A stretch of DNA of 64,000 nt from contig CAYYJS010000001.1 in assembly GCA_964472315.1 (NCBI GenBank), forward strand, positions 60,046 through 124,045, in the 5' to 3' direction. The notes beneath the pieces were generated by a model. That model was not told the DNA's origin. It searched no databases and saw nothing but the letters and a program-made list of their open reading frames with translations. Position 1 is the stretch's first letter, and each line of letters begins with the position of its first letter. This document shows, one piece after another, positions 1-64,000 of the stretch. The stretch comes from an uncultured Victivallales bacterium. GTDB taxonomy: Bacteria > Verrucomicrobiota > Kiritimatiellia > UBA8416. Position numbers and translations under genes: made by a program.

Positions 1-2031
1 AATGGCATACCCTTCAGTGACGCGGCCGCGTTTCGCATCGAACCGGGGGCGGTTCAGCGGGTGCGCCAGGGCGGCCGCCAACCGGTGCGCCGAGCCCCGC
101 GGCAGGCCGGTGTCGGCGTCCAGCGTGATCACGTACTTCACGGACTGTAGAGCCGCCGGATCGCCGACGATGACGCTGAACGCGCCCGCCGCGCCACCGC
201 GCAGCAGCGCGTTGAACTGCTCGAGTTTTCCGCGTTTGCGTTCGTACCCCATCCAAAGCCGTTCATGGGCATTCCAGACGCGCGGGCGATGGAACAGGTG
301 GAAGACGGCGTGCCCATCGGTCCGCGCGTGGCGCGCGTTCAGCGCGTCAATCCCCGCCCGCGCGCGCCGCAACAGGTCGTCGTCGCCGGGCATCGCCTCC
401 GCGTGCGCGTCGGGAAAGTCGGTCAACAGCGCGAAGAACAGATTCCGATCCCGGTTTCCGAGATATCGGATCTCGAGGTCCTGCAACAGGACAGCCAGTG
501 TGTCCGCGTCCGACAGCATGCAGGGGATCGCCACCGCGGTGCGGTGATCCGACGGGATGCCTTCCGAGAAATCGAGCCGGGGCAGGGGACGCGGCGGGAC
601 CGTCAGGGTGACCAGAAAGTTGACTATCGAAACCGACAGGGACGATGCCGCGACCGCCGCGGTCGCGGCGAAAAGCCAGAACCGGAGCGAGACAAGCCCG
701 AAACCGGCGAACCACGGAAAAGCCGTGGCCGTGATGGCGACGGTCGCCGTCAAGATGGCGCCGAGGTAGAGCGTGAGCGCGTAGCGTTGGCACCCCTGAA
801 GGATCCGGTCGCGCGTCGCGCCGCGGCAACCCACCGTGCGTTTCAACGCGGGGAGTCCCGCGTCCACGAGAAAATAGCCCACATGCGCCTTGCGTTCATC
901 GCCTCCGCCTTGCGCGGCCAGGCCGATCGCCGTGCGCGCCACTTCGATTTCGTCTTTCCCGCACCGCTCGGCCAGGTCCTCGACCACATGCCGGTAATGG
1001 TCCCGCGTGGCGAAATCCTGCGCCGTATAGGCGCCGTAGGGATCGCTGCGCAACGCACGATCCACGACGCTCAGCGTCTCGACGAATTCCTTCCAGTCCA
1101 TGGCGACCAGGAATCGCAGGCTGCCGACGCTGTTGGCGATGGAGACCTGTTCCGCCGCCTGCGCGTGACTATCGGCCTGGAGCCGCTGGGCTTCCGTCGT
1201 GTTCTCGTCGACCAACGCCTGTTCAACCCAGTTCAGAACGAACGCGAGCGTGGCGCCGTGGCCGCGCAGTCGGCTGTTGAATTCCTCCAGGAACGGCGCG
1301 GTAAGCTTCCGATCGCGATCGGCAAACTCCGCCAGCAGGCGGATCAACTGCTTCGGCCGTTCCGTCGTGGTCTCGATCATGCGCTCGGCCCAGGCGATGC
1401 CGTCGTCCCGCTCGCGGCGGCGCTTTGCCACGCGGCTCGCGACATGGCGCAAGTTCTCGATCAGGCCGAGGCGCAGGGCGATGGGGAATGCCCACAGCTC
1501 GCCCAGGCGCAGCGGCGTAACCGACTGATAAGCCTGGACGAAACTTGTCACCGTCTCGGCATCCAACCGTCCGTCAAGGTGGGCGATGAGCTCGATGGCC
1601 ATATGATAGACGCGGGGAAAACCGGCCATCGCACCCGCCGTCAGACGCGGCAGCCGGCGGCTGTAGGTTCGCGGTAAATGCAGGCGCGCCTGCTGGATCT
1701 GCTGTTCGATAAGGTAGAAGTTGTCGAGCAACCATTCGGCGGCGGGTGCGATCCGCTGTCCCCTGGCGACGGCGTCGGCTACCACTTCGTACGACTGGCG
1801 CAGCCCACGCTCGTTCTCGGCCAGGCGCGGCAGCAACTTGTCGGCGCCCCCGCGGACCGCGGTCTGGTGCTGTCCGGCTAAGTCACGGGCATACGGCGCG
1901 ATCTGCTGCAGGCTGAGCAGTTCGGACCGCAACGGCTGATCCTCTTCCTCCGCCTGACCGCGATCGGGGCGGCGCGCCGCCCGTATCGAATCGAAAAGTC
2001 GCGTGAAGAACGGCAGGCGAAGCCGGAGCAT
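1..2031 (-). CDS. ndvB: Cyclic beta-1,2-glucan synthase (NdvB/Cgs family), 5' portion; continues beyond the left edge of the window
   Basis: Not in the ORF track because there is no stop in the window. Manual translation from the ATG at 2031 (preceded by GAGGGA) gives MLRLRLPFF...EEEDQPLRSELLSLQQIAPYARDLAGQH. The family motifs WMGYERKRGKLEQFN (about 255-211, frame checked) and VKYVITLDADT (about 142-110) follow. Confidence 0.9.
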   Translation of the reverse strand, partial: MLRLRLPFFTRLFDSIRAARRPDRGQAEEEDQPLRSELLSLQQIAPYARDLAGQHQTAVRGGADKLLPRLAENERGLRQSYEVVADAVARGQRIAPAAEWLLDNFYLIEQQIQQARLHLPRTYSRRLPRLTAGAMAGFPRVYHMAIELIAHLDGRLDAETVTSFVQAYQSVTPLRLGELWAFPIALRLGLIENLRHVASRVAKRRRERDDGIAWAERMIETTTERPKQLIRLLAEFADRDRKLTAPFLEEFNSRLRGHGATLAFVLNWVEQALVDENTTEAQRLQADSHAQAAEQVSIANSVGSLRFLVAMDWKEFVETLSVVDRALRSDPYGAYTAQDFATRDHYRHVVEDLAERCGKDEIEVARTAIGLAAQGGGDERKAHVGYFLVDAGLPALKRTVGCRGATRDRILQGCQRYALTLYLGAILTATVAITATAFPWFAGFGLVSLRFWLFAATAAVAASSLSVSIVNFLVTLTVPPRPLPRLDFSEGIPSDHRTAVAIPCMLSDADTLAVLLQDLEIRYLGNRDRNLFFALLTDFPDAHAEAMPGDDDLLRRARAGIDALNARHARTDGHAVFHLFHRPRVWNAHERLWMGYERKRGKLEQFNALLRGGAAGAFSVIVGDPAALQSVKYVITLDADTGLPRGSAHRLAAALAHPLNRPRFDAKRGRVTEGYAI

Positions 2032-2331
2032 TCCCTCGGCAAGCCGCCCCGATGCAAGGCCTGTCCGCGCCGGTTTGTCCGCTTCGCCGCGGTTCCCGGT
2101 GGATGCCTTCTCGTCGAACTGCCGTTGTGCCATGGATGCCCTCTCCCCGATCGCCCGTCGTTTTATCGCCCTCCATACAGGGGGGGGACGCACAACGAAT
2201 ACCCTAACGACGCGCGAAAGTCTATCCGCCATTGGGTGGGCAGCAGGGCAAACGGAAAACGGAACGTAGACAGCCCGTTTCCGTCCCTGTAGACTAACTG
2301 GCGTGGTCAACCGAGGAAGAAGGAGTTAGCG

Positions 2332-3519
2332 ATGCAGACTCGTAAAATTCGCGAAGGGATTGAGGCGCTTTCCAGCGTTCACTGGGAACGGCGGATGTTC
2401 GACTCGCTTATCCCGTTGCCGGACGGCACCAGTTACAATGCGTATGTCGTTCATGGTTCGAAGGCCGTCGCGCTGATCGACAGTGCCGACCCGGTGTTCC
2501 GTGACGCGCTGCTGGGCGCGACGACAGCGTTGGATCGCGTCGATTTCGTGGTGTCGCAGCACGCGGAACAGGACCACTCGGGTACGATTCCCGACCTGCT
2601 CGAACGCTTCCCGGGCGCCACGCTGCTCTGCAGCGAAAAGGCGCGGGATATGCTGACCGCCCATTTGCATGTCAGCGCGGAACGTATCCGCGTCGTGGCC
2701 GACGGCGAAAGCGTGTCGCTGGGCGACAAGACCTTGACGTTTGTGTATACGCCTTGGGTTCATTGGCCGGAGACCATGTGTACGTTCGTTCCGGAAGCCA
2801 AGTGCCTGTTCTCGTGCGACTTCTTCGGGTCGCATCTGGCCACCACGGACCTGTTCGTCACCGATCAGGCGCGCGTGTACGAAGCGGCCAAGCGGTACTA
2901 CGCGGAGATCATGATGCCGTTCCGCTCGGTGATCGTTAAGAACCTTGCGAGAATCGGAGCGCTCGATTTCGACATGATCGCCCCCAGCCACGGGCCGGTG
3001 TACGATCGGCCCGCCTTTATTCTGGACGCCTACCGGGACTGGGTGTCGCCCCTGGTGAAGAACGAAGTCGTTCTGCCGTACATCAGCATGCATGGAAGCA
3101 CGGAGCGGATGGCCAAGCACCTGATCGACGCACTGGTGGCCAGGGGCGTCACCGTGCACCCGTTCGACCTGGCGGTTACCGATATCGGCAAACTGGCAAT
3201 CAGTCTCGTCGATGCGGCTACCCTGATCGTCGGCACGCCAACGGTCCACATCGGCCCCCACCCGGCGGTATACTACGCTTCGCACCTTGCCAACCTGCTG
3301 CGGCCCAAAGTGAAATATGCGGGCATTATCGGCTCCTACGGATGGAGCAGCAAGGCGATCGAACAGATTACCGGCTTGATTCCGAACCTCAAGGTCGAGG
3401 TGCTGGGCACGGTGCTCCAGAAAGGGTTGCCGACCGACGAAACATGTCGGCAGCTTGACGCGCTGGCGGATGCCGTCGCCGCCGCGCACCGGCGGGACGA
3501 GCTTGTCCGGAAGCCGTGA
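2332..3519 (+). CDS. fprA: Flavodiiron protein (FprA / A-type flavoprotein; O2/NO reductase)
   Basis: GTSYNAY, HAEQDHSG diiron motif, PWVHWPET, SCDFFG, IAPSHG, C-terminal flavodoxin domain (YISMHGST, GSYGWS); AAGGAG RBS. Confidence 0.93.
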   Translation: MQTRKIREGIEALSSVHWERRMFDSLIPLPDGTSYNAYVVHGSKAVALIDSADPVFRDALLGATTALDRVDFVVSQHAEQDHSGTIPDLLERFPGATLLCSEKARDMLTAHLHVSAERIRVVADGESVSLGDKTLTFVYTPWVHWPETMCTFVPEAKCLFSCDFFGSHLATTDLFVTDQARVYEAAKRYYAEIMMPFRSVIVKNLARIGALDFDMIAPSHGPVYDRPAFILDAYRDWVSPLVKNEVVLPYISMHGSTERMAKHLIDALVARGVTVHPFDLAVTDIGKLAISLVDAATLIVGTPTVHIGPHPAVYYASHLANLLRPKVKYAGIIGSYGWSSKAIEQITGLIPNLKVEVLGTVLQKGLPTDETCRQLDALADAVAAAHRRDELVRKP

Positions 3520-3546
3520 CAACCATGTTCCGCCAGATGGCGTGGC

Positions 3547-3573
3547 CTTGGCGTGCTTGGCGTCTTGGCGGTT
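3547..3573. repeat. Triple heptamer CTTGGCG intergenic repeat (CTTGGCG-TG-CTTGGCG-T-CTTGGCG-GTT)
   Basis: Directly visible just downstream of the fprA stop. Confidence 0.6.
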
Positions 3574-3685
3574 TCCAATGCGGTACCGTGGTGAATGCGC
3601 ATGCAGCACCCCGGGCATGGTGCGGTGGCGCTGGTCATCGAGGAGGTATATTCCGGCGCCACGCGTCTGGCGCCGTGAGAAGCGT

Positions 3686-5539
3686 ATGAAAGAACAACAG
3701 TTGCGAGTCACGTTTCAACCCCAAGGCCGTTCGGTATCCGTGATTAGCGGAACGACCATTCTGGAAGCCGCCGCCCGTGCCGGGTTGGTTATCGATACAC
3801 CGTGCGGTGGCGCCGGCACCTGCGGCAAATGTCGCGTGCGCGTGGTGGCGAATGCGGGTCTTCCAACCGATGCCGACGAGAGGGCCTTCTCGGGCCGGGA
3901 ACTGCGGGAGGGCTGGCGGCTGGCGTGTCAGACGCCGATCGAAAGCGAGACGGTCGTCTTTGTCCCGGCGACATCCCTGTTCGGAGGCGCTCCCCAGATC
4001 CTCGCGACGGGGGCGTCCCCGGCCACGAAGGAGGTGCTGCCCGCGATTCGCAAGGTCTATGTGGAGCTTGCCGCGCCCACGCTCGAGGATGACATGCCTG
4101 ACCTGCTGCGGCTGGAACGGAGCGTCGGCCCGCTCAAGGCCGACCTGCCGATGGTGCGACACGTTTCCAGCGCCATGCGCGCGCAGGGGTTCAAAGGCAC
4201 GGCCGTGCTGGCGGAGCATCGATTGATCGACTTCGAACCCGGCGACACGCACGACCGTTGTTTCGGAGTCGCATTCGATATCGGCACCACGACGATGGTC
4301 GGCGAACTGGTCAGCCTGTGTGACGGACGGGACCTTGCCGTGGTGTCCCGCATGAACCCCCAGGTCAGTTTCGGCGACGACGTGCTCTCCCGCATCAAGC
4401 ACACCGCGTCCTGTGCGGGATGTTTGGACGAAATGCGCTCGATCGTTGTGCGCGAGATCGCGAGTATGATCGACGCGCTATGCGCGGGGGCCGGGGTCAG
4501 CCGTGAGAACGTGTACGAGGCGGCATTTGCCGGCAACACGACCATGGAGCACATTTTGTGCGGTATCAATCCGACGCAACTGGGCGAACTGCCGTTCGTT
4601 CCCGCGCATGCCAGGGGACTCCTCGTGCCGGCAGTCGAGTTCGGCATTCCCATCCATCACGGGGCGCTGGCGTACGTGTTCCCCATCATCGGTGGATTCG
4701 TGGGGGGCGACACCACGGCCGGCATGCTGGCAACCCAGATTGACCGCCTTGAGGGTCCCGTGCTGATGGTGGACATCGGCACCAACGGTGAGATCGTCCT
4801 CGCCCACGACACCAACTTCTATGCCGCGTCCACGGCGGCCGGACCCGCTTTCGAAGGCGCCCGGATCGCATGCGGCATGCGGGGCACGCACGGCGCGATC
4901 GAAAAAGTGGTTTTTGACGGAGACGTCCGGATGGAGGTCATCGGCAATACCGCGGCGACCGGCATCTGCGGCAGCGGGTTGATCGACCTGGTCGCGGAGT
5001 TGCTGGACCATGGCATCGTATCCCCGGAAGGGCAACTCCTGTCGAAAGACGAGCTTCCACGAACGTTGCCGCCCGCCTTGGCTGGACGGGTGCAAGAGGA
5101 TGAGGACGGCCAGCCGCGGTTTGTAGTCACCGACGCTACGCCGGGCCGGACGGCACCGCCCGTGTTCCTGACCCAGCGCGACATTCGGGAGGTGCAACTG
5201 GGCAGCGGGGCGATCCGCGCGGGCATCTCCATCCTGTTACGCAAGGCCGGGCTTAAGGTGGCGGACCTGAAGACCGTCCTGATTGCCGGTGGTTTCGGCA
5301 ACTTCATCCGTCGCAGCAGTGCGCAACGCATCGGCCTGCTTCCCGCGGGGATCGACCATCAACGCATCCGCTATGTCGGGAATGCTTCGCTTGCCGGCGC
5401 CAAGGCGTCTTTGCTTTCCACGGAGGCGCGGCGCCGGGGCGAGGAAATGGCGCGGCGCGCCCGGCATGTGGATCTGTCCACGGCGGAAGGATTTCATGAG
5501 GAATTCGCGGACGCCATGCTCTTTCCGTCGGTCCGATGA
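3686..5539 (+). CDS. ASKHA-domain ATPase with N-terminal 2Fe-2S ferredoxin (DUF4445 / RACo-type reductive activator of corrinoid proteins)
   Basis: CGGAGTCGKC...RLACQ 2Fe-2S motif; DIGTTT, NPQVSFGDDVLSRI, FVGGD, DIGTNGE, AAGPAFEG, GICGSG, AGGFG. Start moved from the track's 3455 to ATG 3686 (MKEQQLRVTFQP), where the ferredoxin domain begins. Confidence 0.9.
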   Translation: MKEQQLRVTFQPQGRSVSVISGTTILEAAARAGLVIDTPCGGAGTCGKCRVRVVANAGLPTDADERAFSGRELREGWRLACQTPIESETVVFVPATSLFGGAPQILATGASPATKEVLPAIRKVYVELAAPTLEDDMPDLLRLERSVGPLKADLPMVRHVSSAMRAQGFKGTAVLAEHRLIDFEPGDTHDRCFGVAFDIGTTTMVGELVSLCDGRDLAVVSRMNPQVSFGDDVLSRIKHTASCAGCLDEMRSIVVREIASMIDALCAGAGVSRENVYEAAFAGNTTMEHILCGINPTQLGELPFVPAHARGLLVPAVEFGIPIHHGALAYVFPIIGGFVGGDTTAGMLATQIDRLEGPVLMVDIGTNGEIVLAHDTNFYAASTAAGPAFEGARIACGMRGTHGAIEKVVFDGDVRMEVIGNTAATGICGSGLIDLVAELLDHGIVSPEGQLLSKDELPRTLPPALAGRVQEDEDGQPRFVVTDATPGRTAPPVFLTQRDIREVQLGSGAIRAGISILLRKAGLKVADLKTVLIAGGFGNFIRRSSAQRIGLLPAGIDHQRIRYVGNASLAGAKASLLSTEARRRGEEMARRARHVDLSTAEGFHEEFADAMLFPSVR

Positions 5540-5605
5540 CCTTCGACCGGACGCGAGCAAGGGTCTTAACCGACTCGCCTACGCGAATCCGCCTTCGTCC
5601 TTCGC

Positions 5606-6262
5606 TCAGGGATGTCGGCGGAGGCTGCGTCGCACATCACGCGAGAGTGCAATCAGGACGGCGGGGAGGAACGGTTCCGCTGTCGGTGGAATCGTCAGCT
5701 CCAGGCGTTTCATTTGTCCTGCCAGATAAGGGGTGTCCATCGCATTGCAGCCAGCCTCGAATATGGATTGCAGGTCATCGATATCCTTCGGACGCGGCAT
5801 GCCTGCCGTCAAGGCGTACAGTTTGGCAAGGATGATATCCTCGAGGGTGAGCACAGGCACCGGACCGAACCCGAAATCGACCTTGTTGTCCTGCGCTCGC
5901 GGAACCGCATCGCGCGCCCACGGCAGCGATGGCAGCAGAATATCCACGCCCGATGCATGCGATTTGTCCGCTGCCCGCCCGACAACCATGCAGGGCGTCG
6001 TATTCTGCCGACGAATGGCAAATAGCGGACCCCCGGCAAGATCCGCCTTGCGTGCGATTCCGGTCGCAAGACCGATCGCCTCCAGAACGGCAACTGCCGT
6101 CTTAACGCTTTCCGATCCCGTCAGGATGACGAGGTCGACATCCATGGTCAGTCGGGATTCCTTTCTGTACAAGGACGCCGCCAGCCCGCCTGCAACGGCA
6201 TATGGCACATGGCGGGTATCGAGTTCGTGTGTTGCCGCTTTGAAAAGGGACTCAAGCGACAT
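5606..6262 (-). CDS. Nucleotidyltransferase (AbiEii-like / pol-beta superfamily), putative toxin
   Basis: YAVAGGLA...R.TMDVDLVI nucleotidyltransferase signature; C-terminal LEDIILAKL..AG.PRPKDIDDL. Confidence 0.75.
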   Translation of the reverse strand: MSLESLFKAATHELDTRHVPYAVAGGLAASLYRKESRLTMDVDLVILTGSESVKTAVAVLEAIGLATGIARKADLAGGPLFAIRRQNTTPCMVVGRAADKSHASGVDILLPSLPWARDAVPRAQDNKVDFGFGPVPVLTLEDIILAKLYALTAGMPRPKDIDDLQSIFEAGCNAMDTPYLAGQMKRLELTIPPTAEPFLPAVLIALSRDVRRSLRRHP

Positions 6263-6632
6263 CGCGAGACTCCCTTGCCCGGTCCAGCATACTGCCGGCC
6301 TCCCGGATAAAAGGCAGAATACGGGCCGCCCGCCGGCCCAGCATTCGGCAACGGCTTGCGGTCACGGCGCGGGAGGCCGCCGTAAAAACCGCATCAAGCA
6401 ACTCGGCATCGGGATGTGCGCGGTTCAAGGCGTAACGGGGGCCGGCGGTATACGCCGTGCGATTCACCAGTTTCTCCTTCACCAGTGCGTTGAGCGCCAG
6501 TTCGGCCGAATGCGGCAGCACACCCGCAATCCTTGCCAGCGGTCGTAGGCCGGCTGGTGCGGGCTGATACATCAACGCGCGCAGGATTTCGGTGCGGGCC
6601 GCCGAAGACAACAATATTCCCAAGTTGGTCAT
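6252..6632 (-). CDS. Winged helix-turn-helix protein, putative antitoxin/regulator coupled to the nucleotidyltransferase
   Basis: LLSSAARTEILRAL...GLRPLARIAGV.PHSAELALNALVKEKLV...YALNRAHP wHTH pattern; overlaps the NTase start by 11 bp. Confidence 0.7.
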   Translation of the reverse strand: MTNLGILLSSAARTEILRALMYQPAPAGLRPLARIAGVLPHSAELALNALVKEKLVNRTAYTAGPRYALNRAHPDAELLDAVFTAASRAVTASRCRMLGRRAARILPFIREAGSMLDRARESRDVA

Positions 6633-6639
6633 ATGCTGT

Positions 6640-6668
6640 ATAATCATTTAGACAAAAGTGGATGTCAA
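6640..6668 (-). promoter_or_regulatory. Putative sigma70 promoter, possibly leaderless, for the wHTH-NTase pair
   Basis: Minus strand reads TTGACA-17 bp-GATTAT, then 7 nt to the ATG at 6632; no SD sequence. Confidence 0.45.
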
Positions 6669-6785
6669 CCCGTATTGCTGACGGGTCTCTGGACTACAAA
6701 CGGGGAGGGGATCGGTGGACGAGAGCGGCGGCGAGAGCGGTGGACGAGATGATGGATTCCCAATAGTGGCCCGCTCTCGTCACGG

Positions 6786-7100
6786 TCATGCTGCGACCGT
6801 TTGCTGGTATAGATACTTCTGAAAACCGGAGAAGGCTTTGTTGATCTCTTCGGGACGGCCACCGAGGTCCGCTACTGCATCCGCAAGGGAGTTGTGATAC
6901 TTGAGCAGCAGCAGCGGAGTGAGTTTCTCCTGATCGAGTTCTTCCACGCCGACCGTGATGTAGTGCTGGAGGACGAAATCGAGGAAGAGTTGCTGCTTGG
7001 CATTGAACCGGGTGTTGATGTGGACCCGTGCATGCGCGGCGCGGACTTCTCGGGTGACCGGTGGCATGGCGTAGGCGACGTGGGCCAGCACGTCGAACAG
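6786..7100 (-). pseudogene. hsdR: C-terminal remnant of a type I restriction endonuclease R subunit (EcoEI/EcoAI-type C-terminal domain)
   Basis: LFDVLAHVAYAMPPVTREVRA...KQQLFLDFVLQHYITVGVEELDQEKLTPLL..KY..SLADAVADLG...FSGFQKYLY resembles the HsdR C-terminus. The nuclease and helicase domains are absent, and similarity ends at the promoter region of the next operon. Confidence 0.75.
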
Positions 7101-7136
7101 GCCTTCACGAAGTCGTTTAGGAACACTCTCGACCGC

Positions 7137-7165
7137 TTGTCAATCGCCACCGCGTGTTCTACTCT
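7137..7165 (+). promoter_or_regulatory. Putative sigma70 promoter of the transporter operon
   Basis: TTGTCA (7137-7142), 17-bp spacer, TACTCT (7160-7165), about 70 bp upstream of ATG 7233. Confidence 0.55.
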
Positions 7166-7232
7166 AACCGCCTGATAAGCGCGTGAAGATGCAGCCGCCC
7201 CCCCCCGTGAGGCAGCGAAGGAACAGAACCGC

Positions 7233-9851
7233 ATGGTCATCCAAGACAGTCAGCGAGTCCGCCCGGGACTGACCGTGCGGTCCTTTGTCGTCACGCTCTT
7301 CGCGCTCCTGCTGATGGGGATATGGATCGAATACGAGGAACTCTACAACGCCTATGGCGGCCCGCTGGCCGAGAACGTGCCTCCGAACAGCGCCGTGGGG
7401 GTCATCTGCGCCCTGCTGGTCGTCAGCACCGGTCTCTACATGGTCCGCCGGTCGCTGCGTTTGATGGCGTCCGAGCTGGTGGTCATCTACGCCGCGCTGC
7501 TTCTGGCCGCCCCCCTCATGACACAGGGCATGTGGCATCGTCTGTTCGGTCTGGTCGCGGCCATTCCCCATCACCAGGATTTCAAGTCCTACGACAGCCT
7601 TCCGCCCATGCTCTGGCCGCACGGACCGAACCTCGTCCGGAACGGCACATTCGACGAAGGCCTGGCCGGATTCCGGCACGAAGCCGGCGGGACGGTAACG
7701 TGGCAGGCGATCGACCGCGGCGGGAAGGGCGTCTGGAAGAGTCCGGTGCTGAGCAACGACGGCGACCCGCGGGCGCGGGCGGCGCTGGTTCTGGAGATTC
7801 CGCGACGCGACGCGCGGGGTGTCGAGCAACTCGTTCCCGGCGAAGCCTATCTGTTCGCGCTGCTCGTCAAGGCGGATGGCTTCGCAAAGGGATCCGCCTG
7901 CCTGGTTACGGCGCAGGCGGATGACGGCTTCCCGACGCCCATCGTCGTCAGTCCCGAAAGCACCCAGCCGACGTTCGCGATGCCCTCGGGCTTCCGGCGC
8001 GTCGGCGTGAACCCGTTCAACGTCCCCGTGGAGCTGAAGGAACGGCTGATCCTGCGCATCGCCCTGACGGGCGAGGGCACGCTGGCCGTGCAGGACGTTC
8101 AGTTCTTCAGCATGGAAGCCGTGGAGCGCGCGTTTTCCGGGCGGCGACGCGTGTCCGAAAGCCGTCTGACGGAACTCGGCGCGGACGAACGCGACTCCAC
8201 CGTCGTCAAGCCCGACCGCATGTTCAGCCTCGCGGGCGTGACATACCTGGTGACCGGCTTCATTCCCATGGGCCAGTGGGCCAGGCCGATGTTCGCGTGG
8301 GGATCGCTCATTGCCGCGCTGTTTCTGGGGTTGCTGGGGCTCAGCGTCCTGATGCGCAAACAGTGGGTGGAACACGAGCGCTTCACATTTCCGCTCAACA
8401 TTCTACCCAAGGCGCTGTTCGCCGAGGCGACGGACGACGCGGGGCGTGTGCGCCTGCCCATCTTCCGCAACCGCGTCATGTGGCTCGGCTTTGCCGTCAC
8501 GCTGCCGCTCGTGCTGCTCAAGGGCATCCGCTTCTACTTCCCGGGCCTTCCGGGTCCGACCTCGGCGAATATCGATTTCGCCTCCTTCGTGACCAGCCCG
8601 CCGGCCAAGGCCTATCTGGCGGATGTCGGGATCGGTACGACCATCAACGTGGGACTGTCATTCTGTCTGCTGGCGATCGTGTTGCTGATCGAGACGGATG
8701 TGCTGTTCTCGTTGTGGGCCACGTTTCTGCTCTTCCGTCTGTGGAACCTGTTCGGGTTGCTGTTCCACTTCAACCGGTTCCCCGGATACCCGTGGGAGCA
8801 CCAGCAAACCATGGGGGCGTACATGGCCTATGCGCTGCTGGCCGTCTTCGTGGGGCGGCACCATCTGGGCAAGGTGTTCCGGACCGTGCTGCGGCGCGGC
8901 GGGAGCGGTGTGGACGACGCCGACGAAGTCGTTTCCTACCGGACGGCACTGCTGCTGATCGCGGGATCGCTGATCGCCATCACGGCATGGAGCATCTGGG
9001 TCGGCATGGGGGCATCGGCGGGGCTGCTGTTCTTCGGATACATCCTGCTGTGCGGCTTCGTGGCATCCCGCATTCGGGCCGAATGCGGCGCGCCGATCGG
9101 GTATCTGACGCCCTACTTCGGCATGCAGTTTGTGGCGGCCATGGGCGGGATCGCGGTCTTCAAGTCGACCGGCATGCTTGTGGCGGCGATCTGCAGCGGG
9201 TTCATGTGCACCGTCTGCTTCCTGCTGATCGCGCCGGCGCAGGTGGAGATGATGGAACTCGGGCGCCACTTCAACGTGCGGCCGCGGGATATCGGCGCCG
9301 GTCTGACGCTGGGACTCGTGGGCGGCGTGGTCATCGGCGGGTTCGTGCTGCTGTGCTGGTTGTATGGATTCGGCGCCGACAATCTGCGAACGCCCTGGCC
9401 CTACGATCAGAACTGGTACTTCGCCGGGTTCCGGAGCGAGGCGACGGCCGCCGATCGCGCGTTCGAGGCTGGAACCATCGGCTGTAACCCGGAAACGCAA
9501 CCGATGAACGTCATGCGCAATCCCAATGCCAAGGGATTGGGGGTCGGCGCCCTGATGACGTTTGCGCTCGCGGGGCTCCGCAGTCGCTTTGTCTGGTTCC
9601 CGTTCCATCCGCTGGGGTATGTGCTGGCATCCACCTTCTTCATGAAAGGGGTCTGGTTTGTCATGTTCCTGGCCTGGCTGGCGCGCAACCTGGTGTTCAA
9701 GATCGGCGGTGCGCGGTCGATTCGCCACGGGCTGGCGCCGTTCGCCATCGGCATGTTCCTGGCCTGCATCGCGTCGATCGTGTTTTTCGATATCGCGGGC
9801 ATTTGTTTGAGAACCCAGGGCGTCGTGGATATCTACAGCCGAATCCCTTAG
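7233..9851 (+). CDS. Polytopic membrane protein, DUF6785/DUF6784-like (putative peptide/oligosaccharide transporter), with an inserted soluble CBM-like domain
   Basis: Many hydrophobic helices; LMRKQWVEHERFTFPL, RIRAECGAP and WFPFHPLGYVL motifs; soluble beta-rich insert beginning GPNLVRNGTFDEGLAGF. Confidence 0.7.
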   Translation: MVIQDSQRVRPGLTVRSFVVTLFALLLMGIWIEYEELYNAYGGPLAENVPPNSAVGVICALLVVSTGLYMVRRSLRLMASELVVIYAALLLAAPLMTQGMWHRLFGLVAAIPHHQDFKSYDSLPPMLWPHGPNLVRNGTFDEGLAGFRHEAGGTVTWQAIDRGGKGVWKSPVLSNDGDPRARAALVLEIPRRDARGVEQLVPGEAYLFALLVKADGFAKGSACLVTAQADDGFPTPIVVSPESTQPTFAMPSGFRRVGVNPFNVPVELKERLILRIALTGEGTLAVQDVQFFSMEAVERAFSGRRRVSESRLTELGADERDSTVVKPDRMFSLAGVTYLVTGFIPMGQWARPMFAWGSLIAALFLGLLGLSVLMRKQWVEHERFTFPLNILPKALFAEATDDAGRVRLPIFRNRVMWLGFAVTLPLVLLKGIRFYFPGLPGPTSANIDFASFVTSPPAKAYLADVGIGTTINVGLSFCLLAIVLLIETDVLFSLWATFLLFRLWNLFGLLFHFNRFPGYPWEHQQTMGAYMAYALLAVFVGRHHLGKVFRTVLRRGGSGVDDADEVVSYRTALLLIAGSLIAITAWSIWVGMGASAGLLFFGYILLCGFVASRIRAECGAPIGYLTPYFGMQFVAAMGGIAVFKSTGMLVAAICSGFMCTVCFLLIAPAQVEMMELGRHFNVRPRDIGAGLTLGLVGGVVIGGFVLLCWLYGFGADNLRTPWPYDQNWYFAGFRSEATAADRAFEAGTIGCNPETQPMNVMRNPNAKGLGVGALMTFALAGLRSRFVWFPFHPLGYVLASTFFMKGVWFVMFLAWLARNLVFKIGGARSIRHGLAPFAIGMFLACIASIVFFDIAGICLRTQGVVDIYSRIP

Positions 9852-12800
9852 ATGCGCATGCACAAACAGGACATCGCGGGCCAGTTGCCCGTGGCCGGCC
9901 TTTTCGCGGTGCTGACCGTGGCGGCCCTGTACGGCTTCGTGCGTTTCGCGGAACCGGACGAGCGTATGCCGCGGCGTCGGTTCCGGGAGGACTATGACGA
10001 ACGGCCGCTGGCGGACCTGCTGTCCGCGCACGGCTTCGAGGATCGCATGCGGGAGATTGCCGCGGCGGGTTCCGCTCCGGGCGAGGCGGGTGTCGGCCGG
10101 ATGAGCGGAAGCCCGGGGTTCTACCGCGCCGAGCGGTTCATCCTCGACCACTACCGCGCCGCGGGACTCGACATCACGACCCAGGAACTGCCGGTCGTCG
10201 TGCCGGTGACCGAGGTGTGCGAGATCCTTGACGCGGAGGGCCGGCCGCTCGACGGGGTGCGCATCCATCCCGTCGAACCCGGCGGGATCCTCCCCACGGC
10301 CTTGCCCGAGGAGGGCATTGTCGGGACGCTCGTTGCGGCCGAAAGCGCCGCGCCGGAGCATCTGGGCGGACACCCGGCCGAATCCGCGATCGTCCTGACC
10401 ACGCTGGACGGCGCGTCCGAGTGGCCGGATCTGGCCTCGGTCGGGGTCAAGGCGCTGCTGGTCAGGGAGGAACGCGAGGACATCCGGCGTGTCATGCGCA
10501 CGAGCCCGGATCGGCAGGAACACTGGGGCGGCGTGACCACGCCGCAGCCGGTCGTGTTCCCGCGCTTCCTGGTGCGGGGGCCGATCGAGCGTTACGCCGG
10601 TCAGACGATCAGGTTGCGTTGCCGGGTGGCCTGGCAGGCCCGAATCGTCCGCAACCTTATCGGGGTGCTGCGCGGCGACCGGCCCCGGCGGGAAGCCCTG
10701 GTGCTCTCATGCTTCTATGACAGTTCCTCGACGGTTCCGGATCTGGCGCCCGGCGCGGAACAGTCGATTTCCCTCGCGGCCATGTTGGAGTATGTGCGCG
10801 GCCTGGCGCCCTATCGCAAGGACATGGAGCGGGACATCGTCTTCGTCGCCGCCGCGGGCCATTGCCAGTCCATGGCCGGCGAGCACCGACTGCTGGAGGC
10901 CGTGGAAACCGTCAGCGCCCGCAGGAAGGACCACCGGACGTTCGAGGCGCGCAAGGCGGAGCAGCGGCAGGCGCTCCAGTTTGCCACGCGGGGCCTGGCC
11001 TTTCTGGAGCGCCCCGAACTGAACAGCGGCGACGCCGCGGCGGACGGCGCGGCGCTCAAGACACGCTGGGCGGAGGAACCGGCGGACTTCCGCGCGTGGA
11101 TGGCCGAGCGGCTCGAGACCGTCGCCGGCGAAGTCTGTCTGGCGCGCAAGGAAGAGGCGCTGCAGGCCAGATTGGCCCACCTGCGGGCGGGCGCGCCGGC
11201 GTTCCGCGACGGCTTTGACGAACTAACCGCGACCGACGCCGAACGGCGGGACGCCGCCTATACGCATCCCCTGCTCGCGGCCTATATCGCCGTCAAGGCG
11301 CTGGAAAACCGCGCGGCCCACATGGTGTCGCTGCCACTGGATCGGCTCGCCGAACGGGTCGAATACAGGGCGTGGGGCTACGCCGCCCGGCTCGCCGCCT
11401 ACCTGGAGACGCTCGCGGCGTATCACCGTCAACAGCTTCGCGAGATCGACGATCTGATTGCGGTGCGCGATTTGTTCGGTCGCTACGACGGCATGGTGAC
11501 GGTTGTTCTCGACCTCTATTCGGGCGGGTACCGGAAGTTGAGCGACCTGGCCGTGCTGGTGGGAGTCGGCAACATCGGCACCGTGGTCGAGCCGCAGGTC
11601 AGCGATCTGGCCGGCGCGATTCGGGAGCAGGCACCCGCGACGGATGGCGTGCCGGCTTTCGCCGTGGTCAACTGGGGAAGCCTGGACGCGAGCGGCAGGC
11701 GGGAGACGCCGAACCACAACACCCAACTGGCCTCGTCGTTCTGGTACGCCTGCAACCGCCTCGCCTTCACGGTTGCCAACCGCGAATACGCGCCGGGCGC
11801 CGCGACGCGAATCGCTTCGCCGGAAGACACGGTGGATAACCTGCGCCAGACCGACGTGCTCCGCCTGCACATCCCGGCGATCGGCAAGGCCCTGCTGGCG
11901 ATGGCCCACGGTCGCGTAACCTGCAAGCCCCTGACCATGGCGGCATCGCGCGGCCGCATATCGGCGCTGCACGGCGGCGTGTACGCCAACGTCGGGGTTT
12001 CCGACATGGTGGCGGGCCACCGCATGGGAAGCCGGACGTTCGTCCAGGTGGCGGGCGATCAGGGGTTGACGAGTCAGCGGGGCATCCGGGTGTCGCCCGT
12101 TCTGGACGTCAACCCGTATGGCCGATACGACGCGGCGATCACGATGCTGTTGCCCCCCGTGTTCACCGTGACCGCCGCGCGGTTCGGTCAGGATGGCCGG
12201 GTCCTTTTCATCACGGACGATTCGCCCGCCAGTCAGGCGGTGTTCAAGAACCGCGACATCGACGCGAAGAGCGTGAACGTGCGCGACGCGCAGGCGCCGA
12301 AGCCCGTGAACATGGCCCTGTTCCGCTGCGCCCCGGTGTCGCTCTTCGACCGGGGCAACCCCACCACCATGCGGGGCTTCAAGCAGGTCATGTACCTGAC
12401 GCGCGAGGGTTTGTCCGCCCCGCCGAACCTGCACCAGGTCGCCCCGACGGCGTTTACGGCGTTTCTGCCGCCGGAGACGGTGTTCTACATCGGCCTGCGG
12501 GACGGCGCGGCCGGGAATCCGGAAGTGCAGAGCTACCGCGCCTTCATGTTGAATGTCGATCCGGCCGAGCCGATCGCGGTGGACGAACCCGAGCTGCACG
12601 GCGCCGGCTACCTTGCCGCCGACGCGGGAACGCTGGTACACCCGCACCTCGACGCGGCGGCATCCATGTTGCGCACGGCGGAGAAGCGGCTCGACCTGCA
12701 ACGCCGCTTCGGCATGGCCGACAAGCAGATGCTCCAGTTCCACGCGCGCGGGAACGAATGGCTGGCCGATGCGCGCGCGAAGCGGGCCGATCGCGATGCG

Positions 12801-15125
12801 GGGGGGGCGCTGAGTTCGGCGGCGACGAGTCTCGCCTATGCCATCAACAACCACCCCGTGATCCGCAAGCGCATCGCGCATGCCGTGGTCGGTATCCTGT
12901 GGTATCTCGGCCTGCTCGTGCCGTTCGTGTTCTTCTGTGAGAAACTCGTCTTCGGCTTCTCCGACATACGCAAGCAACTGGTCGCGGGCGGCGGCATCTT
13001 CCTGGCGGTGTTCGCGCTGCTGCGCGTCTTCCATCCCGCCTTCCAGATGGTGCGTTCGTCGTCGATGATCCTGCTGGGGTTCGTCATGCTGCTGCTGACC
13101 GGCCTGGTGACCTGCATGGTGGGCGGCAAGTTCCGGCGGAACATCGAGGACGCGCGGGCGCGGGCGGGCGCCGGGAAGGGCGCCGACATCGACCGCGGCG
13201 GCGTGGTGGGGACCGCCTTCATGCTGGGCCTCAACAACATGCGCCGCCGCAAGGTGCGTACCGGACTGACATGCGCGACGCTGGTGCTCATCACCTTCGT
13301 CATGATCTGTTTCACCTCGGTGTCGAACGACCTGGTCAACGTGGAATACGCCACGGGGCATTCGGCCTGGAACGGCATCGCCATCCGGGATCCGGACTTC
13401 GTGCCCCTGGATGACTCCGAGGTCGCCGCGGTCGAACGGCTTTACGGCGGCCGTTACCCGATCGGCCGGCACCAATGGCTTCTGCCGTCGATGACCGTCT
13501 GGGACGGGAATACCGACCACATCAAGAACCTGGAACTCGCCGTCGATCACGAGCTGGTCGTGGCCGGTGTGAAGGCGCTGAAGCGGGCGCGCGCCGGCAG
13601 CGTGGTCGCCATGGAGTGGAACGAGCCGGCTTTTTCGGGCATCGACGAATGCCTTCTCACCGATCGCGGCTGGTTCGAGCGTCCGCCCCGGACCCGCGCG
13701 GAGAAGATCGCGGCCGCGGAAGCGGGCGCCGAGCGCGGCAAGGAAGCGATTCTGCCGGATACCATGGCGCGCGAGCTGGGCATTTCGGTTGCCGATGTCA
13801 ACACGCGCGCGCCGACGGTGAGCATCCAGGGCGACGAGTTCGTGGTGCGGGGGATTATCGATTCGGTCGCGTTGAACAAGCGACTCGGCCTCGATGGCGA
13901 ACCCTTGTTCCCCTATGACCTCAACAGCGTCCAGACCCTGGGGATGCGGCGGCGGCCGGAGGGCGGCCAGATGGCAGTTGTCCCGGCCGACATCGGCCGT
14001 CTGCCCGCGTCGGAGGTTGTCCTCGCCAACGCCATGCCGGTGCCCCAGTCGGGGCAGACGATTGCCACCATGTCCTGTTCGGTGTTGTTCCCATCCGCGC
14101 CGTACAGGCTCGGGCCGGACGAGCCGGAGCGCCCCGCGGTTGGCTATCGCGAGCAGCGCCGCGTCGCGCTGGAGTTCCTCGAACGCACGGGCAAGCAGGC
14201 TTACTATGCCCTGGACGGCGTCGCGTATTGCGGGTCACGCAAGCGGACCCGGACGCTGGGCGGCATGCTGGAGCTTCTGGTGCCGATCGTCATCGCGGCG
14301 CTGGCGGTGTTCAATACGATGCGCGGCTCCGTGTATGAGCGGCGCGGCGAGATCCAAGTCTACAATGCCGTCGGCATCGCCCCCAACCACGTCTTCTTCA
14401 TGTTCATGGCCGAGGCCCTGGTGTACGCGGTCATGGGTGCCATGCTGGGCTACCTGCTCAGCCAGGCGACCGGCCGCGCGCTCACGCTGGCCGGCCTCGC
14501 CGGCGGCCTCAACATGGACTACAGTTCGATCGAGACGATCTACGCCTCGCTGGCCATCATGGGCGCCGTGCTGCTCTCCGCGGTACTGCCCGCGCGCGAC
14601 GCCGCGCGGATGGCCGCGCCGTCGGAACTGGCCAGTTGGACGGTGCCGCGCGTGGACGGCGACGTGATGACGCTGAACCTGCCGTTCACGTTCACCGCGC
14701 ACGACCGGGTCGCCGTGGTCGGCTATTTCGCCCGCTGGCTCGACGCCAACGGCGTGGGCGGTTCGGGGCCGTTCTTCTGCTCCCCGCCCGAACCGTTCGC
14801 GCGGGTGGAGGCGGCGCAGGCGCCGGACGATCGGCTCGTGCCGGGGGTGCGCGGCCAGGTCTGGCTCAAACCGTATGACCTCGGGGTTTCGCACCGCATG
14901 GAGTTTTCCCTGCCCACCGATCCGGAAACCGGCGAATATGTCGCGCGCATCGGGCTGACGCGGCTGAGCGGCCACGCCGCGGCCTGGCGTCGCACGGTGC
15001 GGCCGTTCCTCGGGACGTTGCGCAAGCAGTTCCTGAACTGGCGCGCGACCACGGACGCCGAGCGCGGCGAGCTGTTCGCCGAGGCCAAGGCGATGCTCGA
15101 GCGGCAACGCGATACGGAAAGTTAG
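9852..15125 (+). CDS. Giant (1757 aa) FtsX-type ABC permease with an N-terminal M28-peptidase/nicastrin-like extracytoplasmic region
   Basis: N-terminal TM; RMSGSPG, NLIGVLRG...LSCFYDS...LAPGAEQ, RDIVFVAAAGH (M28-like fold); internal TM bundle; NNMRRRKVRTGLT (MacB-like); SVYERRGEIQVYNAVGIAP..VFFMFMAEA FtsX domain. Starts immediately after the previous stop. Confidence 0.8.
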   Translation: MRMHKQDIAGQLPVAGLFAVLTVAALYGFVRFAEPDERMPRRRFREDYDERPLADLLSAHGFEDRMREIAAAGSAPGEAGVGRMSGSPGFYRAERFILDHYRAAGLDITTQELPVVVPVTEVCEILDAEGRPLDGVRIHPVEPGGILPTALPEEGIVGTLVAAESAAPEHLGGHPAESAIVLTTLDGASEWPDLASVGVKALLVREEREDIRRVMRTSPDRQEHWGGVTTPQPVVFPRFLVRGPIERYAGQTIRLRCRVAWQARIVRNLIGVLRGDRPRREALVLSCFYDSSSTVPDLAPGAEQSISLAAMLEYVRGLAPYRKDMERDIVFVAAAGHCQSMAGEHRLLEAVETVSARRKDHRTFEARKAEQRQALQFATRGLAFLERPELNSGDAAADGAALKTRWAEEPADFRAWMAERLETVAGEVCLARKEEALQARLAHLRAGAPAFRDGFDELTATDAERRDAAYTHPLLAAYIAVKALENRAAHMVSLPLDRLAERVEYRAWGYAARLAAYLETLAAYHRQQLREIDDLIAVRDLFGRYDGMVTVVLDLYSGGYRKLSDLAVLVGVGNIGTVVEPQVSDLAGAIREQAPATDGVPAFAVVNWGSLDASGRRETPNHNTQLASSFWYACNRLAFTVANREYAPGAATRIASPEDTVDNLRQTDVLRLHIPAIGKALLAMAHGRVTCKPLTMAASRGRISALHGGVYANVGVSDMVAGHRMGSRTFVQVAGDQGLTSQRGIRVSPVLDVNPYGRYDAAITMLLPPVFTVTAARFGQDGRVLFITDDSPASQAVFKNRDIDAKSVNVRDAQAPKPVNMALFRCAPVSLFDRGNPTTMRGFKQVMYLTREGLSAPPNLHQVAPTAFTAFLPPETVFYIGLRDGAAGNPEVQSYRAFMLNVDPAEPIAVDEPELHGAGYLAADAGTLVHPHLDAAASMLRTAEKRLDLQRRFGMADKQMLQFHARGNEWLADARAKRADRDAGGALSSAATSLAYAINNHPVIRKRIAHAVVGILWYLGLLVPFVFFCEKLVFGFSDIRKQLVAGGGIFLAVFALLRVFHPAFQMVRSSSMILLGFVMLLLTGLVTCMVGGKFRRNIEDARARAGAGKGADIDRGGVVGTAFMLGLNNMRRRKVRTGLTCATLVLITFVMICFTSVSNDLVNVEYATGHSAWNGIAIRDPDFVPLDDSEVAAVERLYGGRYPIGRHQWLLPSMTVWDGNTDHIKNLELAVDHELVVAGVKALKRARAGSVVAMEWNEPAFSGIDECLLTDRGWFERPPRTRAEKIAAAEAGAERGKEAILPDTMARELGISVADVNTRAPTVSIQGDEFVVRGIIDSVALNKRLGLDGEPLFPYDLNSVQTLGMRRRPEGGQMAVVPADIGRLPASEVVLANAMPVPQSGQTIATMSCSVLFPSAPYRLGPDEPERPAVGYREQRRVALEFLERTGKQAYYALDGVAYCGSRKRTRTLGGMLELLVPIVIAALAVFNTMRGSVYERRGEIQVYNAVGIAPNHVFFMFMAEALVYAVMGAMLGYLLSQATGRALTLAGLAGGLNMDYSSIETIYASLAIMGAVLLSAVLPARDAARMAAPSELASWTVPRVDGDVMTLNLPFTFTAHDRVAVVGYFARWLDANGVGGSGPFFCSPPEPFARVEAAQAPDDRLVPGVRGQVWLKPYDLGVSHRMEFSLPTDPETGEYVARIGLTRLSGHAAAWRRTVRPFLGTLRKQFLNWRATTDAERGELFAEAKAMLERQRDTES

Positions 15126-15133
15126 AAGAGGTC

Positions 15134-17137
15134 ATGGCCGACACCCGCAAACCGCTCGTACTGGACAAGGAACTCGAAGTCTACCGTTCCGTCCTGGAGA
15201 CCCCCACCGAGTTCCGCAACGGCTTCACCTGGGTCGCCGTGGCCGGCGCCTTCTTCTGCGGTTTGCTGATGATGCCCGGGGCCATCTACCTGAGCCTGGT
15301 GACCGGTGGCGGCATCGCCGCCGCATGGGTCACGCTGATCATCTTCTCCGAGGTCAGCCGCCGGGCCATGCGCACGCTCAGTAAGCAGGAACTGGTGATC
15401 CTGCTGATGGTGGCCGGAGCCATGGCGGCCGGCGGACCGATCGGGGATCTGGTCTGGCGGCAGTATCTGGTGCGTAGCGATGCGGTGCGCGACATCGGTC
15501 TGCTGGGCCAGTTCCCCGCCTGGTACGCGCCGTCGCCGACCAGCGACGCGATCACGGGCCGCAGCCTCCTGCACGCGGCCTGGCTCGTGCCGGTTGTCCT
15601 GATGTTCTTCATGCATGTGGTCGGCACGGTGAAGTACTACACACTGTCCTACTTCTTCTTCCGCCTGACGTCAGACATCGAGCGGTTGCCGTTCCCGTTC
15701 GCGGGAATCGGCGCGCAGGGGTCGATGGCCCTGGCCGAATCGGGCGAACGCAAGGCGACCTGGAAGTGGCGCGTATTCTCCCTGGGCGGCATGATGGGAC
15801 TGGTTTACGGGGCGATTCAGATCGGCGTGCCGCTGGTGAGCGGCGCTCTGTTGACCCGGCCGATCCAGATTATTCCGTTGCCCTGGTACGACGCCACCAC
15901 ACTCACCGAGGGTATCCTGCCCGCAACGCCGACCGGGGTCGTGGTCGACCTTGGCCTGGTCATCGTCGGCATGGTGATCCCGTTCTGGGCGGTCATGGGG
16001 CAGGCGGCCGCCATCGTGCTGACGCTGGTCATGAACCCGATCCTGTACCACATGGGGATCCTGACACGCTGGCAGCCGGGCATGGAGACGGTGGCCACGA
16101 CGTTCGGCAATTCCATCGACTTCTGGATGAGCTTCGGGTTCGGCGTCATGGGCGGGATCATGGTCGTATCGGTTTTCCAGACCGGGCGCGATTTGACCCG
16201 GAAGATACGCGAGCTGCGCCGTCGAAGACGCGAGGAGGCGGATATGCCGGCGCGCCGCGAGAACGTCTGGGATACGCCGCCGGGGCGCGGCGACTTCTCG
16301 CCCTGGATCGCGCTGGCCCTGTACGCCGTGTGCGCGTTGCTGACCATCGGCGTCTGTCACCTGCTGGTGCCCGGGTTCCCCCTGTTCTTCCTCTTCGCGT
16401 TCACGTTCCTCTACACACCGCTGATGTCCTACATCAACGCGCGTCTGGTCGGAATCTGCGGCCAGCATGTTCAGATCCCGTTCGTGCGCGAAGCCGCGTA
16501 CATCCTGTCCGGCTACAAGGGTGTCGAGATCTGGCTCGCGCCGATTCCCGTCGACGACATGGGCACCGGCGCGCAGGCCTTCCGGACGAACGAACTCACG
16601 GGCACGAATTTCTGGTCCTACGTCAAGGCCCAGTCGCTCATCATCCCGCTCTGCTTCGTCCTGAGTTTCGTCTTCTGGGGATTCATCTGGAAATCCGGCG
16701 CGATTCCCTCGCAGATGTACCCCTTCGCCGAAAAGATATGGGACCTCCGCGCCAAGAACACCGTCCTGATGTACTCGGCCACCCTCGACCTCGAAGGCGC
16801 TGCGCCGTTGTTCTTCCAGGCGCTGCACCCGAACGTGATGGCCGGCTCGTTTTCGTTCACGATGCTCGGCTTCACGATCATGTCCGCTTTGCGCATGCCG
16901 ATCATGGCCATCTACGGGTTTGTCCAGGGCGTCGGCGCCATGCCGCACGGGTTCGTTCCGATCGTGATCGGGGCACTGATCGGGAAGTTCTGGTTTCACA
17001 AGCGGTTCGGTCAGAAACGGGTTTTGGAAGTCGTGCCGGTGCTCGCCGCCGGTTACGGTACCGGAGTCGGATTGATCGCCCTGATCGGCGTGGCGCTTAA
17101 CCTGATCGTATCGGCGGTGTCGGCGCTGCCGTTTTAG
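15134..17137 (+). CDS. OPT-like (oligopeptide transporter) polytopic membrane protein
   Basis: Highly hydrophobic, 667 aa; GFTWVAVAGAFFCGLLMMPGAIYLSL, FRLTSDIERLPFP, SGYKGVEIWLAP. Confidence 0.7.
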   Translation: MADTRKPLVLDKELEVYRSVLETPTEFRNGFTWVAVAGAFFCGLLMMPGAIYLSLVTGGGIAAAWVTLIIFSEVSRRAMRTLSKQELVILLMVAGAMAAGGPIGDLVWRQYLVRSDAVRDIGLLGQFPAWYAPSPTSDAITGRSLLHAAWLVPVVLMFFMHVVGTVKYYTLSYFFFRLTSDIERLPFPFAGIGAQGSMALAESGERKATWKWRVFSLGGMMGLVYGAIQIGVPLVSGALLTRPIQIIPLPWYDATTLTEGILPATPTGVVVDLGLVIVGMVIPFWAVMGQAAAIVLTLVMNPILYHMGILTRWQPGMETVATTFGNSIDFWMSFGFGVMGGIMVVSVFQTGRDLTRKIRELRRRRREEADMPARRENVWDTPPGRGDFSPWIALALYAVCALLTIGVCHLLVPGFPLFFLFAFTFLYTPLMSYINARLVGICGQHVQIPFVREAAYILSGYKGVEIWLAPIPVDDMGTGAQAFRTNELTGTNFWSYVKAQSLIIPLCFVLSFVFWGFIWKSGAIPSQMYPFAEKIWDLRAKNTVLMYSATLDLEGAAPLFFQALHPNVMAGSFSFTMLGFTIMSALRMPIMAIYGFVQGVGAMPHGFVPIVIGALIGKFWFHKRFGQKRVLEVVPVLAAGYGTGVGLIALIGVALNLIVSAVSALPF

Positions 17138-17147
17138 AGAGAGGGAT

Positions 17148-18167
17148 ATGGACATCATTGGTACTCAGGTCACGCTGCCCTTCCGGCGGGCGTTCGCGAT
17201 TGCCGTGCGCGGCATCCGCATCCGTCTCGGCCGGTCGCTGGTGACGGTCTCGGGCGTGGTTCTCGGGATCGCCTTCCTGATGAGCAACCTGACCGCGCAG
17301 CTCGTCAAGACGGCCATCGGCGAGGAGCGCGGGCGGCGGCAGACCGTCGAGCTGATGATGAGTCAGGTCCGGGCGGAGGTTGGCACGGTCGAAGGCCGGA
17401 CGGTGGCCGTCGCGGTTTTCGGGCGGATCAGCGAGACCGAGCGCGCGTTCCTTGCCAGAGTCAAGGCCGGCGCGCCCGCGACCTTCCGGGCGATGGGCAT
17501 CGACATGGACGGGTTGACTCCCGCCACGGCACGCACCCTCGGGGAGGGCGCCGCGTTGCTCTTCGTGGTCGGCGATGCGGTGACGGTCTCCGCCTCGCTT
17601 GGCGAACTCGCCGGCGGCATGGCCGGCAGCGTCGTACTGGATACGGTGGCCTCCCGCACCTTCGCCGAGGGGACCGCCTCCGGGATCGGACGCGAACCCT
17701 TTTTCGGCCGGCAGGCCCGCGAGGAACAGGCCGAGATCGCGGAGGCGGCGCGCGAGGAACGCTTCCGGATCGCGTGGATCGTCGCGGTATCGCTCCTGGT
17801 CACGGTTGCGACCGTGGCCAATGCCCTGCTGATGTCGGTGACCGAGCGGTTCCGCGAGATCGGCGCCATGAAATGCCTGGGCGCCCTGTCCGCGTTCATC
17901 CGCACGCTGTTTCTCATCGAGAGCGCCCTGATTGGTCTGGTCGGGTCGCTGCTGGGCGTGTTGGCGGGTGCGTCGCTGACCCTCGCGATCTACGGCCTGA
18001 CGTACCGGTTCGGCCTGATCTTCGGTTCCGTCGACTATGGGTGGTTGGCCTGCGCGGCCGCGGGCGCCGTCGCCTGCGGCACGGCGATGGCCATGATCGC
18101 GGCGATCTACCCGGCACGGGTGGCGGCCCGCATGATGCCGGCGGCGGCTTTGCGAAGCACGGTGTGA
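17148..18167 (+). CDS. Small FtsX-like ABC permease
   Basis: IRIRLGRSLVT N-terminus; NALLMSVTERFREIGAMKCLGA..AFIRTLFLIES; C-terminal YPARVAARMMPAAALRS. Confidence 0.85.
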   Translation: MDIIGTQVTLPFRRAFAIAVRGIRIRLGRSLVTVSGVVLGIAFLMSNLTAQLVKTAIGEERGRRQTVELMMSQVRAEVGTVEGRTVAVAVFGRISETERAFLARVKAGAPATFRAMGIDMDGLTPATARTLGEGAALLFVVGDAVTVSASLGELAGGMAGSVVLDTVASRTFAEGTASGIGREPFFGRQAREEQAEIAEAAREERFRIAWIVAVSLLVTVATVANALLMSVTERFREIGAMKCLGALSAFIRTLFLIESALIGLVGSLLGVLAGASLTLAIYGLTYRFGLIFGSVDYGWLACAAAGAVACGTAMAMIAAIYPARVAARMMPAAALRSTV

Positions 18168-18174
18168 GAACAAG

Positions 18175-18957
18175 ATGACCACGGACAGTCAATGGCATGC
18201 CCTCTTTCGCGGCGAGCACGAAGCCGGCAAGTTGGACCATGTGATCCGGGCGGTCGACGTTCGCAAGGTGTACCGGATGGGTGACGGTGAAACCCATGCC
18301 CTGGCGGGGGTGTCGCTGGACGTTCGGCGCGGCGAGTACCTGTCCATCATGGGGCCGTCGGGTTCGGGGAAGAGCACCTTCTTCAACATGGTCGGCGGGC
18401 TCGATAAACCGACGTCCGGGAAGGTCTACATCGACCAGGTCGACATCGCCCAACTCGACCCGTACGAGCTTGCCTGGCTGCGCTGCCGGAAGGTCGGGTA
18501 CATCTTCCAGACCTTCAACCTGATCCAGGTGATGTCGTGCCTGGAGAACGTGACGTTGCCGATGGCGTTTGCCGGCATGGACAGCGACGACGCGCGGGAC
18601 AAAGCCGTCGACATTCTGAAGCGCGTCGGTCTTGGCGACCGCGCCCTGCACAAGCCGGCCGAGATGTCCGGCGGACAGCAGCAGCGCGTGGCCATCGCGC
18701 GCGCGCTGGCGAACGATCCCGATATCCTGCTCGCCGACGAACCGACCGGCAATCTCGACCTCAAGACCGGCGAAGAAATCATCGCGTTATTCTCCAATCT
18801 CCGCGAGGAACTGGGCGTGACGATCGTCACGGCGACGCATGACCTGAAGATGCTCAAGACATCGGATCGGATCGTGTGGATCGAGGACGGGTTGATCGCG
18901 CGGATCAGTACGCCGGAGGCCATGGGCATCGAGGTCGAAGAGGTTGGAGGGAGGTAG
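18175..18957 (+). CDS. ABC transporter ATP-binding protein (LolD/MacB-like) 1
   Basis: Walker A GPSGSGKST, Q-loop IFQTFNL, signature MSGGQQQR, Walker B ILLADEPTGNLD, H-loop ATHD. Confidence 0.95.
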   Translation: MTTDSQWHALFRGEHEAGKLDHVIRAVDVRKVYRMGDGETHALAGVSLDVRRGEYLSIMGPSGSGKSTFFNMVGGLDKPTSGKVYIDQVDIAQLDPYELAWLRCRKVGYIFQTFNLIQVMSCLENVTLPMAFAGMDSDDARDKAVDILKRVGLGDRALHKPAEMSGGQQQRVAIARALANDPDILLADEPTGNLDLKTGEEIIALFSNLREELGVTIVTATHDLKMLKTSDRIVWIEDGLIARISTPEAMGIEVEEVGGR

Positions 18958-18962
18958 CGCCG

Positions 18963-19349
18963 ATGTCCCGACCCCGCAGGAACAAGCAGACGCCGCGCCC
19001 CGCGATCCGTGACCCGTTCGCGGTGGTGCCGCTGATCGCCGACCGTGTGGACATGCGCTTCGATAGCGCCGGTCACGCCCATCTGCGTCTGCGGCCGGCA
19101 CTCGGGGGACTGCGCGGGAAGGTGGCGGCATGGTTGCGGTACGACTACGCGCGCAAGGTACAGTTGGACGACTGTGGAACGCTGTTCATGGGCATGGTCG
19201 ACGGCCGCAACCGGCTGCGCGACATCGTCGAGCGCATGGCCGCCGATTCGGGCAAGGACCGCAAGGATGTCGAAGAAGGCGTCATCGTGTTCACCAGGAA
19301 GCTGATGACCATGAACATGCTCGTGTTGCGGGTCGAAGACAAGGAGTAG
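18963..19349 (+). CDS. PqqD-family protein (RiPP recognition element fold)
   Basis: RKVQLDDCGTLFMGMVDGRNRLRDIVERMA...VIVFTRKLMTMNML matches the PqqD pattern; start ATG 18963 after GGAGG. Confidence 0.75.
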   Translation: MSRPRRNKQTPRPAIRDPFAVVPLIADRVDMRFDSAGHAHLRLRPALGGLRGKVAAWLRYDYARKVQLDDCGTLFMGMVDGRNRLRDIVERMAADSGKDRKDVEEGVIVFTRKLMTMNMLVLRVEDKE

Positions 19350-19352
19350 GGG

Positions 19353-20111
19353 ATGGCTGCCAGCGTCATAGCGCGTGTGTGCGATGTAACCCGCCGGTAT
19401 CGGCTGGGAGGCGGGGACGTCCGGGCGCTCGACGGCGTGTCGATGGACATCTACGAGGGCGAGTATCTATCCATCATGGGGCCATCCGGTTCGGGTAAGA
19501 GCACGCTTTTCAACATGATCGGCGCGCTGGACGTGCCCACCTCCGGCGCCATCGAGTTCATGGGAACCGATCTATTCTCGCTGCCGGAGGCGAAGCAGGC
19601 GTGGATTCGCTGCAACCAGATCGGCTACATCTTCCAGACGTTCAACCTGATCATGGCGATGACCGCGTTGGAGAACGTCACGCTGCCGATGCTGTTGCGC
19701 GACGACCCCCCGGCGCGGGCCGATGCGCGCGGCAAGGAGATTCTCGATCGCGTGGGCCTGGCCCACCGCCTGCATCACCTGCCCGACCAGCTTTCCGGAG
19801 GCCAGCGCCAGCGCGTGGCCATCGCGCGGGCCCTGGCCAACAACCCGAAGGTCATCCTCGCGGACGAACCCACGGGGAACCTCGACGCCAAGACCGGGCA
19901 GGAGATCATCGACCTGCTGCACCGGTTGCGGCGGGAGCGGAACGTCACGATCGTCACCGCGACCCACGACGCCAAGATGCTCCGGATATCCGACCGCATC
20001 GCATGGATGCGCGACGGCAAACTGGAGCGTATCGAAAAGCGCGAGGAGTTCCGGATCAAGGTCGGAGGGATGAAGGCGAACATGTGCCCGGAATGCTGGG
20101 GACCGGACTGA
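19353..20111 (+). CDS. ABC transporter ATP-binding protein (LolD/MacB-like) 2
   Basis: GPSGSGKST, IFQTFNL, LSGGQRQR, ILADEPTGNLD, ATHD. Confidence 0.95.
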   Translation: MAASVIARVCDVTRRYRLGGGDVRALDGVSMDIYEGEYLSIMGPSGSGKSTLFNMIGALDVPTSGAIEFMGTDLFSLPEAKQAWIRCNQIGYIFQTFNLIMAMTALENVTLPMLLRDDPPARADARGKEILDRVGLAHRLHHLPDQLSGGQRQRVAIARALANNPKVILADEPTGNLDAKTGQEIIDLLHRLRRERNVTIVTATHDAKMLRISDRIAWMRDGKLERIEKREEFRIKVGGMKANMCPECWGPD

Positions 20112-20177
20112 CCTGGTTGACCGGACTGACCTGGTGTGTTGACCCTATTGCCAATGTGGTCAATAAGGTCAACAAGG
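20101..20177. repeat. Tandem 18-bp repeat (GACCGGACTGACCTGGTT/G x2) followed by counter-oriented 9-bp units (GGTCAATAA GGTCAACAA)
   Basis: Directly visible; the first unit contains the ATPase stop codon. Confidence 0.6.
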
Positions 20178-20198
20178 GCATTTCTCACTTTGTTGCGC

Positions 20199-20340
20199 TC
20201 ATGCCGGCCGCGTTCCTTTGCAGTTCGGGAAGGCGGAGCAGCCCCAGAAATCGCCCTTCGCGGACTTCCGCTGGCGCATGGGCTTGCCGCACTGGGGGCA
20301 GTCGGGCGCCTCGGCGGCCTTTTGTTCTTCGCGCGCCCTA
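20199..20340 (-). pseudogene. Start-less C-terminal fragment with a topoisomerase-type C4 zinc finger (as on four-helix-bundle suffix proteins)
   Basis: Manual translation gives RAREEQKAAEAPDCPQCGKPMRQRKSAKGDFWGCSAFPNCKGTRPA*. There is an in-frame stop upstream (about 20391-20393) and no start codon ahead of the finger. Not in the ORF track. Confidence 0.65.
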
Positions 20341-20569
20341 CTTCGCGAATATCGTCCACTGGTTCGCGACCTCGGCGAACTGCGAGCGGTTCATGCGGTG
20401 GAGCGGTTCCGATCCGACGATGTACGTCGTATGCGCCGTGGCGCTGTTCCTCTCCGCGGGTGCGCAGTGGATCGTGACGGGGGCGAGGGGCCGGGCAAAC
20501 GGAGCGCGCGGCCGGCACGTGTAACGGATTCCTGTTGCCGATGCGTGGCGATTCTGCAATCGTTCCCGC

Positions 20570-21079
20570 ATGAATTCTGCGAGGTCGATGCGGTGGCGTT
20601 CGGGGGTGGGGTTGCTCTGTGTGGCGGTCACGCTGGCCGGCGGGTGCGCGACGTTCACGCGGGTACGGTTCGAGGTGGATCCGTCGGGTCTGGACTACGT
20701 GCAGTTCGTCCAGCACAACCGGATGGCGGACGGACGCCTGTACACGGTGAAGCTGGAACTGCAGGGCAGCGGGTTGCTGACCTACCAGGCCGGGACGAGC
20801 GAGCGTGCGCGCAGCGGGCTCTGGCAATCGCCGGACGATCCGACGTGGCAGGACCTGCGGACCGACCGGAAAGTGTTGCCGGCGGAGACGACGCGCGACG
20901 CCCTGCAGCGTATCGTGGATGCCGGCGCCTTCGACCGTGACCGCGACCTGAACCCCGACGGCCTGGAGCACCCGCTTTTCGTTCAGGCGCGCATCGGGTC
21001 CGAGCGCCGCATTTTCGTGACCGGCGAGTCCTCGTTCACCGCGATCTACAACGCGTTGCTGCAGCAGCTTGTCCGTTGA
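20570..21079 (+). CDS. Hypothetical lipoprotein
   Basis: Signal peptide with lipobox (VAVTLAGG-C); the true start may be 20588. Confidence 0.7.
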   Translation: MNSARSMRWRSGVGLLCVAVTLAGGCATFTRVRFEVDPSGLDYVQFVQHNRMADGRLYTVKLELQGSGLLTYQAGTSERARSGLWQSPDDPTWQDLRTDRKVLPAETTRDALQRIVDAGAFDRDRDLNPDGLEHPLFVQARIGSERRIFVTGESSFTAIYNALLQQLVR

Positions 21080-21140
21080 TTGGAACGCGCCGGAGTCGCC
21101 GTTTCCGACGGGTTGACCGGGTCCGGCGTCGGGGTGGGGT

Positions 21141-21803
21141 TCAGGGGGCGCTTCGCCGCCGGCGGCGCATGAGCGACAAGGCCAGACCGGGCAGCAGCAG
21201 CGATGCCGCGAACGCCGGGATGAAGGCATGGGTGTCGCGGGCGCAGGCGCCGACCGTGGCGTAGGCCAGCGATATGCCCGTGTTGGCCAGCGTCGCGAAG
21301 ATGGCGAATTGACGCGGATCGGACCGCAGCATGCCGAGAAAGATCACGGAGGCTTCCGCCAGTACCGGCACGGGGCGGGCGACGATGAGCATGCCGTTGC
21401 GGTAGCGTTCGTTCCAAACCTCGAGACGTTTCAGATCGGCGGCGCCGACGAGCCTTTCGGCGAGGGGGCGTCCGCCATGGCGTCCGACCCAGTATCCGAT
21501 GGCGCAACTCGCGGTCATGCCGACGAGCGAGGTCAGCGCGCCGAGCGGGATGCCGAGCCACAGGCCGCACAGGGTGCTCACGACGCTGGACGGAACCGGC
21601 AACAGGATGTCGGAGGCCAGGGCGCCGGCGAGCAGCGCGGCCAGGCCCATCCGGTTGCCGGCGCCGGCCTCGATGAGTTGCTCGATTCCGGCCTCCAGTT
21701 GCGGCCCGGCGATCAGGAACGGCATGAGGATGATGCCGAAGAGGATCGCCCCCAGCAGGAGGCGTCGGATCGGACGCGGGCGTGCGGAAGACTCGTCCGG
21801 CAT
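21141..21803 (-). CDS. DedA/VTT (TVP38/SNARE-associated) membrane protein
   Basis: LASDILLPVPSS, GYWVGRHGG, VARPVPVLAEAS motifs. Confidence 0.85.
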   Translation of the reverse strand: MPDESSARPRPIRRLLLGAILFGIILMPFLIAGPQLEAGIEQLIEAGAGNRMGLAALLAGALASDILLPVPSSVVSTLCGLWLGIPLGALTSLVGMTASCAIGYWVGRHGGRPLAERLVGAADLKRLEVWNERYRNGMLIVARPVPVLAEASVIFLGMLRSDPRQFAIFATLANTGISLAYATVGACARDTHAFIPAFAASLLLPGLALSLMRRRRRSAP

Positions 21804-21810
21804 GGTGGTG

Positions 21811-22806
21811 TCACTCCGGCTTGCGCGCGCTGACGAGCCAGTGCGGCATGGGTGGCGGCATCGCCCGGCGTCGGCAGTCCACGAACCCCGCGTCGGTCAG
21901 CCAGTCGGTCATTTCCGAGTCCGAGAAGACCCATCCGTTGTTCGTCGTCAGGGCCATGTTGACGGCGAACAGCGCCGAAAATCGCGGTTGGGTATGCGTG
22001 GCGTCGGTCATCATGTCGAGCACATGCACGACGCCGCCGGGCGTCAGCGCGGCGTAGGCCCGTTGCAGCAATCGGCGAATGGCATCGGGGGATTCCTGAT
22101 GCAGGACCCCGAAGAAGATCACGGCATCCTGGTCGTCGGGGAACGGGGTCGCATGGTAGTCGCCGGGGCATGTCCGGACGCGCTCGCCCATGCCGGCTTG
22201 CGCGATGAGTTCGTCGGCGACCCTGACGATGCCGGGCAGATCGATCACCGTGCAGGTCATGTGCGGGTTGGCCTGGGCGATCAGGACGGCATAGGTGCCG
22301 GGGCCGCCGCCGACATCGAGCAGGCGCCGCCGCCCGCGCAGGTCCAGGTTTGGCACGACGGCGCGCCCGATGCCCAGCGCGCGGCCGTGCATGGCGAGGA
22401 CGAAGGTGCGTGTGCGGGCCTCGTCCATCCCGAGATGCACGGCGGGCGGTTCCACCGGTTTGCCCGTGCGTACGAAGTCGGCGGCGCGGCCCCATGCCGC
22501 ATAGACATCGCGGTTGTACCGGATCGCGCCGCTCAGGTCGCCCGGTGCGCCCGGCGTCAGGAATGCCGACGCTTCGGGCGCGTTGCGATAGCGGTCATCC
22601 TCTTTCACGACCAAATCGAGCGCGGCGCAGGCATCGAGCAGCAGTCGTGTGCCGCGCGGGTTCAGCGCGCCGTGGCGGGCCACGTCGTCGGCGGTCGCGC
22701 CGGGATGCTCCGCGAGCAGCCCGAAGACGCCGAGGTCCGAGGCGGCGAACAGCACGCCGGACGCGTAGAAGGCCGAAGCCATGTCGGTGATCTTGTTCGG
22801 ATCCAT
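21811..22806 (-). CDS. SAM-dependent O-methyltransferase (family 2, with dimerisation domain)
   Basis: N-terminal wHTH dimerisation region; LLDVGGGPG, VIDLP, PGDYH, LTPGG. Confidence 0.9.
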   Translation of the reverse strand: MDPNKITDMASAFYASGVLFAASDLGVFGLLAEHPGATADDVARHGALNPRGTRLLLDACAALDLVVKEDDRYRNAPEASAFLTPGAPGDLSGAIRYNRDVYAAWGRAADFVRTGKPVEPPAVHLGMDEARTRTFVLAMHGRALGIGRAVVPNLDLRGRRRLLDVGGGPGTYAVLIAQANPHMTCTVIDLPGIVRVADELIAQAGMGERVRTCPGDYHATPFPDDQDAVIFFGVLHQESPDAIRRLLQRAYAALTPGGVVHVLDMMTDATHTQPRFSALFAVNMALTTNNGWVFSDSEMTDWLTDAGFVDCRRRAMPPPMPHWLVSARKPE

Positions 22807-22890
22807 GGCTGCGCATCGTAGTCGCCGGTCCGGCCGATGTCGATTCGCGAGTGACGCAATCGAGGCGCGCCGGGCGCAACGGCGACTCGG

Positions 22891-23931
22891 TCAGTGCGTG
22901 TGGGCGGTTGCCCCGCGGTCGGGCGCGACCAACCGCTTGAGGGATGGCCAGAGTAGAACGCCGAGCAGGGCGGCGACGCAGGTCCAGCGGACGATGGCGG
23001 GCAGTTCGTCATGGCAGGCGGCGGTGATTTGCGCCCCCGTGCCGGCGTAGATGGCGTCGAGCGCGAGGCCGGAGACAATGGACGTGACGGCGACGGTGCC
23101 GACATAAACAAACGTGGCGGCGCGTCCCAGCATCTTCCAGAGCGTACTGATGGTGGCGGCGTTCGTCGCCGGGCCGGCGATCAGAAAGACCAGCGCCGCA
23201 CCCGGGGAGACGCCCTTCGCGATCAGCGCGGCGGCGATCGGCACCGAGGCCGTCGCACAGACATAGACGGGTATCCCTAAGGCCATCATCACGAACATGG
23301 CGCCGATGCCGGTGCCGATGGCGCCCGCAAAAAAGTCATCCGGCACGACGGCGGCGATGCCGCCGGCCACGAGCAGACCGAGCAGCAGCGAGACGCCGAT
23401 ATCCTTCGGCAGGTCGACAAACCCATAGCGAATGGCGCGCCGCCACGCGGGCGCATGGGCGCTCTCCTTGTCGCAGCAACTGGACGTGCAGGCCGGAACG
23501 GCGGGGGCGTCGGCGATCTTCTCCGGAATCATGTTGGCCAGAATGCCGCCGATGATACCCGAGACAAAGGCGGCGACGGCGCGGAACAGGGCGAAGACCC
23601 AGCCGAGGAGACTGACCGTAACCAGAATGCTGTCGATGCCGGTCTGCGGCGTGGACAGCAGGAAAGCCATCGTTGCGCCGCGGCCCGCGCCATGTCGGCG
23701 GAGCGACGCGGTCACGGGGATCACGCTGCACGAGCACAACGGCAGCGGCACGCCGAGCAGCGAGGCCTTGAGCACCGCGCCCAGGCGACGCTGCCCAAGG
23801 TGTCGTTCGACGAAAGCCGGTGACAGGAAGACCGACAACAGGCCCGCGATCGCGAAGCCGAATAACAGATATGGCGCCATGGCTTCCAGAGTACTCCAGA
23901 GGCTGGCTAGAAAGTGCGTTGCGAGGCTCAT
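22891..23931 (-). CDS. Permease, DUF318/ArsP (SO_0444-like metal efflux) family
   Basis: PLPLCSCSVIP, FLLSTPQTG, PVYVCATASVPIA, FLIAGPATN; CTSSCC loop. Confidence 0.88.
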   Translation of the reverse strand: MSLATHFLASLWSTLEAMAPYLLFGFAIAGLLSVFLSPAFVERHLGQRRLGAVLKASLLGVPLPLCSCSVIPVTASLRRHGAGRGATMAFLLSTPQTGIDSILVTVSLLGWVFALFRAVAAFVSGIIGGILANMIPEKIADAPAVPACTSSCCDKESAHAPAWRRAIRYGFVDLPKDIGVSLLLGLLVAGGIAAVVPDDFFAGAIGTGIGAMFVMMALGIPVYVCATASVPIAAALIAKGVSPGAALVFLIAGPATNAATISTLWKMLGRAATFVYVGTVAVTSIVSGLALDAIYAGTGAQITAACHDELPAIVRWTCVAALLGVLLWPSLKRLVAPDRGATAHTH

Positions 23932-23981
23932 GGCATCATCCTTTCCGGGTCACTGCCCGTCGTTCCGCAACTATATTGCCG

Positions 23982-24430
23982 ACAACGATTTGTGGCTACA
24001 AGGTTCATTTGTGAACAACCCTCGTTCATCGCTTCGCCCACGGGCGCCCGGCCCGGAATGGCCGCCGCCGTCGCCTCGCGCGCCGTTCCGGTTTGGCGCG
24101 ATCCGCCGAATTGGAGTGCGCGCGGATATTCTCCATCTCACTAAGCAATTGTACAACAAATCGTTGTGAATGCTACAAGAATAGCATCATATTAGCGCCA
24201 AGGCGGGAGCAGGGCTCCTGCTTCGGGGTGGTGGTCGTGTGGCGGTCGGTCGGCGCCTCGTGCGGGCAGTACAACCGGGCTCTTGTGAACAAGTTATTAA
24301 CACAGGTGTGAGCAGGTCGGGGGATGTGCCGGAGGAGAAGCCGGAAGCGGAAGGTCGGACCAAGGTCGGAGCGAGCGGTTCGGGGATGTTGACGGTGACC
24401 GTGCAAGGCTGCTAAACAAGTAAATTCACA
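23982..24430. promoter_or_regulatory. Relatively AT-rich divergent intergenic region with DnaA-box-like 9-mers and IHF-like inverted repeats
   Basis: TGTGAACAA at 24010 and 24284, TTATTAACA at 24294, TGTGAATGC at 24165, AAATTCACA at 24422; ACAACGATTTGT at 23982 and its reverse complement ending at 24167. Confidence 0.45.
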
Positions 24431-24487
24431 CATGCCCTGTGGAGGCGCTGCGTATAACGCCGGGGCGGGCGTATTCAGGGAGATGCG

Positions 24488-25561
24488 ATGACGATGAAAA
24501 AGTTGCGTGTCGGCGTAATCGGTCTTGGAATGGGAAAGGCGCACATCAAGGGATACCAGAAGCATGCGATGGCCGAAGTGGTGGCGGTGGCCGATCTGGA
24601 CCGGAAGCGGCTGGATGCCGCGAAACTGGAGTTTGCGATCCCGAGCGTTTACACGTCGGCCGACGAGATGCTGGCGAAAGAGTCGCTGGACGTGGTGAGC
24701 GTCGCGACGCCGAACACGTTTCATAAGCCGCTCACGCTGGCGGCTCTGAAGGCCGGCGCCCACGTGCTGTGCGAGAAGCCCATGGCCATGGATGCCGGCG
24801 AGGCGCGCGACATGCGCGCGGCGGCCGAAGCGGCCGGCCGCCGGCTCATGATCAACTTCTCGTTCCGTTTCACGCCGCAGTCCTGGGCGCTGAAGCGGGA
24901 GGTCGACGGTGGCCTTCTCGGCGACGTCTACTTCGCACAGACGCGCTGGCTGCGTCGGCGCGGCATGCCCGGATTCGGCGGCTGGTTCGGTCAGAAGGCG
25001 CTCGCCGGCGGCGGCCCGCTGATCGACCTCGGCGTGCACCGTATCGACCTCGCCTTGTGGTTGATGGGGTATCCGGAACCCGACTGGGTGATGGGCGCGA
25101 CGTACAACCACATCGCCGCCGCGCGGGCCAAAGCCGAGGGCAAGGCGTTCGACGTCGAGGACTTCGCGACGGCGCTCATCCGCTTCAAGAACGGCGCGAC
25201 GCTCGATGTGCAGGCGTCCTGGGCCGGCAACATCAAGCAGCGCGAGCTCATGGAAACCCGGTTGCTGGGGACGGCCGGCGGCCTGCTGCAGCACAATGTC
25301 GGCGAAGGCTACGATTTCGAGGCCGAGATGTATATCGAGCGCAACGGCTGCCAGTTCGATCTCATCCCGCACGCGCCGATCCCGAACGTCGGCTCGGCCA
25401 TGGAGCATTTCATCGAGTCCATCGTGACCGGCGTGCCGCACGTGGCGACGGCGGACGAGGGCGTCACAGTCATGGACCTGCTGGACGCGATCTACGCGAG
25501 CGCCGCGCAGGGCAAGCCCGTCCACATCGGGGCCCGGACCGCGGCGGCCGCGGGGCATTGA
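24488..25561 (+). CDS. Gfo/Idh/MocA family NAD(P)-dependent oxidoreductase
   Basis: VGVIGLGMG, VATPNTFH, HVLCEKPMA, AGGGPLIDLGVHRID. Confidence 0.93.
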   Translation: MTMKKLRVGVIGLGMGKAHIKGYQKHAMAEVVAVADLDRKRLDAAKLEFAIPSVYTSADEMLAKESLDVVSVATPNTFHKPLTLAALKAGAHVLCEKPMAMDAGEARDMRAAAEAAGRRLMINFSFRFTPQSWALKREVDGGLLGDVYFAQTRWLRRRGMPGFGGWFGQKALAGGGPLIDLGVHRIDLALWLMGYPEPDWVMGATYNHIAAARAKAEGKAFDVEDFATALIRFKNGATLDVQASWAGNIKQRELMETRLLGTAGGLLQHNVGEGYDFEAEMYIERNGCQFDLIPHAPIPNVGSAMEHFIESIVTGVPHVATADEGVTVMDLLDAIYASAAQGKPVHIGARTAAAAGH

Positions 25562-25575
25562 GGCGGCGCCATCCG

Positions 25576-25604
25576 TTGCCCGGACGGCGGCGCCGTCCGG
25601 GCAA
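25576..25604. terminator. Perfect 14-bp inverted repeat between convergent genes (possible bidirectional terminator or REP)
   Basis: TTGCCCGGACGGCG-G-CGCCGTCCGGGCAA; no clear U-tract. Confidence 0.5.
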
Positions 25605-25638
25605 TCGATAGCGCTCCTGCCACCGGTCGCCGGGGCGG

Positions 25639-27969
25639 TCAATCCGCGCGGACGGTCACCGTGTGGCGCGTGCCGGCGGGTTGGACCGGCACGAGATTGT
25701 CGGGCCGTCGCACCCCGTCGAGGGTGACTTCCGGGGGTAGACCGTTCGGCGTGCGCCGGCGCGCGATTCGGATGTCGTATGTGGCGCCGCGCCAATGCCG
25801 CTCCACGGCGGCGGTGCGCCACCGGCGCGGAAGCTGCGGATCGAGCCGCAGGCCGTCCGGCTCCGCCCGCACGCCGAGGAGCATGCCGATGGCCGTCCGG
25901 TAGTACCACGAAGCGGTGCCGGTGTTGGGCGCGTGACTGCTCTGCCCGGCCTTCGCGCTGCCATCGCGGCCGCGGTAGAAGTTCGGTACGTAGAGCGGGA
26001 TCTGGCCGGCGCGCGCGATCGTGTGCGCGCCGTGTCCCGGCAGCAGCGACCGCAGCACCGCGAAGCCGCGCTCGGACTTGCGCGCCGCGAACAGGGCATA
26101 GGCGTAGAAGGTCGTGGCGTGACAGTAGACCGACCCGTTCTCGTGCCAACCGGGGACCTTCTGGGAGAGTTTGCCGATGTCTTCGCGCATGGCGGTGAAG
26201 GCGGGGCCCAGGGTCATCGGTCCCGCCGGGGTGTCCAGCAGGGCGTCCACGGCGGCGACGCAGGCATCGGCGCGCGCGCGGTCGGCGACGCCGGCGATGA
26301 TCGCCCAGCTTTGCGCGTTGATGAAGATCTTCCCCTCGCGGTCGCGGTGGCTGCCGAACGGCAGGCCCGCATCGGTGAAGCCGCGCACGTACCACCGGCC
26401 GTCCCACGCGAGGGCATTCACCGCCGCGCGCGATTCCGCCGCGGCCTTCCGGAAGCGCGTGGCGCGGCGGCCTTCGCCGCGGGCGACGGCGACGTCGGCC
26501 CAGGTTTCAAGCGCATGTACGGTCGCCTCGGTCAGCCAGATGGATTCGCCGCGTTCGTGCAGACCGGCCATGTTCAGCGGGTCGTTCCAGTCGCCCTGTC
26601 CGATGCGGCACAGCTTGCGGCGCGTGCGATCGGCGATCAGCCATTCCAAACCCAGGCAGACGTGCTCGTAGAGCGGCACGCAGGTCTCCGGGGCATCGGC
26701 GAACGGGATGGGCACATCCAGAATGTCGCGGTCGCCGGTCTCGTTCATGTAGAACGTGACGGCCGTGGGCCCCCAACTGTTGATATCCTTGTGCGGGATG
26801 GCGTTGATCTCGATCTGCTTCACACCCTCGGCGAAGGGCATGCCGTGCGGCAGCCAGCCGTTCCGGTGTTGGTGGGCCCAGATGCGGCGGAACCAGTCGC
26901 GGCTGGACGCGGGGTCCACGTAGCTGCCGCCCATGGCGTCCTGGATCACATTCCGGCCCTGCGGGGCCAGGTTGAAACGGATCGTACGCGCGAGCATGAG
27001 CGAACGCCGGGATTGCCAGTGGTTGATGAAGTGGTTGAATTCGATGTCCGGCGTGGCGATGCGCACGGCGGGCGCGTGCGCGTCCAGAAAAGCCCGACTG
27101 GCGCGGATCGCCGTGTCGATGGCGCCGGCCTTCAGGTAGGCGCGGGACAGGCGCGCGGCTTCGCGGCGGTCCCTGGCCGGACCGAAGACAAGATTCACCG
27201 TGAACGACTTGCCGGCGGCCAGGGAACGGCGGAACTGGAAGGCGTTGACCGTGGCCTCGTTCGCCGCTTCGTAGCGGTCCGGCGCGGGCCCGAGGGTCTT
27301 CCGCGACAGGGCGGCGGGCGCGTGAAGGCCGGCCTTGCCGGCGAAATCGGCGGCGCTCAGGCTGTACGATACGGGCTTCCGATCGGCCGTGCAGAAGACC
27401 ATGTTGCGCAATTCGCGCAGGCGGTAGTAGTCGCGATAATGCACGTAGTAGTCGAAGTAGTCGTGCAGGGCGCCGTTGAGAGCCGTGTCGAACCAAGCGG
27501 TCTGTCTCAGGAGCGACCGCCGTCCGACGGGGAGGTAGGAGTAAAGCGAGACCGCGCGGCGGGTGCGCGAGAGGTTCGTGACGGTGGCGGTCCAGAGTTC
27601 GACGTTGTCCGCGCGCGGGACCGCCAGACGGAGATCGACGGCGATGCCGTCGGTCTCGACATGCCAGGCGATGTCGCACAGCCCGGCCGAGAACGTGAAG
27701 GCGTCGGGAGCGGCCTGCACGGGGTCATGCGGAGCGCTCCAGTAACGGCCGGTAGCGTCGTCGCGCACGAAGAAGCATCGCAGGTTGTCGGCATACGGGG
27801 TCATGTTCGGCTGCTGGAATCCGGCTTCGGACACGCGGCCGCGATGATCGATCTGAACGCGCATCGTGTCGTTCCACAGATCCGAGTCCGCCGAAGCGAT
27901 GAGGTCGACGTCGTGGACGAGGTAACGGGTGCCATCCGCCGAGAAGTGGGCCGCGCGGGTCGTCGTCAT
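25639..27969 (-). CDS. GH94 glycoside phosphorylase, cellobionic-acid-phosphorylase-like
   Basis: PQGRNVIQDAMG, GQGDWNDPLN (catalytic Asp), GESIWL, KIFINAQSWA, ENGSVYCHA, NTGTASW. Start placed at ATG 27969 (MTTTRAAHFS) after AGGAGA. Confidence 0.85.
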   Translation of the reverse strand: MTTTRAAHFSADGTRYLVHDVDLIASADSDLWNDTMRVQIDHRGRVSEAGFQQPNMTPYADNLRCFFVRDDATGRYWSAPHDPVQAAPDAFTFSAGLCDIAWHVETDGIAVDLRLAVPRADNVELWTATVTNLSRTRRAVSLYSYLPVGRRSLLRQTAWFDTALNGALHDYFDYYVHYRDYYRLRELRNMVFCTADRKPVSYSLSAADFAGKAGLHAPAALSRKTLGPAPDRYEAANEATVNAFQFRRSLAAGKSFTVNLVFGPARDRREAARLSRAYLKAGAIDTAIRASRAFLDAHAPAVRIATPDIEFNHFINHWQSRRSLMLARTIRFNLAPQGRNVIQDAMGGSYVDPASSRDWFRRIWAHQHRNGWLPHGMPFAEGVKQIEINAIPHKDINSWGPTAVTFYMNETGDRDILDVPIPFADAPETCVPLYEHVCLGLEWLIADRTRRKLCRIGQGDWNDPLNMAGLHERGESIWLTEATVHALETWADVAVARGEGRRATRFRKAAAESRAAVNALAWDGRWYVRGFTDAGLPFGSHRDREGKIFINAQSWAIIAGVADRARADACVAAVDALLDTPAGPMTLGPAFTAMREDIGKLSQKVPGWHENGSVYCHATTFYAYALFAARKSERGFAVLRSLLPGHGAHTIARAGQIPLYVPNFYRGRDGSAKAGQSSHAPNTGTASWYYRTAIGMLLGVRAEPDGLRLDPQLPRRWRTAAVERHWRGATYDIRIARRRTPNGLPPEVTLDGVRRPDNLVPVQPAGTRHTVTVRAD

Positions 27970-28090
27970 GGGTATTGGTTCTCCTGATTCCGTATCGTTG
28001 AAGGGTGCGGCATCATGCCACGCCGGACGTGCGAATTCAACCGCCGATAAGGCGGGCGCAGCAATTCGCATGATGGCCGCTGGGTGACGT

Positions 28091-28172
28091 TGAAGACCGG
28101 CTAAAGCCGGTACACCAACGCCGAAATGGCGGATTCTTCGCTTGTTGGTGTCCCGCCTTCAGGCGGTCTTCA
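28091..28172. repeat. Pair of inverted REP-like palindromic elements
   Basis: TGAAGACCGGCTAAAGCCGGTACACCAAC (28091-28119); the reverse complement of 28144-28172 is TGAAGACCGCCTGAAGGCGGGACACCAAC. Confidence 0.75.
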
Positions 28173-28324
28173 GCCATAATGCGCCCGGCTGTCGCGTCTC
28201 TATGGGATGAGCCTGTCGGGGGATGAGCCTTGCGTCGCGGCGGATCGTATGGCACGCTGTCCCGCGAATTCGGTCGGTTCGATGAGACGTTATGATGAGA
28301 GATCCGATTTCGGGGAGTGTGGCG

Positions 28325-28702
28325 ATGAACGAGCTGAGGGCGACGGTCGGGCGACCGAATGAGGAAGATAAGGCGGTCTTCGAAACGCCGCCCCGCACGG
28401 CGTACTACTATTTCGGCGCGCGCGAAGGACTCAACCTGGGCGCCGGCATCTGTCGCATTCCCGAGGGCAGCAGCAACCAGAAGCACGCCCATGACGATGC
28501 GGACGAGGTGATCTACGTGCTGCAGGGGAGTGTGCGTTTCGACTTCCCCGGCGAGAGCATCGTTCTGCACCCGTTCGAGGCCGTGTACATTCCCAAGGGC
28601 CTCGATCACCAGATCTTCAACGTGGGGCCCGGCGAGGCGGCCCATACGTTCACGTTCGCGCCCGCCGCCCCGGCCGATCGTATCCGCCGCAAGTACAAGT
28701 GA
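28325..28702 (+). CDS. Cupin domain protein
   Basis: HAHDDADEVIYVLQG and YIPKGLDHQIFN cupin motifs. Confidence 0.85.
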   Translation: MNELRATVGRPNEEDKAVFETPPRTAYYYFGAREGLNLGAGICRIPEGSSNQKHAHDDADEVIYVLQGSVRFDFPGESIVLHPFEAVYIPKGLDHQIFNVGPGEAAHTFTFAPAAPADRIRRKYK

Positions 28703-28709
28703 GCCGACG

Positions 28710-29570
28710 ATGAAGACCAGTATTGCTCTCACGCCGACGCCGTTGACGGGTGTACCGTTCCTTTTCGCCGGCCGTCTGGATCACGGCATCGCCCGCGCGG
28801 CCGCCCTCGGCTACGACGCCGTCGAGCTGCACATTCGCGATCCGAAGGCCGAAGACATGCCCGGCATTCTGGATCGCGTTCGCGCGGCGGGACTGGCCGT
28901 GTCCTCGTTCGGCACCGGGCAGGGCTGCACGCTGGATGGATTGACGATCGGCGCGCTTGACGGCGCCGTGCGCGAGGCGGCCCGCCGGCGGCTGTTCGCC
29001 CATGTGGAAGCCGCCGCCGGTACCGGTGCGACCGTCATCGTCGGCAGCATGCAGGGGCGGCTCTCGGCCGAGCCGGATGTCCGCGCGCGTCAGCAGACCG
29101 AGGCCGAGGCGCTGCTGCGATCGGTAGCCGAGGCCGCCGGCGCCTGCGGTGTGCGTGTGGCGATCGAGCCCTTGAACCGCTACGAAACGAACTTCCTGAA
29201 CCGGGTTTCCGACGCGCTGGCGATGGTCGCGCGCGTCGACCGGCCGGCTCTCGGCGTGCTGCTCGATACGTTTCACATGAATATCGAGGAGACGGATATG
29301 GCCATGGCGGTGGAACAGGCCGGCCATCGCATCGGCATGGTCCACCTGGCCGATAGCAACCGCGGCGCGCCGGGGCTCGGGCACACGGATTTCGTGCCGA
29401 TCGTCGCGGCCTTGCGGGCTTGCGGCTACACCGGCTTTCTATCGGCGGAAGTGATGCCGCGCGGCGACGACGAGCACGCCGCCGCCGTCGGTATCGCAAC
29501 CATGCGCGCGTTGCTCGGCGTCGCGGCCGCGGTGCGCGGACGGGCCGTCCGGGCCGGAGGACAACCGTGA
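28710..29570 (+). CDS. Sugar phosphate isomerase/epimerase (xylose-isomerase-like TIM barrel; IolO/D-tagatose-3-epimerase-like)
   Basis: GYDAVEL, IEPLNRYE, LDTFHMNIEE, HLADSNRGAPGLGH, LSAE; start ATG 28710. Confidence 0.88.
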   Translation: MKTSIALTPTPLTGVPFLFAGRLDHGIARAAALGYDAVELHIRDPKAEDMPGILDRVRAAGLAVSSFGTGQGCTLDGLTIGALDGAVREAARRRLFAHVEAAAGTGATVIVGSMQGRLSAEPDVRARQQTEAEALLRSVAEAAGACGVRVAIEPLNRYETNFLNRVSDALAMVARVDRPALGVLLDTFHMNIEETDMAMAVEQAGHRIGMVHLADSNRGAPGLGHTDFVPIVAALRACGYTGFLSAEVMPRGDDEHAAAVGIATMRALLGVAAAVRGRAVRAGGQP

Positions 29571-31558
29571 ATGGCGCCGCACCGTCGCCCGACGGACTAC
29601 GCTTTCCGCCCAACATGCGCGCGGTCGGTTCCGGCGCTGCCGCCATCACGGCCTGTCCCGTGCTGACCGTTTACCCGCATGCCCGTGCCAGAACGCCACG
29701 TCGCCTGGGGTTCAATGTCGAGGTGCAGATCGATCACGACCGGATCAACCTGTGGGACTGGCTGGCCGACAGCGGGGCGACGGTGGTGCGCGAGTTTCAT
29801 CCGGAAGTCGACATGCGGCGCGCACTCGTCCGTCCCGGCGTCTGGGGGGCGATCGGTTCGCGGGCCGACTATGACGCCTTCCGCGCGCGGCTGTGCGCCG
29901 ACCCGCGCGGCGGCATCGACTGGGGCAACTACCGGTTCGGCGATGCGATTCGCTGGCTGGGGGTTCCGGACGCGATCGTCGGCCGGCTCGACAAGCTGGG
30001 CATCTACCCGATGATCCCGATGGGCTATGTGCCGAAGATGTTCCCGCGACCGCTGGTAAAGGACCCCGAGAACCTGGCGCCGGCCGATGAGGCGCGCATC
30101 GATTGGGAAGCGGCCGCTTCCGCCTACGAGTACTACCTCGCCATGGTCTACCACTTCGCCGCGGATTTCGGGTGCCGCACCTTCATGATGGTCAACGAAC
30201 CCGAATACCGGTTCGGGGGCTACTATCTGCCGGCCCGGATCGAGGCCATCGTCGACAAGCTGTTCGTCAAGCTGTTCCGCGAGCTGGACGACCTCGTGCT
30301 GTGGGATACCTATTTCCGGGCGCTCGCCGTGCAAACCACGGTGCTGACCCGCATTGCGCGCGACGCCGTCGACGATGCCGCGCGCCTGCTCGCCGTCGAC
30401 GGCCGTCCCGCGGCGCTTGTGCTCTCCGGACCCGCCGCCGGCAACCTGGATGCCTACTGGGCGGGCATCCGCGAGTCGGTGCACTGCTGCGATTACCACC
30501 AGTACAGCCCGTATCCCGAAGCCTACCGTGAACGCTTCCGGCGGGCGGCCGCGCTGGTGCGTGGCACCGGTCAGACCATCGCGATTTCCGAGTTCAACCG
30601 CCAGGCCGGCGAGATGCAGATCGATCACATGTACTTTCCGCTGCGGGAATCGCTCGGACTGGCGTCAATCCTCGCCGAGTTGCTCCAGGTCTCGCGCACC
30701 GAAGACCCCGAGCTTTCGGCCGCGACGCTGTACCATTTCGCGTTCCCGGCCACGCACCGCAACTACAAGAGCCTGGTCTATGGGGACATGAACCGTGTCG
30801 ATTGGTCCGGCCGCGACGCACGGCCGCGGGAGCCGGAACTGTATCCGACGACGGACGAACTGCAGATCCGGTTCGCGACGCCCGCGTATCACATGTTCCG
30901 GATGTTCGCGCGATGCGCGGGATTCGACCCCGCGACGGGCGACCCGTATCCCGTGCTCGAGACTTCCGTCGCGATTCGCGATACGGCGCGGATTCCGGAC
31001 CTGAGCAACGTGTTGCGCGTGCTGGCCGTGGACCAGGGCGAGCGGCTGATCGTGACCCTGGTCAATCCCGATCCCGCGCGTGGCGATACGTTCACGATCG
31101 ATCTCCGGTCCCTGCGCCGGGCATACGGCTGGGCCGTGATCCGCGAGACCGGCGCCGAACGTTGCGACCAGGTCACCGGCGAGGTGGCCGTCGTCGACGG
31201 CGCGGTGCGCGTGTCCGTCGCGCCCGAATCGCTGGTTCAGGTGATCTTCAGCGACCGCGATCCCGGCACGATCGTCGCGCCGCGTCTGGAGGAGACGACG
31301 GAGACGCCCGGCGTCGCGGCGGCACTCGGATTATGGCAGACGACGCGCCTGCGCGTCATGGCCGAATGCGCCGGACGCCCCGTTGACCTGACAACGCACA
31401 ATGTCATCTGGGAGAGCGAACAGCCCGACCTCGTGCGCGTGGGGCAGGGCGGTCTCGTGCAGCGCGTGCGCACGACCGACCGTGTCATCGTGGTCCGCGC
31501 CCGACTCGCCGACGGCCGCACCCTCGGCGAAGTCCGCGTGCGGCCGCCGCCGACTTGA
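29567..31558 (+). CDS. Putative clan GH-A glycoside hydrolase, family unassigned, with C-terminal beta-sandwich and Ig-like domains
   Basis: MVNEPE (acid/base-like), DYHQY, AISEFN (nucleophile-like); GTG start overlapping the previous stop (GTGA); C-terminal VIWESEQPDLVRVGQGGLV resembles a Big_2 domain. Confidence 0.6.
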   Translation: MNGAAPSPDGLRFPPNMRAVGSGAAAITACPVLTVYPHARARTPRRLGFNVEVQIDHDRINLWDWLADSGATVVREFHPEVDMRRALVRPGVWGAIGSRADYDAFRARLCADPRGGIDWGNYRFGDAIRWLGVPDAIVGRLDKLGIYPMIPMGYVPKMFPRPLVKDPENLAPADEARIDWEAAASAYEYYLAMVYHFAADFGCRTFMMVNEPEYRFGGYYLPARIEAIVDKLFVKLFRELDDLVLWDTYFRALAVQTTVLTRIARDAVDDAARLLAVDGRPAALVLSGPAAGNLDAYWAGIRESVHCCDYHQYSPYPEAYRERFRRAAALVRGTGQTIAISEFNRQAGEMQIDHMYFPLRESLGLASILAELLQVSRTEDPELSAATLYHFAFPATHRNYKSLVYGDMNRVDWSGRDARPREPELYPTTDELQIRFATPAYHMFRMFARCAGFDPATGDPYPVLETSVAIRDTARIPDLSNVLRVLAVDQGERLIVTLVNPDPARGDTFTIDLRSLRRAYGWAVIRETGAERCDQVTGEVAVVDGAVRVSVAPESLVQVIFSDRDPGTIVAPRLEETTETPGVAAALGLWQTTRLRVMAECAGRPVDLTTHNVIWESEQPDLVRVGQGGLVQRVRTTDRVIVVRARLADGRTLGEVRVRPPPT

Positions 31559-31597
31559 TGACGGCGGCCACGCTGGCGGCTCCCGGTTCTGTTCGAC

Positions 31598-33244
31598 TCA
31601 TCGACCAGGAAGCGCAGCCGTCGCGTTCACGCCGATCGTCCGCGTTACCGGAACGGCGGTCTGCACAAACGGCTCCACCGCGCTGCCCCACTGGCAGGCC
31701 GCGAGCTCGATCGTCAACGGCAGCTTCGCCCGCGGCGGGATATCCGTGAGCTTCAGCATGTCGCCGTCGACTACGGCCGGACCGCTCCGGACGATGTAGC
31801 GAACGGGCAGCCCCTTGCTGCTGGTTGCCGCCAGCTTCACCTCGCCGCCCGGTTTAAGCGGGGCGATCTCCGGAAAGTCGATCGTCTGGGCCTCTCCCTG
31901 TGTCAGTAGCCCATGCCGCACCGTGGCCGGCTGTTCCGCCGGGCGGTACGTCGCGTCGCCGGGATGCCACGCGGCGAGCGATCCGCTCATGCCCCGGCTG
32001 CCATACGAGCACACCCGGAACGTATCCGGGCCGATCGCCACAAAATCGCGTCCGCTCAAGCCGAACGGGCGGAACTGAATGGGTCCGTCCGCGTGCCCGA
32101 TCGGACCGTCGGGTTTCGCGTACTTGTCCCGCGCCTCGGAAAGGAACGTGCCGGCCACGCGGAACGTGTCGGCGCCAACCCACGCCAGCCTGGCGTCGTA
32201 GCGCAAATCGTGCCGGCTGTAGATCGGGTTGCCGTTGGACGGGTCGGCAAACGCCACGAACTGGGGCGCCTTGCCGAACCGGCCGGTGTGGAAATCCACA
32301 AAGGCCCTGGCCACATCCATGTCGGGATGCCAGTAGGCCGCCTTGCGGTCGCCCTTGTAGTCGGCATGGGGCGCCGGCGCGGGCGCATCCGGGGTGGCGG
32401 GCTCGCTGCCGGTCAGGACGCCCGCGTCCGCGGCGAGTTTCCGGCAGATCACCGGTTTCGCGGCATCGATCGGCCACTCGGGAATGCACGCCTGCGCGGC
32501 CTTGCGAACGAACAGGGCCGCGTACTCGCCGTCGCACAAATTCCACGCCATGTGCGTGCTGCCGGCCTCCACGATCAGACTGATGAGCATGTTCTCATTC
32601 GCGGCCCGCATGCGCAGGTACTTGGCTCGGTCTTCCTTCCAGGCGGTCTCGCGATCCTCGAAGTCCCGCAGCACCCCGCTCGGTCCCGGACCGAACTCCT
32701 CGAACTGACCTTTCACCGCCAGAATGGGGATGCCGGTGATGTCCGCCTCCGGATCGTAGTCAGGCGGCATGAGGCTGCCCTTGAAGACCAGCACGCCGAA
32801 ACACCGATCGCGGCGCCAGGCCGCCGCCGCGGTCGCGTAGATGCAGGATGTCGAGTGCCCGAAGCTGAAGAAAGGCGCCTGCTTGATTTCGGCATAGCCG
32901 GTGCTTTCGGCGACGGCGTCGAGCACCTTGAGGAAGATCTCGGGCCCCGGCCCGGTCTTGTAGTTGAAGATCCCGTCGATGCCCGCGCGGATGATGGCCA
33001 GTTTCTCGGCCTCGCACGCCTTGCGGATGGCCGGGTCGTCGGCGATGTAGGCTTCTCCGCCGATGAAAACCCCGCGAATCCGCTCGGCCGTGGGCGGGAT
33101 CCACACATAGGCGGTGCAGGTCTTGCCATCCGGCCGCGCCACGGGAACGGCCCACTGGTACACGGCGTCGCCGCGGGCACCGCCGGCTGCCAGGATCGCC
33201 AACCCCACGCACAATATCTCCGTCAACTTCTTCAACGTCCGCAT
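31598..33244 (-). CDS. Secreted alpha/beta-hydrolase-like protein with C-terminal Ig-like domain
   Basis: Signal peptide; AYVWIPP, FSFGHSTS nucleophile-elbow-like motif, EAGSTH; C-terminal QTIDFPEI...LAATSSKGLPVRY; AGGAGG RBS. Confidence 0.65.
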   Translation of the reverse strand: MRTLKKLTEILCVGLAILAAGGARGDAVYQWAVPVARPDGKTCTAYVWIPPTAERIRGVFIGGEAYIADDPAIRKACEAEKLAIIRAGIDGIFNYKTGPGPEIFLKVLDAVAESTGYAEIKQAPFFSFGHSTSCIYATAAAAWRRDRCFGVLVFKGSLMPPDYDPEADITGIPILAVKGQFEEFGPGPSGVLRDFEDRETAWKEDRAKYLRMRAANENMLISLIVEAGSTHMAWNLCDGEYAALFVRKAAQACIPEWPIDAAKPVICRKLAADAGVLTGSEPATPDAPAPAPHADYKGDRKAAYWHPDMDVARAFVDFHTGRFGKAPQFVAFADPSNGNPIYSRHDLRYDARLAWVGADTFRVAGTFLSEARDKYAKPDGPIGHADGPIQFRPFGLSGRDFVAIGPDTFRVCSYGSRGMSGSLAAWHPGDATYRPAEQPATVRHGLLTQGEAQTIDFPEIAPLKPGGEVKLAATSSKGLPVRYIVRSGPAVVDGDMLKLTDIPPRAKLPLTIELAACQWGSAVEPFVQTAVPVTRTIGVNATAALPGR

Positions 33245-33465
33245 TTCAACCTCCTGCCATTCAGCACCCAGAGGGCTCTCAGAAATACACCGGTAGTCAC
33301 TCCGGGATCGCCCTTCTCCAGCCGCGACACCGTGCGTCTCTCAACATTCATACGCTCGGCCAGATTTGCCTGACTCCACCGCCTCCGCACACGTGCCGTC
33401 CGCACGCGTTCGCCAAAGACGTGAAGCTGCTTCGTCACATCCTCCGGATGGTATTGATGTTCCAT
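33232..33465 (-). CDS. XRE-family HTH protein (HipB-like), probably C-terminally truncated
   Basis: GERVRTARVRRRWSQANLAERMNVERRTVSRLEKGDPGV; the last residues run through the RBS and start of the next gene. Confidence 0.65.
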   Translation of the reverse strand: MEHQYHPEDVTKQLHVFGERVRTARVRRRWSQANLAERMNVERRTVSRLEKGDPGVTTGVFLRALWVLNGRRLKCGR

Positions 33466-33553
33466 ATAACGCTCCTAATGGCGCTTTTAGTACTGTATAT
33501 ACGACATCAAGTTAAGATATAGTCGTCACAGTCAGGCTTGATTCAATCAGCCG

Positions 33554-35914
33554 TCATTCCTTGATCCCCTGCGCTGAAAGGCGCACGTCGAACGACTCGT
33601 CCCGGGCACGGCCCGTCATTGCGAGCTGCCGACCCGTGAGTGTGAGCCACACAGACACGGTCAGCACCTCCGTGTTGCCCTCCACGACCTTGCCGGGTCT
33701 GAAGGTCACGCGCGGACGAACATTCACCATGCGGCCGGCCACGTCGAGCACGGCATCCGCCTCGCAATAGGATATCTGCATCGCGCCAGGCTTGCCGCGC
33801 GGGTTCTGTTGCTCGATGGATTCCTCGCGCAGCGGGCCGAGCGACTTGACCGTCAGCGTGACAGCCGGCTTGGCCCCCGGCTCGATCAGCTCCCCCAGAA
33901 TGCGCCGGTCCTGCTCGCCGTGCGGCTGCACGAGCTGATCGCAGGCGATTGTGAAGGCGCCCGTCGGCCCTTTCGGCCCCCACGCCACACGGCCCGACGC
34001 CGGTCGTCCGTAGAAGAAATTGGGCCAGAATCGGGCGGGATCCGCGTGCCGGAACTCGGCATCGGCGGTGATCCAGCGCGGGGCGGTCGGGCCGAAAACG
34101 TAGGTCGCGCCGTCAGGAACGACGAGTGCCTGGCCGGCGCGCCGGGCATCGCGATCGAACGTCAGCCGGGCCCGTCCGGTTTGAACGTCGGCCCTGGCCG
34201 GCGTCGTGGGCTTGGATAGATCCAGCACCAGGAACCACCCGTCGACAATCCCCCCGCCAAATTGCGGTTGCATGGCCCTGACCGTGGGTGTGGGCGTAAC
34301 CAGTCCGTAGTTCTCCCCGTCCTTGCCGGCGCCGCACAGGAAGACCGCGCGGCCCTTGCCGCCCGGCGATCCGGTCACAATACCCCAGGCGCACCCGTCG
34401 CCGACCTGCGCCATGCCGGCGCCGGGCACGGTCGAAGCGAACCGCACGCCGCTCAGGTCGGGCGTCAGCACCGCGGCATAGTACCCGCCCGGCTCGCTTG
34501 TGGACAGCCGGTTGGCGGTCTGCCGCAGCCCCCAGGCGCTGCCGCCGGCAAAGCACGTCGATCCGTCGTCGGCTTCGCCGGTGCGCTCGATGCCGGCCCC
34601 GTTGGCCTTGCGGCCCCACTGCGAGCACCAGAGCGTCCACCCCACCGCCTGGTAATTCTCCGGCTCGATGCGCATCAGGTACGCAAAACTCGTGGCCCCG
34701 GCGCCGGCCGTGGTCAATCCGCAACCCTGGCCGATATGCCGGTGGATGTCGGTCGGTTGGCAGTGGCCCACCGAGTTGCCGCCGTCGGACCACAAAACCG
34801 CGATGATGTTGCCGTTGCGGTCGTGACTGACCCGCCGCACGGCCGTGTCGGAAACCAGCCGCAGCGAGTCGAGCCCCACGAAGGGTCCGCCCCAGTCCAT
34901 GAGCTGATACCGCAGTCGCCCGTCGGGGTGCTTGATGTTGAGAATCGGACACCGCCACGGTTCGCGGCCCGTGCTCCAATGGTGCTCGCCGCCAAACACG
35001 ATCTCGCCGTCGAGCGGGCTGACCGAGTTGCGGTCGCCCAGTCCGCCCTCAACCGCCACCGCGCCGAGCAGCTTGCCGCGGGCGTCATACGTACGAAGAT
35101 CGGCCAGGCTGGCGGCCAGCGTTCCGTCGCGGCGCAACATCAGGCGCGGGGCGTAGGCCGGGCCGTTGACGGTCCGCACCCACTCCGCGCGCGCGAGGTC
35201 GGATGACAGGCGGGCCACGAAGGTTCGGGCGCACGGCGGACTCTTGAGCCCCTGCACGCCCACTGTAACCTCGTCCGTATCGGCGGCCAGGCGCGGCGCG
35301 CCCGGCCCGGCACGGCCCGCCACGTAGATACCGCCATCGGGCGCCACCTTGCAGGCTGTAATCGCGCCGCTTCCCCAGCCCAGTCGCGCCGCGGCTACGA
35401 TGCGCTCCAGCTTCGGGTCGAGCACGACGACAAACCCGGTCACGCCTTCGTCGGTATACCGAACCGCCTCGTAACGCTGCCGGCCGGTCTGGTCAAGGAG
35501 CGGCTGCTTCGTCTTGCGGTCCACGATCGGTTGCGGCACGTGAGGCGGCGGAGGCGTACCGTCATGGCCCAGCACTCCGGTTCGTACCGCAAGCTGAAAG
35601 TCGCCGCCGATGGTGTTGCCGACCAGCACGAGGCTGCCGTCCTGACGGAACGCGCCGTCGACGAGCCACTCGTTGCCCTTGCCGCCGAGGAACCCGGCCG
35701 TGATGACTTCGGCCCGGTCCGCGCGATCGGGCCAATAGAGCAGCGGCCCGCCGTCGATAGCCTTCTGCGTGCGCTGCTGTCCGGGCGGCACCACCGGTTG
35801 TGGCGAGGTCGGTGCGTCCGCCGCGAACACACCGGCTGTGCCGAGCACAGTCACCACGGCCGTCAACCAGATACCGGCGTCGACCCCAACTGTAAGGCAA
35901 TCCTGTCTCTTCAT
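33554..35914 (-). CDS. Secreted hypothetical protein, predicted beta-propeller-like; paralog copy 1
   Basis: Signal peptide; repeated beta-strand units (GFLGGKGNE, APDGGIYVAG); near-identical to 56772..59123. Confidence 0.75.
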   Translation of the reverse strand: MKRQDCLTVGVDAGIWLTAVVTVLGTAGVFAADAPTSPQPVVPPGQQRTQKAIDGGPLLYWPDRADRAEVITAGFLGGKGNEWLVDGAFRQDGSLVLVGNTIGGDFQLAVRTGVLGHDGTPPPPHVPQPIVDRKTKQPLLDQTGRQRYEAVRYTDEGVTGFVVVLDPKLERIVAAARLGWGSGAITACKVAPDGGIYVAGRAGPGAPRLAADTDEVTVGVQGLKSPPCARTFVARLSSDLARAEWVRTVNGPAYAPRLMLRRDGTLAASLADLRTYDARGKLLGAVAVEGGLGDRNSVSPLDGEIVFGGEHHWSTGREPWRCPILNIKHPDGRLRYQLMDWGGPFVGLDSLRLVSDTAVRRVSHDRNGNIIAVLWSDGGNSVGHCQPTDIHRHIGQGCGLTTAGAGATSFAYLMRIEPENYQAVGWTLWCSQWGRKANGAGIERTGEADDGSTCFAGGSAWGLRQTANRLSTSEPGGYYAAVLTPDLSGVRFASTVPGAGMAQVGDGCAWGIVTGSPGGKGRAVFLCGAGKDGENYGLVTPTPTVRAMQPQFGGGIVDGWFLVLDLSKPTTPARADVQTGRARLTFDRDARRAGQALVVPDGATYVFGPTAPRWITADAEFRHADPARFWPNFFYGRPASGRVAWGPKGPTGAFTIACDQLVQPHGEQDRRILGELIEPGAKPAVTLTVKSLGPLREESIEQQNPRGKPGAMQISYCEADAVLDVAGRMVNVRPRVTFRPGKVVEGNTEVLTVSVWLTLTGRQLAMTGRARDESFDVRLSAQGIKE

Positions 35915-35923
35915 GGCAATCTC

Positions 35924-37654
35924 CTACCAGCAACCCAGCCGGCCGAACTTTGGCGGTCCGGCCATCTTTCCGAACACAATCTTCTTGCCGTCGTAACTGA
36001 CGGTCTGCCTGCCGACGGCAAGACTACCGCCCATCGCCACAGGTTTCGCGCCCGTGCCGCCCACCTGCAGAACATGCAGCTTCGCGCCACCGATATCGAA
36101 CACGTCGGCCCCCGTCATCGGCAGGCCGACCGTCACGATCAACGCGTCCGCGCCGCCGGCCTTGCTGAAATCGACGCCCAACGCCATCGTGCCGGCCGTC
36201 AGTGTGCCGGAACCGTCCTCAGCCGGCTTGAAGTGCGTCGTCGCTGCCTTGTGCGGACAGGACGCCATGATGCGGCGCTCGCCCTTGCCGTACACCATGA
36301 ACGCGTGCGGATCGCGCGCCCGGAAGGTCGCGTCGACCAGGATGTCGTCATCGGTACCGGTCCACTGGTTGCGGAACAGGTACATGCCGAACGTGTCATC
36401 CCAGTGCACACGCGGCATCAGTTCGGACGGGTTGGCTTCCTTGACCCCGATCGGCCAGTTCGCCAAGGCGAGCACGGCCCGATGGGGATAGCGCGACGGG
36501 GTATCGTACATCCGCGCGGCCGGGTCGGTCTCGAGGATGTGGTTGAACGACCACAGCGCGGCCGGCTTCAGCTTTTCGGGGATGATGCCGAAGCCCTGGG
36601 CGAACTGGCCGCCCCGCGAAAGGCCATCGCGATCCGAGCGCCCGCCTGTGCCCATGTAGCCCGATCCGTAGCCGCTCGGCCCCGGCAAGGTGTAGTACGG
36701 CTCGCCCTTGACCATGACCATATCGTGCACTCGGATCATCGTGACCGCGGCCGCGTTGGGGCGCGACGTCACGAAGTCCTTGCCGCCGGCCACCCGCCAG
36801 GCCTGGATGGCCGGGATCAACGCCGTGTCCGAACCGATGCCGCCCGGGCCCTTGCCTTCCCAGAACATGCCGCCGTCACCGAAGCCCTGAGTCAACTGCC
36901 GGACGATGGCCTTCTGGCTGTCCGCCATCAACGCCTCGATGCGCGAATTGTCCACGCCGGCGTCCTTCCAGACCGCCAGCAAAGCCAGTGCGCCGCCGCC
37001 AATCTGGCAGCCCCAGTGGTTGCTGCCGGGACCGTGGCGCATGCCCTTGACGAGGTAGTCGAGCGCGAAGCCGCCGGGCCCCTTCTGGATGGCCTGCGCC
37101 ACCTTGAGCCGGAACGCCTCATCCCAGCCGTCGTACCCCAGGTCGTAACCCATCGCCACTGCGCCCAGCGAGGGCCCCGCGCGCAAGGCGCCGTTGGGCT
37201 TCACGAAACCGTAGCGCGGATCGATATCACCGGCGCTGGCAAGCGCCAGCTCCATGGCCTGCTTGCTCAAATCGGCGTAGCGCTTATCCCCGGTCAGGTG
37301 GTACAGCATCGCGTACCCGGCCGGATGGAACATGGTTAGTGCCTTGCCTTCGGCCGCGTCGCGGGCCCCCGCGCCCGGGGCCGGAATCATCTCCGGCATC
37401 GCCTTGCCTTCGGCGCCGTCCAGTAAATGCCCCAACCGCTTGACAATCGCCTTGCCCTCGGGCGTGGCCGCGCGCTTGCGGATTTCGGGAAGATCCGCCT
37501 TGCGGAAGAATAGCCGTGGGTGCTCTCCCGGCTCGGGCGCCGTCCACCCCGTCACCGGCGCCGGCCAGGGCGCATCCGCCCATGCCGTAACCACACCTCC
37601 CGCCAGCACTCCGACCGCCAACATGCGTGCACCTGCGTTTTTCATCGTTCGCAC
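35924..37654 (-). CDS. Secreted heparinase II/III / oligo-alginate-lyase-like protein (alpha/alpha toroid + beta-sandwich)
   Basis: Signal peptide; EHPRLFFRKADL, AMGYDLGYD, SNHWG, GMFWEG, YLFRNQW. Fold inferred from motif order. Confidence 0.55.
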   Translation of the reverse strand: MRTMKNAGARMLAVGVLAGGVVTAWADAPWPAPVTGWTAPEPGEHPRLFFRKADLPEIRKRAATPEGKAIVKRLGHLLDGAEGKAMPEMIPAPGAGARDAAEGKALTMFHPAGYAMLYHLTGDKRYADLSKQAMELALASAGDIDPRYGFVKPNGALRAGPSLGAVAMGYDLGYDGWDEAFRLKVAQAIQKGPGGFALDYLVKGMRHGPGSNHWGCQIGGGALALLAVWKDAGVDNSRIEALMADSQKAIVRQLTQGFGDGGMFWEGKGPGGIGSDTALIPAIQAWRVAGGKDFVTSRPNAAAVTMIRVHDMVMVKGEPYYTLPGPSGYGSGYMGTGGRSDRDGLSRGGQFAQGFGIIPEKLKPAALWSFNHILETDPAARMYDTPSRYPHRAVLALANWPIGVKEANPSELMPRVHWDDTFGMYLFRNQWTGTDDDILVDATFRARDPHAFMVYGKGERRIMASCPHKAATTHFKPAEDGSGTLTAGTMALGVDFSKAGGADALIVTVGLPMTGADVFDIGGAKLHVLQVGGTGAKPVAMGGSLAVGRQTVSYDGKKIVFGKMAGPPKFGRLGCW

Positions 37655-37809
37655 ATCCTCACTTAGTCATTCCCTGTTGCACTGTCAACATAACACACGC
37701 CGGGTGCCGCCGCTTGCCCGTGGCGCCGTCAATCTTCTCCACGTGGCCGCTACCGCTATTGACCCGTCCGTTACCGCCGACGCGCTGATGGTCTGTCCCT
37801 TGTCCGGTC

Positions 37810-38529
37810 TGGGACGGCTCGCTCAAGTTCTGGGATACGGCATCCGGGCGGCTGGTCGCGGACGTGCCGCGCATGGGGATCGCCGGCGAGACCGTCGAGG
37901 GGCTCCGGTTCAGTGCCGACGGGCGGACCTTGGTGGCAACAGGCGCGGATAGAGGCCCCTCCCACACGAGCGCCGAACTCTACGACATGCAGTCGGGCGA
38001 GCGCGTAAGCAGCCTGGACCGGGAGCGCTCCGGCGTATGGACAACCGCCATCGCGGTTTCGCCCGACGAGAGCCGCCTGGCCGTGGCGTACAGCGACCGC
38101 AGCGTCGAGATCCGCAGTGCGGACGGAGCGCCGATCTCCCAACGCATCGAGGGCTGCGGGTTCGTCTGCAGCCTCGCGTTTGCGCCCGGCGGCAAGCATC
38201 TGGCGGCGGGCAGTCCCGATGCCGGGCTGACGGTCTGGGACGCCGGAACGGGCGCGAGGGTGGTGGGAATCGCGGACTTCGCCCCCCGCGACGTTGAGTT
38301 CACGCCCGCCGGCGACCGCCTCGTGGCCATGGGCTGGGATGGTACCGCACGGCTGGTGGCGTTGCCGGGAGGGGACACGCTGCGCACGTTCTCCGGCACC
38401 GAGGGGTTTCTGTGGACGCGCCCGGTCGCGGTCAGCCCTGACGGACGGTACATCGCCACCGAGACCGCCAAGGGACAGGCTATCTGGACGGAAGCGGAGC
38501 ATATTGAGGCGGTCAGCGCAATGTCATAA
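37810..38529 (+). pseudogene. WD40-repeat protein fragment (5' truncated)
   Basis: WD40 blades (FSADGRTLVATG, VSPDESRLAV, FAPGGKHLAAG..LTVWD, GWDGTARL). WDGSLKFWD continues in frame upstream of the track's start (37864) until an in-frame TGA; opposite strand to both neighbours. Confidence 0.6.
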
Positions 38530-38665
38530 GACTTTGCCGGGCGGTTGCTTGCGCAAAGGTGCGCGAACTTCTTCAACCATTTCAAGAAATTTACCCCCCC
38601 TCGCTCCTTCATGGTTGCCCGTGGCGCCGGCAATCCGCGTGTGGGGATGTCCGTGTGAATGCCTG

Positions 38666-41600
38666 TCAGGGCGCCAGCACGTTCAACAAGGCGGCCGCGC
38701 GCTGGGTTTCGGCGGTATCGGGCAGGTCACGGACCACGGCGCGCAACCGATATTCCCGCTCGCGGATACGTTCCACCCAGAGCTCGTGCAGCGTCGGCGT
38801 ATGCGCGATCTCGCGAAAGCACGGCTGCAAGCGGAAGTCCGGCGGCCGTTGCTCGGTTTTCGATTCGATGCGGAACTCGGCAAGTTCGTCGCCGCGCCTC
38901 GCGTTGAAGCCGCCGGCACTGCGCAGCGTCCAGCCGTTGCCGCCCGGCGAAGTCCGGACCACAATGACATGCCTGCCCTTCGTGACCCGCACCGCGAAGG
39001 GATGCGCGGCCAGGTCGCTCAGCGGCGCGCGGTTGCCCTCCTTCAGCCGGTCATAGACCATCTCGCCGTCCACGTACCAGCGCATGAAGTACTCGCACGT
39101 TGCGTTGACATACAGATACCCGTCGGTCGGACACTCGATGGCCGCGAAGGCATAGGCGGCGAACGGTTGCACGGCCTTCAGGTATTTCTTGTCGTAGGCG
39201 GGCGGCTCGCCGGCAAGCGTGTGAACGAGGCATCCAAGATCCAGCGTGTAGTCCTCCACGGCAAACGGGAACAGGGGCAAGGTCTCCCCATCCACCGTCA
39301 GCGTCTCGGGGATCTCGCGCATCCGCTCAGGGGGCAACAGCGTGGCGTGGCCGGGCAACGGGCCGAGCACCTGCCAGCGCGTCGGCCAGTCGATGTCCCG
39401 CAATGCGCCCCTGGCCAGCGCATTCGTTACGTTAACCGGCGGCAGGATTTCCCGCGCTTTGACCGTGTAGAACTCGGGGTCGACACGCAGCACGTAGGGA
39501 TACAGCCCGGGCGCCAGCCGCAGGCGTTCGCCAGGACCCACCTCGACACCGCCCAGCCATTGCGAAACGCCGTCGCGGTCGAGCGCGGGCATGACGATAC
39601 GGTCGCGGGTGTTGTCCAGCAGCGTGAACAGCAGACCGCTTTCCGTGGGACTGCTGATGCCGCGCGGATCGACCCACGTGGAGAAGGATGGCGTAATGTC
39701 GCCGGTGCCCTGCAACTCGCTCGTGCGGTAGTAGGCCGGCGGTTCGTTGTAGGCCGACTGCCGGTCAAGCGGCTGGAACATCGTGTCGATCCCCGCCGGT
39801 GCGGTCCCGGTGCGCGCCGCCGACAGATCCGCCGGTTCGACGACCCGGTCCGCCGGGAACGGCCCGGCGCCCAGCCAGAACCGGGTCGGCCGCTCGTTCA
39901 TCAGTTTGCCTATGGGCACATCGCCGGCCGGGCTGAATGGCCCCCCGGGCGCTACCGCGCGCGGCGGCGACATGCGCGGCTCGTTGCCGATCGTATGGAA
40001 CAGGACCCTCGCCAGTTCCGCTTTCTCGTACTGCCGCCCCTCGGGAGTCGTCACCGCGACACAGAGAAGCGAGCCCGGCGAACGCAGGAACATGCGGCCG
40101 CCCGCGAAGACCGGCGGCTGGGTCGTGCCGGGTTCCACGTCCTGGCGCGCGACGAGTTGGAGCTTCGCGTCCGCGGTGACCACCGCGATCTGGTTCCGCG
40201 AATTGTCGGACCGCCCGCCCAGGAGGTAGAGATACCGGCCGGCGACCACGGGGCTCGACAGGTTCAGCGGACCGTAGCAGTAGAGGTCGTCCATCACGGG
40301 CTTGAGCCGGGCGATCCAGCGGCCGTCGCGAACGTCCTGCACGTTGACTTCGGCACGGGTATCCGGATTGTGAGGCGTATGCGTCAGCGACGAGTGCCAC
40401 GTGAACAGGTACTTGTCCGTGCCCAGGCCGGGCGCGAACACGTTGCCGAATCCGCTGCTGCCGTAGTTGCTTTCCCAGGCGTGCGCGTTCCCCAGCTTGC
40501 CGTCGCGTTCCCAGACTCGCAATGCCGTGTTCCGCGCCTGTGAGGTCAGGTGCAGCATTCCGCAACTCGCGTGGACGCGGTGCGGCCCGTTCATGACGTT
40601 GCGTATCGCGGCGCCATCGCGGTCGGTCATCTGCAGCTCGCAATCCAATGGCGGCAAGGGCTTGCCCGTGGCGCCGTCCAGCAGGTGGCCGGTGCACGTG
40701 AGAAGCGCACTCGCATCGCCCGTCGTGAGATCGATCCCCGATCCGCTCGCTCGCCCCGGAATGTCGCGCCGCCAGATATCCGTGCCCGTCACGTGATCGA
40801 GCGTGAGGACGCGCACCACGGGGACAGCCTGTCTCCCTTCCCCCTGCGCGGCCTGTCCCTCCACGACCAGGCGAGTCCCGCACGCCCACAGTCGTGCGCC
40901 AGGCAGTTCCGTCTTGACGCTCCAGCGCAGGGCGCCGACTGCATCGAAACACGCCACTGTACCGTAGCCGCTGACGAAGGTTGCGCCGTCACCCACGGCC
41001 ACGGCCGCCCCAGCGGCGGGGGATTGGCCCCGCGCGGGCGGCGGCACGTCGCCATCCACGGTGCGCGACCAGCGCAACGCCCCCGTCGCGGCGTCGAGGC
41101 ACGCGAGCGTGCCGGCGCCGTGCGTGACGAATACCGCATCCCCGACCACGACCGGCCGCGTTCCGCCACCCAGTTCCTCGCGGCGCCACGCCACGTTGAT
41201 CCCTTTTTCGATGTCCCACACCAGCGGCGGAGCGGGATCCGGGAAGATGTGCGGGTGCGATTTCGGGATGCGCAGTGGCTCCAGGCCAGGCGTGGCAGGC
41301 TTGCGTGTCGTCACGGCCAGGCGGAACCAGGCAAGCTGGTAGTCGTTGTGCAGGCGAACGCACAGACGATTGTCGCCCGTGGCCAGGTCCATCGGCACGA
41401 ACTGCCGGCCCAGCGAGCGATACCGCCAGGTACGTTCGCGATCGACCCACACGAGGCGGTCGTTGACCCACAGCTTGGCGAAGTCGCTGGCCTCAACGCT
41501 GAGCCAGACCTTACATGGCCGTTCCGAACGCAGCACCGCGGCGCCATACCACACGGCCCCGTTGTAGCGCGGGAAGAACTGGCTGCGTTCCCACGGCGCC

Positions 41601-43207
41601 CCAAGCCGCATATCGGTGCACGTCACCGCCTGCCAGCGTTGCGTCGAGGGGCCGTATCCGGCATCCGGCAACACCACGACATCCGGCGCCGCGGCCCCGT
41701 CGTGTTCGAGACCGCGGACCTGGTGTGACGGCCCCAGCACGTGCCACCGCGGCAGGAACGTCCAGCCGTCGGCGTCCGCGGGGAGCACGTTTGCGCCGTC
41801 CTCGGTCACCGCCGCCGCGTTCACGCCATAGCTTGGACTGTCACCCACGGTCTCCGGAACGGCTTCAGGCAGCGTCGCCCCGGGTTCCGGCAGCGCCGTG
41901 ACCAGCCGCGTCGCGACGCCAAGCAGGGCGTCGACATCCGCATCGACAGGCGCCGGTCGATCGGTCTGCCGCAGGGCGTCTTCGCAGGAAAGTGTTTCGT
42001 TCTCCAAGGCAAGGTGCAGCGCGCGGATCTGATGCAGCGCCGTATTGATGTTGGCCACACTCGGGCCGCCCTCGGGCAGCCGCACCTGCTCACGCAACGG
42101 CGCGCGGCGGTCCAGCAGCATTCCATCCACCGCGCCCGCGTACGCGCCGAAGGCGCCTTCCGCGGCGTAGCGGCCGATCACGAGCTTGCCGCCGCGCCCG
42201 CCGATCGCACCCTCGTAGCGAGTTTCGGGCACGGTCACAACTTCCGAATCGTCGCCTCGCGGGTTGTAGTGTTTGCCCTTTACCTCGCCGCCGAATGAGG
42301 CCACGTAGCGGCCACGCAGCTCGTTACGATCCAGCCGCGCGTCGATGGCGAAACTCACCGTCAACGGCTCGTGCTGCGTGTGCTTGCCCCGTCCCCACGG
42401 CATCCACCCATCCTGGTGCAGGTAGACCACCAGCGTTCCGTTCAGATGCCCGTCGTCATACGCCAGCCCCGCGGGCTCGGCCTCGTGAAAGCCGGCGACC
42501 CAGCCAAACGACTTGGCCGTGGCCCGCGTGAACCGCGTCGCGGGAACCTGAAGCCGCACCGTGATTGGCGCGCGCGATACGCGGTGAGGCTTGGGACTGC
42601 CCGTCTTGTCCGGCACGAAGGCGTCGTCCCAGTACACACCGTCCTCCAGCACAAGGTCCAGCAGGCATGCGTCGTCGCGCACCTCCGCCTCGACGGCGTA
42701 GCGCACATGCCGCGGCTCGGAGAATCCGCCGATGATGAACTTGTCCCACCACTGTACGGGCGTGCCGGGCGGCTGGCGCTCGGCCATGACGCGATCCAGC
42801 CGGAAGGCCACGTTCAACTCGCCGGTCAGCCGTCTGGAATCGAGCGCGAGCTTGCGCGCATCGGCCGGGAAGCGCAGGTTCGGCCGCCAGCACCCGTAGG
42901 TGCAATTGCCGTGATAGTACCCGCGCCAGTCCTTCATGTTGCCCTGGTGCCAGCCGGGCACTTCGCCATAGCCGGTCTTCCATGCCCCTTGCGTGCGGCG
43001 CAACGTGAGCCACAACTCGTCGCTGTCCGCGCCCTCGTCGAGCCGCAACAGCACGTCCTCAACGGCAGGCCGTCGTGCCGCTTCGGCCAGCAGCGCCTCG
43101 CGGCGGGCCAGCAGCGATCGGTAGTCGGTGTCCGTATCCGCGCGCAACCCGGCGCCGGCCGTCAGAAGCGTGACCAACACCGCCCCCGCATGTCGCAGTC
43201 GTGCCAT
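38666..43207 (-). CDS. Large secreted multidomain protein (1513 aa): two unknown beta domains, jelly-roll/PA14-like modules and a PQQ/BamB-like beta-propeller
   Basis: Signal peptide; WHVLGP, WLGAGP and WQVLGP modules; PPLVWDIEKGINVAWR, PVVVGDAVFV, LACLDAATGALRW, PPVFAGGRMFLR propeller motifs. Confidence 0.75.
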   Translation of the reverse strand: MARLRHAGAVLVTLLTAGAGLRADTDTDYRSLLARREALLAEAARRPAVEDVLLRLDEGADSDELWLTLRRTQGAWKTGYGEVPGWHQGNMKDWRGYYHGNCTYGCWRPNLRFPADARKLALDSRRLTGELNVAFRLDRVMAERQPPGTPVQWWDKFIIGGFSEPRHVRYAVEAEVRDDACLLDLVLEDGVYWDDAFVPDKTGSPKPHRVSRAPITVRLQVPATRFTRATAKSFGWVAGFHEAEPAGLAYDDGHLNGTLVVYLHQDGWMPWGRGKHTQHEPLTVSFAIDARLDRNELRGRYVASFGGEVKGKHYNPRGDDSEVVTVPETRYEGAIGGRGGKLVIGRYAAEGAFGAYAGAVDGMLLDRRAPLREQVRLPEGGPSVANINTALHQIRALHLALENETLSCEDALRQTDRPAPVDADVDALLGVATRLVTALPEPGATLPEAVPETVGDSPSYGVNAAAVTEDGANVLPADADGWTFLPRWHVLGPSHQVRGLEHDGAAAPDVVVLPDAGYGPSTQRWQAVTCTDMRLGAPWERSQFFPRYNGAVWYGAAVLRSERPCKVWLSVEASDFAKLWVNDRLVWVDRERTWRYRSLGRQFVPMDLATGDNRLCVRLHNDYQLAWFRLAVTTRKPATPGLEPLRIPKSHPHIFPDPAPPLVWDIEKGINVAWRREELGGGTRPVVVGDAVFVTHGAGTLACLDAATGALRWSRTVDGDVPPPARGQSPAAGAAVAVGDGATFVSGYGTVACFDAVGALRWSVKTELPGARLWACGTRLVVEGQAAQGEGRQAVPVVRVLTLDHVTGTDIWRRDIPGRASGSGIDLTTGDASALLTCTGHLLDGATGKPLPPLDCELQMTDRDGAAIRNVMNGPHRVHASCGMLHLTSQARNTALRVWERDGKLGNAHAWESNYGSSGFGNVFAPGLGTDKYLFTWHSSLTHTPHNPDTRAEVNVQDVRDGRWIARLKPVMDDLYCYGPLNLSSPVVAGRYLYLLGGRSDNSRNQIAVVTADAKLQLVARQDVEPGTTQPPVFAGGRMFLRSPGSLLCVAVTTPEGRQYEKAELARVLFHTIGNEPRMSPPRAVAPGGPFSPAGDVPIGKLMNERPTRFWLGAGPFPADRVVEPADLSAARTGTAPAGIDTMFQPLDRQSAYNEPPAYYRTSELQGTGDITPSFSTWVDPRGISSPTESGLLFTLLDNTRDRIVMPALDRDGVSQWLGGVEVGPGERLRLAPGLYPYVLRVDPEFYTVKAREILPPVNVTNALARGALRDIDWPTRWQVLGPLPGHATLLPPERMREIPETLTVDGETLPLFPFAVEDYTLDLGCLVHTLAGEPPAYDKKYLKAVQPFAAYAFAAIECPTDGYLYVNATCEYFMRWYVDGEMVYDRLKEGNRAPLSDLAAHPFAVRVTKGRHVIVVRTSPGGNGWTLRSAGGFNARRGDELAEFRIESKTEQRPPDFRLQPCFREIAHTPTLHELWVERIREREYRLRAVVRDLPDTAETQRAAALLNVLAP

Positions 43208-43209
43208 CG

Positions 43210-43698
43210 TCAGTCCGTCCGCACGTCGATGCGGTTCAATCCGTGGAAGCGGCAGAAATCGATCACCGGCACCACGTGGCGCCAGGGAATACCGCCCTGG
43301 ACATCGAGTCGGATACGACGGTTCGGCGTCGTCTGCGCCACCTCGCGGAGGCGCCGTTCCAACAGCACCCGGTCCAGCACCTCTTCGCCGATCAGGACAT
43401 AGGGCTCGAACCGCTGTTCGTCCGGCTTCGGATCCTTCCTGACAAGGCGGGCGATCTCCCGTTGCTCCGCCGTGAGACCGGCCGGCATTGCGGCCGTGAG
43501 GACAATGACGAGACGCTCGGGCTCCTTCACCTCGATTTCGCCCGCGCCCGAATCGGGCACCTCGATGGCAACCTCCTTGTGCGGCTTCTGCAGCATCGAT
43601 GTCACCAGGAAGAAAATCAACAGAATGAACACACAGTCAATCAGCGGCGCCAGCGGCACGCCGGCCTTCTCCTCGTGCTGCAGCGAACTCAGTTTCAC
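43210..43698 (-). CDS. exbD: Biopolymer transport protein ExbD/TolR (copy 2)
   Basis: LAPLIDCVFILLIFFLVTS TM segment with the conserved Asp; GTG start overlapping the upstream stop. Confidence 0.9.
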   Translation of the reverse strand: MKLSSLQHEEKAGVPLAPLIDCVFILLIFFLVTSMLQKPHKEVAIEVPDSGAGEIEVKEPERLVIVLTAAMPAGLTAEQREIARLVRKDPKPDEQRFEPYVLIGEEVLDRVLLERRLREVAQTTPNRRIRLDVQGGIPWRHVVPVIDFCRFHGLNRIDVRTD

Positions 43699-46298
43699 TT
43701 GCTCTCTCCCCTCATCTTGTTCAAGGCATATTCCGCGGCCCGCCGGACTTCCGGATGATTGTCGCTCAGCAGCGCCTCCACGTCAGCCAGCGCCTCGCCG
43801 GCCGCGAGATCGCCCAGCGCGACGACCGCGCACGCCCGCACTCGCGGATCGCGGTTTCCCAGCAGCGGCACGAGCGCCGGCACGGCGCGCCGGTCGCCAA
43901 GCCGGCCAAGTGTCTCCGCCGCCAGTTCCCGCACCGTTCCTTCGCCATCGGCCAGCATGGCCATTACGGGCTCGACGAAGGCCGGGTCGCCCAGGCGCCC
44001 GGCCGACCAGACCGCGGCGCTGCGCACGGCGTGGTGCGGATCTCCCAGCGCGCCGCGGACCTGCGCCGCGGCCTTCGCGCCGCCCACGCAGCCGAACGTC
44101 CAGGCCAGGCCCTGCCGCACACGCGGATCGGGATGGCCGGCGGCCGCATCGAGCCGCGCCAGGGCTTCCGCGTCGAAGCCGGTCGCGATCAGTGCGGCGA
44201 GCGAACGCCGGGCTTCGACGGATCCCGTCGCGAAGCCCTCAACCAGCCAGGATACGTCAACGCGTCCCAGCTCGATCAGCGTATCCCGTATGGTCTTCTG
44301 GTGAATGTCGATGTCGTGGTTGATCCAATACACCATCGGCGGGACGGCGGTCGCGGCGGGGAACTCGACCATCAGGGCGGCAACGGCGTCGATCTGCGTC
44401 GGCAACCGGTGCGATTCCAGCCTCATGAGGGTCTCGCCGATCGAGCGGTAGGCGCGCGATCGGTCGCACCAGACGAGCGCCCGGTACATGACAGCCAGCT
44501 TCGACTGGAAATACGCGTCGACCAGATGGCGCTTGAGATGCTCCTCGATCGCACTGAAAGCGCGCGCGTCGCCCGTCGCGCCGAGGGCCAGACAGGCCCG
44601 CGCTTCGACGCTGTTCCCCGCAATGTCCGGCCGGCCTTCGTGCGTGATGAACGGCAGGATGCGGTCGATGTGCGAGACATCCGGCACCCTCACGAAGGAC
44701 AGCAGCGCCATGCTCTGGACGTTGCGCCACGCCGCGGGGTTGTCGCCCGGACCGGCCATGGCAAGCACGGGCAGAAGCGCGCCGGTCAGGTCCCTGTCGG
44801 CGACGAAGGCGAGGGCTGCCAGGCAATCGGCGGCCCTCGCGTAGGCACGCTCGGCGGCGCATCTTCGTTCCTCCGCTGCCCGTTTCACGTCCGGCGCGCC
44901 GTCGCCGCTGTCCGCCGGCCGGTGCGCTTTGATGGTCTCGATACGGGCCCGGAACGCTGACAGCACCGTATCGCGTCCGCGCGCATCGCCGAGCAGGCAC
45001 AACACCATCGCCGCCTCCAGGCGCAACTCCGCCGCGCCATCGCGCAGGGCGGCAACGCAGTCCGGGATGGCCTGTCGGACGTCGCCGAGCCCGGCCGCAT
45101 CGAGCGCGGCGGCCGCGTCGGTCTTGGGTCCGGCCACCACCAGGCGTTGCCCGAGAAAGTCACGCAACGCCGTCATGGCGCGCAACCGCGGCGACGGCGC
45201 CGCCTTCAAGAGCCGGTTGAGATCCTGCCGCCCGTCCGGCGTATCGAGCAACGCCAACAGGCGTGCGCGCAGGCGATCCCGCTGGTTGGCGGGAACGTGG
45301 TCCGCGGCCAGGAGCAGCGAACGGACCGATGCCGTGCCCGGTATGGCCACCAGCATGCTCGCGGCGCGCTCCTGAACCGGCGGCAGGGGCACGGATACAA
45401 CATGGCCGCCGGCATCGCGCCACTCGATGGTCGTCCCGTCCATCTCCAGGATGCCGCACAGCGGTTCGGCCGCGGCGGCGCCGAGACCCGCGATCGGCCG
45501 CTGCACGGCACGGCGCACAACGTCGGTTGGATCGGCAAGCAGCATGACGATCCCCGGCGTGGCATTCGTGTGCCCGCCCCGCACAAGCCCTTCCGCCGCC
45601 GCGATCCGCAGCTCGGGCTCCGCCGCGCGCAGGAGCGACTCCAGCGCCTCGCGCGCCCGGTCGGAAGACACGTAACCCAGCGCATCCGCCGCGGCCTGTC
45701 GCGCCACGCCGGAGTCGAACTTTACGGCGGCGATCAGCACATCCATGGCCGGCTCGCCGATCTCGGCCAGGGCATGGGCCGCCGCGTTCGCGAGCGCCTC
45801 ATCGTCGCCCCGCATCGCGGTATCGAGCGGCGGCACCGCGCGCGGATCGCGAATCGTGCCCAGCGCCTGCGCCGCCAGGCGCCGCAGCTCGGCGTCGGCG
45901 TGCGCGTCGGCGAGCACCGCGCCAAGCGCCGGCGTGGCCGCCGGATCGCCGATGCGGCCGAGCGCCACGGCGGCCGCCTTGCGGACGTCGAGCCGGATAT
46001 CGGCGAGCAGCGCCACGAGCCCGCCGGTGGCGGCCCGTTCGCGGCGGATGCCGAGTTCGGAGGCCGCCGCGAGGCGCGCTTCAGGCTCGACGGCGCCGAG
46101 CTTGTCGATGAGCCCCGCGCCATCCGACCCCGGCGACGCTGCCTCACGCCGCCCGCACGCGCAGAACAGCGCCATGGCCGCCGCCAGCGCGGCCGCCCCG
46201 CGGACGACCCGTGCGCACAGGACCACCCGGCCCCGCATTTGGCCGCGCAACTGGCCCCTTGTTCCGGGCATGCTCCCGACGTTGGCGAGCGGCGCCAT
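43695..46298 (-). CDS. HEAT (PBS-lyase-like) repeat protein, probable lipoprotein
   Basis: Many VRxAAAxALGxIGDxxAxxxL repeats at both ends; lipobox-like AMALFCA-C. The true start may be 46238. Confidence 0.8.
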   Translation of the reverse strand: MAPLANVGSMPGTRGQLRGQMRGRVVLCARVVRGAAALAAAMALFCACGRREAASPGSDGAGLIDKLGAVEPEARLAAASELGIRRERAATGGLVALLADIRLDVRKAAAVALGRIGDPAATPALGAVLADAHADAELRRLAAQALGTIRDPRAVPPLDTAMRGDDEALANAAAHALAEIGEPAMDVLIAAVKFDSGVARQAAADALGYVSSDRAREALESLLRAAEPELRIAAAEGLVRGGHTNATPGIVMLLADPTDVVRRAVQRPIAGLGAAAAEPLCGILEMDGTTIEWRDAGGHVVSVPLPPVQERAASMLVAIPGTASVRSLLLAADHVPANQRDRLRARLLALLDTPDGRQDLNRLLKAAPSPRLRAMTALRDFLGQRLVVAGPKTDAAAALDAAGLGDVRQAIPDCVAALRDGAAELRLEAAMVLCLLGDARGRDTVLSAFRARIETIKAHRPADSGDGAPDVKRAAEERRCAAERAYARAADCLAALAFVADRDLTGALLPVLAMAGPGDNPAAWRNVQSMALLSFVRVPDVSHIDRILPFITHEGRPDIAGNSVEARACLALGATGDARAFSAIEEHLKRHLVDAYFQSKLAVMYRALVWCDRSRAYRSIGETLMRLESHRLPTQIDAVAALMVEFPAATAVPPMVYWINHDIDIHQKTIRDTLIELGRVDVSWLVEGFATGSVEARRSLAALIATGFDAEALARLDAAAGHPDPRVRQGLAWTFGCVGGAKAAAQVRGALGDPHHAVRSAAVWSAGRLGDPAFVEPVMAMLADGEGTVRELAAETLGRLGDRRAVPALVPLLGNRDPRVRACAVVALGDLAAGEALADVEALLSDNHPEVRRAAEYALNKMRGESK

Positions 46299-47771
46299 CT
46301 ACTCGTTCTCCTCCGCCCGTCGGCCGGCGTAGACGCAGAGCGAAAAGCCCGTCCGGCCCCACGCGTTCTCCAGCTTGAAGAGCACCGCGTTCACGCCCTT
46401 CCGCAGGTGAACCTTGGCGTGCTTGCGGTCGGGCACCCACGGATGCGGCGTCTTGCCGCTGGTGTACACCTCTTCGCCGTTGATCCAGCATTTGCCGTAG
46501 TCGTCACTGCCGAAGATGCAGAAACGGGTCTGTTCCTCGTCGCACCACAGTTCCGTGTAGGCATACCAGATGGCCCATTCCTTTGGCGGAGTCGGAATGA
46601 AGCAGACGCGCCGGTCCGTCGCCAGGAACTCCCAGCGGATCGGCTGCTGATCCATTCCGACATAGCGGGCATCGAGGTCGATGCCGGTGAAGCCGAGCCG
46701 CGGGTCGAGGCTGGCCTCGGGCGGGAACTTCTCTTCGAGGTTCCGGCGACCGGGATTGGGGAACGGTCCGATGACGTACCACATGTTGACGAACATCCAG
46801 CGCGTCGTCTCGCCGCGCGAGACGATCTTCCGACCGGGAAGGGGCATGGCCTTGCTCAGGTCGATCCCAAGATCGACGGGAAGTCCCAGTTCCTTCTTTG
46901 TGATCGGGCCGTCGCCGCGTCCCCACTCGTGTTCGAACGCGCGCGGGTCCATCCCCGTTTCGCCGCGAAACAGATCGTCGGGCCGTTCGATCACGGCCTT
47001 GATGTTGTACATCTGGGCGACACCTTGAGCGAAATCCCATTCGGACCAGGTGCCGAGAATCCCCGGCTCGAGAATGGCGGCCAGGTCCAGCATCCGTCGC
47101 CCGGCGCCCATCATGCCGCGGAGCTCGGTCTTGACACCGGACAACGCTTCCTTGAACTCCGCCATCGCCGCGTCAGCGGTGGAGGCGATGCGCGGCACGA
47201 TCGCGCCGGGATCGAGATCGGGGTGTTCGGGCGCCACCACGTCCGTGGCTTCATAAGCCTTCCGCAGGGGCAGATGCTGCAGGCGCGCCAGCTCGCTGGC
47301 CCGGAATATCCGGTACAGGTCGTGAAGACGCTGGTCCAGAATCCGGGCGGTGTCGTAGAGCGCGGTCAGATCCTGCCGCTCCAGTTCCGAGGACAGGGCC
47401 GCCCGTTCGTGCGGCTGCGGATCCGCCGTCGCGAGCGCCGCCAATGGCTCGGGGGTTCGTGTCGACGCGGCATACTTCTCGTAGCGGGCGTCGCGGACCC
47501 GTTCCATCAGCCCCAGCATCTCGCGCAACTTCACGATGTCCGTACGGGCATAGCCGGCCTCGGTCTCCAGCAGACGCCGGGCGAACGCGATGGCCTCGTT
47601 GCCCTCGGCCACGACCGGCGGCGGCACGCGCTTCGGGCGCGCCCACGCAAACCAGCCGAACCAGCCGAAGTACGATCCCGCGCACAGCAGCGCGGACAGG
47701 AGGAAGAGGCCGCCGGACAACAGGTAAACCTGCCGCCGCTTTCGGGCCAGTTGGAGGGGCGTGGTCGTCAT
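46299..47771 (-). CDS. Membrane-anchored hypothetical protein with helical stalk and C-terminal jelly-roll/PA14-like domain
   Basis: N-terminal TM, short Pro-rich stretch PKRVPPPV, helical middle; WYVIGPFPN...YAYTELW...GSDDYGKCWING...LRKGVNAVLFKLEN. Confidence 0.75.
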   Translation of the reverse strand: MTTTPLQLARKRRQVYLLSGGLFLLSALLCAGSYFGWFGWFAWARPKRVPPPVVAEGNEAIAFARRLLETEAGYARTDIVKLREMLGLMERVRDARYEKYAASTRTPEPLAALATADPQPHERAALSSELERQDLTALYDTARILDQRLHDLYRIFRASELARLQHLPLRKAYEATDVVAPEHPDLDPGAIVPRIASTADAAMAEFKEALSGVKTELRGMMGAGRRMLDLAAILEPGILGTWSEWDFAQGVAQMYNIKAVIERPDDLFRGETGMDPRAFEHEWGRGDGPITKKELGLPVDLGIDLSKAMPLPGRKIVSRGETTRWMFVNMWYVIGPFPNPGRRNLEEKFPPEASLDPRLGFTGIDLDARYVGMDQQPIRWEFLATDRRVCFIPTPPKEWAIWYAYTELWCDEEQTRFCIFGSDDYGKCWINGEEVYTSGKTPHPWVPDRKHAKVHLRKGVNAVLFKLENAWGRTGFSLCVYAGRRAEENE

Positions 47772-47780
47772 GCATTTACC

Positions 47781-48206
47781 TCAATCCGTCGTCCGTACGC
47801 CAACGCGGTTAAGTCCCAGAAACTGCAAGTGGTCGAGCATGCGCGAAACATGCCGGGTCGGTGTATTCCGATCCACGTCCAAGCGCACCTTGCGGTTCGC
47901 GTCCTTCGCCACCATGGCCGTCAGCCGTTTGTGGAGCAGCGTCTGCGTCATCTCCTCGCCATCCATGACGATCAGCGGATCGCCGTAAGGTGGCCGCGGC
48001 GCCGTCATTTCGACGATGATCGTGTCGTACTGCGCCGTCGTCTCCTCGGCCGACGCCGCATCCGGCAGCACGATGCCGATGTCCTTGTGCGGCTTCTGCA
48101 ACATCGAGGTCACGAGGAAGAAGATGAGCAGGATGAAGACGCAGTCGATCAACGGCGCCATCTGGATCTCGTCGCCTTCCTCTTCCGAATCCGCCCGCAC
48201 CTTCAT
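47781..48206 (-). CDS. exbD: Biopolymer transport protein ExbD/TolR (copy 1)
   Basis: MAPLIDCVFILLIFFLVTS; ATGA overlap with the exbB stop. Confidence 0.9.
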   Translation of the reverse strand: MKVRADSEEEGDEIQMAPLIDCVFILLIFFLVTSMLQKPHKDIGIVLPDAASAEETTAQYDTIIVEMTAPRPPYGDPLIVMDGEEMTQTLLHKRLTAMVAKDANRKVRLDVDRNTPTRHVSRMLDHLQFLGLNRVGVRTTD

Positions 48207-49015
48207 TTCGCCCCGCCTCCCCGCGCCGTCTTCCAACGCCCCTGAACCATGGACAACACTTCCTCCAGTTCGTTGGCGATGAGGTTAATGCGGAATTTGA
48301 AGAGGTTGAACGCGAACAGCGTCGTGATCGCCACGATCAGGCCGTAGATCGTGGTCAACAACGCCTTCTCGATACCGCCCGCCAGCATGGCCGGGTTGCC
48401 CATCTCGCCGGCGAGGGCCACGTCGCGAAAGCATTCGCGAATGCCGACGACGGTTCCGAGCAGGCCGATCAACGGCGTGAGGCCGGCGATCGCCGCCAGC
48501 GGAAAGCACATCATCCGGTGCAGGTCAAGGTCGCGCGAGGCCAGTTCGTTGACCGTCGCTTCCCGTTCCTCGCGCGGGGCGTCGCCGGCATCGGCCAGGT
48601 AGAGCAGCACTTTGCCGAGCGTGCTCTTGCGGTCGTGCCGGACCGCCTCGCGCAACGCGCCGGCATCGCCCTGGTCCAGTAGCGCGCCGAGCTTCTTGAG
48701 CAACGCGGCCGGGAGGATGCGCTTGCGCGTCATCCGCAGCGCCCGCTCCAGCACGAAGGCGACGCCGATAATCAGCAGCGCGTCGATGCCGTACATCGCG
48801 CTGCCACCCGCCGTGTGCAGGTACTTGAGGTTCTTCCAGGCGCCCGCGAGCCTGGTTCCCGCCGGCGCGGTCGGGCTTTGCGCGGAGATGTCCACCGCCG
48901 AAACGCCTGCCGGCGCGGGCGCCGCCTCCTGGCCCTGCGCCACCCATGTTCCGCCCGCCGCCAGCAGGAACGCCGTCATCCCGATCGCCACCCTCATGCC
49001 TCGCCCTCGTCTCAT
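48203..49015 (-). CDS. exbB: MotA/TolQ/ExbB proton channel protein with N-terminal signal peptide
   Basis: PLIGLLGTVVG and GGIEKALLTTIYGLIVA motifs; start moved to ATG 49015 after GAGGA. Confidence 0.9.
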   Translation of the reverse strand: MRRGRGMRVAIGMTAFLLAAGGTWVAQGQEAAPAPAGVSAVDISAQSPTAPAGTRLAGAWKNLKYLHTAGGSAMYGIDALLIIGVAFVLERALRMTRKRILPAALLKKLGALLDQGDAGALREAVRHDRKSTLGKVLLYLADAGDAPREEREATVNELASRDLDLHRMMCFPLAAIAGLTPLIGLLGTVVGIRECFRDVALAGEMGNPAMLAGGIEKALLTTIYGLIVAITTLFAFNLFKFRINLIANELEEVLSMVQGRWKTARGGGAK

Positions 49016-49106
49016 TCCTCGTTCTCCCTTCTGCTCGTTACGCGCCGATTTCCGTGCCGTCCCCGACACGCGACACCGGACACGTCCTTTTCGCGGTTTG
49101 CCTGCA

Positions 49107-52100
49107 CTACTCGATGATCGCCCTCGTACCGTCGAATCGTATGCGTGCGTCTCCGACGGCGACAAGACTGTCCAGCCCCGTTCCCGAAACCACTCTGACC
49201 TCGGGCGGCGGGACGCCGCGCTGCAACGTCAGCACCGCGAAGTAGCCGGCGCCGGGCGGCGCGTTGGCTACGAACCCGGGCGTCTGTTCGGCTTTCGAAC
49301 GCGCCAGTTCGGGGCGTTCAAGATGCGCCTTCACATCGGGTACGGCAAGGATCTTAACGTCCGACGGCGCGACGAACGTGCCCTTCAGCGAGGCGCCGTT
49401 CTGGGACGCCAGGAACGAGTAACCATCGGGGAGCACCTCCGTGCGCAGGTCGCCCTCGGCGGGCAGATGCCACAGCCACTGACGGCGCCCGCCCGCCTCG
49501 ATGCGGTCGACGACGACCATCAGCGCCGGCGCGCCGCACCGGCCGCTGTAATCCACCGCCACCGCGCGCATGCCGCGCAGGAGGGGATCCTCCGTCATCG
49601 GCGACAGTTCGCTTTCGTCGACGCCCAGCCCCCGGGCCGTCAGTTTGCGTTGCCGCTCCCACGCTTCCTTCGCGCGGCCCACGATCTGCACATACACGGC
49701 GTTCAGGTCGACCGAGACGTGTCCGGAACCGTCCGCGCTTGCCGCCCAGCTCAGCGTACGCCCCACGCCGCCTTCGCTGCACAGGTTGTCGGGCAGCAGC
49801 ACGACACTGTCGAGCCAGCGTTCGGCGCCGCGTCCGGTCGTCGTCCTGGCCCATTCGCGGCCGAATCCGTAAAGCCGCAGCGCGGCCGCGTTCTGCTGAC
49901 TCCACCCGCCGCCCGTTTCGTGGCGGGCGTAGATCTGGAACACGATGTCGTCGGAATCCCGCCACCGGTTGCGGAACAGGTACATGCCCTTGCCCATGGC
50001 CTGGTAGGTCTTCGGGAAGTTCGTTTCGGGATGTTCCGGTTCGATCGTCGTGCCGCCGGTGACGGGGTCCAGCGGGTAGTTGACAAACAGCCACGGCAGG
50101 TCATCGAGTCCGACCTTTTCCACGATGTTCGCCCGGGTTTCCGGTCGGCCGGGATCCACCTGATTCAGTTTGTTCCATATCCAGAGAACCCCGGGCTTGT
50201 ACGGCTCGGGAATGACCGGGAATCCGAGCGTCATGAACTGCACGCCGGAACCGATGCCGCTCTTCCCGTTGAACGGCTGCATGAAGAGGCTGGGAGGGGC
50301 GCCTTCCGGCTCCCGCAGGATTGCCGCCACCATGTAGCGCAGCGGGAAATGGGTGGCGTCGGGGTGGGGCGAGACCATTTCGCCGAACATGCGCTTGTAT
50401 GCGGTGTGGTAACGGACGGGCGTGTCGGCGGTGTGCGTGTAGACTTCGCCCTCGGATTGGTAGCCGCCGTCGCCCATCAGTTTGCGCGCGTTGCGGTACA
50501 TGGCCGTGCGGCACTGATGAAACACCTGTTGCTTGCGGGCGTCCATCCCCGTCCGCTCCAGATCCTCGGTGTTGACCCGGTTCCACACCCGCAGCCGTTG
50601 CAGGGACTCGGTCTGCTCGTCCAGCAGCGTCTGCATCTCCTTGTCGTCGTCCGTGACGAAGGAGAAGACCGTACGCACGGCGGCCATCGCGTTGCTGCCG
50701 GCGCTGTGCGCCACGAAGACCGGATACGGGCCCGCCGACAGCTTCACGATCGCGCGGTCGGGCAGTTCGCGTCCCGCCACGGTGATACAGGAGTCGCCCT
50801 GGGGCGGAAGCTCGACCCGGTAATACCCGGGGCGCGGATTGTCCACCACCGTGTGCAGCAGAAAAGACACCGCGCTGAATTCCGGCTGCTCCGCACGCAG
50901 TTCCTCCCACGGGTAGATGCCGTCGCTCGCAACCTGGCCGTCCGGCATGGGACGCATGCCGCGGTCGAAGCCGGCGACCCGCAACGGCATGCCGTTGGTC
51001 GCGAATGGCGCGCCGCCGAGCGCATCGATCCACTCGCCCGGGGCCACGGGAGAAAACACGGGGCCGCTCCAGAGCCAGTCCCGCGGCGACTCCCGGCTGC
51101 GCAGCGGGCTCGCCGACACACCGGGAGGAACGCGCTCGGCCGGCGCGATCGGGATGGCCTCGCTGCCGGGCGGCGGCGGGGGCGGCCGGCCCGGATCCAT
51201 CCAGTAGGCCAGCGAGAGCATCGCGCCCCCCCCCTGGATGGGCGAATAGTAGTTGCTGTCCTCCGACCAGTTGGCGCATATGCTGAACCGCCCCATGTCC
51301 GTGGAGGTGAGATTGCTCACGCGCACCAGATAGGTCTCGACCTCCCGGCGGAAGTCTTCCGGCCAGGCGTCCCAGCACAGGTCGTATGCCAACGCGATGG
51401 TCGTCAGCCGCGGTCCCCAGACCTGGCCGAGGCTGAGGAAGCCGAAGTCGCGTTTGGCCATTTCTTCGCGCACAAACGGAATCGCGGCGGCCGCGTACGA
51501 CGGGTCGTCCACGAGCCGGTACACCATGCCCATGCAGACGGGATCGGCCGCCGCGGCCATGCGCCGGAAGGCGGCCCTGCCGAACGGCGTGCCCAACCGC
51601 GCCCGCAGCGCCGGCAACTCATACGCGCGGAACAGGATGCGCGGGTGCTCATGGGGGCCAACCGGCCGGAATCCCTCCGCAATGGGCGGACGCGCCGGCT
51701 TCAGGGACGCCGTCGCGCGCCCCGAGATGTCCAGGCCGTGGTACTTGCCCGTATAGGCGCCCTCGAAACCGCCGCCTTCATTCCGCTTGAGCGTGACCTC
51801 ATACTCGCCGTAGCCGCCCATGATCCACGGGTCCTCGGCGATGCCCATGCGGATCGAAAACCGTAGCGCGTCACCGTCATCCGACGCCGTTTCCACGCGC
51901 CCGAAATGCATGCCCCGGTTGACGCCGTGTCCGACGATGCGCTCCCATCGCCCGGCCCGCCGCGCCAGGTCCAGCCGCAGTCTGGTGCGTCCGGCCGGCA
52001 CGTACGCCGCCACCTCCGGCTCCGCCTCGGCATCGTCCAGCCAGGGCATGTTGTTCTTGCGCTTGGCATACGCGCTCGGCGGGTTCCCGGTGTAGATGGC

Positions 52101-53486
52101 GCCCTCCAGTTCCAGGGCGTACTCCAGGTCGATCCTGGCCGGCGGTTCGACCGGCGGAACCGCGGCCGCCGGCCGGGTGCCGGCCTCTTGCGCGATGCGT
52201 TCGAGCACGCGATGGGGGTCCTTTTCCCGGACCTCGGCGGCGGCCTCCGAGGCCGCCGCGCCGCCAATCCGCGCCAGGGTTTCCATCCACAGGCGGGCTT
52301 CTTCCACCGAGGGCATCGCCCGGCAGGCACCGACATACGTCCGGATCGCGGTCACGCCCGGCGCCCCCAGCTTGGCGAACGCCAGGGCTGCGGCCGACTT
52401 CAGGGCCAGCGACACGGGCGCGGACAGGGTTTTCGCGGCCAGGCGCTCCGCCACCGCCGGTCCCAGCGCGGCCAGGGCGGTCGCGGCGCGTTCCGCGACC
52501 GCGGCGTACGCCGCCGGCTTGGATGCCGTCAGCTCCAGCACACGATACAAGCCGTCAAATGTGGCGGGGCCACCCCATGCCGCGAGCAGCCCCGTGGCAT
52601 GCGCCAGCGCCTCCGCGCCCCGACTGCCGGTCAACACACCCGCGCAGAAGGGCGACTGCAGGGCCTGCGTGAGCGACGCCGTGCCGTCCGGCCCCAACGC
52701 GCCGACCGCTTCCGCGGCGCGCTCGCGAATCGCCGCCTCCGGATCGCCCATCGCGTACACCGCGGCCTGCACACGGAAACCGTCGTCGAACCCCAGCAAC
52801 GCCGCCATCGCCTCGGCGCGAAGCCTCGCGTCGGGCTGTGTGCCCGGCGCAAGAGCGGCCAGCAGGGCCGAACGCGCCTTCTCGTCCCGGTGCTTCCCCA
52901 ACGCCGCGGCCGCCATCCGCCGGACCTCGACCACCGCTTCCTCGCTCAGGACCCGGACCAGCGCATCGAGCGACTCGGGTGCGGGCGGAATCGCCGCCAG
53001 GGCTTCCACCACCGCCGTTCGCACCGCGACGTCCACGTCGTCGACCGCCAGGGCCAGCGCTGCATGCGCCACGCCGCCGCCGGCCATCCCCAGCGCCTTC
53101 GCCGCGGCCGACCGCACGTTCGGCCGCGGGTCGCGCACGCCGATGGTCATCGCATGTACGCCGCGTTCGTCGCCGATTTCGCCCAGCGCCAGCAGGCAGG
53201 CGGCCCGGACATCGGGGTCTTCGTTCTTGTGGCTCAGGGCGGATAGCAGCTCGATGACGTGGGGGTCCGGGTGCTCCCGAAGGCCGCGCACGGCCTGCTC
53301 CCGCGTCGCGGGATCCTTGAGCGCCTTGGCCAGCTCGAGCTGCGAAGTCACGGCCTCCATGTTCTCGACATCGCGTCCGCCGGCGGTGTCGCCCATGCGC
53401 CGCATGTGCATCGTCATCGTCGCCGCCACCGCCACCGCCAGGACGATCAGACTGCCGATCAACCATCGCTTTTCCTGTGCCATCAT
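49107..53486 (-). CDS. Membrane-anchored 1459-aa fusion: HEAT repeats + unknown beta domain + heparinase/lyase-like module
   Basis: N-terminal TM; about 400 aa of HEAT repeats; HEHPRILFR, ALAYDLCWD, GYQSEG, YLFRNRW and AVAVDYSG motifs paralleling 35924..37654. Confidence 0.7.
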   Translation of the reverse strand: MMAQEKRWLIGSLIVLAVAVAATMTMHMRRMGDTAGGRDVENMEAVTSQLELAKALKDPATREQAVRGLREHPDPHVIELLSALSHKNEDPDVRAACLLALGEIGDERGVHAMTIGVRDPRPNVRSAAAKALGMAGGGVAHAALALAVDDVDVAVRTAVVEALAAIPPAPESLDALVRVLSEEAVVEVRRMAAAALGKHRDEKARSALLAALAPGTQPDARLRAEAMAALLGFDDGFRVQAAVYAMGDPEAAIRERAAEAVGALGPDGTASLTQALQSPFCAGVLTGSRGAEALAHATGLLAAWGGPATFDGLYRVLELTASKPAAYAAVAERAATALAALGPAVAERLAAKTLSAPVSLALKSAAALAFAKLGAPGVTAIRTYVGACRAMPSVEEARLWMETLARIGGAAASEAAAEVREKDPHRVLERIAQEAGTRPAAAVPPVEPPARIDLEYALELEGAIYTGNPPSAYAKRKNNMPWLDDAEAEPEVAAYVPAGRTRLRLDLARRAGRWERIVGHGVNRGMHFGRVETASDDGDALRFSIRMGIAEDPWIMGGYGEYEVTLKRNEGGGFEGAYTGKYHGLDISGRATASLKPARPPIAEGFRPVGPHEHPRILFRAYELPALRARLGTPFGRAAFRRMAAAADPVCMGMVYRLVDDPSYAAAAIPFVREEMAKRDFGFLSLGQVWGPRLTTIALAYDLCWDAWPEDFRREVETYLVRVSNLTSTDMGRFSICANWSEDSNYYSPIQGGGAMLSLAYWMDPGRPPPPPPGSEAIPIAPAERVPPGVSASPLRSRESPRDWLWSGPVFSPVAPGEWIDALGGAPFATNGMPLRVAGFDRGMRPMPDGQVASDGIYPWEELRAEQPEFSAVSFLLHTVVDNPRPGYYRVELPPQGDSCITVAGRELPDRAIVKLSAGPYPVFVAHSAGSNAMAAVRTVFSFVTDDDKEMQTLLDEQTESLQRLRVWNRVNTEDLERTGMDARKQQVFHQCRTAMYRNARKLMGDGGYQSEGEVYTHTADTPVRYHTAYKRMFGEMVSPHPDATHFPLRYMVAAILREPEGAPPSLFMQPFNGKSGIGSGVQFMTLGFPVIPEPYKPGVLWIWNKLNQVDPGRPETRANIVEKVGLDDLPWLFVNYPLDPVTGGTTIEPEHPETNFPKTYQAMGKGMYLFRNRWRDSDDIVFQIYARHETGGGWSQQNAAALRLYGFGREWARTTTGRGAERWLDSVVLLPDNLCSEGGVGRTLSWAASADGSGHVSVDLNAVYVQIVGRAKEAWERQRKLTARGLGVDESELSPMTEDPLLRGMRAVAVDYSGRCGAPALMVVVDRIEAGGRRQWLWHLPAEGDLRTEVLPDGYSFLASQNGASLKGTFVAPSDVKILAVPDVKAHLERPELARSKAEQTPGFVANAPPGAGYFAVLTLQRGVPPPEVRVVSGTGLDSLVAVGDARIRFDGTRAIIE

Positions 53487-53492
53487 CCCACG

Positions 53493-56400
53493 CTACTCCT
53501 TCTCGCCGACCACGAAAAGCTTTCCCGCATCCGCCTGCACAGCCCGCCAATCGGCAAGCGCGTTGGCGTACCGGCGCTCCGCCTCGGCGGCCGCCTCCGT
53601 CACGTCCGTGAAGCGCGGGGCCATCCATATCTTGCCCCATGTGTCGCAGTCGCCCACGCCGACCTGCAGCATCAGGGGATAACGACCGCGCGCCACCCGC
53701 AGCATGGCGCCGTCCGGAAGGGGACGCCCCGCCAGCCAGGCGCGCGTCTCCAGACGCGAAGTCGGGTTCCACATGACCCCGCCGGGAGTCGGCAGGCGGA
53801 ACTCGACAACGCGCTCGGCGTCGAATTCGATCACGCTGAACAGGCAGGCCGTCGTATGCCACTCCCGGTGCACCACGGCGCTGACGTCGATGGCGTTCTT
53901 GCCGGCCGTGAACTGATCGTGCGTGAACCATTCGTCGGTCAACGCCCGCGCCGCGTACGTCTTGCCGGCGAGCGCGAGTTCCCGGCCCGCCGTCACCACG
54001 GCGTTCGACGCTCCGCCCCATGCCGCCAGGAAGTCCTGTTCGACCGACCGCGGCGCCAGCGGACCCACCACGACCCAGTTCGTCGGCGCCGCGTCGGAAA
54101 CGAAGGCCGATACCGGCAGATTCCCCGCGCCGTCGAGAGCGGCGACGGGCGCCACCGCCGATACCCGCGGCGCGACGGGTTCGGCCGGTGTCGCGCCGCC
54201 GATGCCGTACAACCGGTTCCCCGCCGCCACGTACTGCATCTCCAACTCGAAGGCCGGATTGCCGGGCGCGGCGTCCTTGACGGCATATTCCCACACCCCG
54301 CGGAACTCGCGTCCCGGCTCGAAAACGACCGTTCGCGCGCGCGGCCCCAGATTCGCCGCGTACAGCGCGCCGCCCGCTTTCATCAGGTCTCCGCCCGCCC
54401 GCGCGCCGAGCCGCCGCTCGTCGTCCGGCGTCAGCGGCCGGCGATAGACCGGTTCGCCCGTGTCGGCGTCGAGCACGTGCAGAACCTGCGTCGTGTCGAC
54501 CGCGTACAGCAGATCGGCATCGACCAGCGGCGAACCGTCGCACGCGAAATCCAGTTGTCTGCGCCACAGCGGCTCGACCGCGATCGCCTCGCCCGCCCTG
54601 GCCGGCAGCCGGTAGGCCGCCGCGACCGATGGCGCGCCCGGTTTCGCGCTGCCGCAGTAGTACACGGTTCTCCCGGCGGCCACCGGCGATCCGGTCGCGA
54701 TGGCGGGCAGTCCCACGGCCAGCGCCCTCCCGTCCGCCGCCCGCACCGCCGCGCCCCAGCTCGTGAACAGGACCAGCCCGTCGTCCAGGCGGATGCGGGC
54801 CGGCGTCCCCGGCGTCGTTCCCTTCGGCGAAGCCAGCCGCCAGGCGACCGTCCCGTCCGCCACGTTCAGCGCCGTCAACTCGCGGCCCTGTACGACCGCC
54901 AGGTCCTCGCAAAGCATGGGCGAACTCGTCGCCGGCCCGCCGGAAGCCGGCGCGACGTCTACCCGCCACACCCGGCGCCCCCCGGCATCGAAGCAAGCCA
55001 CCGTGCCGCCGGCGGCCGCATATACGCGATCGCCACACACCGCGGGCGTTGGCCCGGCGGCGCTGGAGACCTTCGCCGGCAGGTCGCCCGTCCACGACAC
55101 CTGCCCCTCCTGCACGCAGGCCAGACCGGCCGTGGTCTGAACATACGCCCGGCCGTTCTGCGCGGCGGGCCCCGAACACGCCTCGCCCGGCAGCGTACAG
55201 GTCCATTTCACGTTGGCCGTCCCGGACCACCGCACCGGCGGGACGGTATTCTCCGTCAGGCCGGCGCCGTCGCCGCGCCAGCCGTAGGAAGGTTGTTCGA
55301 TGCGCAGATCGTAGACGTACAGAGACCCGTACCGCAGGAAGAGACGGCCATCGCAGATGACGGGGCAGGTGTTGATCTGCCAGTCCACCTCGGCGACGCC
55401 GCGGCTCTCCGCATTCAGCGGAACGGCAAACGTGCCGGCGACCCTGAATCCCCCGGCCTCGGGACGGATCAGCGTGACCACCGGCGTCGGCGCATCGCCG
55501 CCCTGCTTGGTCAGCCACCAGGCGTAGACCATACCGTCCGCGGCCCACCAGTGGCCGGGATGATCCATGGCCGCGGGCGCGAAATGGACCTTCCTGCCCG
55601 TCGCCGCGTCAAGACAGAGCAGACCGGACGCCTCGCTTTTCACGGCGCGCGGTTTCGCTTTCAACAGCGCGACCGCGGCCTCTTTGCTCTGTTTTCCGGC
55701 TTCCAGTTCAGGCTCGTCGCCACCGAAGACGTACAGCCGACCATCCAGAATGACGCCATGGGAATAGGAGGGGACGCCGCCAGGCAATGTCCATAGCACG
55801 TCGTAGTCCGAGGCGTCCGCGTTGAGTTTGAGCATGTGCAACCGCCCCGGAGGGGAGCACAGGAGGTAGCCGTCTCCGTAGATGGGCGTCATGCCCCCCT
55901 CGCCAGGACCACTCGGGAACTCCCACAGCCGCTCGCCGGTCTCGGCGTCCAGGCAGAAGACGTAATACCACGTCTGCGCGACGAGGATCGCGCGGCCGTT
56001 GTGCATGATCAGTGCCCCGGAGGTATTGCCCTGGGAGTATCTGTCCCCCGGATTCTCCGGGGACGGCTTCCTGCCGGGAAGCATCCAGGCGACCTTGCCC
56101 GTTCCGGCGTCAAGCGCCGCGATCCCCGGCATGGCGGGATCACGGCTGCTGGGATTGAGGATGTACAGGTTCTTGTGCAGCATCGGAGATTCCGGCGCGC
56201 CCCAACCCATGTTGCCCGTCCCGGAACCGATCTCCTTCCAGGCGTTCAACGTCCACTCGGTCGCCCCGGTGTCGACGTTGACCGCATACACGGTGGAGTT
56301 CGGCATCTGACCCAGCACGAGGTTGCCGTGCTTCACCGGGGTCGACCGCGCGCCCGAGAAGCGTTTCCAGTCCGAGGGTCCCATCGGTATGGTTCGCAGC

Positions 56401-56690
56401 TCCCGGCCGTCGAGCGTGAACACATACAGCCGCGCCGGGTTGCCGCCGATGACATACACCTTGCCGTCCTGGACCAGCGGTCCCGCGAAACCGGTCCCGA
56501 CATACTTCGACCACAACGGCGCCGGCCCCCCCTCGGGCCATTCCTTGAGCAAACCCTCGCCCGCGAAATGCCCGCCTGCATTGATGCCGCGGTATCCGAC
56601 CGAGTCGCCGCCCCGTGCGCAAACGGCCGCCGCCAGCACGAGCGACGCCACTCCAGCCCACATCCGCCAAACATTCTGCCTGCACATCAT
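53493..56690 (-). CDS. Secreted protein with two PQQ/BamB-like beta-propellers and a C-terminal jelly-roll-like module
   Basis: Signal peptide; YRG..A.G...GLLKEWPEGGPAPLW, CLDAETGERLW, second propeller WRGDGAG...PPVRWSGTANVKW, NWVVVGPL. Start ATG 56690 after AGGAGG. Confidence 0.8.
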   Translation of the reverse strand: MMCRQNVWRMWAGVASLVLAAAVCARGGDSVGYRGINAGGHFAGEGLLKEWPEGGPAPLWSKYVGTGFAGPLVQDGKVYVIGGNPARLYVFTLDGRELRTIPMGPSDWKRFSGARSTPVKHGNLVLGQMPNSTVYAVNVDTGATEWTLNAWKEIGSGTGNMGWGAPESPMLHKNLYILNPSSRDPAMPGIAALDAGTGKVAWMLPGRKPSPENPGDRYSQGNTSGALIMHNGRAILVAQTWYYVFCLDAETGERLWEFPSGPGEGGMTPIYGDGYLLCSPPGRLHMLKLNADASDYDVLWTLPGGVPSYSHGVILDGRLYVFGGDEPELEAGKQSKEAAVALLKAKPRAVKSEASGLLCLDAATGRKVHFAPAAMDHPGHWWAADGMVYAWWLTKQGGDAPTPVVTLIRPEAGGFRVAGTFAVPLNAESRGVAEVDWQINTCPVICDGRLFLRYGSLYVYDLRIEQPSYGWRGDGAGLTENTVPPVRWSGTANVKWTCTLPGEACSGPAAQNGRAYVQTTAGLACVQEGQVSWTGDLPAKVSSAAGPTPAVCGDRVYAAAGGTVACFDAGGRRVWRVDVAPASGGPATSSPMLCEDLAVVQGRELTALNVADGTVAWRLASPKGTTPGTPARIRLDDGLVLFTSWGAAVRAADGRALAVGLPAIATGSPVAAGRTVYYCGSAKPGAPSVAAAYRLPARAGEAIAVEPLWRRQLDFACDGSPLVDADLLYAVDTTQVLHVLDADTGEPVYRRPLTPDDERRLGARAGGDLMKAGGALYAANLGPRARTVVFEPGREFRGVWEYAVKDAAPGNPAFELEMQYVAAGNRLYGIGGATPAEPVAPRVSAVAPVAALDGAGNLPVSAFVSDAAPTNWVVVGPLAPRSVEQDFLAAWGGASNAVVTAGRELALAGKTYAARALTDEWFTHDQFTAGKNAIDVSAVVHREWHTTACLFSVIEFDAERVVEFRLPTPGGVMWNPTSRLETRAWLAGRPLPDGAMLRVARGRYPLMLQVGVGDCDTWGKIWMAPRFTDVTEAAAEAERRYANALADWRAVQADAGKLFVVGEKE

Positions 56691-56771
56691 CGGAACGCGC
56701 CTCCTGCAACGTAAGGTAGCAGGCCGTGGAATGACCCACAACCCCTGCGCGCGGAATTCCAGCCGCGCCCG

Positions 56772-59123
56772 CTACTCTTTGATGCCCTGCGCCGAGATGC
56801 GCACGTCGATTTCCTCGCCGCCGGCGCGGCCCTGCATGCCGAGCTGGCGACCCGTGAGCGTGAGCCAGGCCGATACGCTCAGCGCCTCCGTGCCGCGTTC
56901 GACAACCTTCGCGGGCCGGAAGGTCACGCGCGGATGAACGACCACCGAACGGCCCGCCACGTCGAGGACCGCGTCCGCCTCGCAATAGGAGACCTGCACC
57001 GCGTACGGGTTGCCACGAGCGTCCTTGCGCGCGACCGACTCCTCGCGCAACGGGCCGAGTGACTTGACCGTCAACGTGACCGCCGGTTTCTCGGCGGACG
57101 CGAGCAGCTCGCCGAGGATGCGCCGGTCCTGCGCGCCGTGAGGTTGCGTTAGTTGGTCGCAGGCGATCGCGAAAGAGCCCGACGGCCCTTTCGGTCCCCA
57201 CGTCACACGGCCCGACACCGGGCGTCCGTAGAAGAAGTTGGGCCAGAAGCGCACGGGATCGGGATGCCGGAACTCGGCATCGGCCGTGATCCAGCGCGGG
57301 TTGGCCGGGCTGAATGCGTAGGCCGCGCCGTCGGGAACGCCGAGGGCCTCTCCGCTACGCCGGGCGGCGCGCTCGCAGGTCAGCCGGCCGCCGTCGATCG
57401 TGGTGTCGACCTTGGCGGGCGGTGTCGGTTTGGACAGGTCCAGCACGAGGTACCAGCCGTCCATGATCCCGCCGCCGAATTGCGGCTGCATGGCCCTGAC
57501 GGTCGGCGTGGGCGTGACGAGACCATAGCTCTCGCCGTCCCTGCCCGCGCCGCACAGGAAGACCGCCCGGCCCTTGCCGCCGGGAGATCCGGTCGCAATC
57601 CCCCAGGCGCACCCGTCGCCCACCTGGGCCATCCCGGCGCCGGGCACGGTCGAGGAAAATCGCACCCCGGTCAGGTCAGGGGTCAGCATGGCCACATAGG
57701 GCCCGCCCGGCTCGCTTGTCGAAAGCCGGTTGGCGGTCTGCCGCAGGCCCCAGGCGCTGCCGCCCGCAAAACAGGTCGAACCGTCGTCCGCCTCGCCGGT
57801 GCGCTCGATGCTCGCCCCGTTGGCCTTGCGGCCCCACTGCGAGCACCACAGGGTCCAGCCCACCGCCTGGTAGTTCTCCGGCTCGATGCGCATCAGGTAG
57901 GCGAAGCTGGTCGCCCCGGCCCCGGCTGTCGTCAGACCGCAGCCGTGGCCGATGCGACGATAAATGTCGGTCGGCTGACAATGCCCCACCGAATTCCCGC
58001 CGTCGGACCACAGGATCGCGATGATGTTGCCGTCGCGGTCATGGCTGACCCGCCGCACGGCCGTGTCGGAGACCAGGCGCAGGGAGTCGAGTCCCACGAA
58101 GGGGCCGCCCCAGTCCATGAGCTGATAGCGCAACCGGCCGTCGGGATGCTTGATATTGAAGATGGGGCAACGCCACGGCTCGCGGCCGGTGCCCCAATTG
58201 TGTTCCCCGCCGTACACGATCTCGCCGTCGAGCGGGCTGACCGAATTGCGGTCGCCCAGTCCGCCCTCGACCGACACGGCGTTGAGGAGCTTACCCTTCG
58301 CGTCGAACGTGCGCAGGTCGGCCAGACTGGCGACCAGCGTCCCGTCGCGCCGCAGGGTCAGGCGTGGGGCGTAGGCCGGGCCGTTCACGACCCGCACCCA
58401 TTCCACGCGCGACAGATCGGACGAGAGGCAGGCGACAAACGTGCTCTCGCACGGGGCGTTCTTGATTCCCGCCACCGCCACCGCCACCGAAGTCGCGTCC
58501 GCGGCCAGGCGCGCCGTGCCGGCCCCGGCTCGTCCGGCGATATAGACGGCACCGTCGCCCGCGACCGCACAGGCCGTGATCGCGCCGCCGCCCCACCCGA
58601 GACGCGCGGCCGTCGCGATACGCTCCAGTTTCGGGTCCAGCGCGACCACGAACCCGGTCACGCCGTCGTCGGTGTATCCGACCGCTTCGTAACGTGTCTG
58701 ACCGGTCTGGTCGGCCAGCGGCTGCTTCGTCGTGCGGTCCACCTGCGGCCGGGGAACGTACGCGGGCGGCCGGACTCCGTCCGGCCCCAGAACCTTCGCG
58801 CCCGCGGGCAGCTCGAAATCCCCGCCGATGCCGTTGCCGACCAGCACGAGAGCGCCATCCGGCCGGAATCCGCCGCCGACAAGCCACTCGTTGCCCTTGC
58901 CGCCGAGGAACCCGGCCGTCACGACCTCGGCCCGGTCCGCGCGGTCGGGCCAGTACAACAGCGGCCCGCCATCTTTGGCTTTCTGCGTACGCTGCTGACC
59001 GGGCGGCACCACCGGCTCCGTCGCCGTCGGCGCGTCACCGCCGGCCGCGCCGGCCGCGGCCGCCGACAGCGCCAGCCCGAAACAGACCTGGATTCCTACC
59101 CGTCGGCAGTCGCATCTCTTCAT
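56772..59123 (-). CDS. Secreted hypothetical protein, predicted beta-propeller-like; paralog copy 2
   Basis: Near-identical to 33554..35914 over the mature region, with the same C-terminus SAQGIKE; start placed at ATG 59123. Confidence 0.75.
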   Translation of the reverse strand: MKRCDCRRVGIQVCFGLALSAAAAGAAGGDAPTATEPVVPPGQQRTQKAKDGGPLLYWPDRADRAEVVTAGFLGGKGNEWLVGGGFRPDGALVLVGNGIGGDFELPAGAKVLGPDGVRPPAYVPRPQVDRTTKQPLADQTGQTRYEAVGYTDDGVTGFVVALDPKLERIATAARLGWGGGAITACAVAGDGAVYIAGRAGAGTARLAADATSVAVAVAGIKNAPCESTFVACLSSDLSRVEWVRVVNGPAYAPRLTLRRDGTLVASLADLRTFDAKGKLLNAVSVEGGLGDRNSVSPLDGEIVYGGEHNWGTGREPWRCPIFNIKHPDGRLRYQLMDWGGPFVGLDSLRLVSDTAVRRVSHDRDGNIIAILWSDGGNSVGHCQPTDIYRRIGHGCGLTTAGAGATSFAYLMRIEPENYQAVGWTLWCSQWGRKANGASIERTGEADDGSTCFAGGSAWGLRQTANRLSTSEPGGPYVAMLTPDLTGVRFSSTVPGAGMAQVGDGCAWGIATGSPGGKGRAVFLCGAGRDGESYGLVTPTPTVRAMQPQFGGGIMDGWYLVLDLSKPTPPAKVDTTIDGGRLTCERAARRSGEALGVPDGAAYAFSPANPRWITADAEFRHPDPVRFWPNFFYGRPVSGRVTWGPKGPSGSFAIACDQLTQPHGAQDRRILGELLASAEKPAVTLTVKSLGPLREESVARKDARGNPYAVQVSYCEADAVLDVAGRSVVVHPRVTFRPAKVVERGTEALSVSAWLTLTGRQLGMQGRAGGEEIDVRISAQGIKE

Positions 59124-59228
59124 AGCGCTCTCGCTCCCATATCCCTGGTTTTCCGAACTTGATACTAGCAGCCTGTCAGTTGTCACACCATGTCCACAAA
59201 CCCGGTAATCGATCTGTCATGCCCCGCT

Positions 59229-61409
59229 TTACGAGGCCTCCTTCTCCATCCGCAGCCAGCGGGCGCCGTGGGCGGGCAGGTCCACCTGACCGAAGACGGG
59301 CTCGCCGGTCAGCGCATCCCGCGCGGCGACATAGCGGAACGCCTTCGTGTCGAGGCCGACGGACCGCGCCGGGCCATCGTTGATCAGGAAGTAGTGATCC
59401 GCCGCCGGCGCCGCCAGGCGATACACAAGGGCGCCTTCGCAGGCGAACGGCGGGCGCCGCCCGCCGAGGGCGGTATGCGTCAGCAACTCCTCCATGCGGA
59501 CATGGCCCGGTTTGAGACACGACAGCGAGGCGTTTGCGCCAAGCACCACCGCCGTCCCCGCGCCGAGACGACGCTCCGTGATGGCGGGCGCGCCGTTGTC
59601 GTAGCTCGCGACGACGCGCGCCGTCGTGGGGGTCATCACGGCCGTGAACCCGTCGAGCGGCAGGTCGCCGATGCGAGACGGCACATTGTTGCAGTAGCCG
59701 TACTCGTGCAGAACCGCCCCGAAAAGGCGTTCGAAGGCGCTTCCCTCCCGCGTGTCCACCAGGTGTGCGCGCTGGTCGAGCCAGGCGCCGGGCATGTCCA
59801 TTACCACACGTCCGCCGGCCTTCACGTACGCCGTGAGCAGCTCGACCAGGCGGTCCGGCAGACACATCACGGCCGGCAGGTAGATGGACGCATACCGCAG
59901 GGCCAGCCCCTTCTCCAGTTGCCGCGACGTGACGTATTCCCACGGCACGTTGGCGTCGAGCAAGGCGCGCGACGCGCCGATCCGCGCATTCGTCGGTTCC
60001 CGCCGGTAGCGGTCGCGGCCTGAAATCGCGAGCGCCGCCCACATGGCGTCGTTCTCCCAGTCCTGGAACAGGCCGACCAGCGGCTCCTTGCGTGCCGCCC
60101 ACAGTTCACGGCGGAAACGACACATGGCCTTGCCGATCTCGCCCACCCGTCGCGCGCGCGGGGTCACGTCGTTGTTGCGGTCGCACAGCGCGTACTCGCC
60201 CGCTTCCCAGCTTGCCTCGCGCGGATTCCAGCACCACAACCCGAACCCCTTGAAGCCCGCGCCCAGATACGTGTAGAGGAGCTGCGTCATGGTGTCGGCC
60301 GTGAACGTGAAGGCGGGCTGCAGCGGCATGGCATCCGGCACGAACGGCACCTTGCCGCCACCCGACCACCACTGCGGTCCGCCCGACGATTCGATGGGCG
60401 CCGACCAGATCCCCTTGGCCCAGTCGACGCAGGCCGACGCCTGCATGTACGTCGGCCGCACAAACTCGAAGCCGACTTCCTCGAGATGCCAGCCGGGGTG
60501 CATCGAGGGATAGTAGCATCCGCCCTCGGCCATCGCTTCGGCGTAGCCCTCCATGTCGATCGCCGACGAGGCGTGCGGCAGGAAGATCGACGACTCCCCG
60601 CCCGCGCGCAGGGGTTCGTCGGGATCGTCCTCCATGGCGCGTTTCACGGCGGCGCGCACCCGGTCCAGGCGCATGTCCGAGCGGAACCGCATGATGTCGC
60701 GCAGATGCCGGAACTCCCGCGACGGGAAACGGGACACGCCGGCCGCGACATCCTCCCATGTCCGCCATTCGGTTCCGGCGCGGTGGCTGCTGCTCGCGCA
60801 GTTCCACGCATGCTGGAGATTCGCCACCTCGCCGTACTGCGCCCGCAGCCACTCGATGAAGTGGGGAATGTCACGCTCCCGCAGCACGGCGCCCTTGGCC
60901 ACGATCGACGTGCCCGGCACCGCGGTCGGGTCAGGGTCCGGCTCGCCCGGCAGAAACGGATTACCCGCCGTGACATCCGCCTCCCGCGCCCGATCCTGCC
61001 GGTCGATCCGCCGCCGCATGACCTGTTCCTGGTGCGCCCGCATTCGCGGATTCGCCATGGCCCGCTCGATGTCGAGGTCCTCCGGCATGCCCAGCCGGGC
61101 GAGAAGCTCCGGCGTGACATCCTCCCAGCCGCCCTCCGCGTACCACCAGGGAATCAGCCCCTCGTCCAACGCCAGGCGCTGCACGTCCGCCAGAGACGTG
61201 CCGGGGCATGTCAGGATGTTCTTGAGACAGGTGAACCCCAGATCCTTCATGGCGCGAAAGTGACGCCGGATGTCCTCCATCGTCATCTCGGGCCACTGGA
61301 TGAACACACACCCGATCGGCACCGGCGCCAGCCGTCGCAGCTTCCGCTGCATCGGCGTTTCGTTCATGCCGTTGTAAAGCTCCACCATATGGCCATCGGT
61401 CAGCGTCAT
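59229..61409 (-). CDS. GH42-like glycoside hydrolase (beta-galactosidase-like with trimerisation domain)
   Basis: EDIRRHFRAMKDLGF, FIEWLRAQYGEVANLQHAW, PIESSGG, EAGEYAL, LTAYVKAGGRVV trimerisation domain; no signal peptide. Confidence 0.7.
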   Translation of the reverse strand: MTLTDGHMVELYNGMNETPMQRKLRRLAPVPIGCVFIQWPEMTMEDIRRHFRAMKDLGFTCLKNILTCPGTSLADVQRLALDEGLIPWWYAEGGWEDVTPELLARLGMPEDLDIERAMANPRMRAHQEQVMRRRIDRQDRAREADVTAGNPFLPGEPDPDPTAVPGTSIVAKGAVLRERDIPHFIEWLRAQYGEVANLQHAWNCASSSHRAGTEWRTWEDVAAGVSRFPSREFRHLRDIMRFRSDMRLDRVRAAVKRAMEDDPDEPLRAGGESSIFLPHASSAIDMEGYAEAMAEGGCYYPSMHPGWHLEEVGFEFVRPTYMQASACVDWAKGIWSAPIESSGGPQWWSGGGKVPFVPDAMPLQPAFTFTADTMTQLLYTYLGAGFKGFGLWCWNPREASWEAGEYALCDRNNDVTPRARRVGEIGKAMCRFRRELWAARKEPLVGLFQDWENDAMWAALAISGRDRYRREPTNARIGASRALLDANVPWEYVTSRQLEKGLALRYASIYLPAVMCLPDRLVELLTAYVKAGGRVVMDMPGAWLDQRAHLVDTREGSAFERLFGAVLHEYGYCNNVPSRIGDLPLDGFTAVMTPTTARVVASYDNGAPAITERRLGAGTAVVLGANASLSCLKPGHVRMEELLTHTALGGRRPPFACEGALVYRLAAPAADHYFLINDGPARSVGLDTKAFRYVAARDALTGEPVFGQVDLPAHGARWLRMEKEAS

Positions 61410-61488
61410 GCTCTCATCTCCTCTTGCGCGATCGCGCGTCCGGCGCGGGTGCTACGCTTCCGCACTCGTCTTCGTCGATTCAGAACAA

Positions 61489-61535
61489 GTCGGACATTCC
61501 TGTCCGACCGGGTCAGGCCGGAATGCCTGACCTAC
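61489..61535. repeat. Two head-to-head REP-like hairpins (GTAG-type) overlapping the GH94 stop codon
   Basis: GTCGGACA-TTCC-TGTCCGAC (61489-61508) and GGTCAGGC-CGGAAT-GCCTGACC-TAC (61511-61535). Confidence 0.7.
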
Positions 61536-63982
61536 TCCGCCACCGTCACCACCACCCGATGCCGCCCGCCCGCGGGCTGCGGCGGCACGACATTCTCGGG
61601 CAGACGCCGTCCGTCAAGCGTCACCGCGATTGCGCCCTTGCAGATGCCCTTTGGCTTGTGGATGACGATCTCGAACTCGGCGCCCCGGTAGGTGCGGTGC
61701 ATCGCGGCTTCGGTCCAGTCGGACGGCAAACAGGGATCGATGCGCAACCCGCCCACTTCCGGCCGCACGCCCAGCATGTGCTCCCAGACGTTCAGCAGTG
61801 TCCAGCAGGCCGTGCCTGTCGCCCAGGAGTGGCTGCCCTCGCCATGGTGGCCGGACTCGGGCGCGCAGACGAACTGGCACGCCACGTACGGCTCGATGCC
61901 GTACGTCTCGGGAATCTTCTCGTGCAGCGTACAGGGCAACATCCGCTTGAGGATGCCGTATCCCACGTCGCCGCGACCGGCCGTGAACTCCGCCCAGGCC
62001 CGCCAGCGCGAGTTGTGACCCTGCAGCGACCCGTTCTCCTTGGTGCCGGGCGCGAAACGGCTGATGTTGCCGGCGCGGCGCTCCGGCTCCGGGAACGGCG
62101 GGTAGAAACAGTAGCTGCCGTACTCGGTGTCCAAGTGCTTGTCGAAGGCGGCCAGGATGCTGCGGGTGCGTTCCTCGTCGGCCAGACCGGACACGATGGC
62201 AAACGCATTCTGGTTCGCAAACAGCATGCCGCCCTCCGTGTTGGTCTTGCTGCCGAGAACCCAGCCGCTGTCGTGCGTGCCGCGCCAGTACCACTCGCCG
62301 TCCCAGCACAGCCGGTTGACGGTCTCCCTCAGGCGGGCCACGCGCCCGCGATAGTCCGCCAGCCGTTCGAGGTCGCCCTTGCGCTCCATGCAGTCCCAGA
62401 ACATCTCCAGGCAGATGATCGCCCAGCCGGCCAGCATCACCGACTCGCCCTTGCCCTTGCTGCCCATCTGGTTGAGCGCGTCGTTCCAATCGGCCTTGAG
62501 GATCAGCGGCAACCCGCGCTCGGAGAACTTCGTCCAGAAGAACTCCATGCCCTTGATCAGATGCTCGTAGATCGTGGCGGTCTTCCGCCCATCGGTGTGG
62601 GCGTATTCCGTGACCTCGTCGAGGATGCCGTAGTCGCCGGTCTCGTGAACGTAGTTGGCCACGATAAAGAGCGGATTGAGAGGATCGTCGCTGTGGAACG
62701 TGCGCGTGCCCAGCATGGAGAGGAAATTGCCGCCGTGGGCGTAGTCGCCGCCCTCGAACTGCCAGATCATGATCCGCTTCACGATGTGCTCGCGCACCCA
62801 TGCCGGGTCTTGCGACAACCGGCTGACCGCATCCTGGCACGCATCGCGGACGCCGAAGTTGTAGATGCCGGAATAGCAGTAGCCGGTGTTGCGGTTCCAC
62901 CAGCTCAGGTTCGCGCCCTGGTACTTGAACCAGACATTCACCATCGTGTCCAGGTCCGGATCGGGCGTCCGGATCGTCGGCGCCGACACCACCTTGTCCC
63001 AGTACGCGCGACAGTTGGCCAGAGCCGTCTTCGCTTTGGCCACGTCCGCGTAGCGCGCCGCCAGCCCGGCCATGTCTCCGCCGTCGACCTCGACCGCGCC
63101 CAGCACGACCACAAACTCCGCCGACTCGCCGGGCTCCAGTTCGAAGCGATGCCGCAGCGAGAGACAGGTATCACACCCGTTCTCCGGCGCGGAGGCCGGT
63201 TCGCCGCCGTCCATGGCCGCCGGGTTGGTCAGGTCACGGTAGAGCCCGACGAACCGGTAACGGTTGCCTTCGTACCCGCTGACCTCGGCGGAACTGGCCA
63301 TGAAGGCTTCGTAATCGAACGCGATGTTGTTGGCGTCCGCGTCATTGGCCTGCCATCCGCCCAGGTACTTGACCCAGATCGTCGAACGCACGGAGAGCCT
63401 GCCGTTCTCGAACCGCTGACGGTTGAAGAGCAGGTAGAACTCGCGCCAGCTCGTGTCCTCGAACCAGTTGCCCAGGGCAACCTCGGCGTAACTGGTGGCG
63501 CTGATGACGCGCCGGCGGTCGCCGGTATTGGTGAGCTTCACCAACCACAGTTCGCAGGGGTCCCCGACATCGGAGCCGGTGGCGGTCCGCGCGTCGGGCA
63601 TCGGCGTGAAATAGGTGATCTCCGCCGCGATGCCGCGATGGCGCGACTCGATGGTGTTGTATCCCAACCCCACCCGGCAGCGCCAGTCATCCAGCTTCCG
63701 CGTCGGGGGGAAGCCGTTGGCGCACCACCAGGCTCCGTCCTCCTCGTCGCGCAGGTAGATGAATTTGCCGACGGTTTCCCGCGGCACGCCATCGACGTGC
63801 CACCGCGTGATGCGCCCCACCGTGGGGTTCTTCAGAAACGAGTAGCCGCCACCCATGTGGCTGGCGAGGTAGCACCAGTTGCCGTTGGACAACACGTTCA
63901 TCCAGGGCCGCGGCAGCAGCGGCTCCGTCACCACGAATTCACGACCGTCGTCCGAAAAATGTCCATATCGCGTCGGTTTCAT
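61532..63982 (-). CDS. GH94 glycoside phosphorylase (cellobiose/chitobiose phosphorylase-like, specificity unknown)
   Basis: YGHFSDDGREFVVT..LPRPWMNVL, GVRDACQD, SDDPL, KADWNDAL, GESVML, PGTKENG, HSWATGTA; GGAGGA RBS. Confidence 0.9.
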   Translation of the reverse strand: MKPTRYGHFSDDGREFVVTEPLLPRPWMNVLSNGNWCYLASHMGGGYSFLKNPTVGRITRWHVDGVPRETVGKFIYLRDEEDGAWWCANGFPPTRKLDDWRCRVGLGYNTIESRHRGIAAEITYFTPMPDARTATGSDVGDPCELWLVKLTNTGDRRRVISATSYAEVALGNWFEDTSWREFYLLFNRQRFENGRLSVRSTIWVKYLGGWQANDADANNIAFDYEAFMASSAEVSGYEGNRYRFVGLYRDLTNPAAMDGGEPASAPENGCDTCLSLRHRFELEPGESAEFVVVLGAVEVDGGDMAGLAARYADVAKAKTALANCRAYWDKVVSAPTIRTPDPDLDTMVNVWFKYQGANLSWWNRNTGYCYSGIYNFGVRDACQDAVSRLSQDPAWVREHIVKRIMIWQFEGGDYAHGGNFLSMLGTRTFHSDDPLNPLFIVANYVHETGDYGILDEVTEYAHTDGRKTATIYEHLIKGMEFFWTKFSERGLPLILKADWNDALNQMGSKGKGESVMLAGWAIICLEMFWDCMERKGDLERLADYRGRVARLRETVNRLCWDGEWYWRGTHDSGWVLGSKTNTEGGMLFANQNAFAIVSGLADEERTRSILAAFDKHLDTEYGSYCFYPPFPEPERRAGNISRFAPGTKENGSLQGHNSRWRAWAEFTAGRGDVGYGILKRMLPCTLHEKIPETYGIEPYVACQFVCAPESGHHGEGSHSWATGTACWTLLNVWEHMLGVRPEVGGLRIDPCLPSDWTEAAMHRTYRGAEFEIVIHKPKGICKGAIAVTLDGRRLPENVVPPQPAGGRHRVVVTVAE

Positions 63983-64000
63983 GTTCCTCCACTATTCGCT

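Follow-up and report, generated by a model that had tools for sequence, protein, structure and literature searches.

What defines a Type VII ABC system is its partner proteins, some of which are embedded in the membrane, for instance in BceAB-BceS; none of the characterised systems serves import, all of them acting outward or within the periplasm (PMC12646458). In this group (YbbAP-TesA, FtsEX-EnvC, LolCDE-LolA, MacAB-TolC and BceAB-BceS), the FtsX-type units carry an ectodomain between TM1 and TM2, and ATPases of the LolD/MacB/FtsE type are encoded alongside the permeases. Both features were found in a cassette of seven genes (g1 to g7) within the 64,000-nucleotide stretch of DNA analysed here (the window). 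Two unlike permeases, g2 and g4, are encoded as in the case of LolC/LolE, and g2 contains TM helices beyond the basic four, as described for YbbP (PMC12646458). As in Type VII systems, the function of the cassette is probably set by the partner proteins.

The cassette differs from the known systems in several respects. Its partners are two polytopic membrane proteins of transporter fold, and our literature searches found no Type VII system described with such partners; neither did they find a functional study of the seven-gene system, in agreement with the first-pass annotation, which knew of none. The giant permease g2 differs by a PA/M28-like head of ~970 residues, a conserved 3-TM block and a cytoplasmic tail; two different ATPases take the place of the homodimer; and no gene for an adaptor, TolC, or a LolA-like or EnvC-like protein is included. 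With the LolC/E, FtsX and MacB equivalog models, the scores stayed far under the cut-offs. TRAP and TTT are binding-protein-dependent secondary transporters, in which an extracytoplasmic receptor feeds a permease of secondary-transporter fold. The likeness to these is in concept only and implies no homology. In the cassette, the receptor belongs to an ABC permease driven by ATP, and the fold of the secondary-transporter-like permease is that of OPT.

We tentatively propose, at somewhat less than an even chance, that the seven genes specify one membrane system, in which a Type VII ABC engine works with OPT-fold partners for the import of peptide- or glycopeptide-like compounds. At first pass, the operon had been read as a single large membrane complex in which an ATP-driven FtsX module loads or gates OPT/DUF6785 translocators for peptides, glycopeptides or oligosaccharides, and that reading is partly supported. 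The engine would be an asymmetric Type VII (MacB/FtsX-fold) ABC mechanotransducer, with the giant g2 and the small g4 as a permease hetero-pair driven by the ATPase hetero-pair g5/g7, and its partners would be located in the membrane, not in the periplasm: g3 as an elevator-type permease and g1 probably as a second OPT fold. The g2 head would capture the peptide- or glycopeptide-like ligand in the periplasm, ATP binding and hydrolysis would set the head and ectodomains in motion through mechanotransmission, and the OPT-fold permeases would then take the ligand and carry it inward across the cytoplasmic membrane. Gene structure, folds, the loss of the canonical zinc site, synteny and strict co-occurrence are observations of this analysis; that the proteins touch one another, that transport is inward and what is carried are inferred. 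If true, such an import-feeding role would be the first for a Type VII ABC system, which counts against the proposal.

Organization and distribution of the cassette

The seven genes lie contiguously on the + strand, with gaps of 0, 8, 10, 7, 2 and 3 bp when the ATG start of g6 is taken, and the ORF list thus bears out the 0-10 bp spacing reported at first pass. The one promoter-like site of that annotation was not reproduced. A consensus scan of positions 5500-22000 gave 2 sites, against 2.2 +/- 1.2 in shuffled sequences, neither of them immediately 5' of g1; the + strand site (6617-6644) is 590 bp from g1, with an opposite-strand ORF between. By eye, only a weak promoter-like site, TTGTCA-17 nt-TACTCT (7137-7165, + strand), was recognized 68 bp 5' of the g1 ATG, and its score of 8/12 is under the threshold of the scan. 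On the 3' side, a weak terminator-like hairpin (20301-20315) with a T-rich tail (to 20325, + strand) was detected ~190 bp downstream of g7, in a region where the terminator count of 7 was not above that of shuffles (9.0 +/- 2.5).

The seven-gene set is a real conserved module. We collected 88 related loci, of which 56 include at least 8.5 kb upstream, 58 at least 3.4 kb downstream, and 45 both flanks. Full-length g3 was identified in 81 of the 88. Upstream, g2 adjoins g3 in 52/56 loci, and g1 is also present in 51/56; downstream, g4 was found in 53/58 and the two ATPases likewise in 53/58. All of g1, g2, g4 and both ATPases surround g3 in 39 of the 45 loci with both flanks. The gene set is far beyond chance, and the same order was observed in dozens of other genomes. 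Beyond the cassette, no conserved neighbours were detected, any one flanking family being common to at most 3 of 21 loci. The occurrence of similar sets in other PVC and Armatimonadota genomes, suggested at first pass, was confirmed and extends to Planctomycetota and Sumerlaeota, the gene order being kept across at least four phyla. The genome of the window itself carries a second, rearranged cassette with the same components, and a further order, ATPase-g2-g3-g1-g4-ATPase, was found in locus L095, so that three different orders share the same parts list.

Co-occurrence had been named beforehand as the test on which the reading could fail, and the outcome was strongly positive: when 301 genomes of the phylum were screened, the profiles of g3 and of the g2 3-TM block matched an identical set of 44 (44 vs 44), in which the two matches share a contig, lie 2-4 kb from each other and agree in copy number. 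This result bears on the explanation that the operon simply houses, without any functional link, a MacB-like exporter of the ordinary kind and two unrelated secondary transporters. One locus (L035) with g3 alone speaks for it, but the identical phyletic profile, the order kept across phyla, the three orders with the same parts and the non-conserved flanks bring it close to refuted, and we give it hardly any weight. Two further loci (L072 and L083) contain g3-g4-ATPase-ATPase only; the occurrence of g3 relatives without g1-g2 in all three loci counts against the import reading.

Up to 4-5 copies of the cassette are present per genome, and well-supported paralogous subfamilies exist within the family. 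Together with the patchy spread (44/301), these features suggest that the role is accessory and of a nutrient type, rather than one in core envelope biogenesis.

The giant permease g2 and its peptidase-like head

The g2 gene (9852-15125) encodes a protein of 1757 aa, for which Pfam, hydropathy, alignment and structure modelling indicated the order N-terminal TM anchor, periplasmic PA/M28-like head, 3-TM block, MacB/FtsX-type unit and cytoplasmic C-terminal domain. Pfam matches were obtained for FtsX (8.2e-14, residues 1476-1587) and for Peptidase_M28 (7.8e-5, residues 268-344; 22.9 bits against a cut-off of 21.3). The head (residues 35-1005; 9954-12866) is composed of a PA/M28 aminopeptidase fold, a helical insert of ~180 residues and a further beta-rich region. 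Its structure model (pLDDT 87.9, pTM 0.88) matched 2ek8 in Foldseek at 2.6e-15, followed by PaAP, BSAP, TfR and GCPII, and in VIA gave a Z of 25.0 to 1cp7_A, the alignment covering 256 of 274 residues at 2.4 A.

The canonical zinc-ligand positions of this fold are substituted in both 18 close and 17 diverse relatives. Neither of the canonical His ligands is present in any of these 18 + 17 sequences, and the Glu-Glu pair is lost. The designation of g2 as a pseudo-peptidase at first pass was therefore apt, in that a peptidase-fold head lacks the canonical M28 site according to model, Foldseek, VIA and site columns. Searched against PDB sequences, the head profile matched nicastrin best (3.9e-6), and among 18 relatives Pfam matched M28 in 17 and Nicastrin (large lobe) in 11. 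Like g2, nicastrin and the transferrin receptor carry an M28/PA-fold ectodomain without the zinc site on a membrane complex. The profile alignment with nicastrin spans the motif DS-S...APGAE and the region of the DYIGS motif of nicastrin; the similarity covers ~76 residues only, however, M28 itself scores better in Pfam, and g2 is bacterial, fused to an ABC permease and without a presenilin-type partner. The likeness could reflect either common descent or parallel loss of the site. Because the canonical two-zinc site is lost and nicastrin is similar, the g2 head most likely binds rather than cleaves.

A different use of the head is conceivable, in which the head, switched on by the ABC cycle as in FtsEX-EnvC and YbbAP-TesA, would use a remodelled M28-like site to trim peptides, for example stem peptides of peptidoglycan or glycopeptides, and the products would enter through the OPT-fold proteins. 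The M28 fold is complete, and all 17 diverse relatives keep His at the catalytic-Glu position and Asp/Glu at both the bridging-Asp position and the next acidic ligand position. These conserved His and two acidic positions in the wider family count against the binding-head reading, since a remodelled active site is possible. The giant protein of the second in-genome cassette carries LysM, a peptidoglycan/chitin-binding module, in its head, and there are Type VII systems by which hydrolases are controlled or fed (PMC12646458). Against such an ATP-regulated periplasmic hydrolase stand the loss of both canonical His ligands and of the Glu-Glu pair, the non-catalytic receptor nicastrin as the closest solved sequence relative, and the third acidic position, which is variable within the window's own g2 subfamily. 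We consider the hydrolase unlikely.

The best conserved part of g2 is not the head but residues 990-1170 (12819-13361), which comprise three extra TM helices and, after an amphipathic stretch on the cytoplasmic side, TM1 of the FtsX unit. Identity to the window copy per 50-residue block is 0.74-0.80 there, against 0.31-0.62 in the head; mean column identity of the 3-TM alignment (A5) is 84%, and with its profile, 1234 clusters of the representative library were matched at E<=1e-3. This segment is a candidate docking site for the partners. For the extracytoplasmic domain between TM1 and TM2 (residues 1158-1468; 13323-14255), the window copy matched no Pfam family, and MacB_PCD was matched at the same position in 8 of 28 relatives. 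The FtsX domain with TM2-TM4 follows (residues 1476-1587; 14277-14612). The C-terminal domain (residues 1590-1757; 14619-15122) is without TM segment and presumably cytoplasmic; it has conserved blocks across 18 homologues and matched no Pfam family at E<=5.

The OPT-fold partners g3 and g1

The 667-aa membrane protein g3 (15134-17137) has no match in Pfam, and none of 19 family members reached PF03169 even at E<=1. Its structure model (pLDDT 82.1), however, matched 7wst/7wsr in Foldseek at 1.9e-10 and 7.7e-10 with TM-scores of 0.59-0.66, the next match being at 9.3e-3, and VIA gave a Z of 20.7 to 7wsr_A (barley YS1) in an alignment of 547 of 600 residues; no other chain among the 48,161 reached Z>=5. 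The whole fold is thus in common with the OPT/Yellow-Stripe-like family (PF03169; HvYS1, PDB 7WSR/7WST), at a sequence identity of 13-15% to barley YS1, and the OPT-like assignment of the first-pass annotation holds at the level of fold. The known members are stand-alone proton symporters outside ABC operons, whereas g3 is encoded within one. With a median identity to relatives of 70%, g3 is the best conserved membrane component of the cassette.

These properties of g3 bear on a sensor or regulatory role, in which the ABC unit, like BceAB, serves to sense or detoxify a compound active on the envelope, and signalling or accessory functions, instead of transport, fall to the OPT-fold proteins. 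BceAB-BceS is a precedent of a Type VII ABC system with a membrane partner for sensing (PMC12646458), and the large receptor-like g2 head could bind a ligand without transport. The conservation and complete transporter fold of g3 argue against this role, as does the finding that neither the cassette nor any conserved flank contains a signalling gene, such as one for a kinase or a response regulator, and we regard this role as quite doubtful.

The 872-aa polytopic protein g1 (7233-9851) has many TM segments by hydropathy and matched DUF6785 (7.9e-75) and DUF6784 (1.1e-20) in Pfam, both of which were matched in all 14 family members. Comparison with OPT by hhalign gave E values of 0.011-0.015 at a probability of 3-4%, by which an OPT fold of g1 is not established, a point against the import reading, and PF03169 was reached by 0/14 members even at E<=1. 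From these leads, g1 is probably a very distant second member of an OPT-like superfamily. Of the two different secondary-transporter-like proteins noted at first pass, the OPT fold of g3 stands, but the two are probably distant members of one superfamily rather than different kinds. Barley YS1 is a proton-coupled elevator-type importer that forms a homodimer (PMC9691689); since it works as a dimer of elevator-type protomers, g1 and g3 may by analogy pair with each other.

Between TM3 and TM4, g1 contains a hydrophilic insert (~residues 100-345; 7530-8267), with no TM segment over residues 100-355, which would be periplasmic. The insert matched no Pfam family at E<=5; CBM_4_9 clusters were among its nearest neighbours in the Atlas (score 0.82), a lead that makes a carbohydrate-binding-module-like beta domain possible. 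This weak lead, the LysM of the paralogue and an F5/8 type C domain in one g2 relative are hints to the ligand. As a point against the import reading, the hints at glycan binding were obtained with paralogues and single relatives and not with the window copy.

The small permease, the ATPases and the PqqD-fold protein

The 339-aa g4 (17148-18167) is a small FtsX-type permease (Pfam FtsX, 2.1e-13) with, by hydropathy, TM1, an ectodomain of ~160 aa and TM2-4. Two ABC ATPases of the LolD/MacB/FtsE type are encoded by g5 (260 aa, 18175-18957; ABC_tran 2.7e-34) in the first position and g7 (252 aa, 19353-20111; ABC_tran 7.6e-36) in the second. Their best NCBIfam models are LolD, MacB and FtsE, all under the equivalog cut-offs, including LolD at 4.1e-67 for g5 and 6.4e-70 for g7. 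The two are 58% identical, and the alignment shows Walker A, signature, Walker B-Glu and H-switch in both, so that each looks catalytically competent from its sequence. Pfam, NCBIfam and alignment accordingly agree with the two FtsX permeases and two distinct LolD-type ATPases recognized at first pass.

For g6, the ORF is readable from a GTG (18876-19349), and its first ATG at 18960 gives a protein of 129 aa (18960-19349) without TM segment. The window copy reached Pfam PqqD at ~3.2e-4 to 4.8e-4 (20.8 bits), below the cut-off of 23.4; PqqD was matched by 17/17 relatives (best 3.9e-7), and the profile matched PDB 3g2b PqqD at 7.3e-8. The orphan PqqD/RRE assignment is thereby upheld, and no RiPP genes were found nearby. 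The gene is an optional accessory, present in 41 of 58 loci, in most of them between the two ATPase genes, and absent from 17, which indicates that it is not essential to the mechanism.

The position and fold of g6 speak for export or envelope trafficking, by which the OPT-fold proteins would move a cytoplasmic peptide or lipid-linked envelope precursor outward, with g6 as chaperone of the peptide, and the Type VII module would extract or push the product off the outer leaflet, like LolCDE, MacB and YbbAP. PqqD/RRE domains bind peptides in the cytoplasm, and the outward or periplasmic-side action of the characterised Type VII systems noted above (PMC12646458) points the same way. On the other side, the cassette has no precursor peptide, maturase, membrane-fusion protein or TolC gene and no conserved flanks, g6 is dispensable in the 17 loci, the one solved OPT-fold protein considered is an importer (PMC9691689), and the patchy, multi-copy spread is unlike that of core envelope biogenesis. 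Export appears improbable to us on this balance. A cytoplasmic PqqD/RRE protein by itself fits export of a cytoplasmic peptide more naturally than import; in the proposed import system, g6 would be an optional cytoplasmic adaptor that binds a peptide segment, of cargo or of a subunit tail.

Organization and co-inheritance of the gene set

Seven open reading frames, g1 to g7, lie on the plus strand of the window between 7233 and 20111, and code for proteins of 872, 1757, 667, 339, 260, 129 and 252 residues, the length of g6 being counted from its first ATG at position 18960. The products are a DUF6785/DUF6784 membrane protein (g1), a giant permease (g2), a predicted OPT-fold protein (g3), a small FtsX-type permease (g4), two LolD-like ATPases (g5 and g7) and a PqqD-fold protein (g6). 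With this start of g6, the intergenic gaps from g1 to g7 are 0, 8, 10, 7, 2 and 3 bp, and the ORF listing agrees with the first-pass annotation, which described seven near-contiguous genes with gaps of 0 to 10 bp. The single promoter-like site described there was not recovered by a consensus scan of the operon region; inspection by eye revealed only a weak TTGTCA-17-TACTCT at 7137-7165.

Conservation of this gene set (hereafter the cassette) was analyzed using loci collected with g3. Contigs representing one genome per species were searched twice, yielding 35 and 80 loci (88 distinct); the second search counted 365 relatives in all. After seven loci with truncated g3 were left out, 81 loci were tallied, and the tally is conditional on the presence of g3. 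Directly upstream of g3, g2 was found in 52 of the 56 loci with at least 8.5 kb of upstream DNA, together with g1 in 51 of the 56. Downstream, g4 and the two ATPases were each found in 53 of the 58 loci with at least 3.4 kb. For g6, tblastn indicated its presence in 34 of the 58 loci and a profile HMM added 7 more; as it is present in 41/58 loci only, g6 is considered accessory. The flanking genes included no family common to more than 3 of 21 loci, and the unit is therefore concluded to begin at g1 and to end at g7. Median identity to the window proteins within the closer subfamily was 78% for g5, 71% for g7, 70% for g3, 58% for g1, 52% for both g2 and g4, and 45% for g6.

In locus L018, g2 is located about 1.7 kb further off, and L035, L072 and L083 are without g2; by profile search, the membrane block of g2 was absent from the fetched DNA of L072, L083, L035, L075 and L078. 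In the Opitutales-type loci L072 and L083, the order g3-g4-ATPase-ATPase is kept, with neither g1 nor g2 within 10 kb upstream. Separate encoding of the two halves of the system is therefore possible. A second, paralogous cassette is present on another contig of the same genome (L005, C59, 3908-16925) in the rearranged order ATPase, DUF6785/6784 protein (973 aa), giant FtsX protein (about 1944 aa), g3-like protein (683 aa), short FtsX-like protein and ATPase. The giant protein of L005 carries a LysM domain at residues 295-337, beside the M28-like region, and no PqqD gene was found in this cassette. One MAG contains both a full cassette and a g1-g2-g3 triad without ATPase nearby (L010, L015). 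The g3 tree separates two subfamilies (support 0.995 and 1.0), which may co-exist in one MAG, and a distant group that contains the in-genome paralogue.

The source bins of the loci belong to Lentisphaerae, Kiritimatiellia, Verrucomicrobiota, Planctomycetota, Armatimonadota and Sumerlaeota. Similar gene sets had been considered possible in other PVC and Armatimonadota genomes, and this is borne out by g3 loci from such bins, g1, g2, g4 and both ATPases being present in 39 of the 45 loci with both flanks. Synteny and phylogenetic profiling, proposed at the first pass as a check, gave a consistent picture: the parts are kept around g3 in these 39 loci, and the profiles of g3 and of the three-TM block of g2 matched the identical 44 genomes among 301 sampled from the phylum. 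The two kinds of match in these 44 genomes share their contigs, where 2-4 kb separate them, and agree in copy number, which reaches 4-5. Mere co-location of independent genes is nearly excluded by the phyletic profile and the synteny data. It is established here that an asymmetric MacB/FtsX-type ABC unit with a receptor-like M28/PA head (residues 35-1005 of g2) is strictly co-inherited with OPT-fold and DUF6785 proteins.

Permease unit, ATPases and the head of g2

Both permeases matched the FtsX-type permease domain PF02687 above the cut-off, g2 at 8.2e-14 (TM2-TM4) and g4 at 2.1e-13. Hydropathy shows g4 to be a minimal permease of the FtsX type, whose ectodomain has about 160 residues. The hydropathy profile of g2 opens with a single N-terminal TM helix and a hydrophilic stretch of about 980 residues. 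Three TM helices at 1011-1090 come next, and then a short basic loop that ends in a MacB-type 'LGLNNMRRRKVRTGLT' stretch. TM1 of the FtsX unit is separated by an ectodomain of 310 residues from three further TM helices, which constitute the Pfam FtsX domain, and the protein closes with a tail of 170 residues. We infer a topology with the N-terminus inside, in which the head and the ectodomain would be periplasmic and the tail cytoplasmic. Neither g2 nor g4, with TM1-TM2 segments of about 310 and 160 residues, gave a Pfam match to the MacB periplasmic-core domain (PF12704), and no Pfam family was detected at E<=5 for the ectodomain, the C-terminal domain or the beta-rich region of g2. Conservation within g2, compared among 18 homologues, is highest in the extra three-TM block and in the FtsX helices, with identities to the window of 0.73-0.81 per 50-residue block, as against 0.31-0.62 in the head.

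The profile of the g2 membrane block matched 1234 clusters at E<=1e-3, 1017 at E<=1e-10 and 380 at E<=1e-30 in a representative library of 50% identity clusters, most of them 1450-1935 residues long. The family is large, and extends over Verrucomicrobiota sensu lato, Planctomycetota, Armatimonadota and Sumerlaeota, phyla with an important part in the turnover of polymers in freshwater, soil and gut habitats. For domain analysis, 28 relatives were picked for length and divergence from the best 150 of the 1234 clusters. Pfam detected FtsX (PF02687) in all 28, M28 in 21 and the MacB periplasmic core, located between TM1 and TM2, in 8, while an F5/8 type C domain, a PA domain and a rubredoxin domain were each carried by a single relative. 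The rubredoxin domain, at residues 634-679 of the g2 relative P0232, lies inside the presumed periplasmic head, an odd location for an iron-sulphur-type domain.

The two ATPases, 58% identical to each other, are ABC_tran proteins by Pfam, with LolD, MacB and FtsE as the nearest NCBIfam models. Walker A, LSGGQ, Walker B-Glu and the H-switch are kept in both. A phylogenetic tree, in which 59 first-position ATPases and one same-genome paralogue form one clade with support of only 0.21, hints at an ancient split of the two. Identity of the unit with a housekeeping Lol or FtsEX system was considered and rejected: scores were far under the equivalog cut-offs (15-51 bits against 225-966 for g2 and g4; 226-235 bits against 307.75 for g5 and g7 with the LolD model), further FtsX-type genes are present in the genome (10 matches), and the cassette is found in only 44/301 genomes of the phylum.

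Pfam gave a weak Peptidase_M28 match within g2 (residues 268-344), and the single head sequence gave no match to PDB sequences. The structure model of the head (pLDDT 87.9, pTM 0.88) was then compared with known structures. In the Foldseek search, M28 aminopeptidases with a PA domain ranked at the top (2ek8 at 2.6e-15, PaAP and BSAP next), ahead of the transferrin receptor and GCPII. A wide structure search aligned the head with Streptomyces griseus aminopeptidase (1cp7_A; Z 25.0, 256 of 274 residues, 2.4 A) and with the Aeromonas enzyme (1rtq_A; Z 24.6), and from these matches the M28 core of the head is judged to be complete. The core is split by a PA-like domain and a helical insert of about 180 residues; the beta-rich part (model residues about 660-900) was barely covered by the fold searches.

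The two-zinc site of M28 enzymes, which we take to consist of His, Asp, Glu, Asp and His together with a catalytic Glu, was examined in 18 close and 17 diverse sequences, each position being placed by sequence motifs rather than by residue-level structural superposition. In the columns so placed, the HxD motif reads F/Y-Y-D, the first His being replaced by F or Y; GAD, with the bridging Asp, has become GAE, some relatives keeping GAD; in place of the Glu-Glu pair stands His plus one of A, C, F or G; the position of the next Asp is variable in the subfamily of the window and taken by Asp or Glu across the wider family; and the last His is A/G/S/T or Asp. By this motif placing, the canonical two-zinc site is absent from the 18 and 17 sequences. 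Since the canonical ligand positions are replaced throughout, canonical peptidase catalysis by the head is unlikely. A remodelled site may be formed around the invariant His, which belongs to the AGHCQS stretch, and a regulated hydrolase using such a site, coupled with uptake of the products, stands as a rival explanation of the system.

When the profile of the head family was compared with all PDB sequences, the best match was nicastrin, not an active peptidase (3.9e-6 over about 76 residues). The alignment spans 'DS-S....APGAE' and the segment holding the DYIGS motif of nicastrin. Pfam detected PF05450 (Nicastrin large lobe) in 11 of 18 head relatives (best 2.3e-4), more weakly than M28, detected in 17 of 18. 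No cassette protein gave a presenilin-type Pfam match. As a bacterial system open to experiment, it also provides a case of an M28 ectodomain that resembles nicastrin and is probably non-catalytic. A role of the system as a sensor module is a further rival explanation.

OPT fold of g3, possible OPT kinship of g1, and a proposed model of transport

The structure of g3 was modelled from 19 relatives (pLDDT 82.1, pTM 0.83). Foldseek matched the model to the barley transporter YS1 (7wst at 1.9e-10 and 7wsr at 7.7e-10; TM-scores 0.59-0.66), the next match being at 9.3e-3. In an independent all-against-representatives search, YS1 was the sole chain of 48,161 with Z>=5 (Z 20.7 over 547 of 600 residues). 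At the sequence level, g3 matched no Pfam family, its profile matched nothing among PDB sequences at E<=1, and the Pfam OPT family (PF03169, TC 2.A.67) was matched at E<=1 by none of 19 g3-family and none of 14 g1-family members. As the structural match is not accompanied by a PF03169 match, g3 is placed within the OPT/YSL fold but outside the curated family model; on its predicted structure, g3 is an OPT/Yellow-Stripe-fold protein. YS1, the one solved OPT-fold protein, is described in PMC9691689 as a homodimeric, proton-coupled importer of elevator type.

Kinship of g1 with OPT is less certain, and is suggested by leads. Both DUF6785 and DUF6784 were matched by g1 and by all 14 relatives. In the Atlas, DUF6785 clusters rank among the nearest feature neighbours of g3, OPT matches occur in some DUF6785 clusters and DUF6785 matches in some OPT clusters, and PF03169 is found on 17-33% of the members of the nearest clusters. 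No similarity of g1 to g3 was detected by BLASTP. A collinear hhalign alignment over 452 columns, which pairs the invariant 'ERLPFPF' of g3 with 'ERFTFPL' of g1, was not taken as proof of homology, with E-values of 0.015 and 0.011 and probabilities of only 2.9% and 3.8%. The hydrophilic insert of 245 residues after TM3 of g1 matched no Pfam family at E<=5; the CBM_4_9 clusters among its nearest Atlas neighbours (score 0.82) are a lead only.

Fused forms were also searched for. No longer protein containing g3 was found at E<=1e-10, which is weak evidence, and within the best 150 of the 1234 g2-block clusters none has the length needed to hold an OPT-fold protein as well, the maximum being 2098 aa. 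A 2324-aa open frame over the g3 relative G266 was discarded as a chance open frame, g2 being in a different frame.

The window copy of g6 matched PqqD at 21.4 bits, under the Pfam cut-off of 23.4, and Pfam PqqD was detected in all 17 relatives (best 3.9e-7). Against PDB, the g6 profile matched PqqD (3g2b) at 7.3e-8 and, more weakly, a lasso-peptide chaperone at 0.0026. Judged from these family-level matches, g6 is a genuine PqqD/RRE-fold protein, and hydropathy indicated no TM segment. Among the annotated genes of the cassette and the window flanks, families of precursor peptides or maturases (radical SAM, cyclase and the like) were not detected. A role of g6 in a RiPP pathway was rejected on the lack of annotated maturase and precursor genes and of conserved neighbours.

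The classes of Type VII ABC systems are set by the partner: efflux adaptors, LolA, EnvC, TesA or BceS. Conserved pairing with OPT-fold membrane proteins would represent a new functional class. As described in PMC12646458, ATP-driven movements of Type VII systems are passed to the periplasmic side, and the partner proteins, some of them membrane-embedded, specialise each system. In our preferred model, which we advance tentatively, the head would capture a ligand resembling a peptide or glycopeptide, for transfer by the ABC cycle to a g1/g3 pair and import, with g6 as an optional cytoplasmic adaptor. Another rival is export or envelope trafficking, in line with the outward action of all known Type VII systems and with the PqqD protein being cytoplasmic. 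The patchy, multi-copy spread of the cassette and the glycan-binding modules of the relatives (LysM, F5/8 type C) fit nutrient capture better than core envelope biogenesis. Import by the preferred route, if confirmed, would break the rule that Type VII machines never serve uptake.

We also consider, as a rather doubtful proposition, a hybrid of primary and secondary transporter, in which an ATP-driven Type VII ABC unit with a nicastrin-like, catalytically silent M28 'gate' would select periplasmic peptides or glycopeptides and load a heterodimer of g1 and g3 as elevator-type OPT-fold permeases. If true, this would be the first ABC system with secondary-transporter-fold proteins as defining partners, as well as the first membrane machine in bacteria to have a nicastrin-like receptor at its centre. 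The function of the system is open to direct test, because a cultured strain carries a related cassette: the record of Oligosphaera ethanolica DSM 24202 encodes a g3 relative (L097), and the matching locus (L095) has the order ATPase-g2-g3-g1-g4-ATPase.

Current annotations of the components go no further than 'peptide transporter', 'DUF' or 'FtsX-like permease'. Literature searches found nothing on DUF6785 and DUF6784 (PF20581/PF20580) or on a combination of FtsX/Type VII ABC with OPT, M28 or nicastrin, apart from what supplementary gene lists could mention. Papers on FtsX, the OPT family and Verrucomicrobia did not concern this system as judged by title and abstract. No paper was found, and the system is apparently without a published study.

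Genes and sites around the operon

The flanks of the operon in the window carry genes unrelated to the cassette. Just upstream, on the minus strand, are an AbiEii-like nucleotidyltransferase toxin gene (5606-6262) and an ORF of 101 aa (6786-7091) that matches the C-terminal domain of the type I restriction R subunit only, and is probably a gene remnant. Further upstream, on the plus strand, 2332-5539 codes for a flavodiiron-like protein with ODP/metallo-beta-lactamase and flavodoxin domains, and then for a corrinoid activation protein of RACo type, which has a 2Fe-2S domain. On the 3' side, a small ORF of unknown nature, a VTT/DedA-domain gene and, on the other strand, a methyltransferase gene follow the operon. 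Two genes for GH94-family glycan phosphorylases are located on the minus strand at 25639-28071 and 61532-63982, and a protein with a GH42 trimerisation domain is encoded at 59229-61409. Between 31598 and 59186, also on the minus strand, is a long run of large genes (548-1513 aa), several with HEAT repeats or PQQ_2/BamB-like beta-propellers and several without any Pfam family.

Upstream of the operon, promoter-like sites face each other at 6617-6668. At the opposite end, an 18-bp tandem duplication, with a 17-nt unit repeated after one base, spans the stop codon of g7 (20101-20135).
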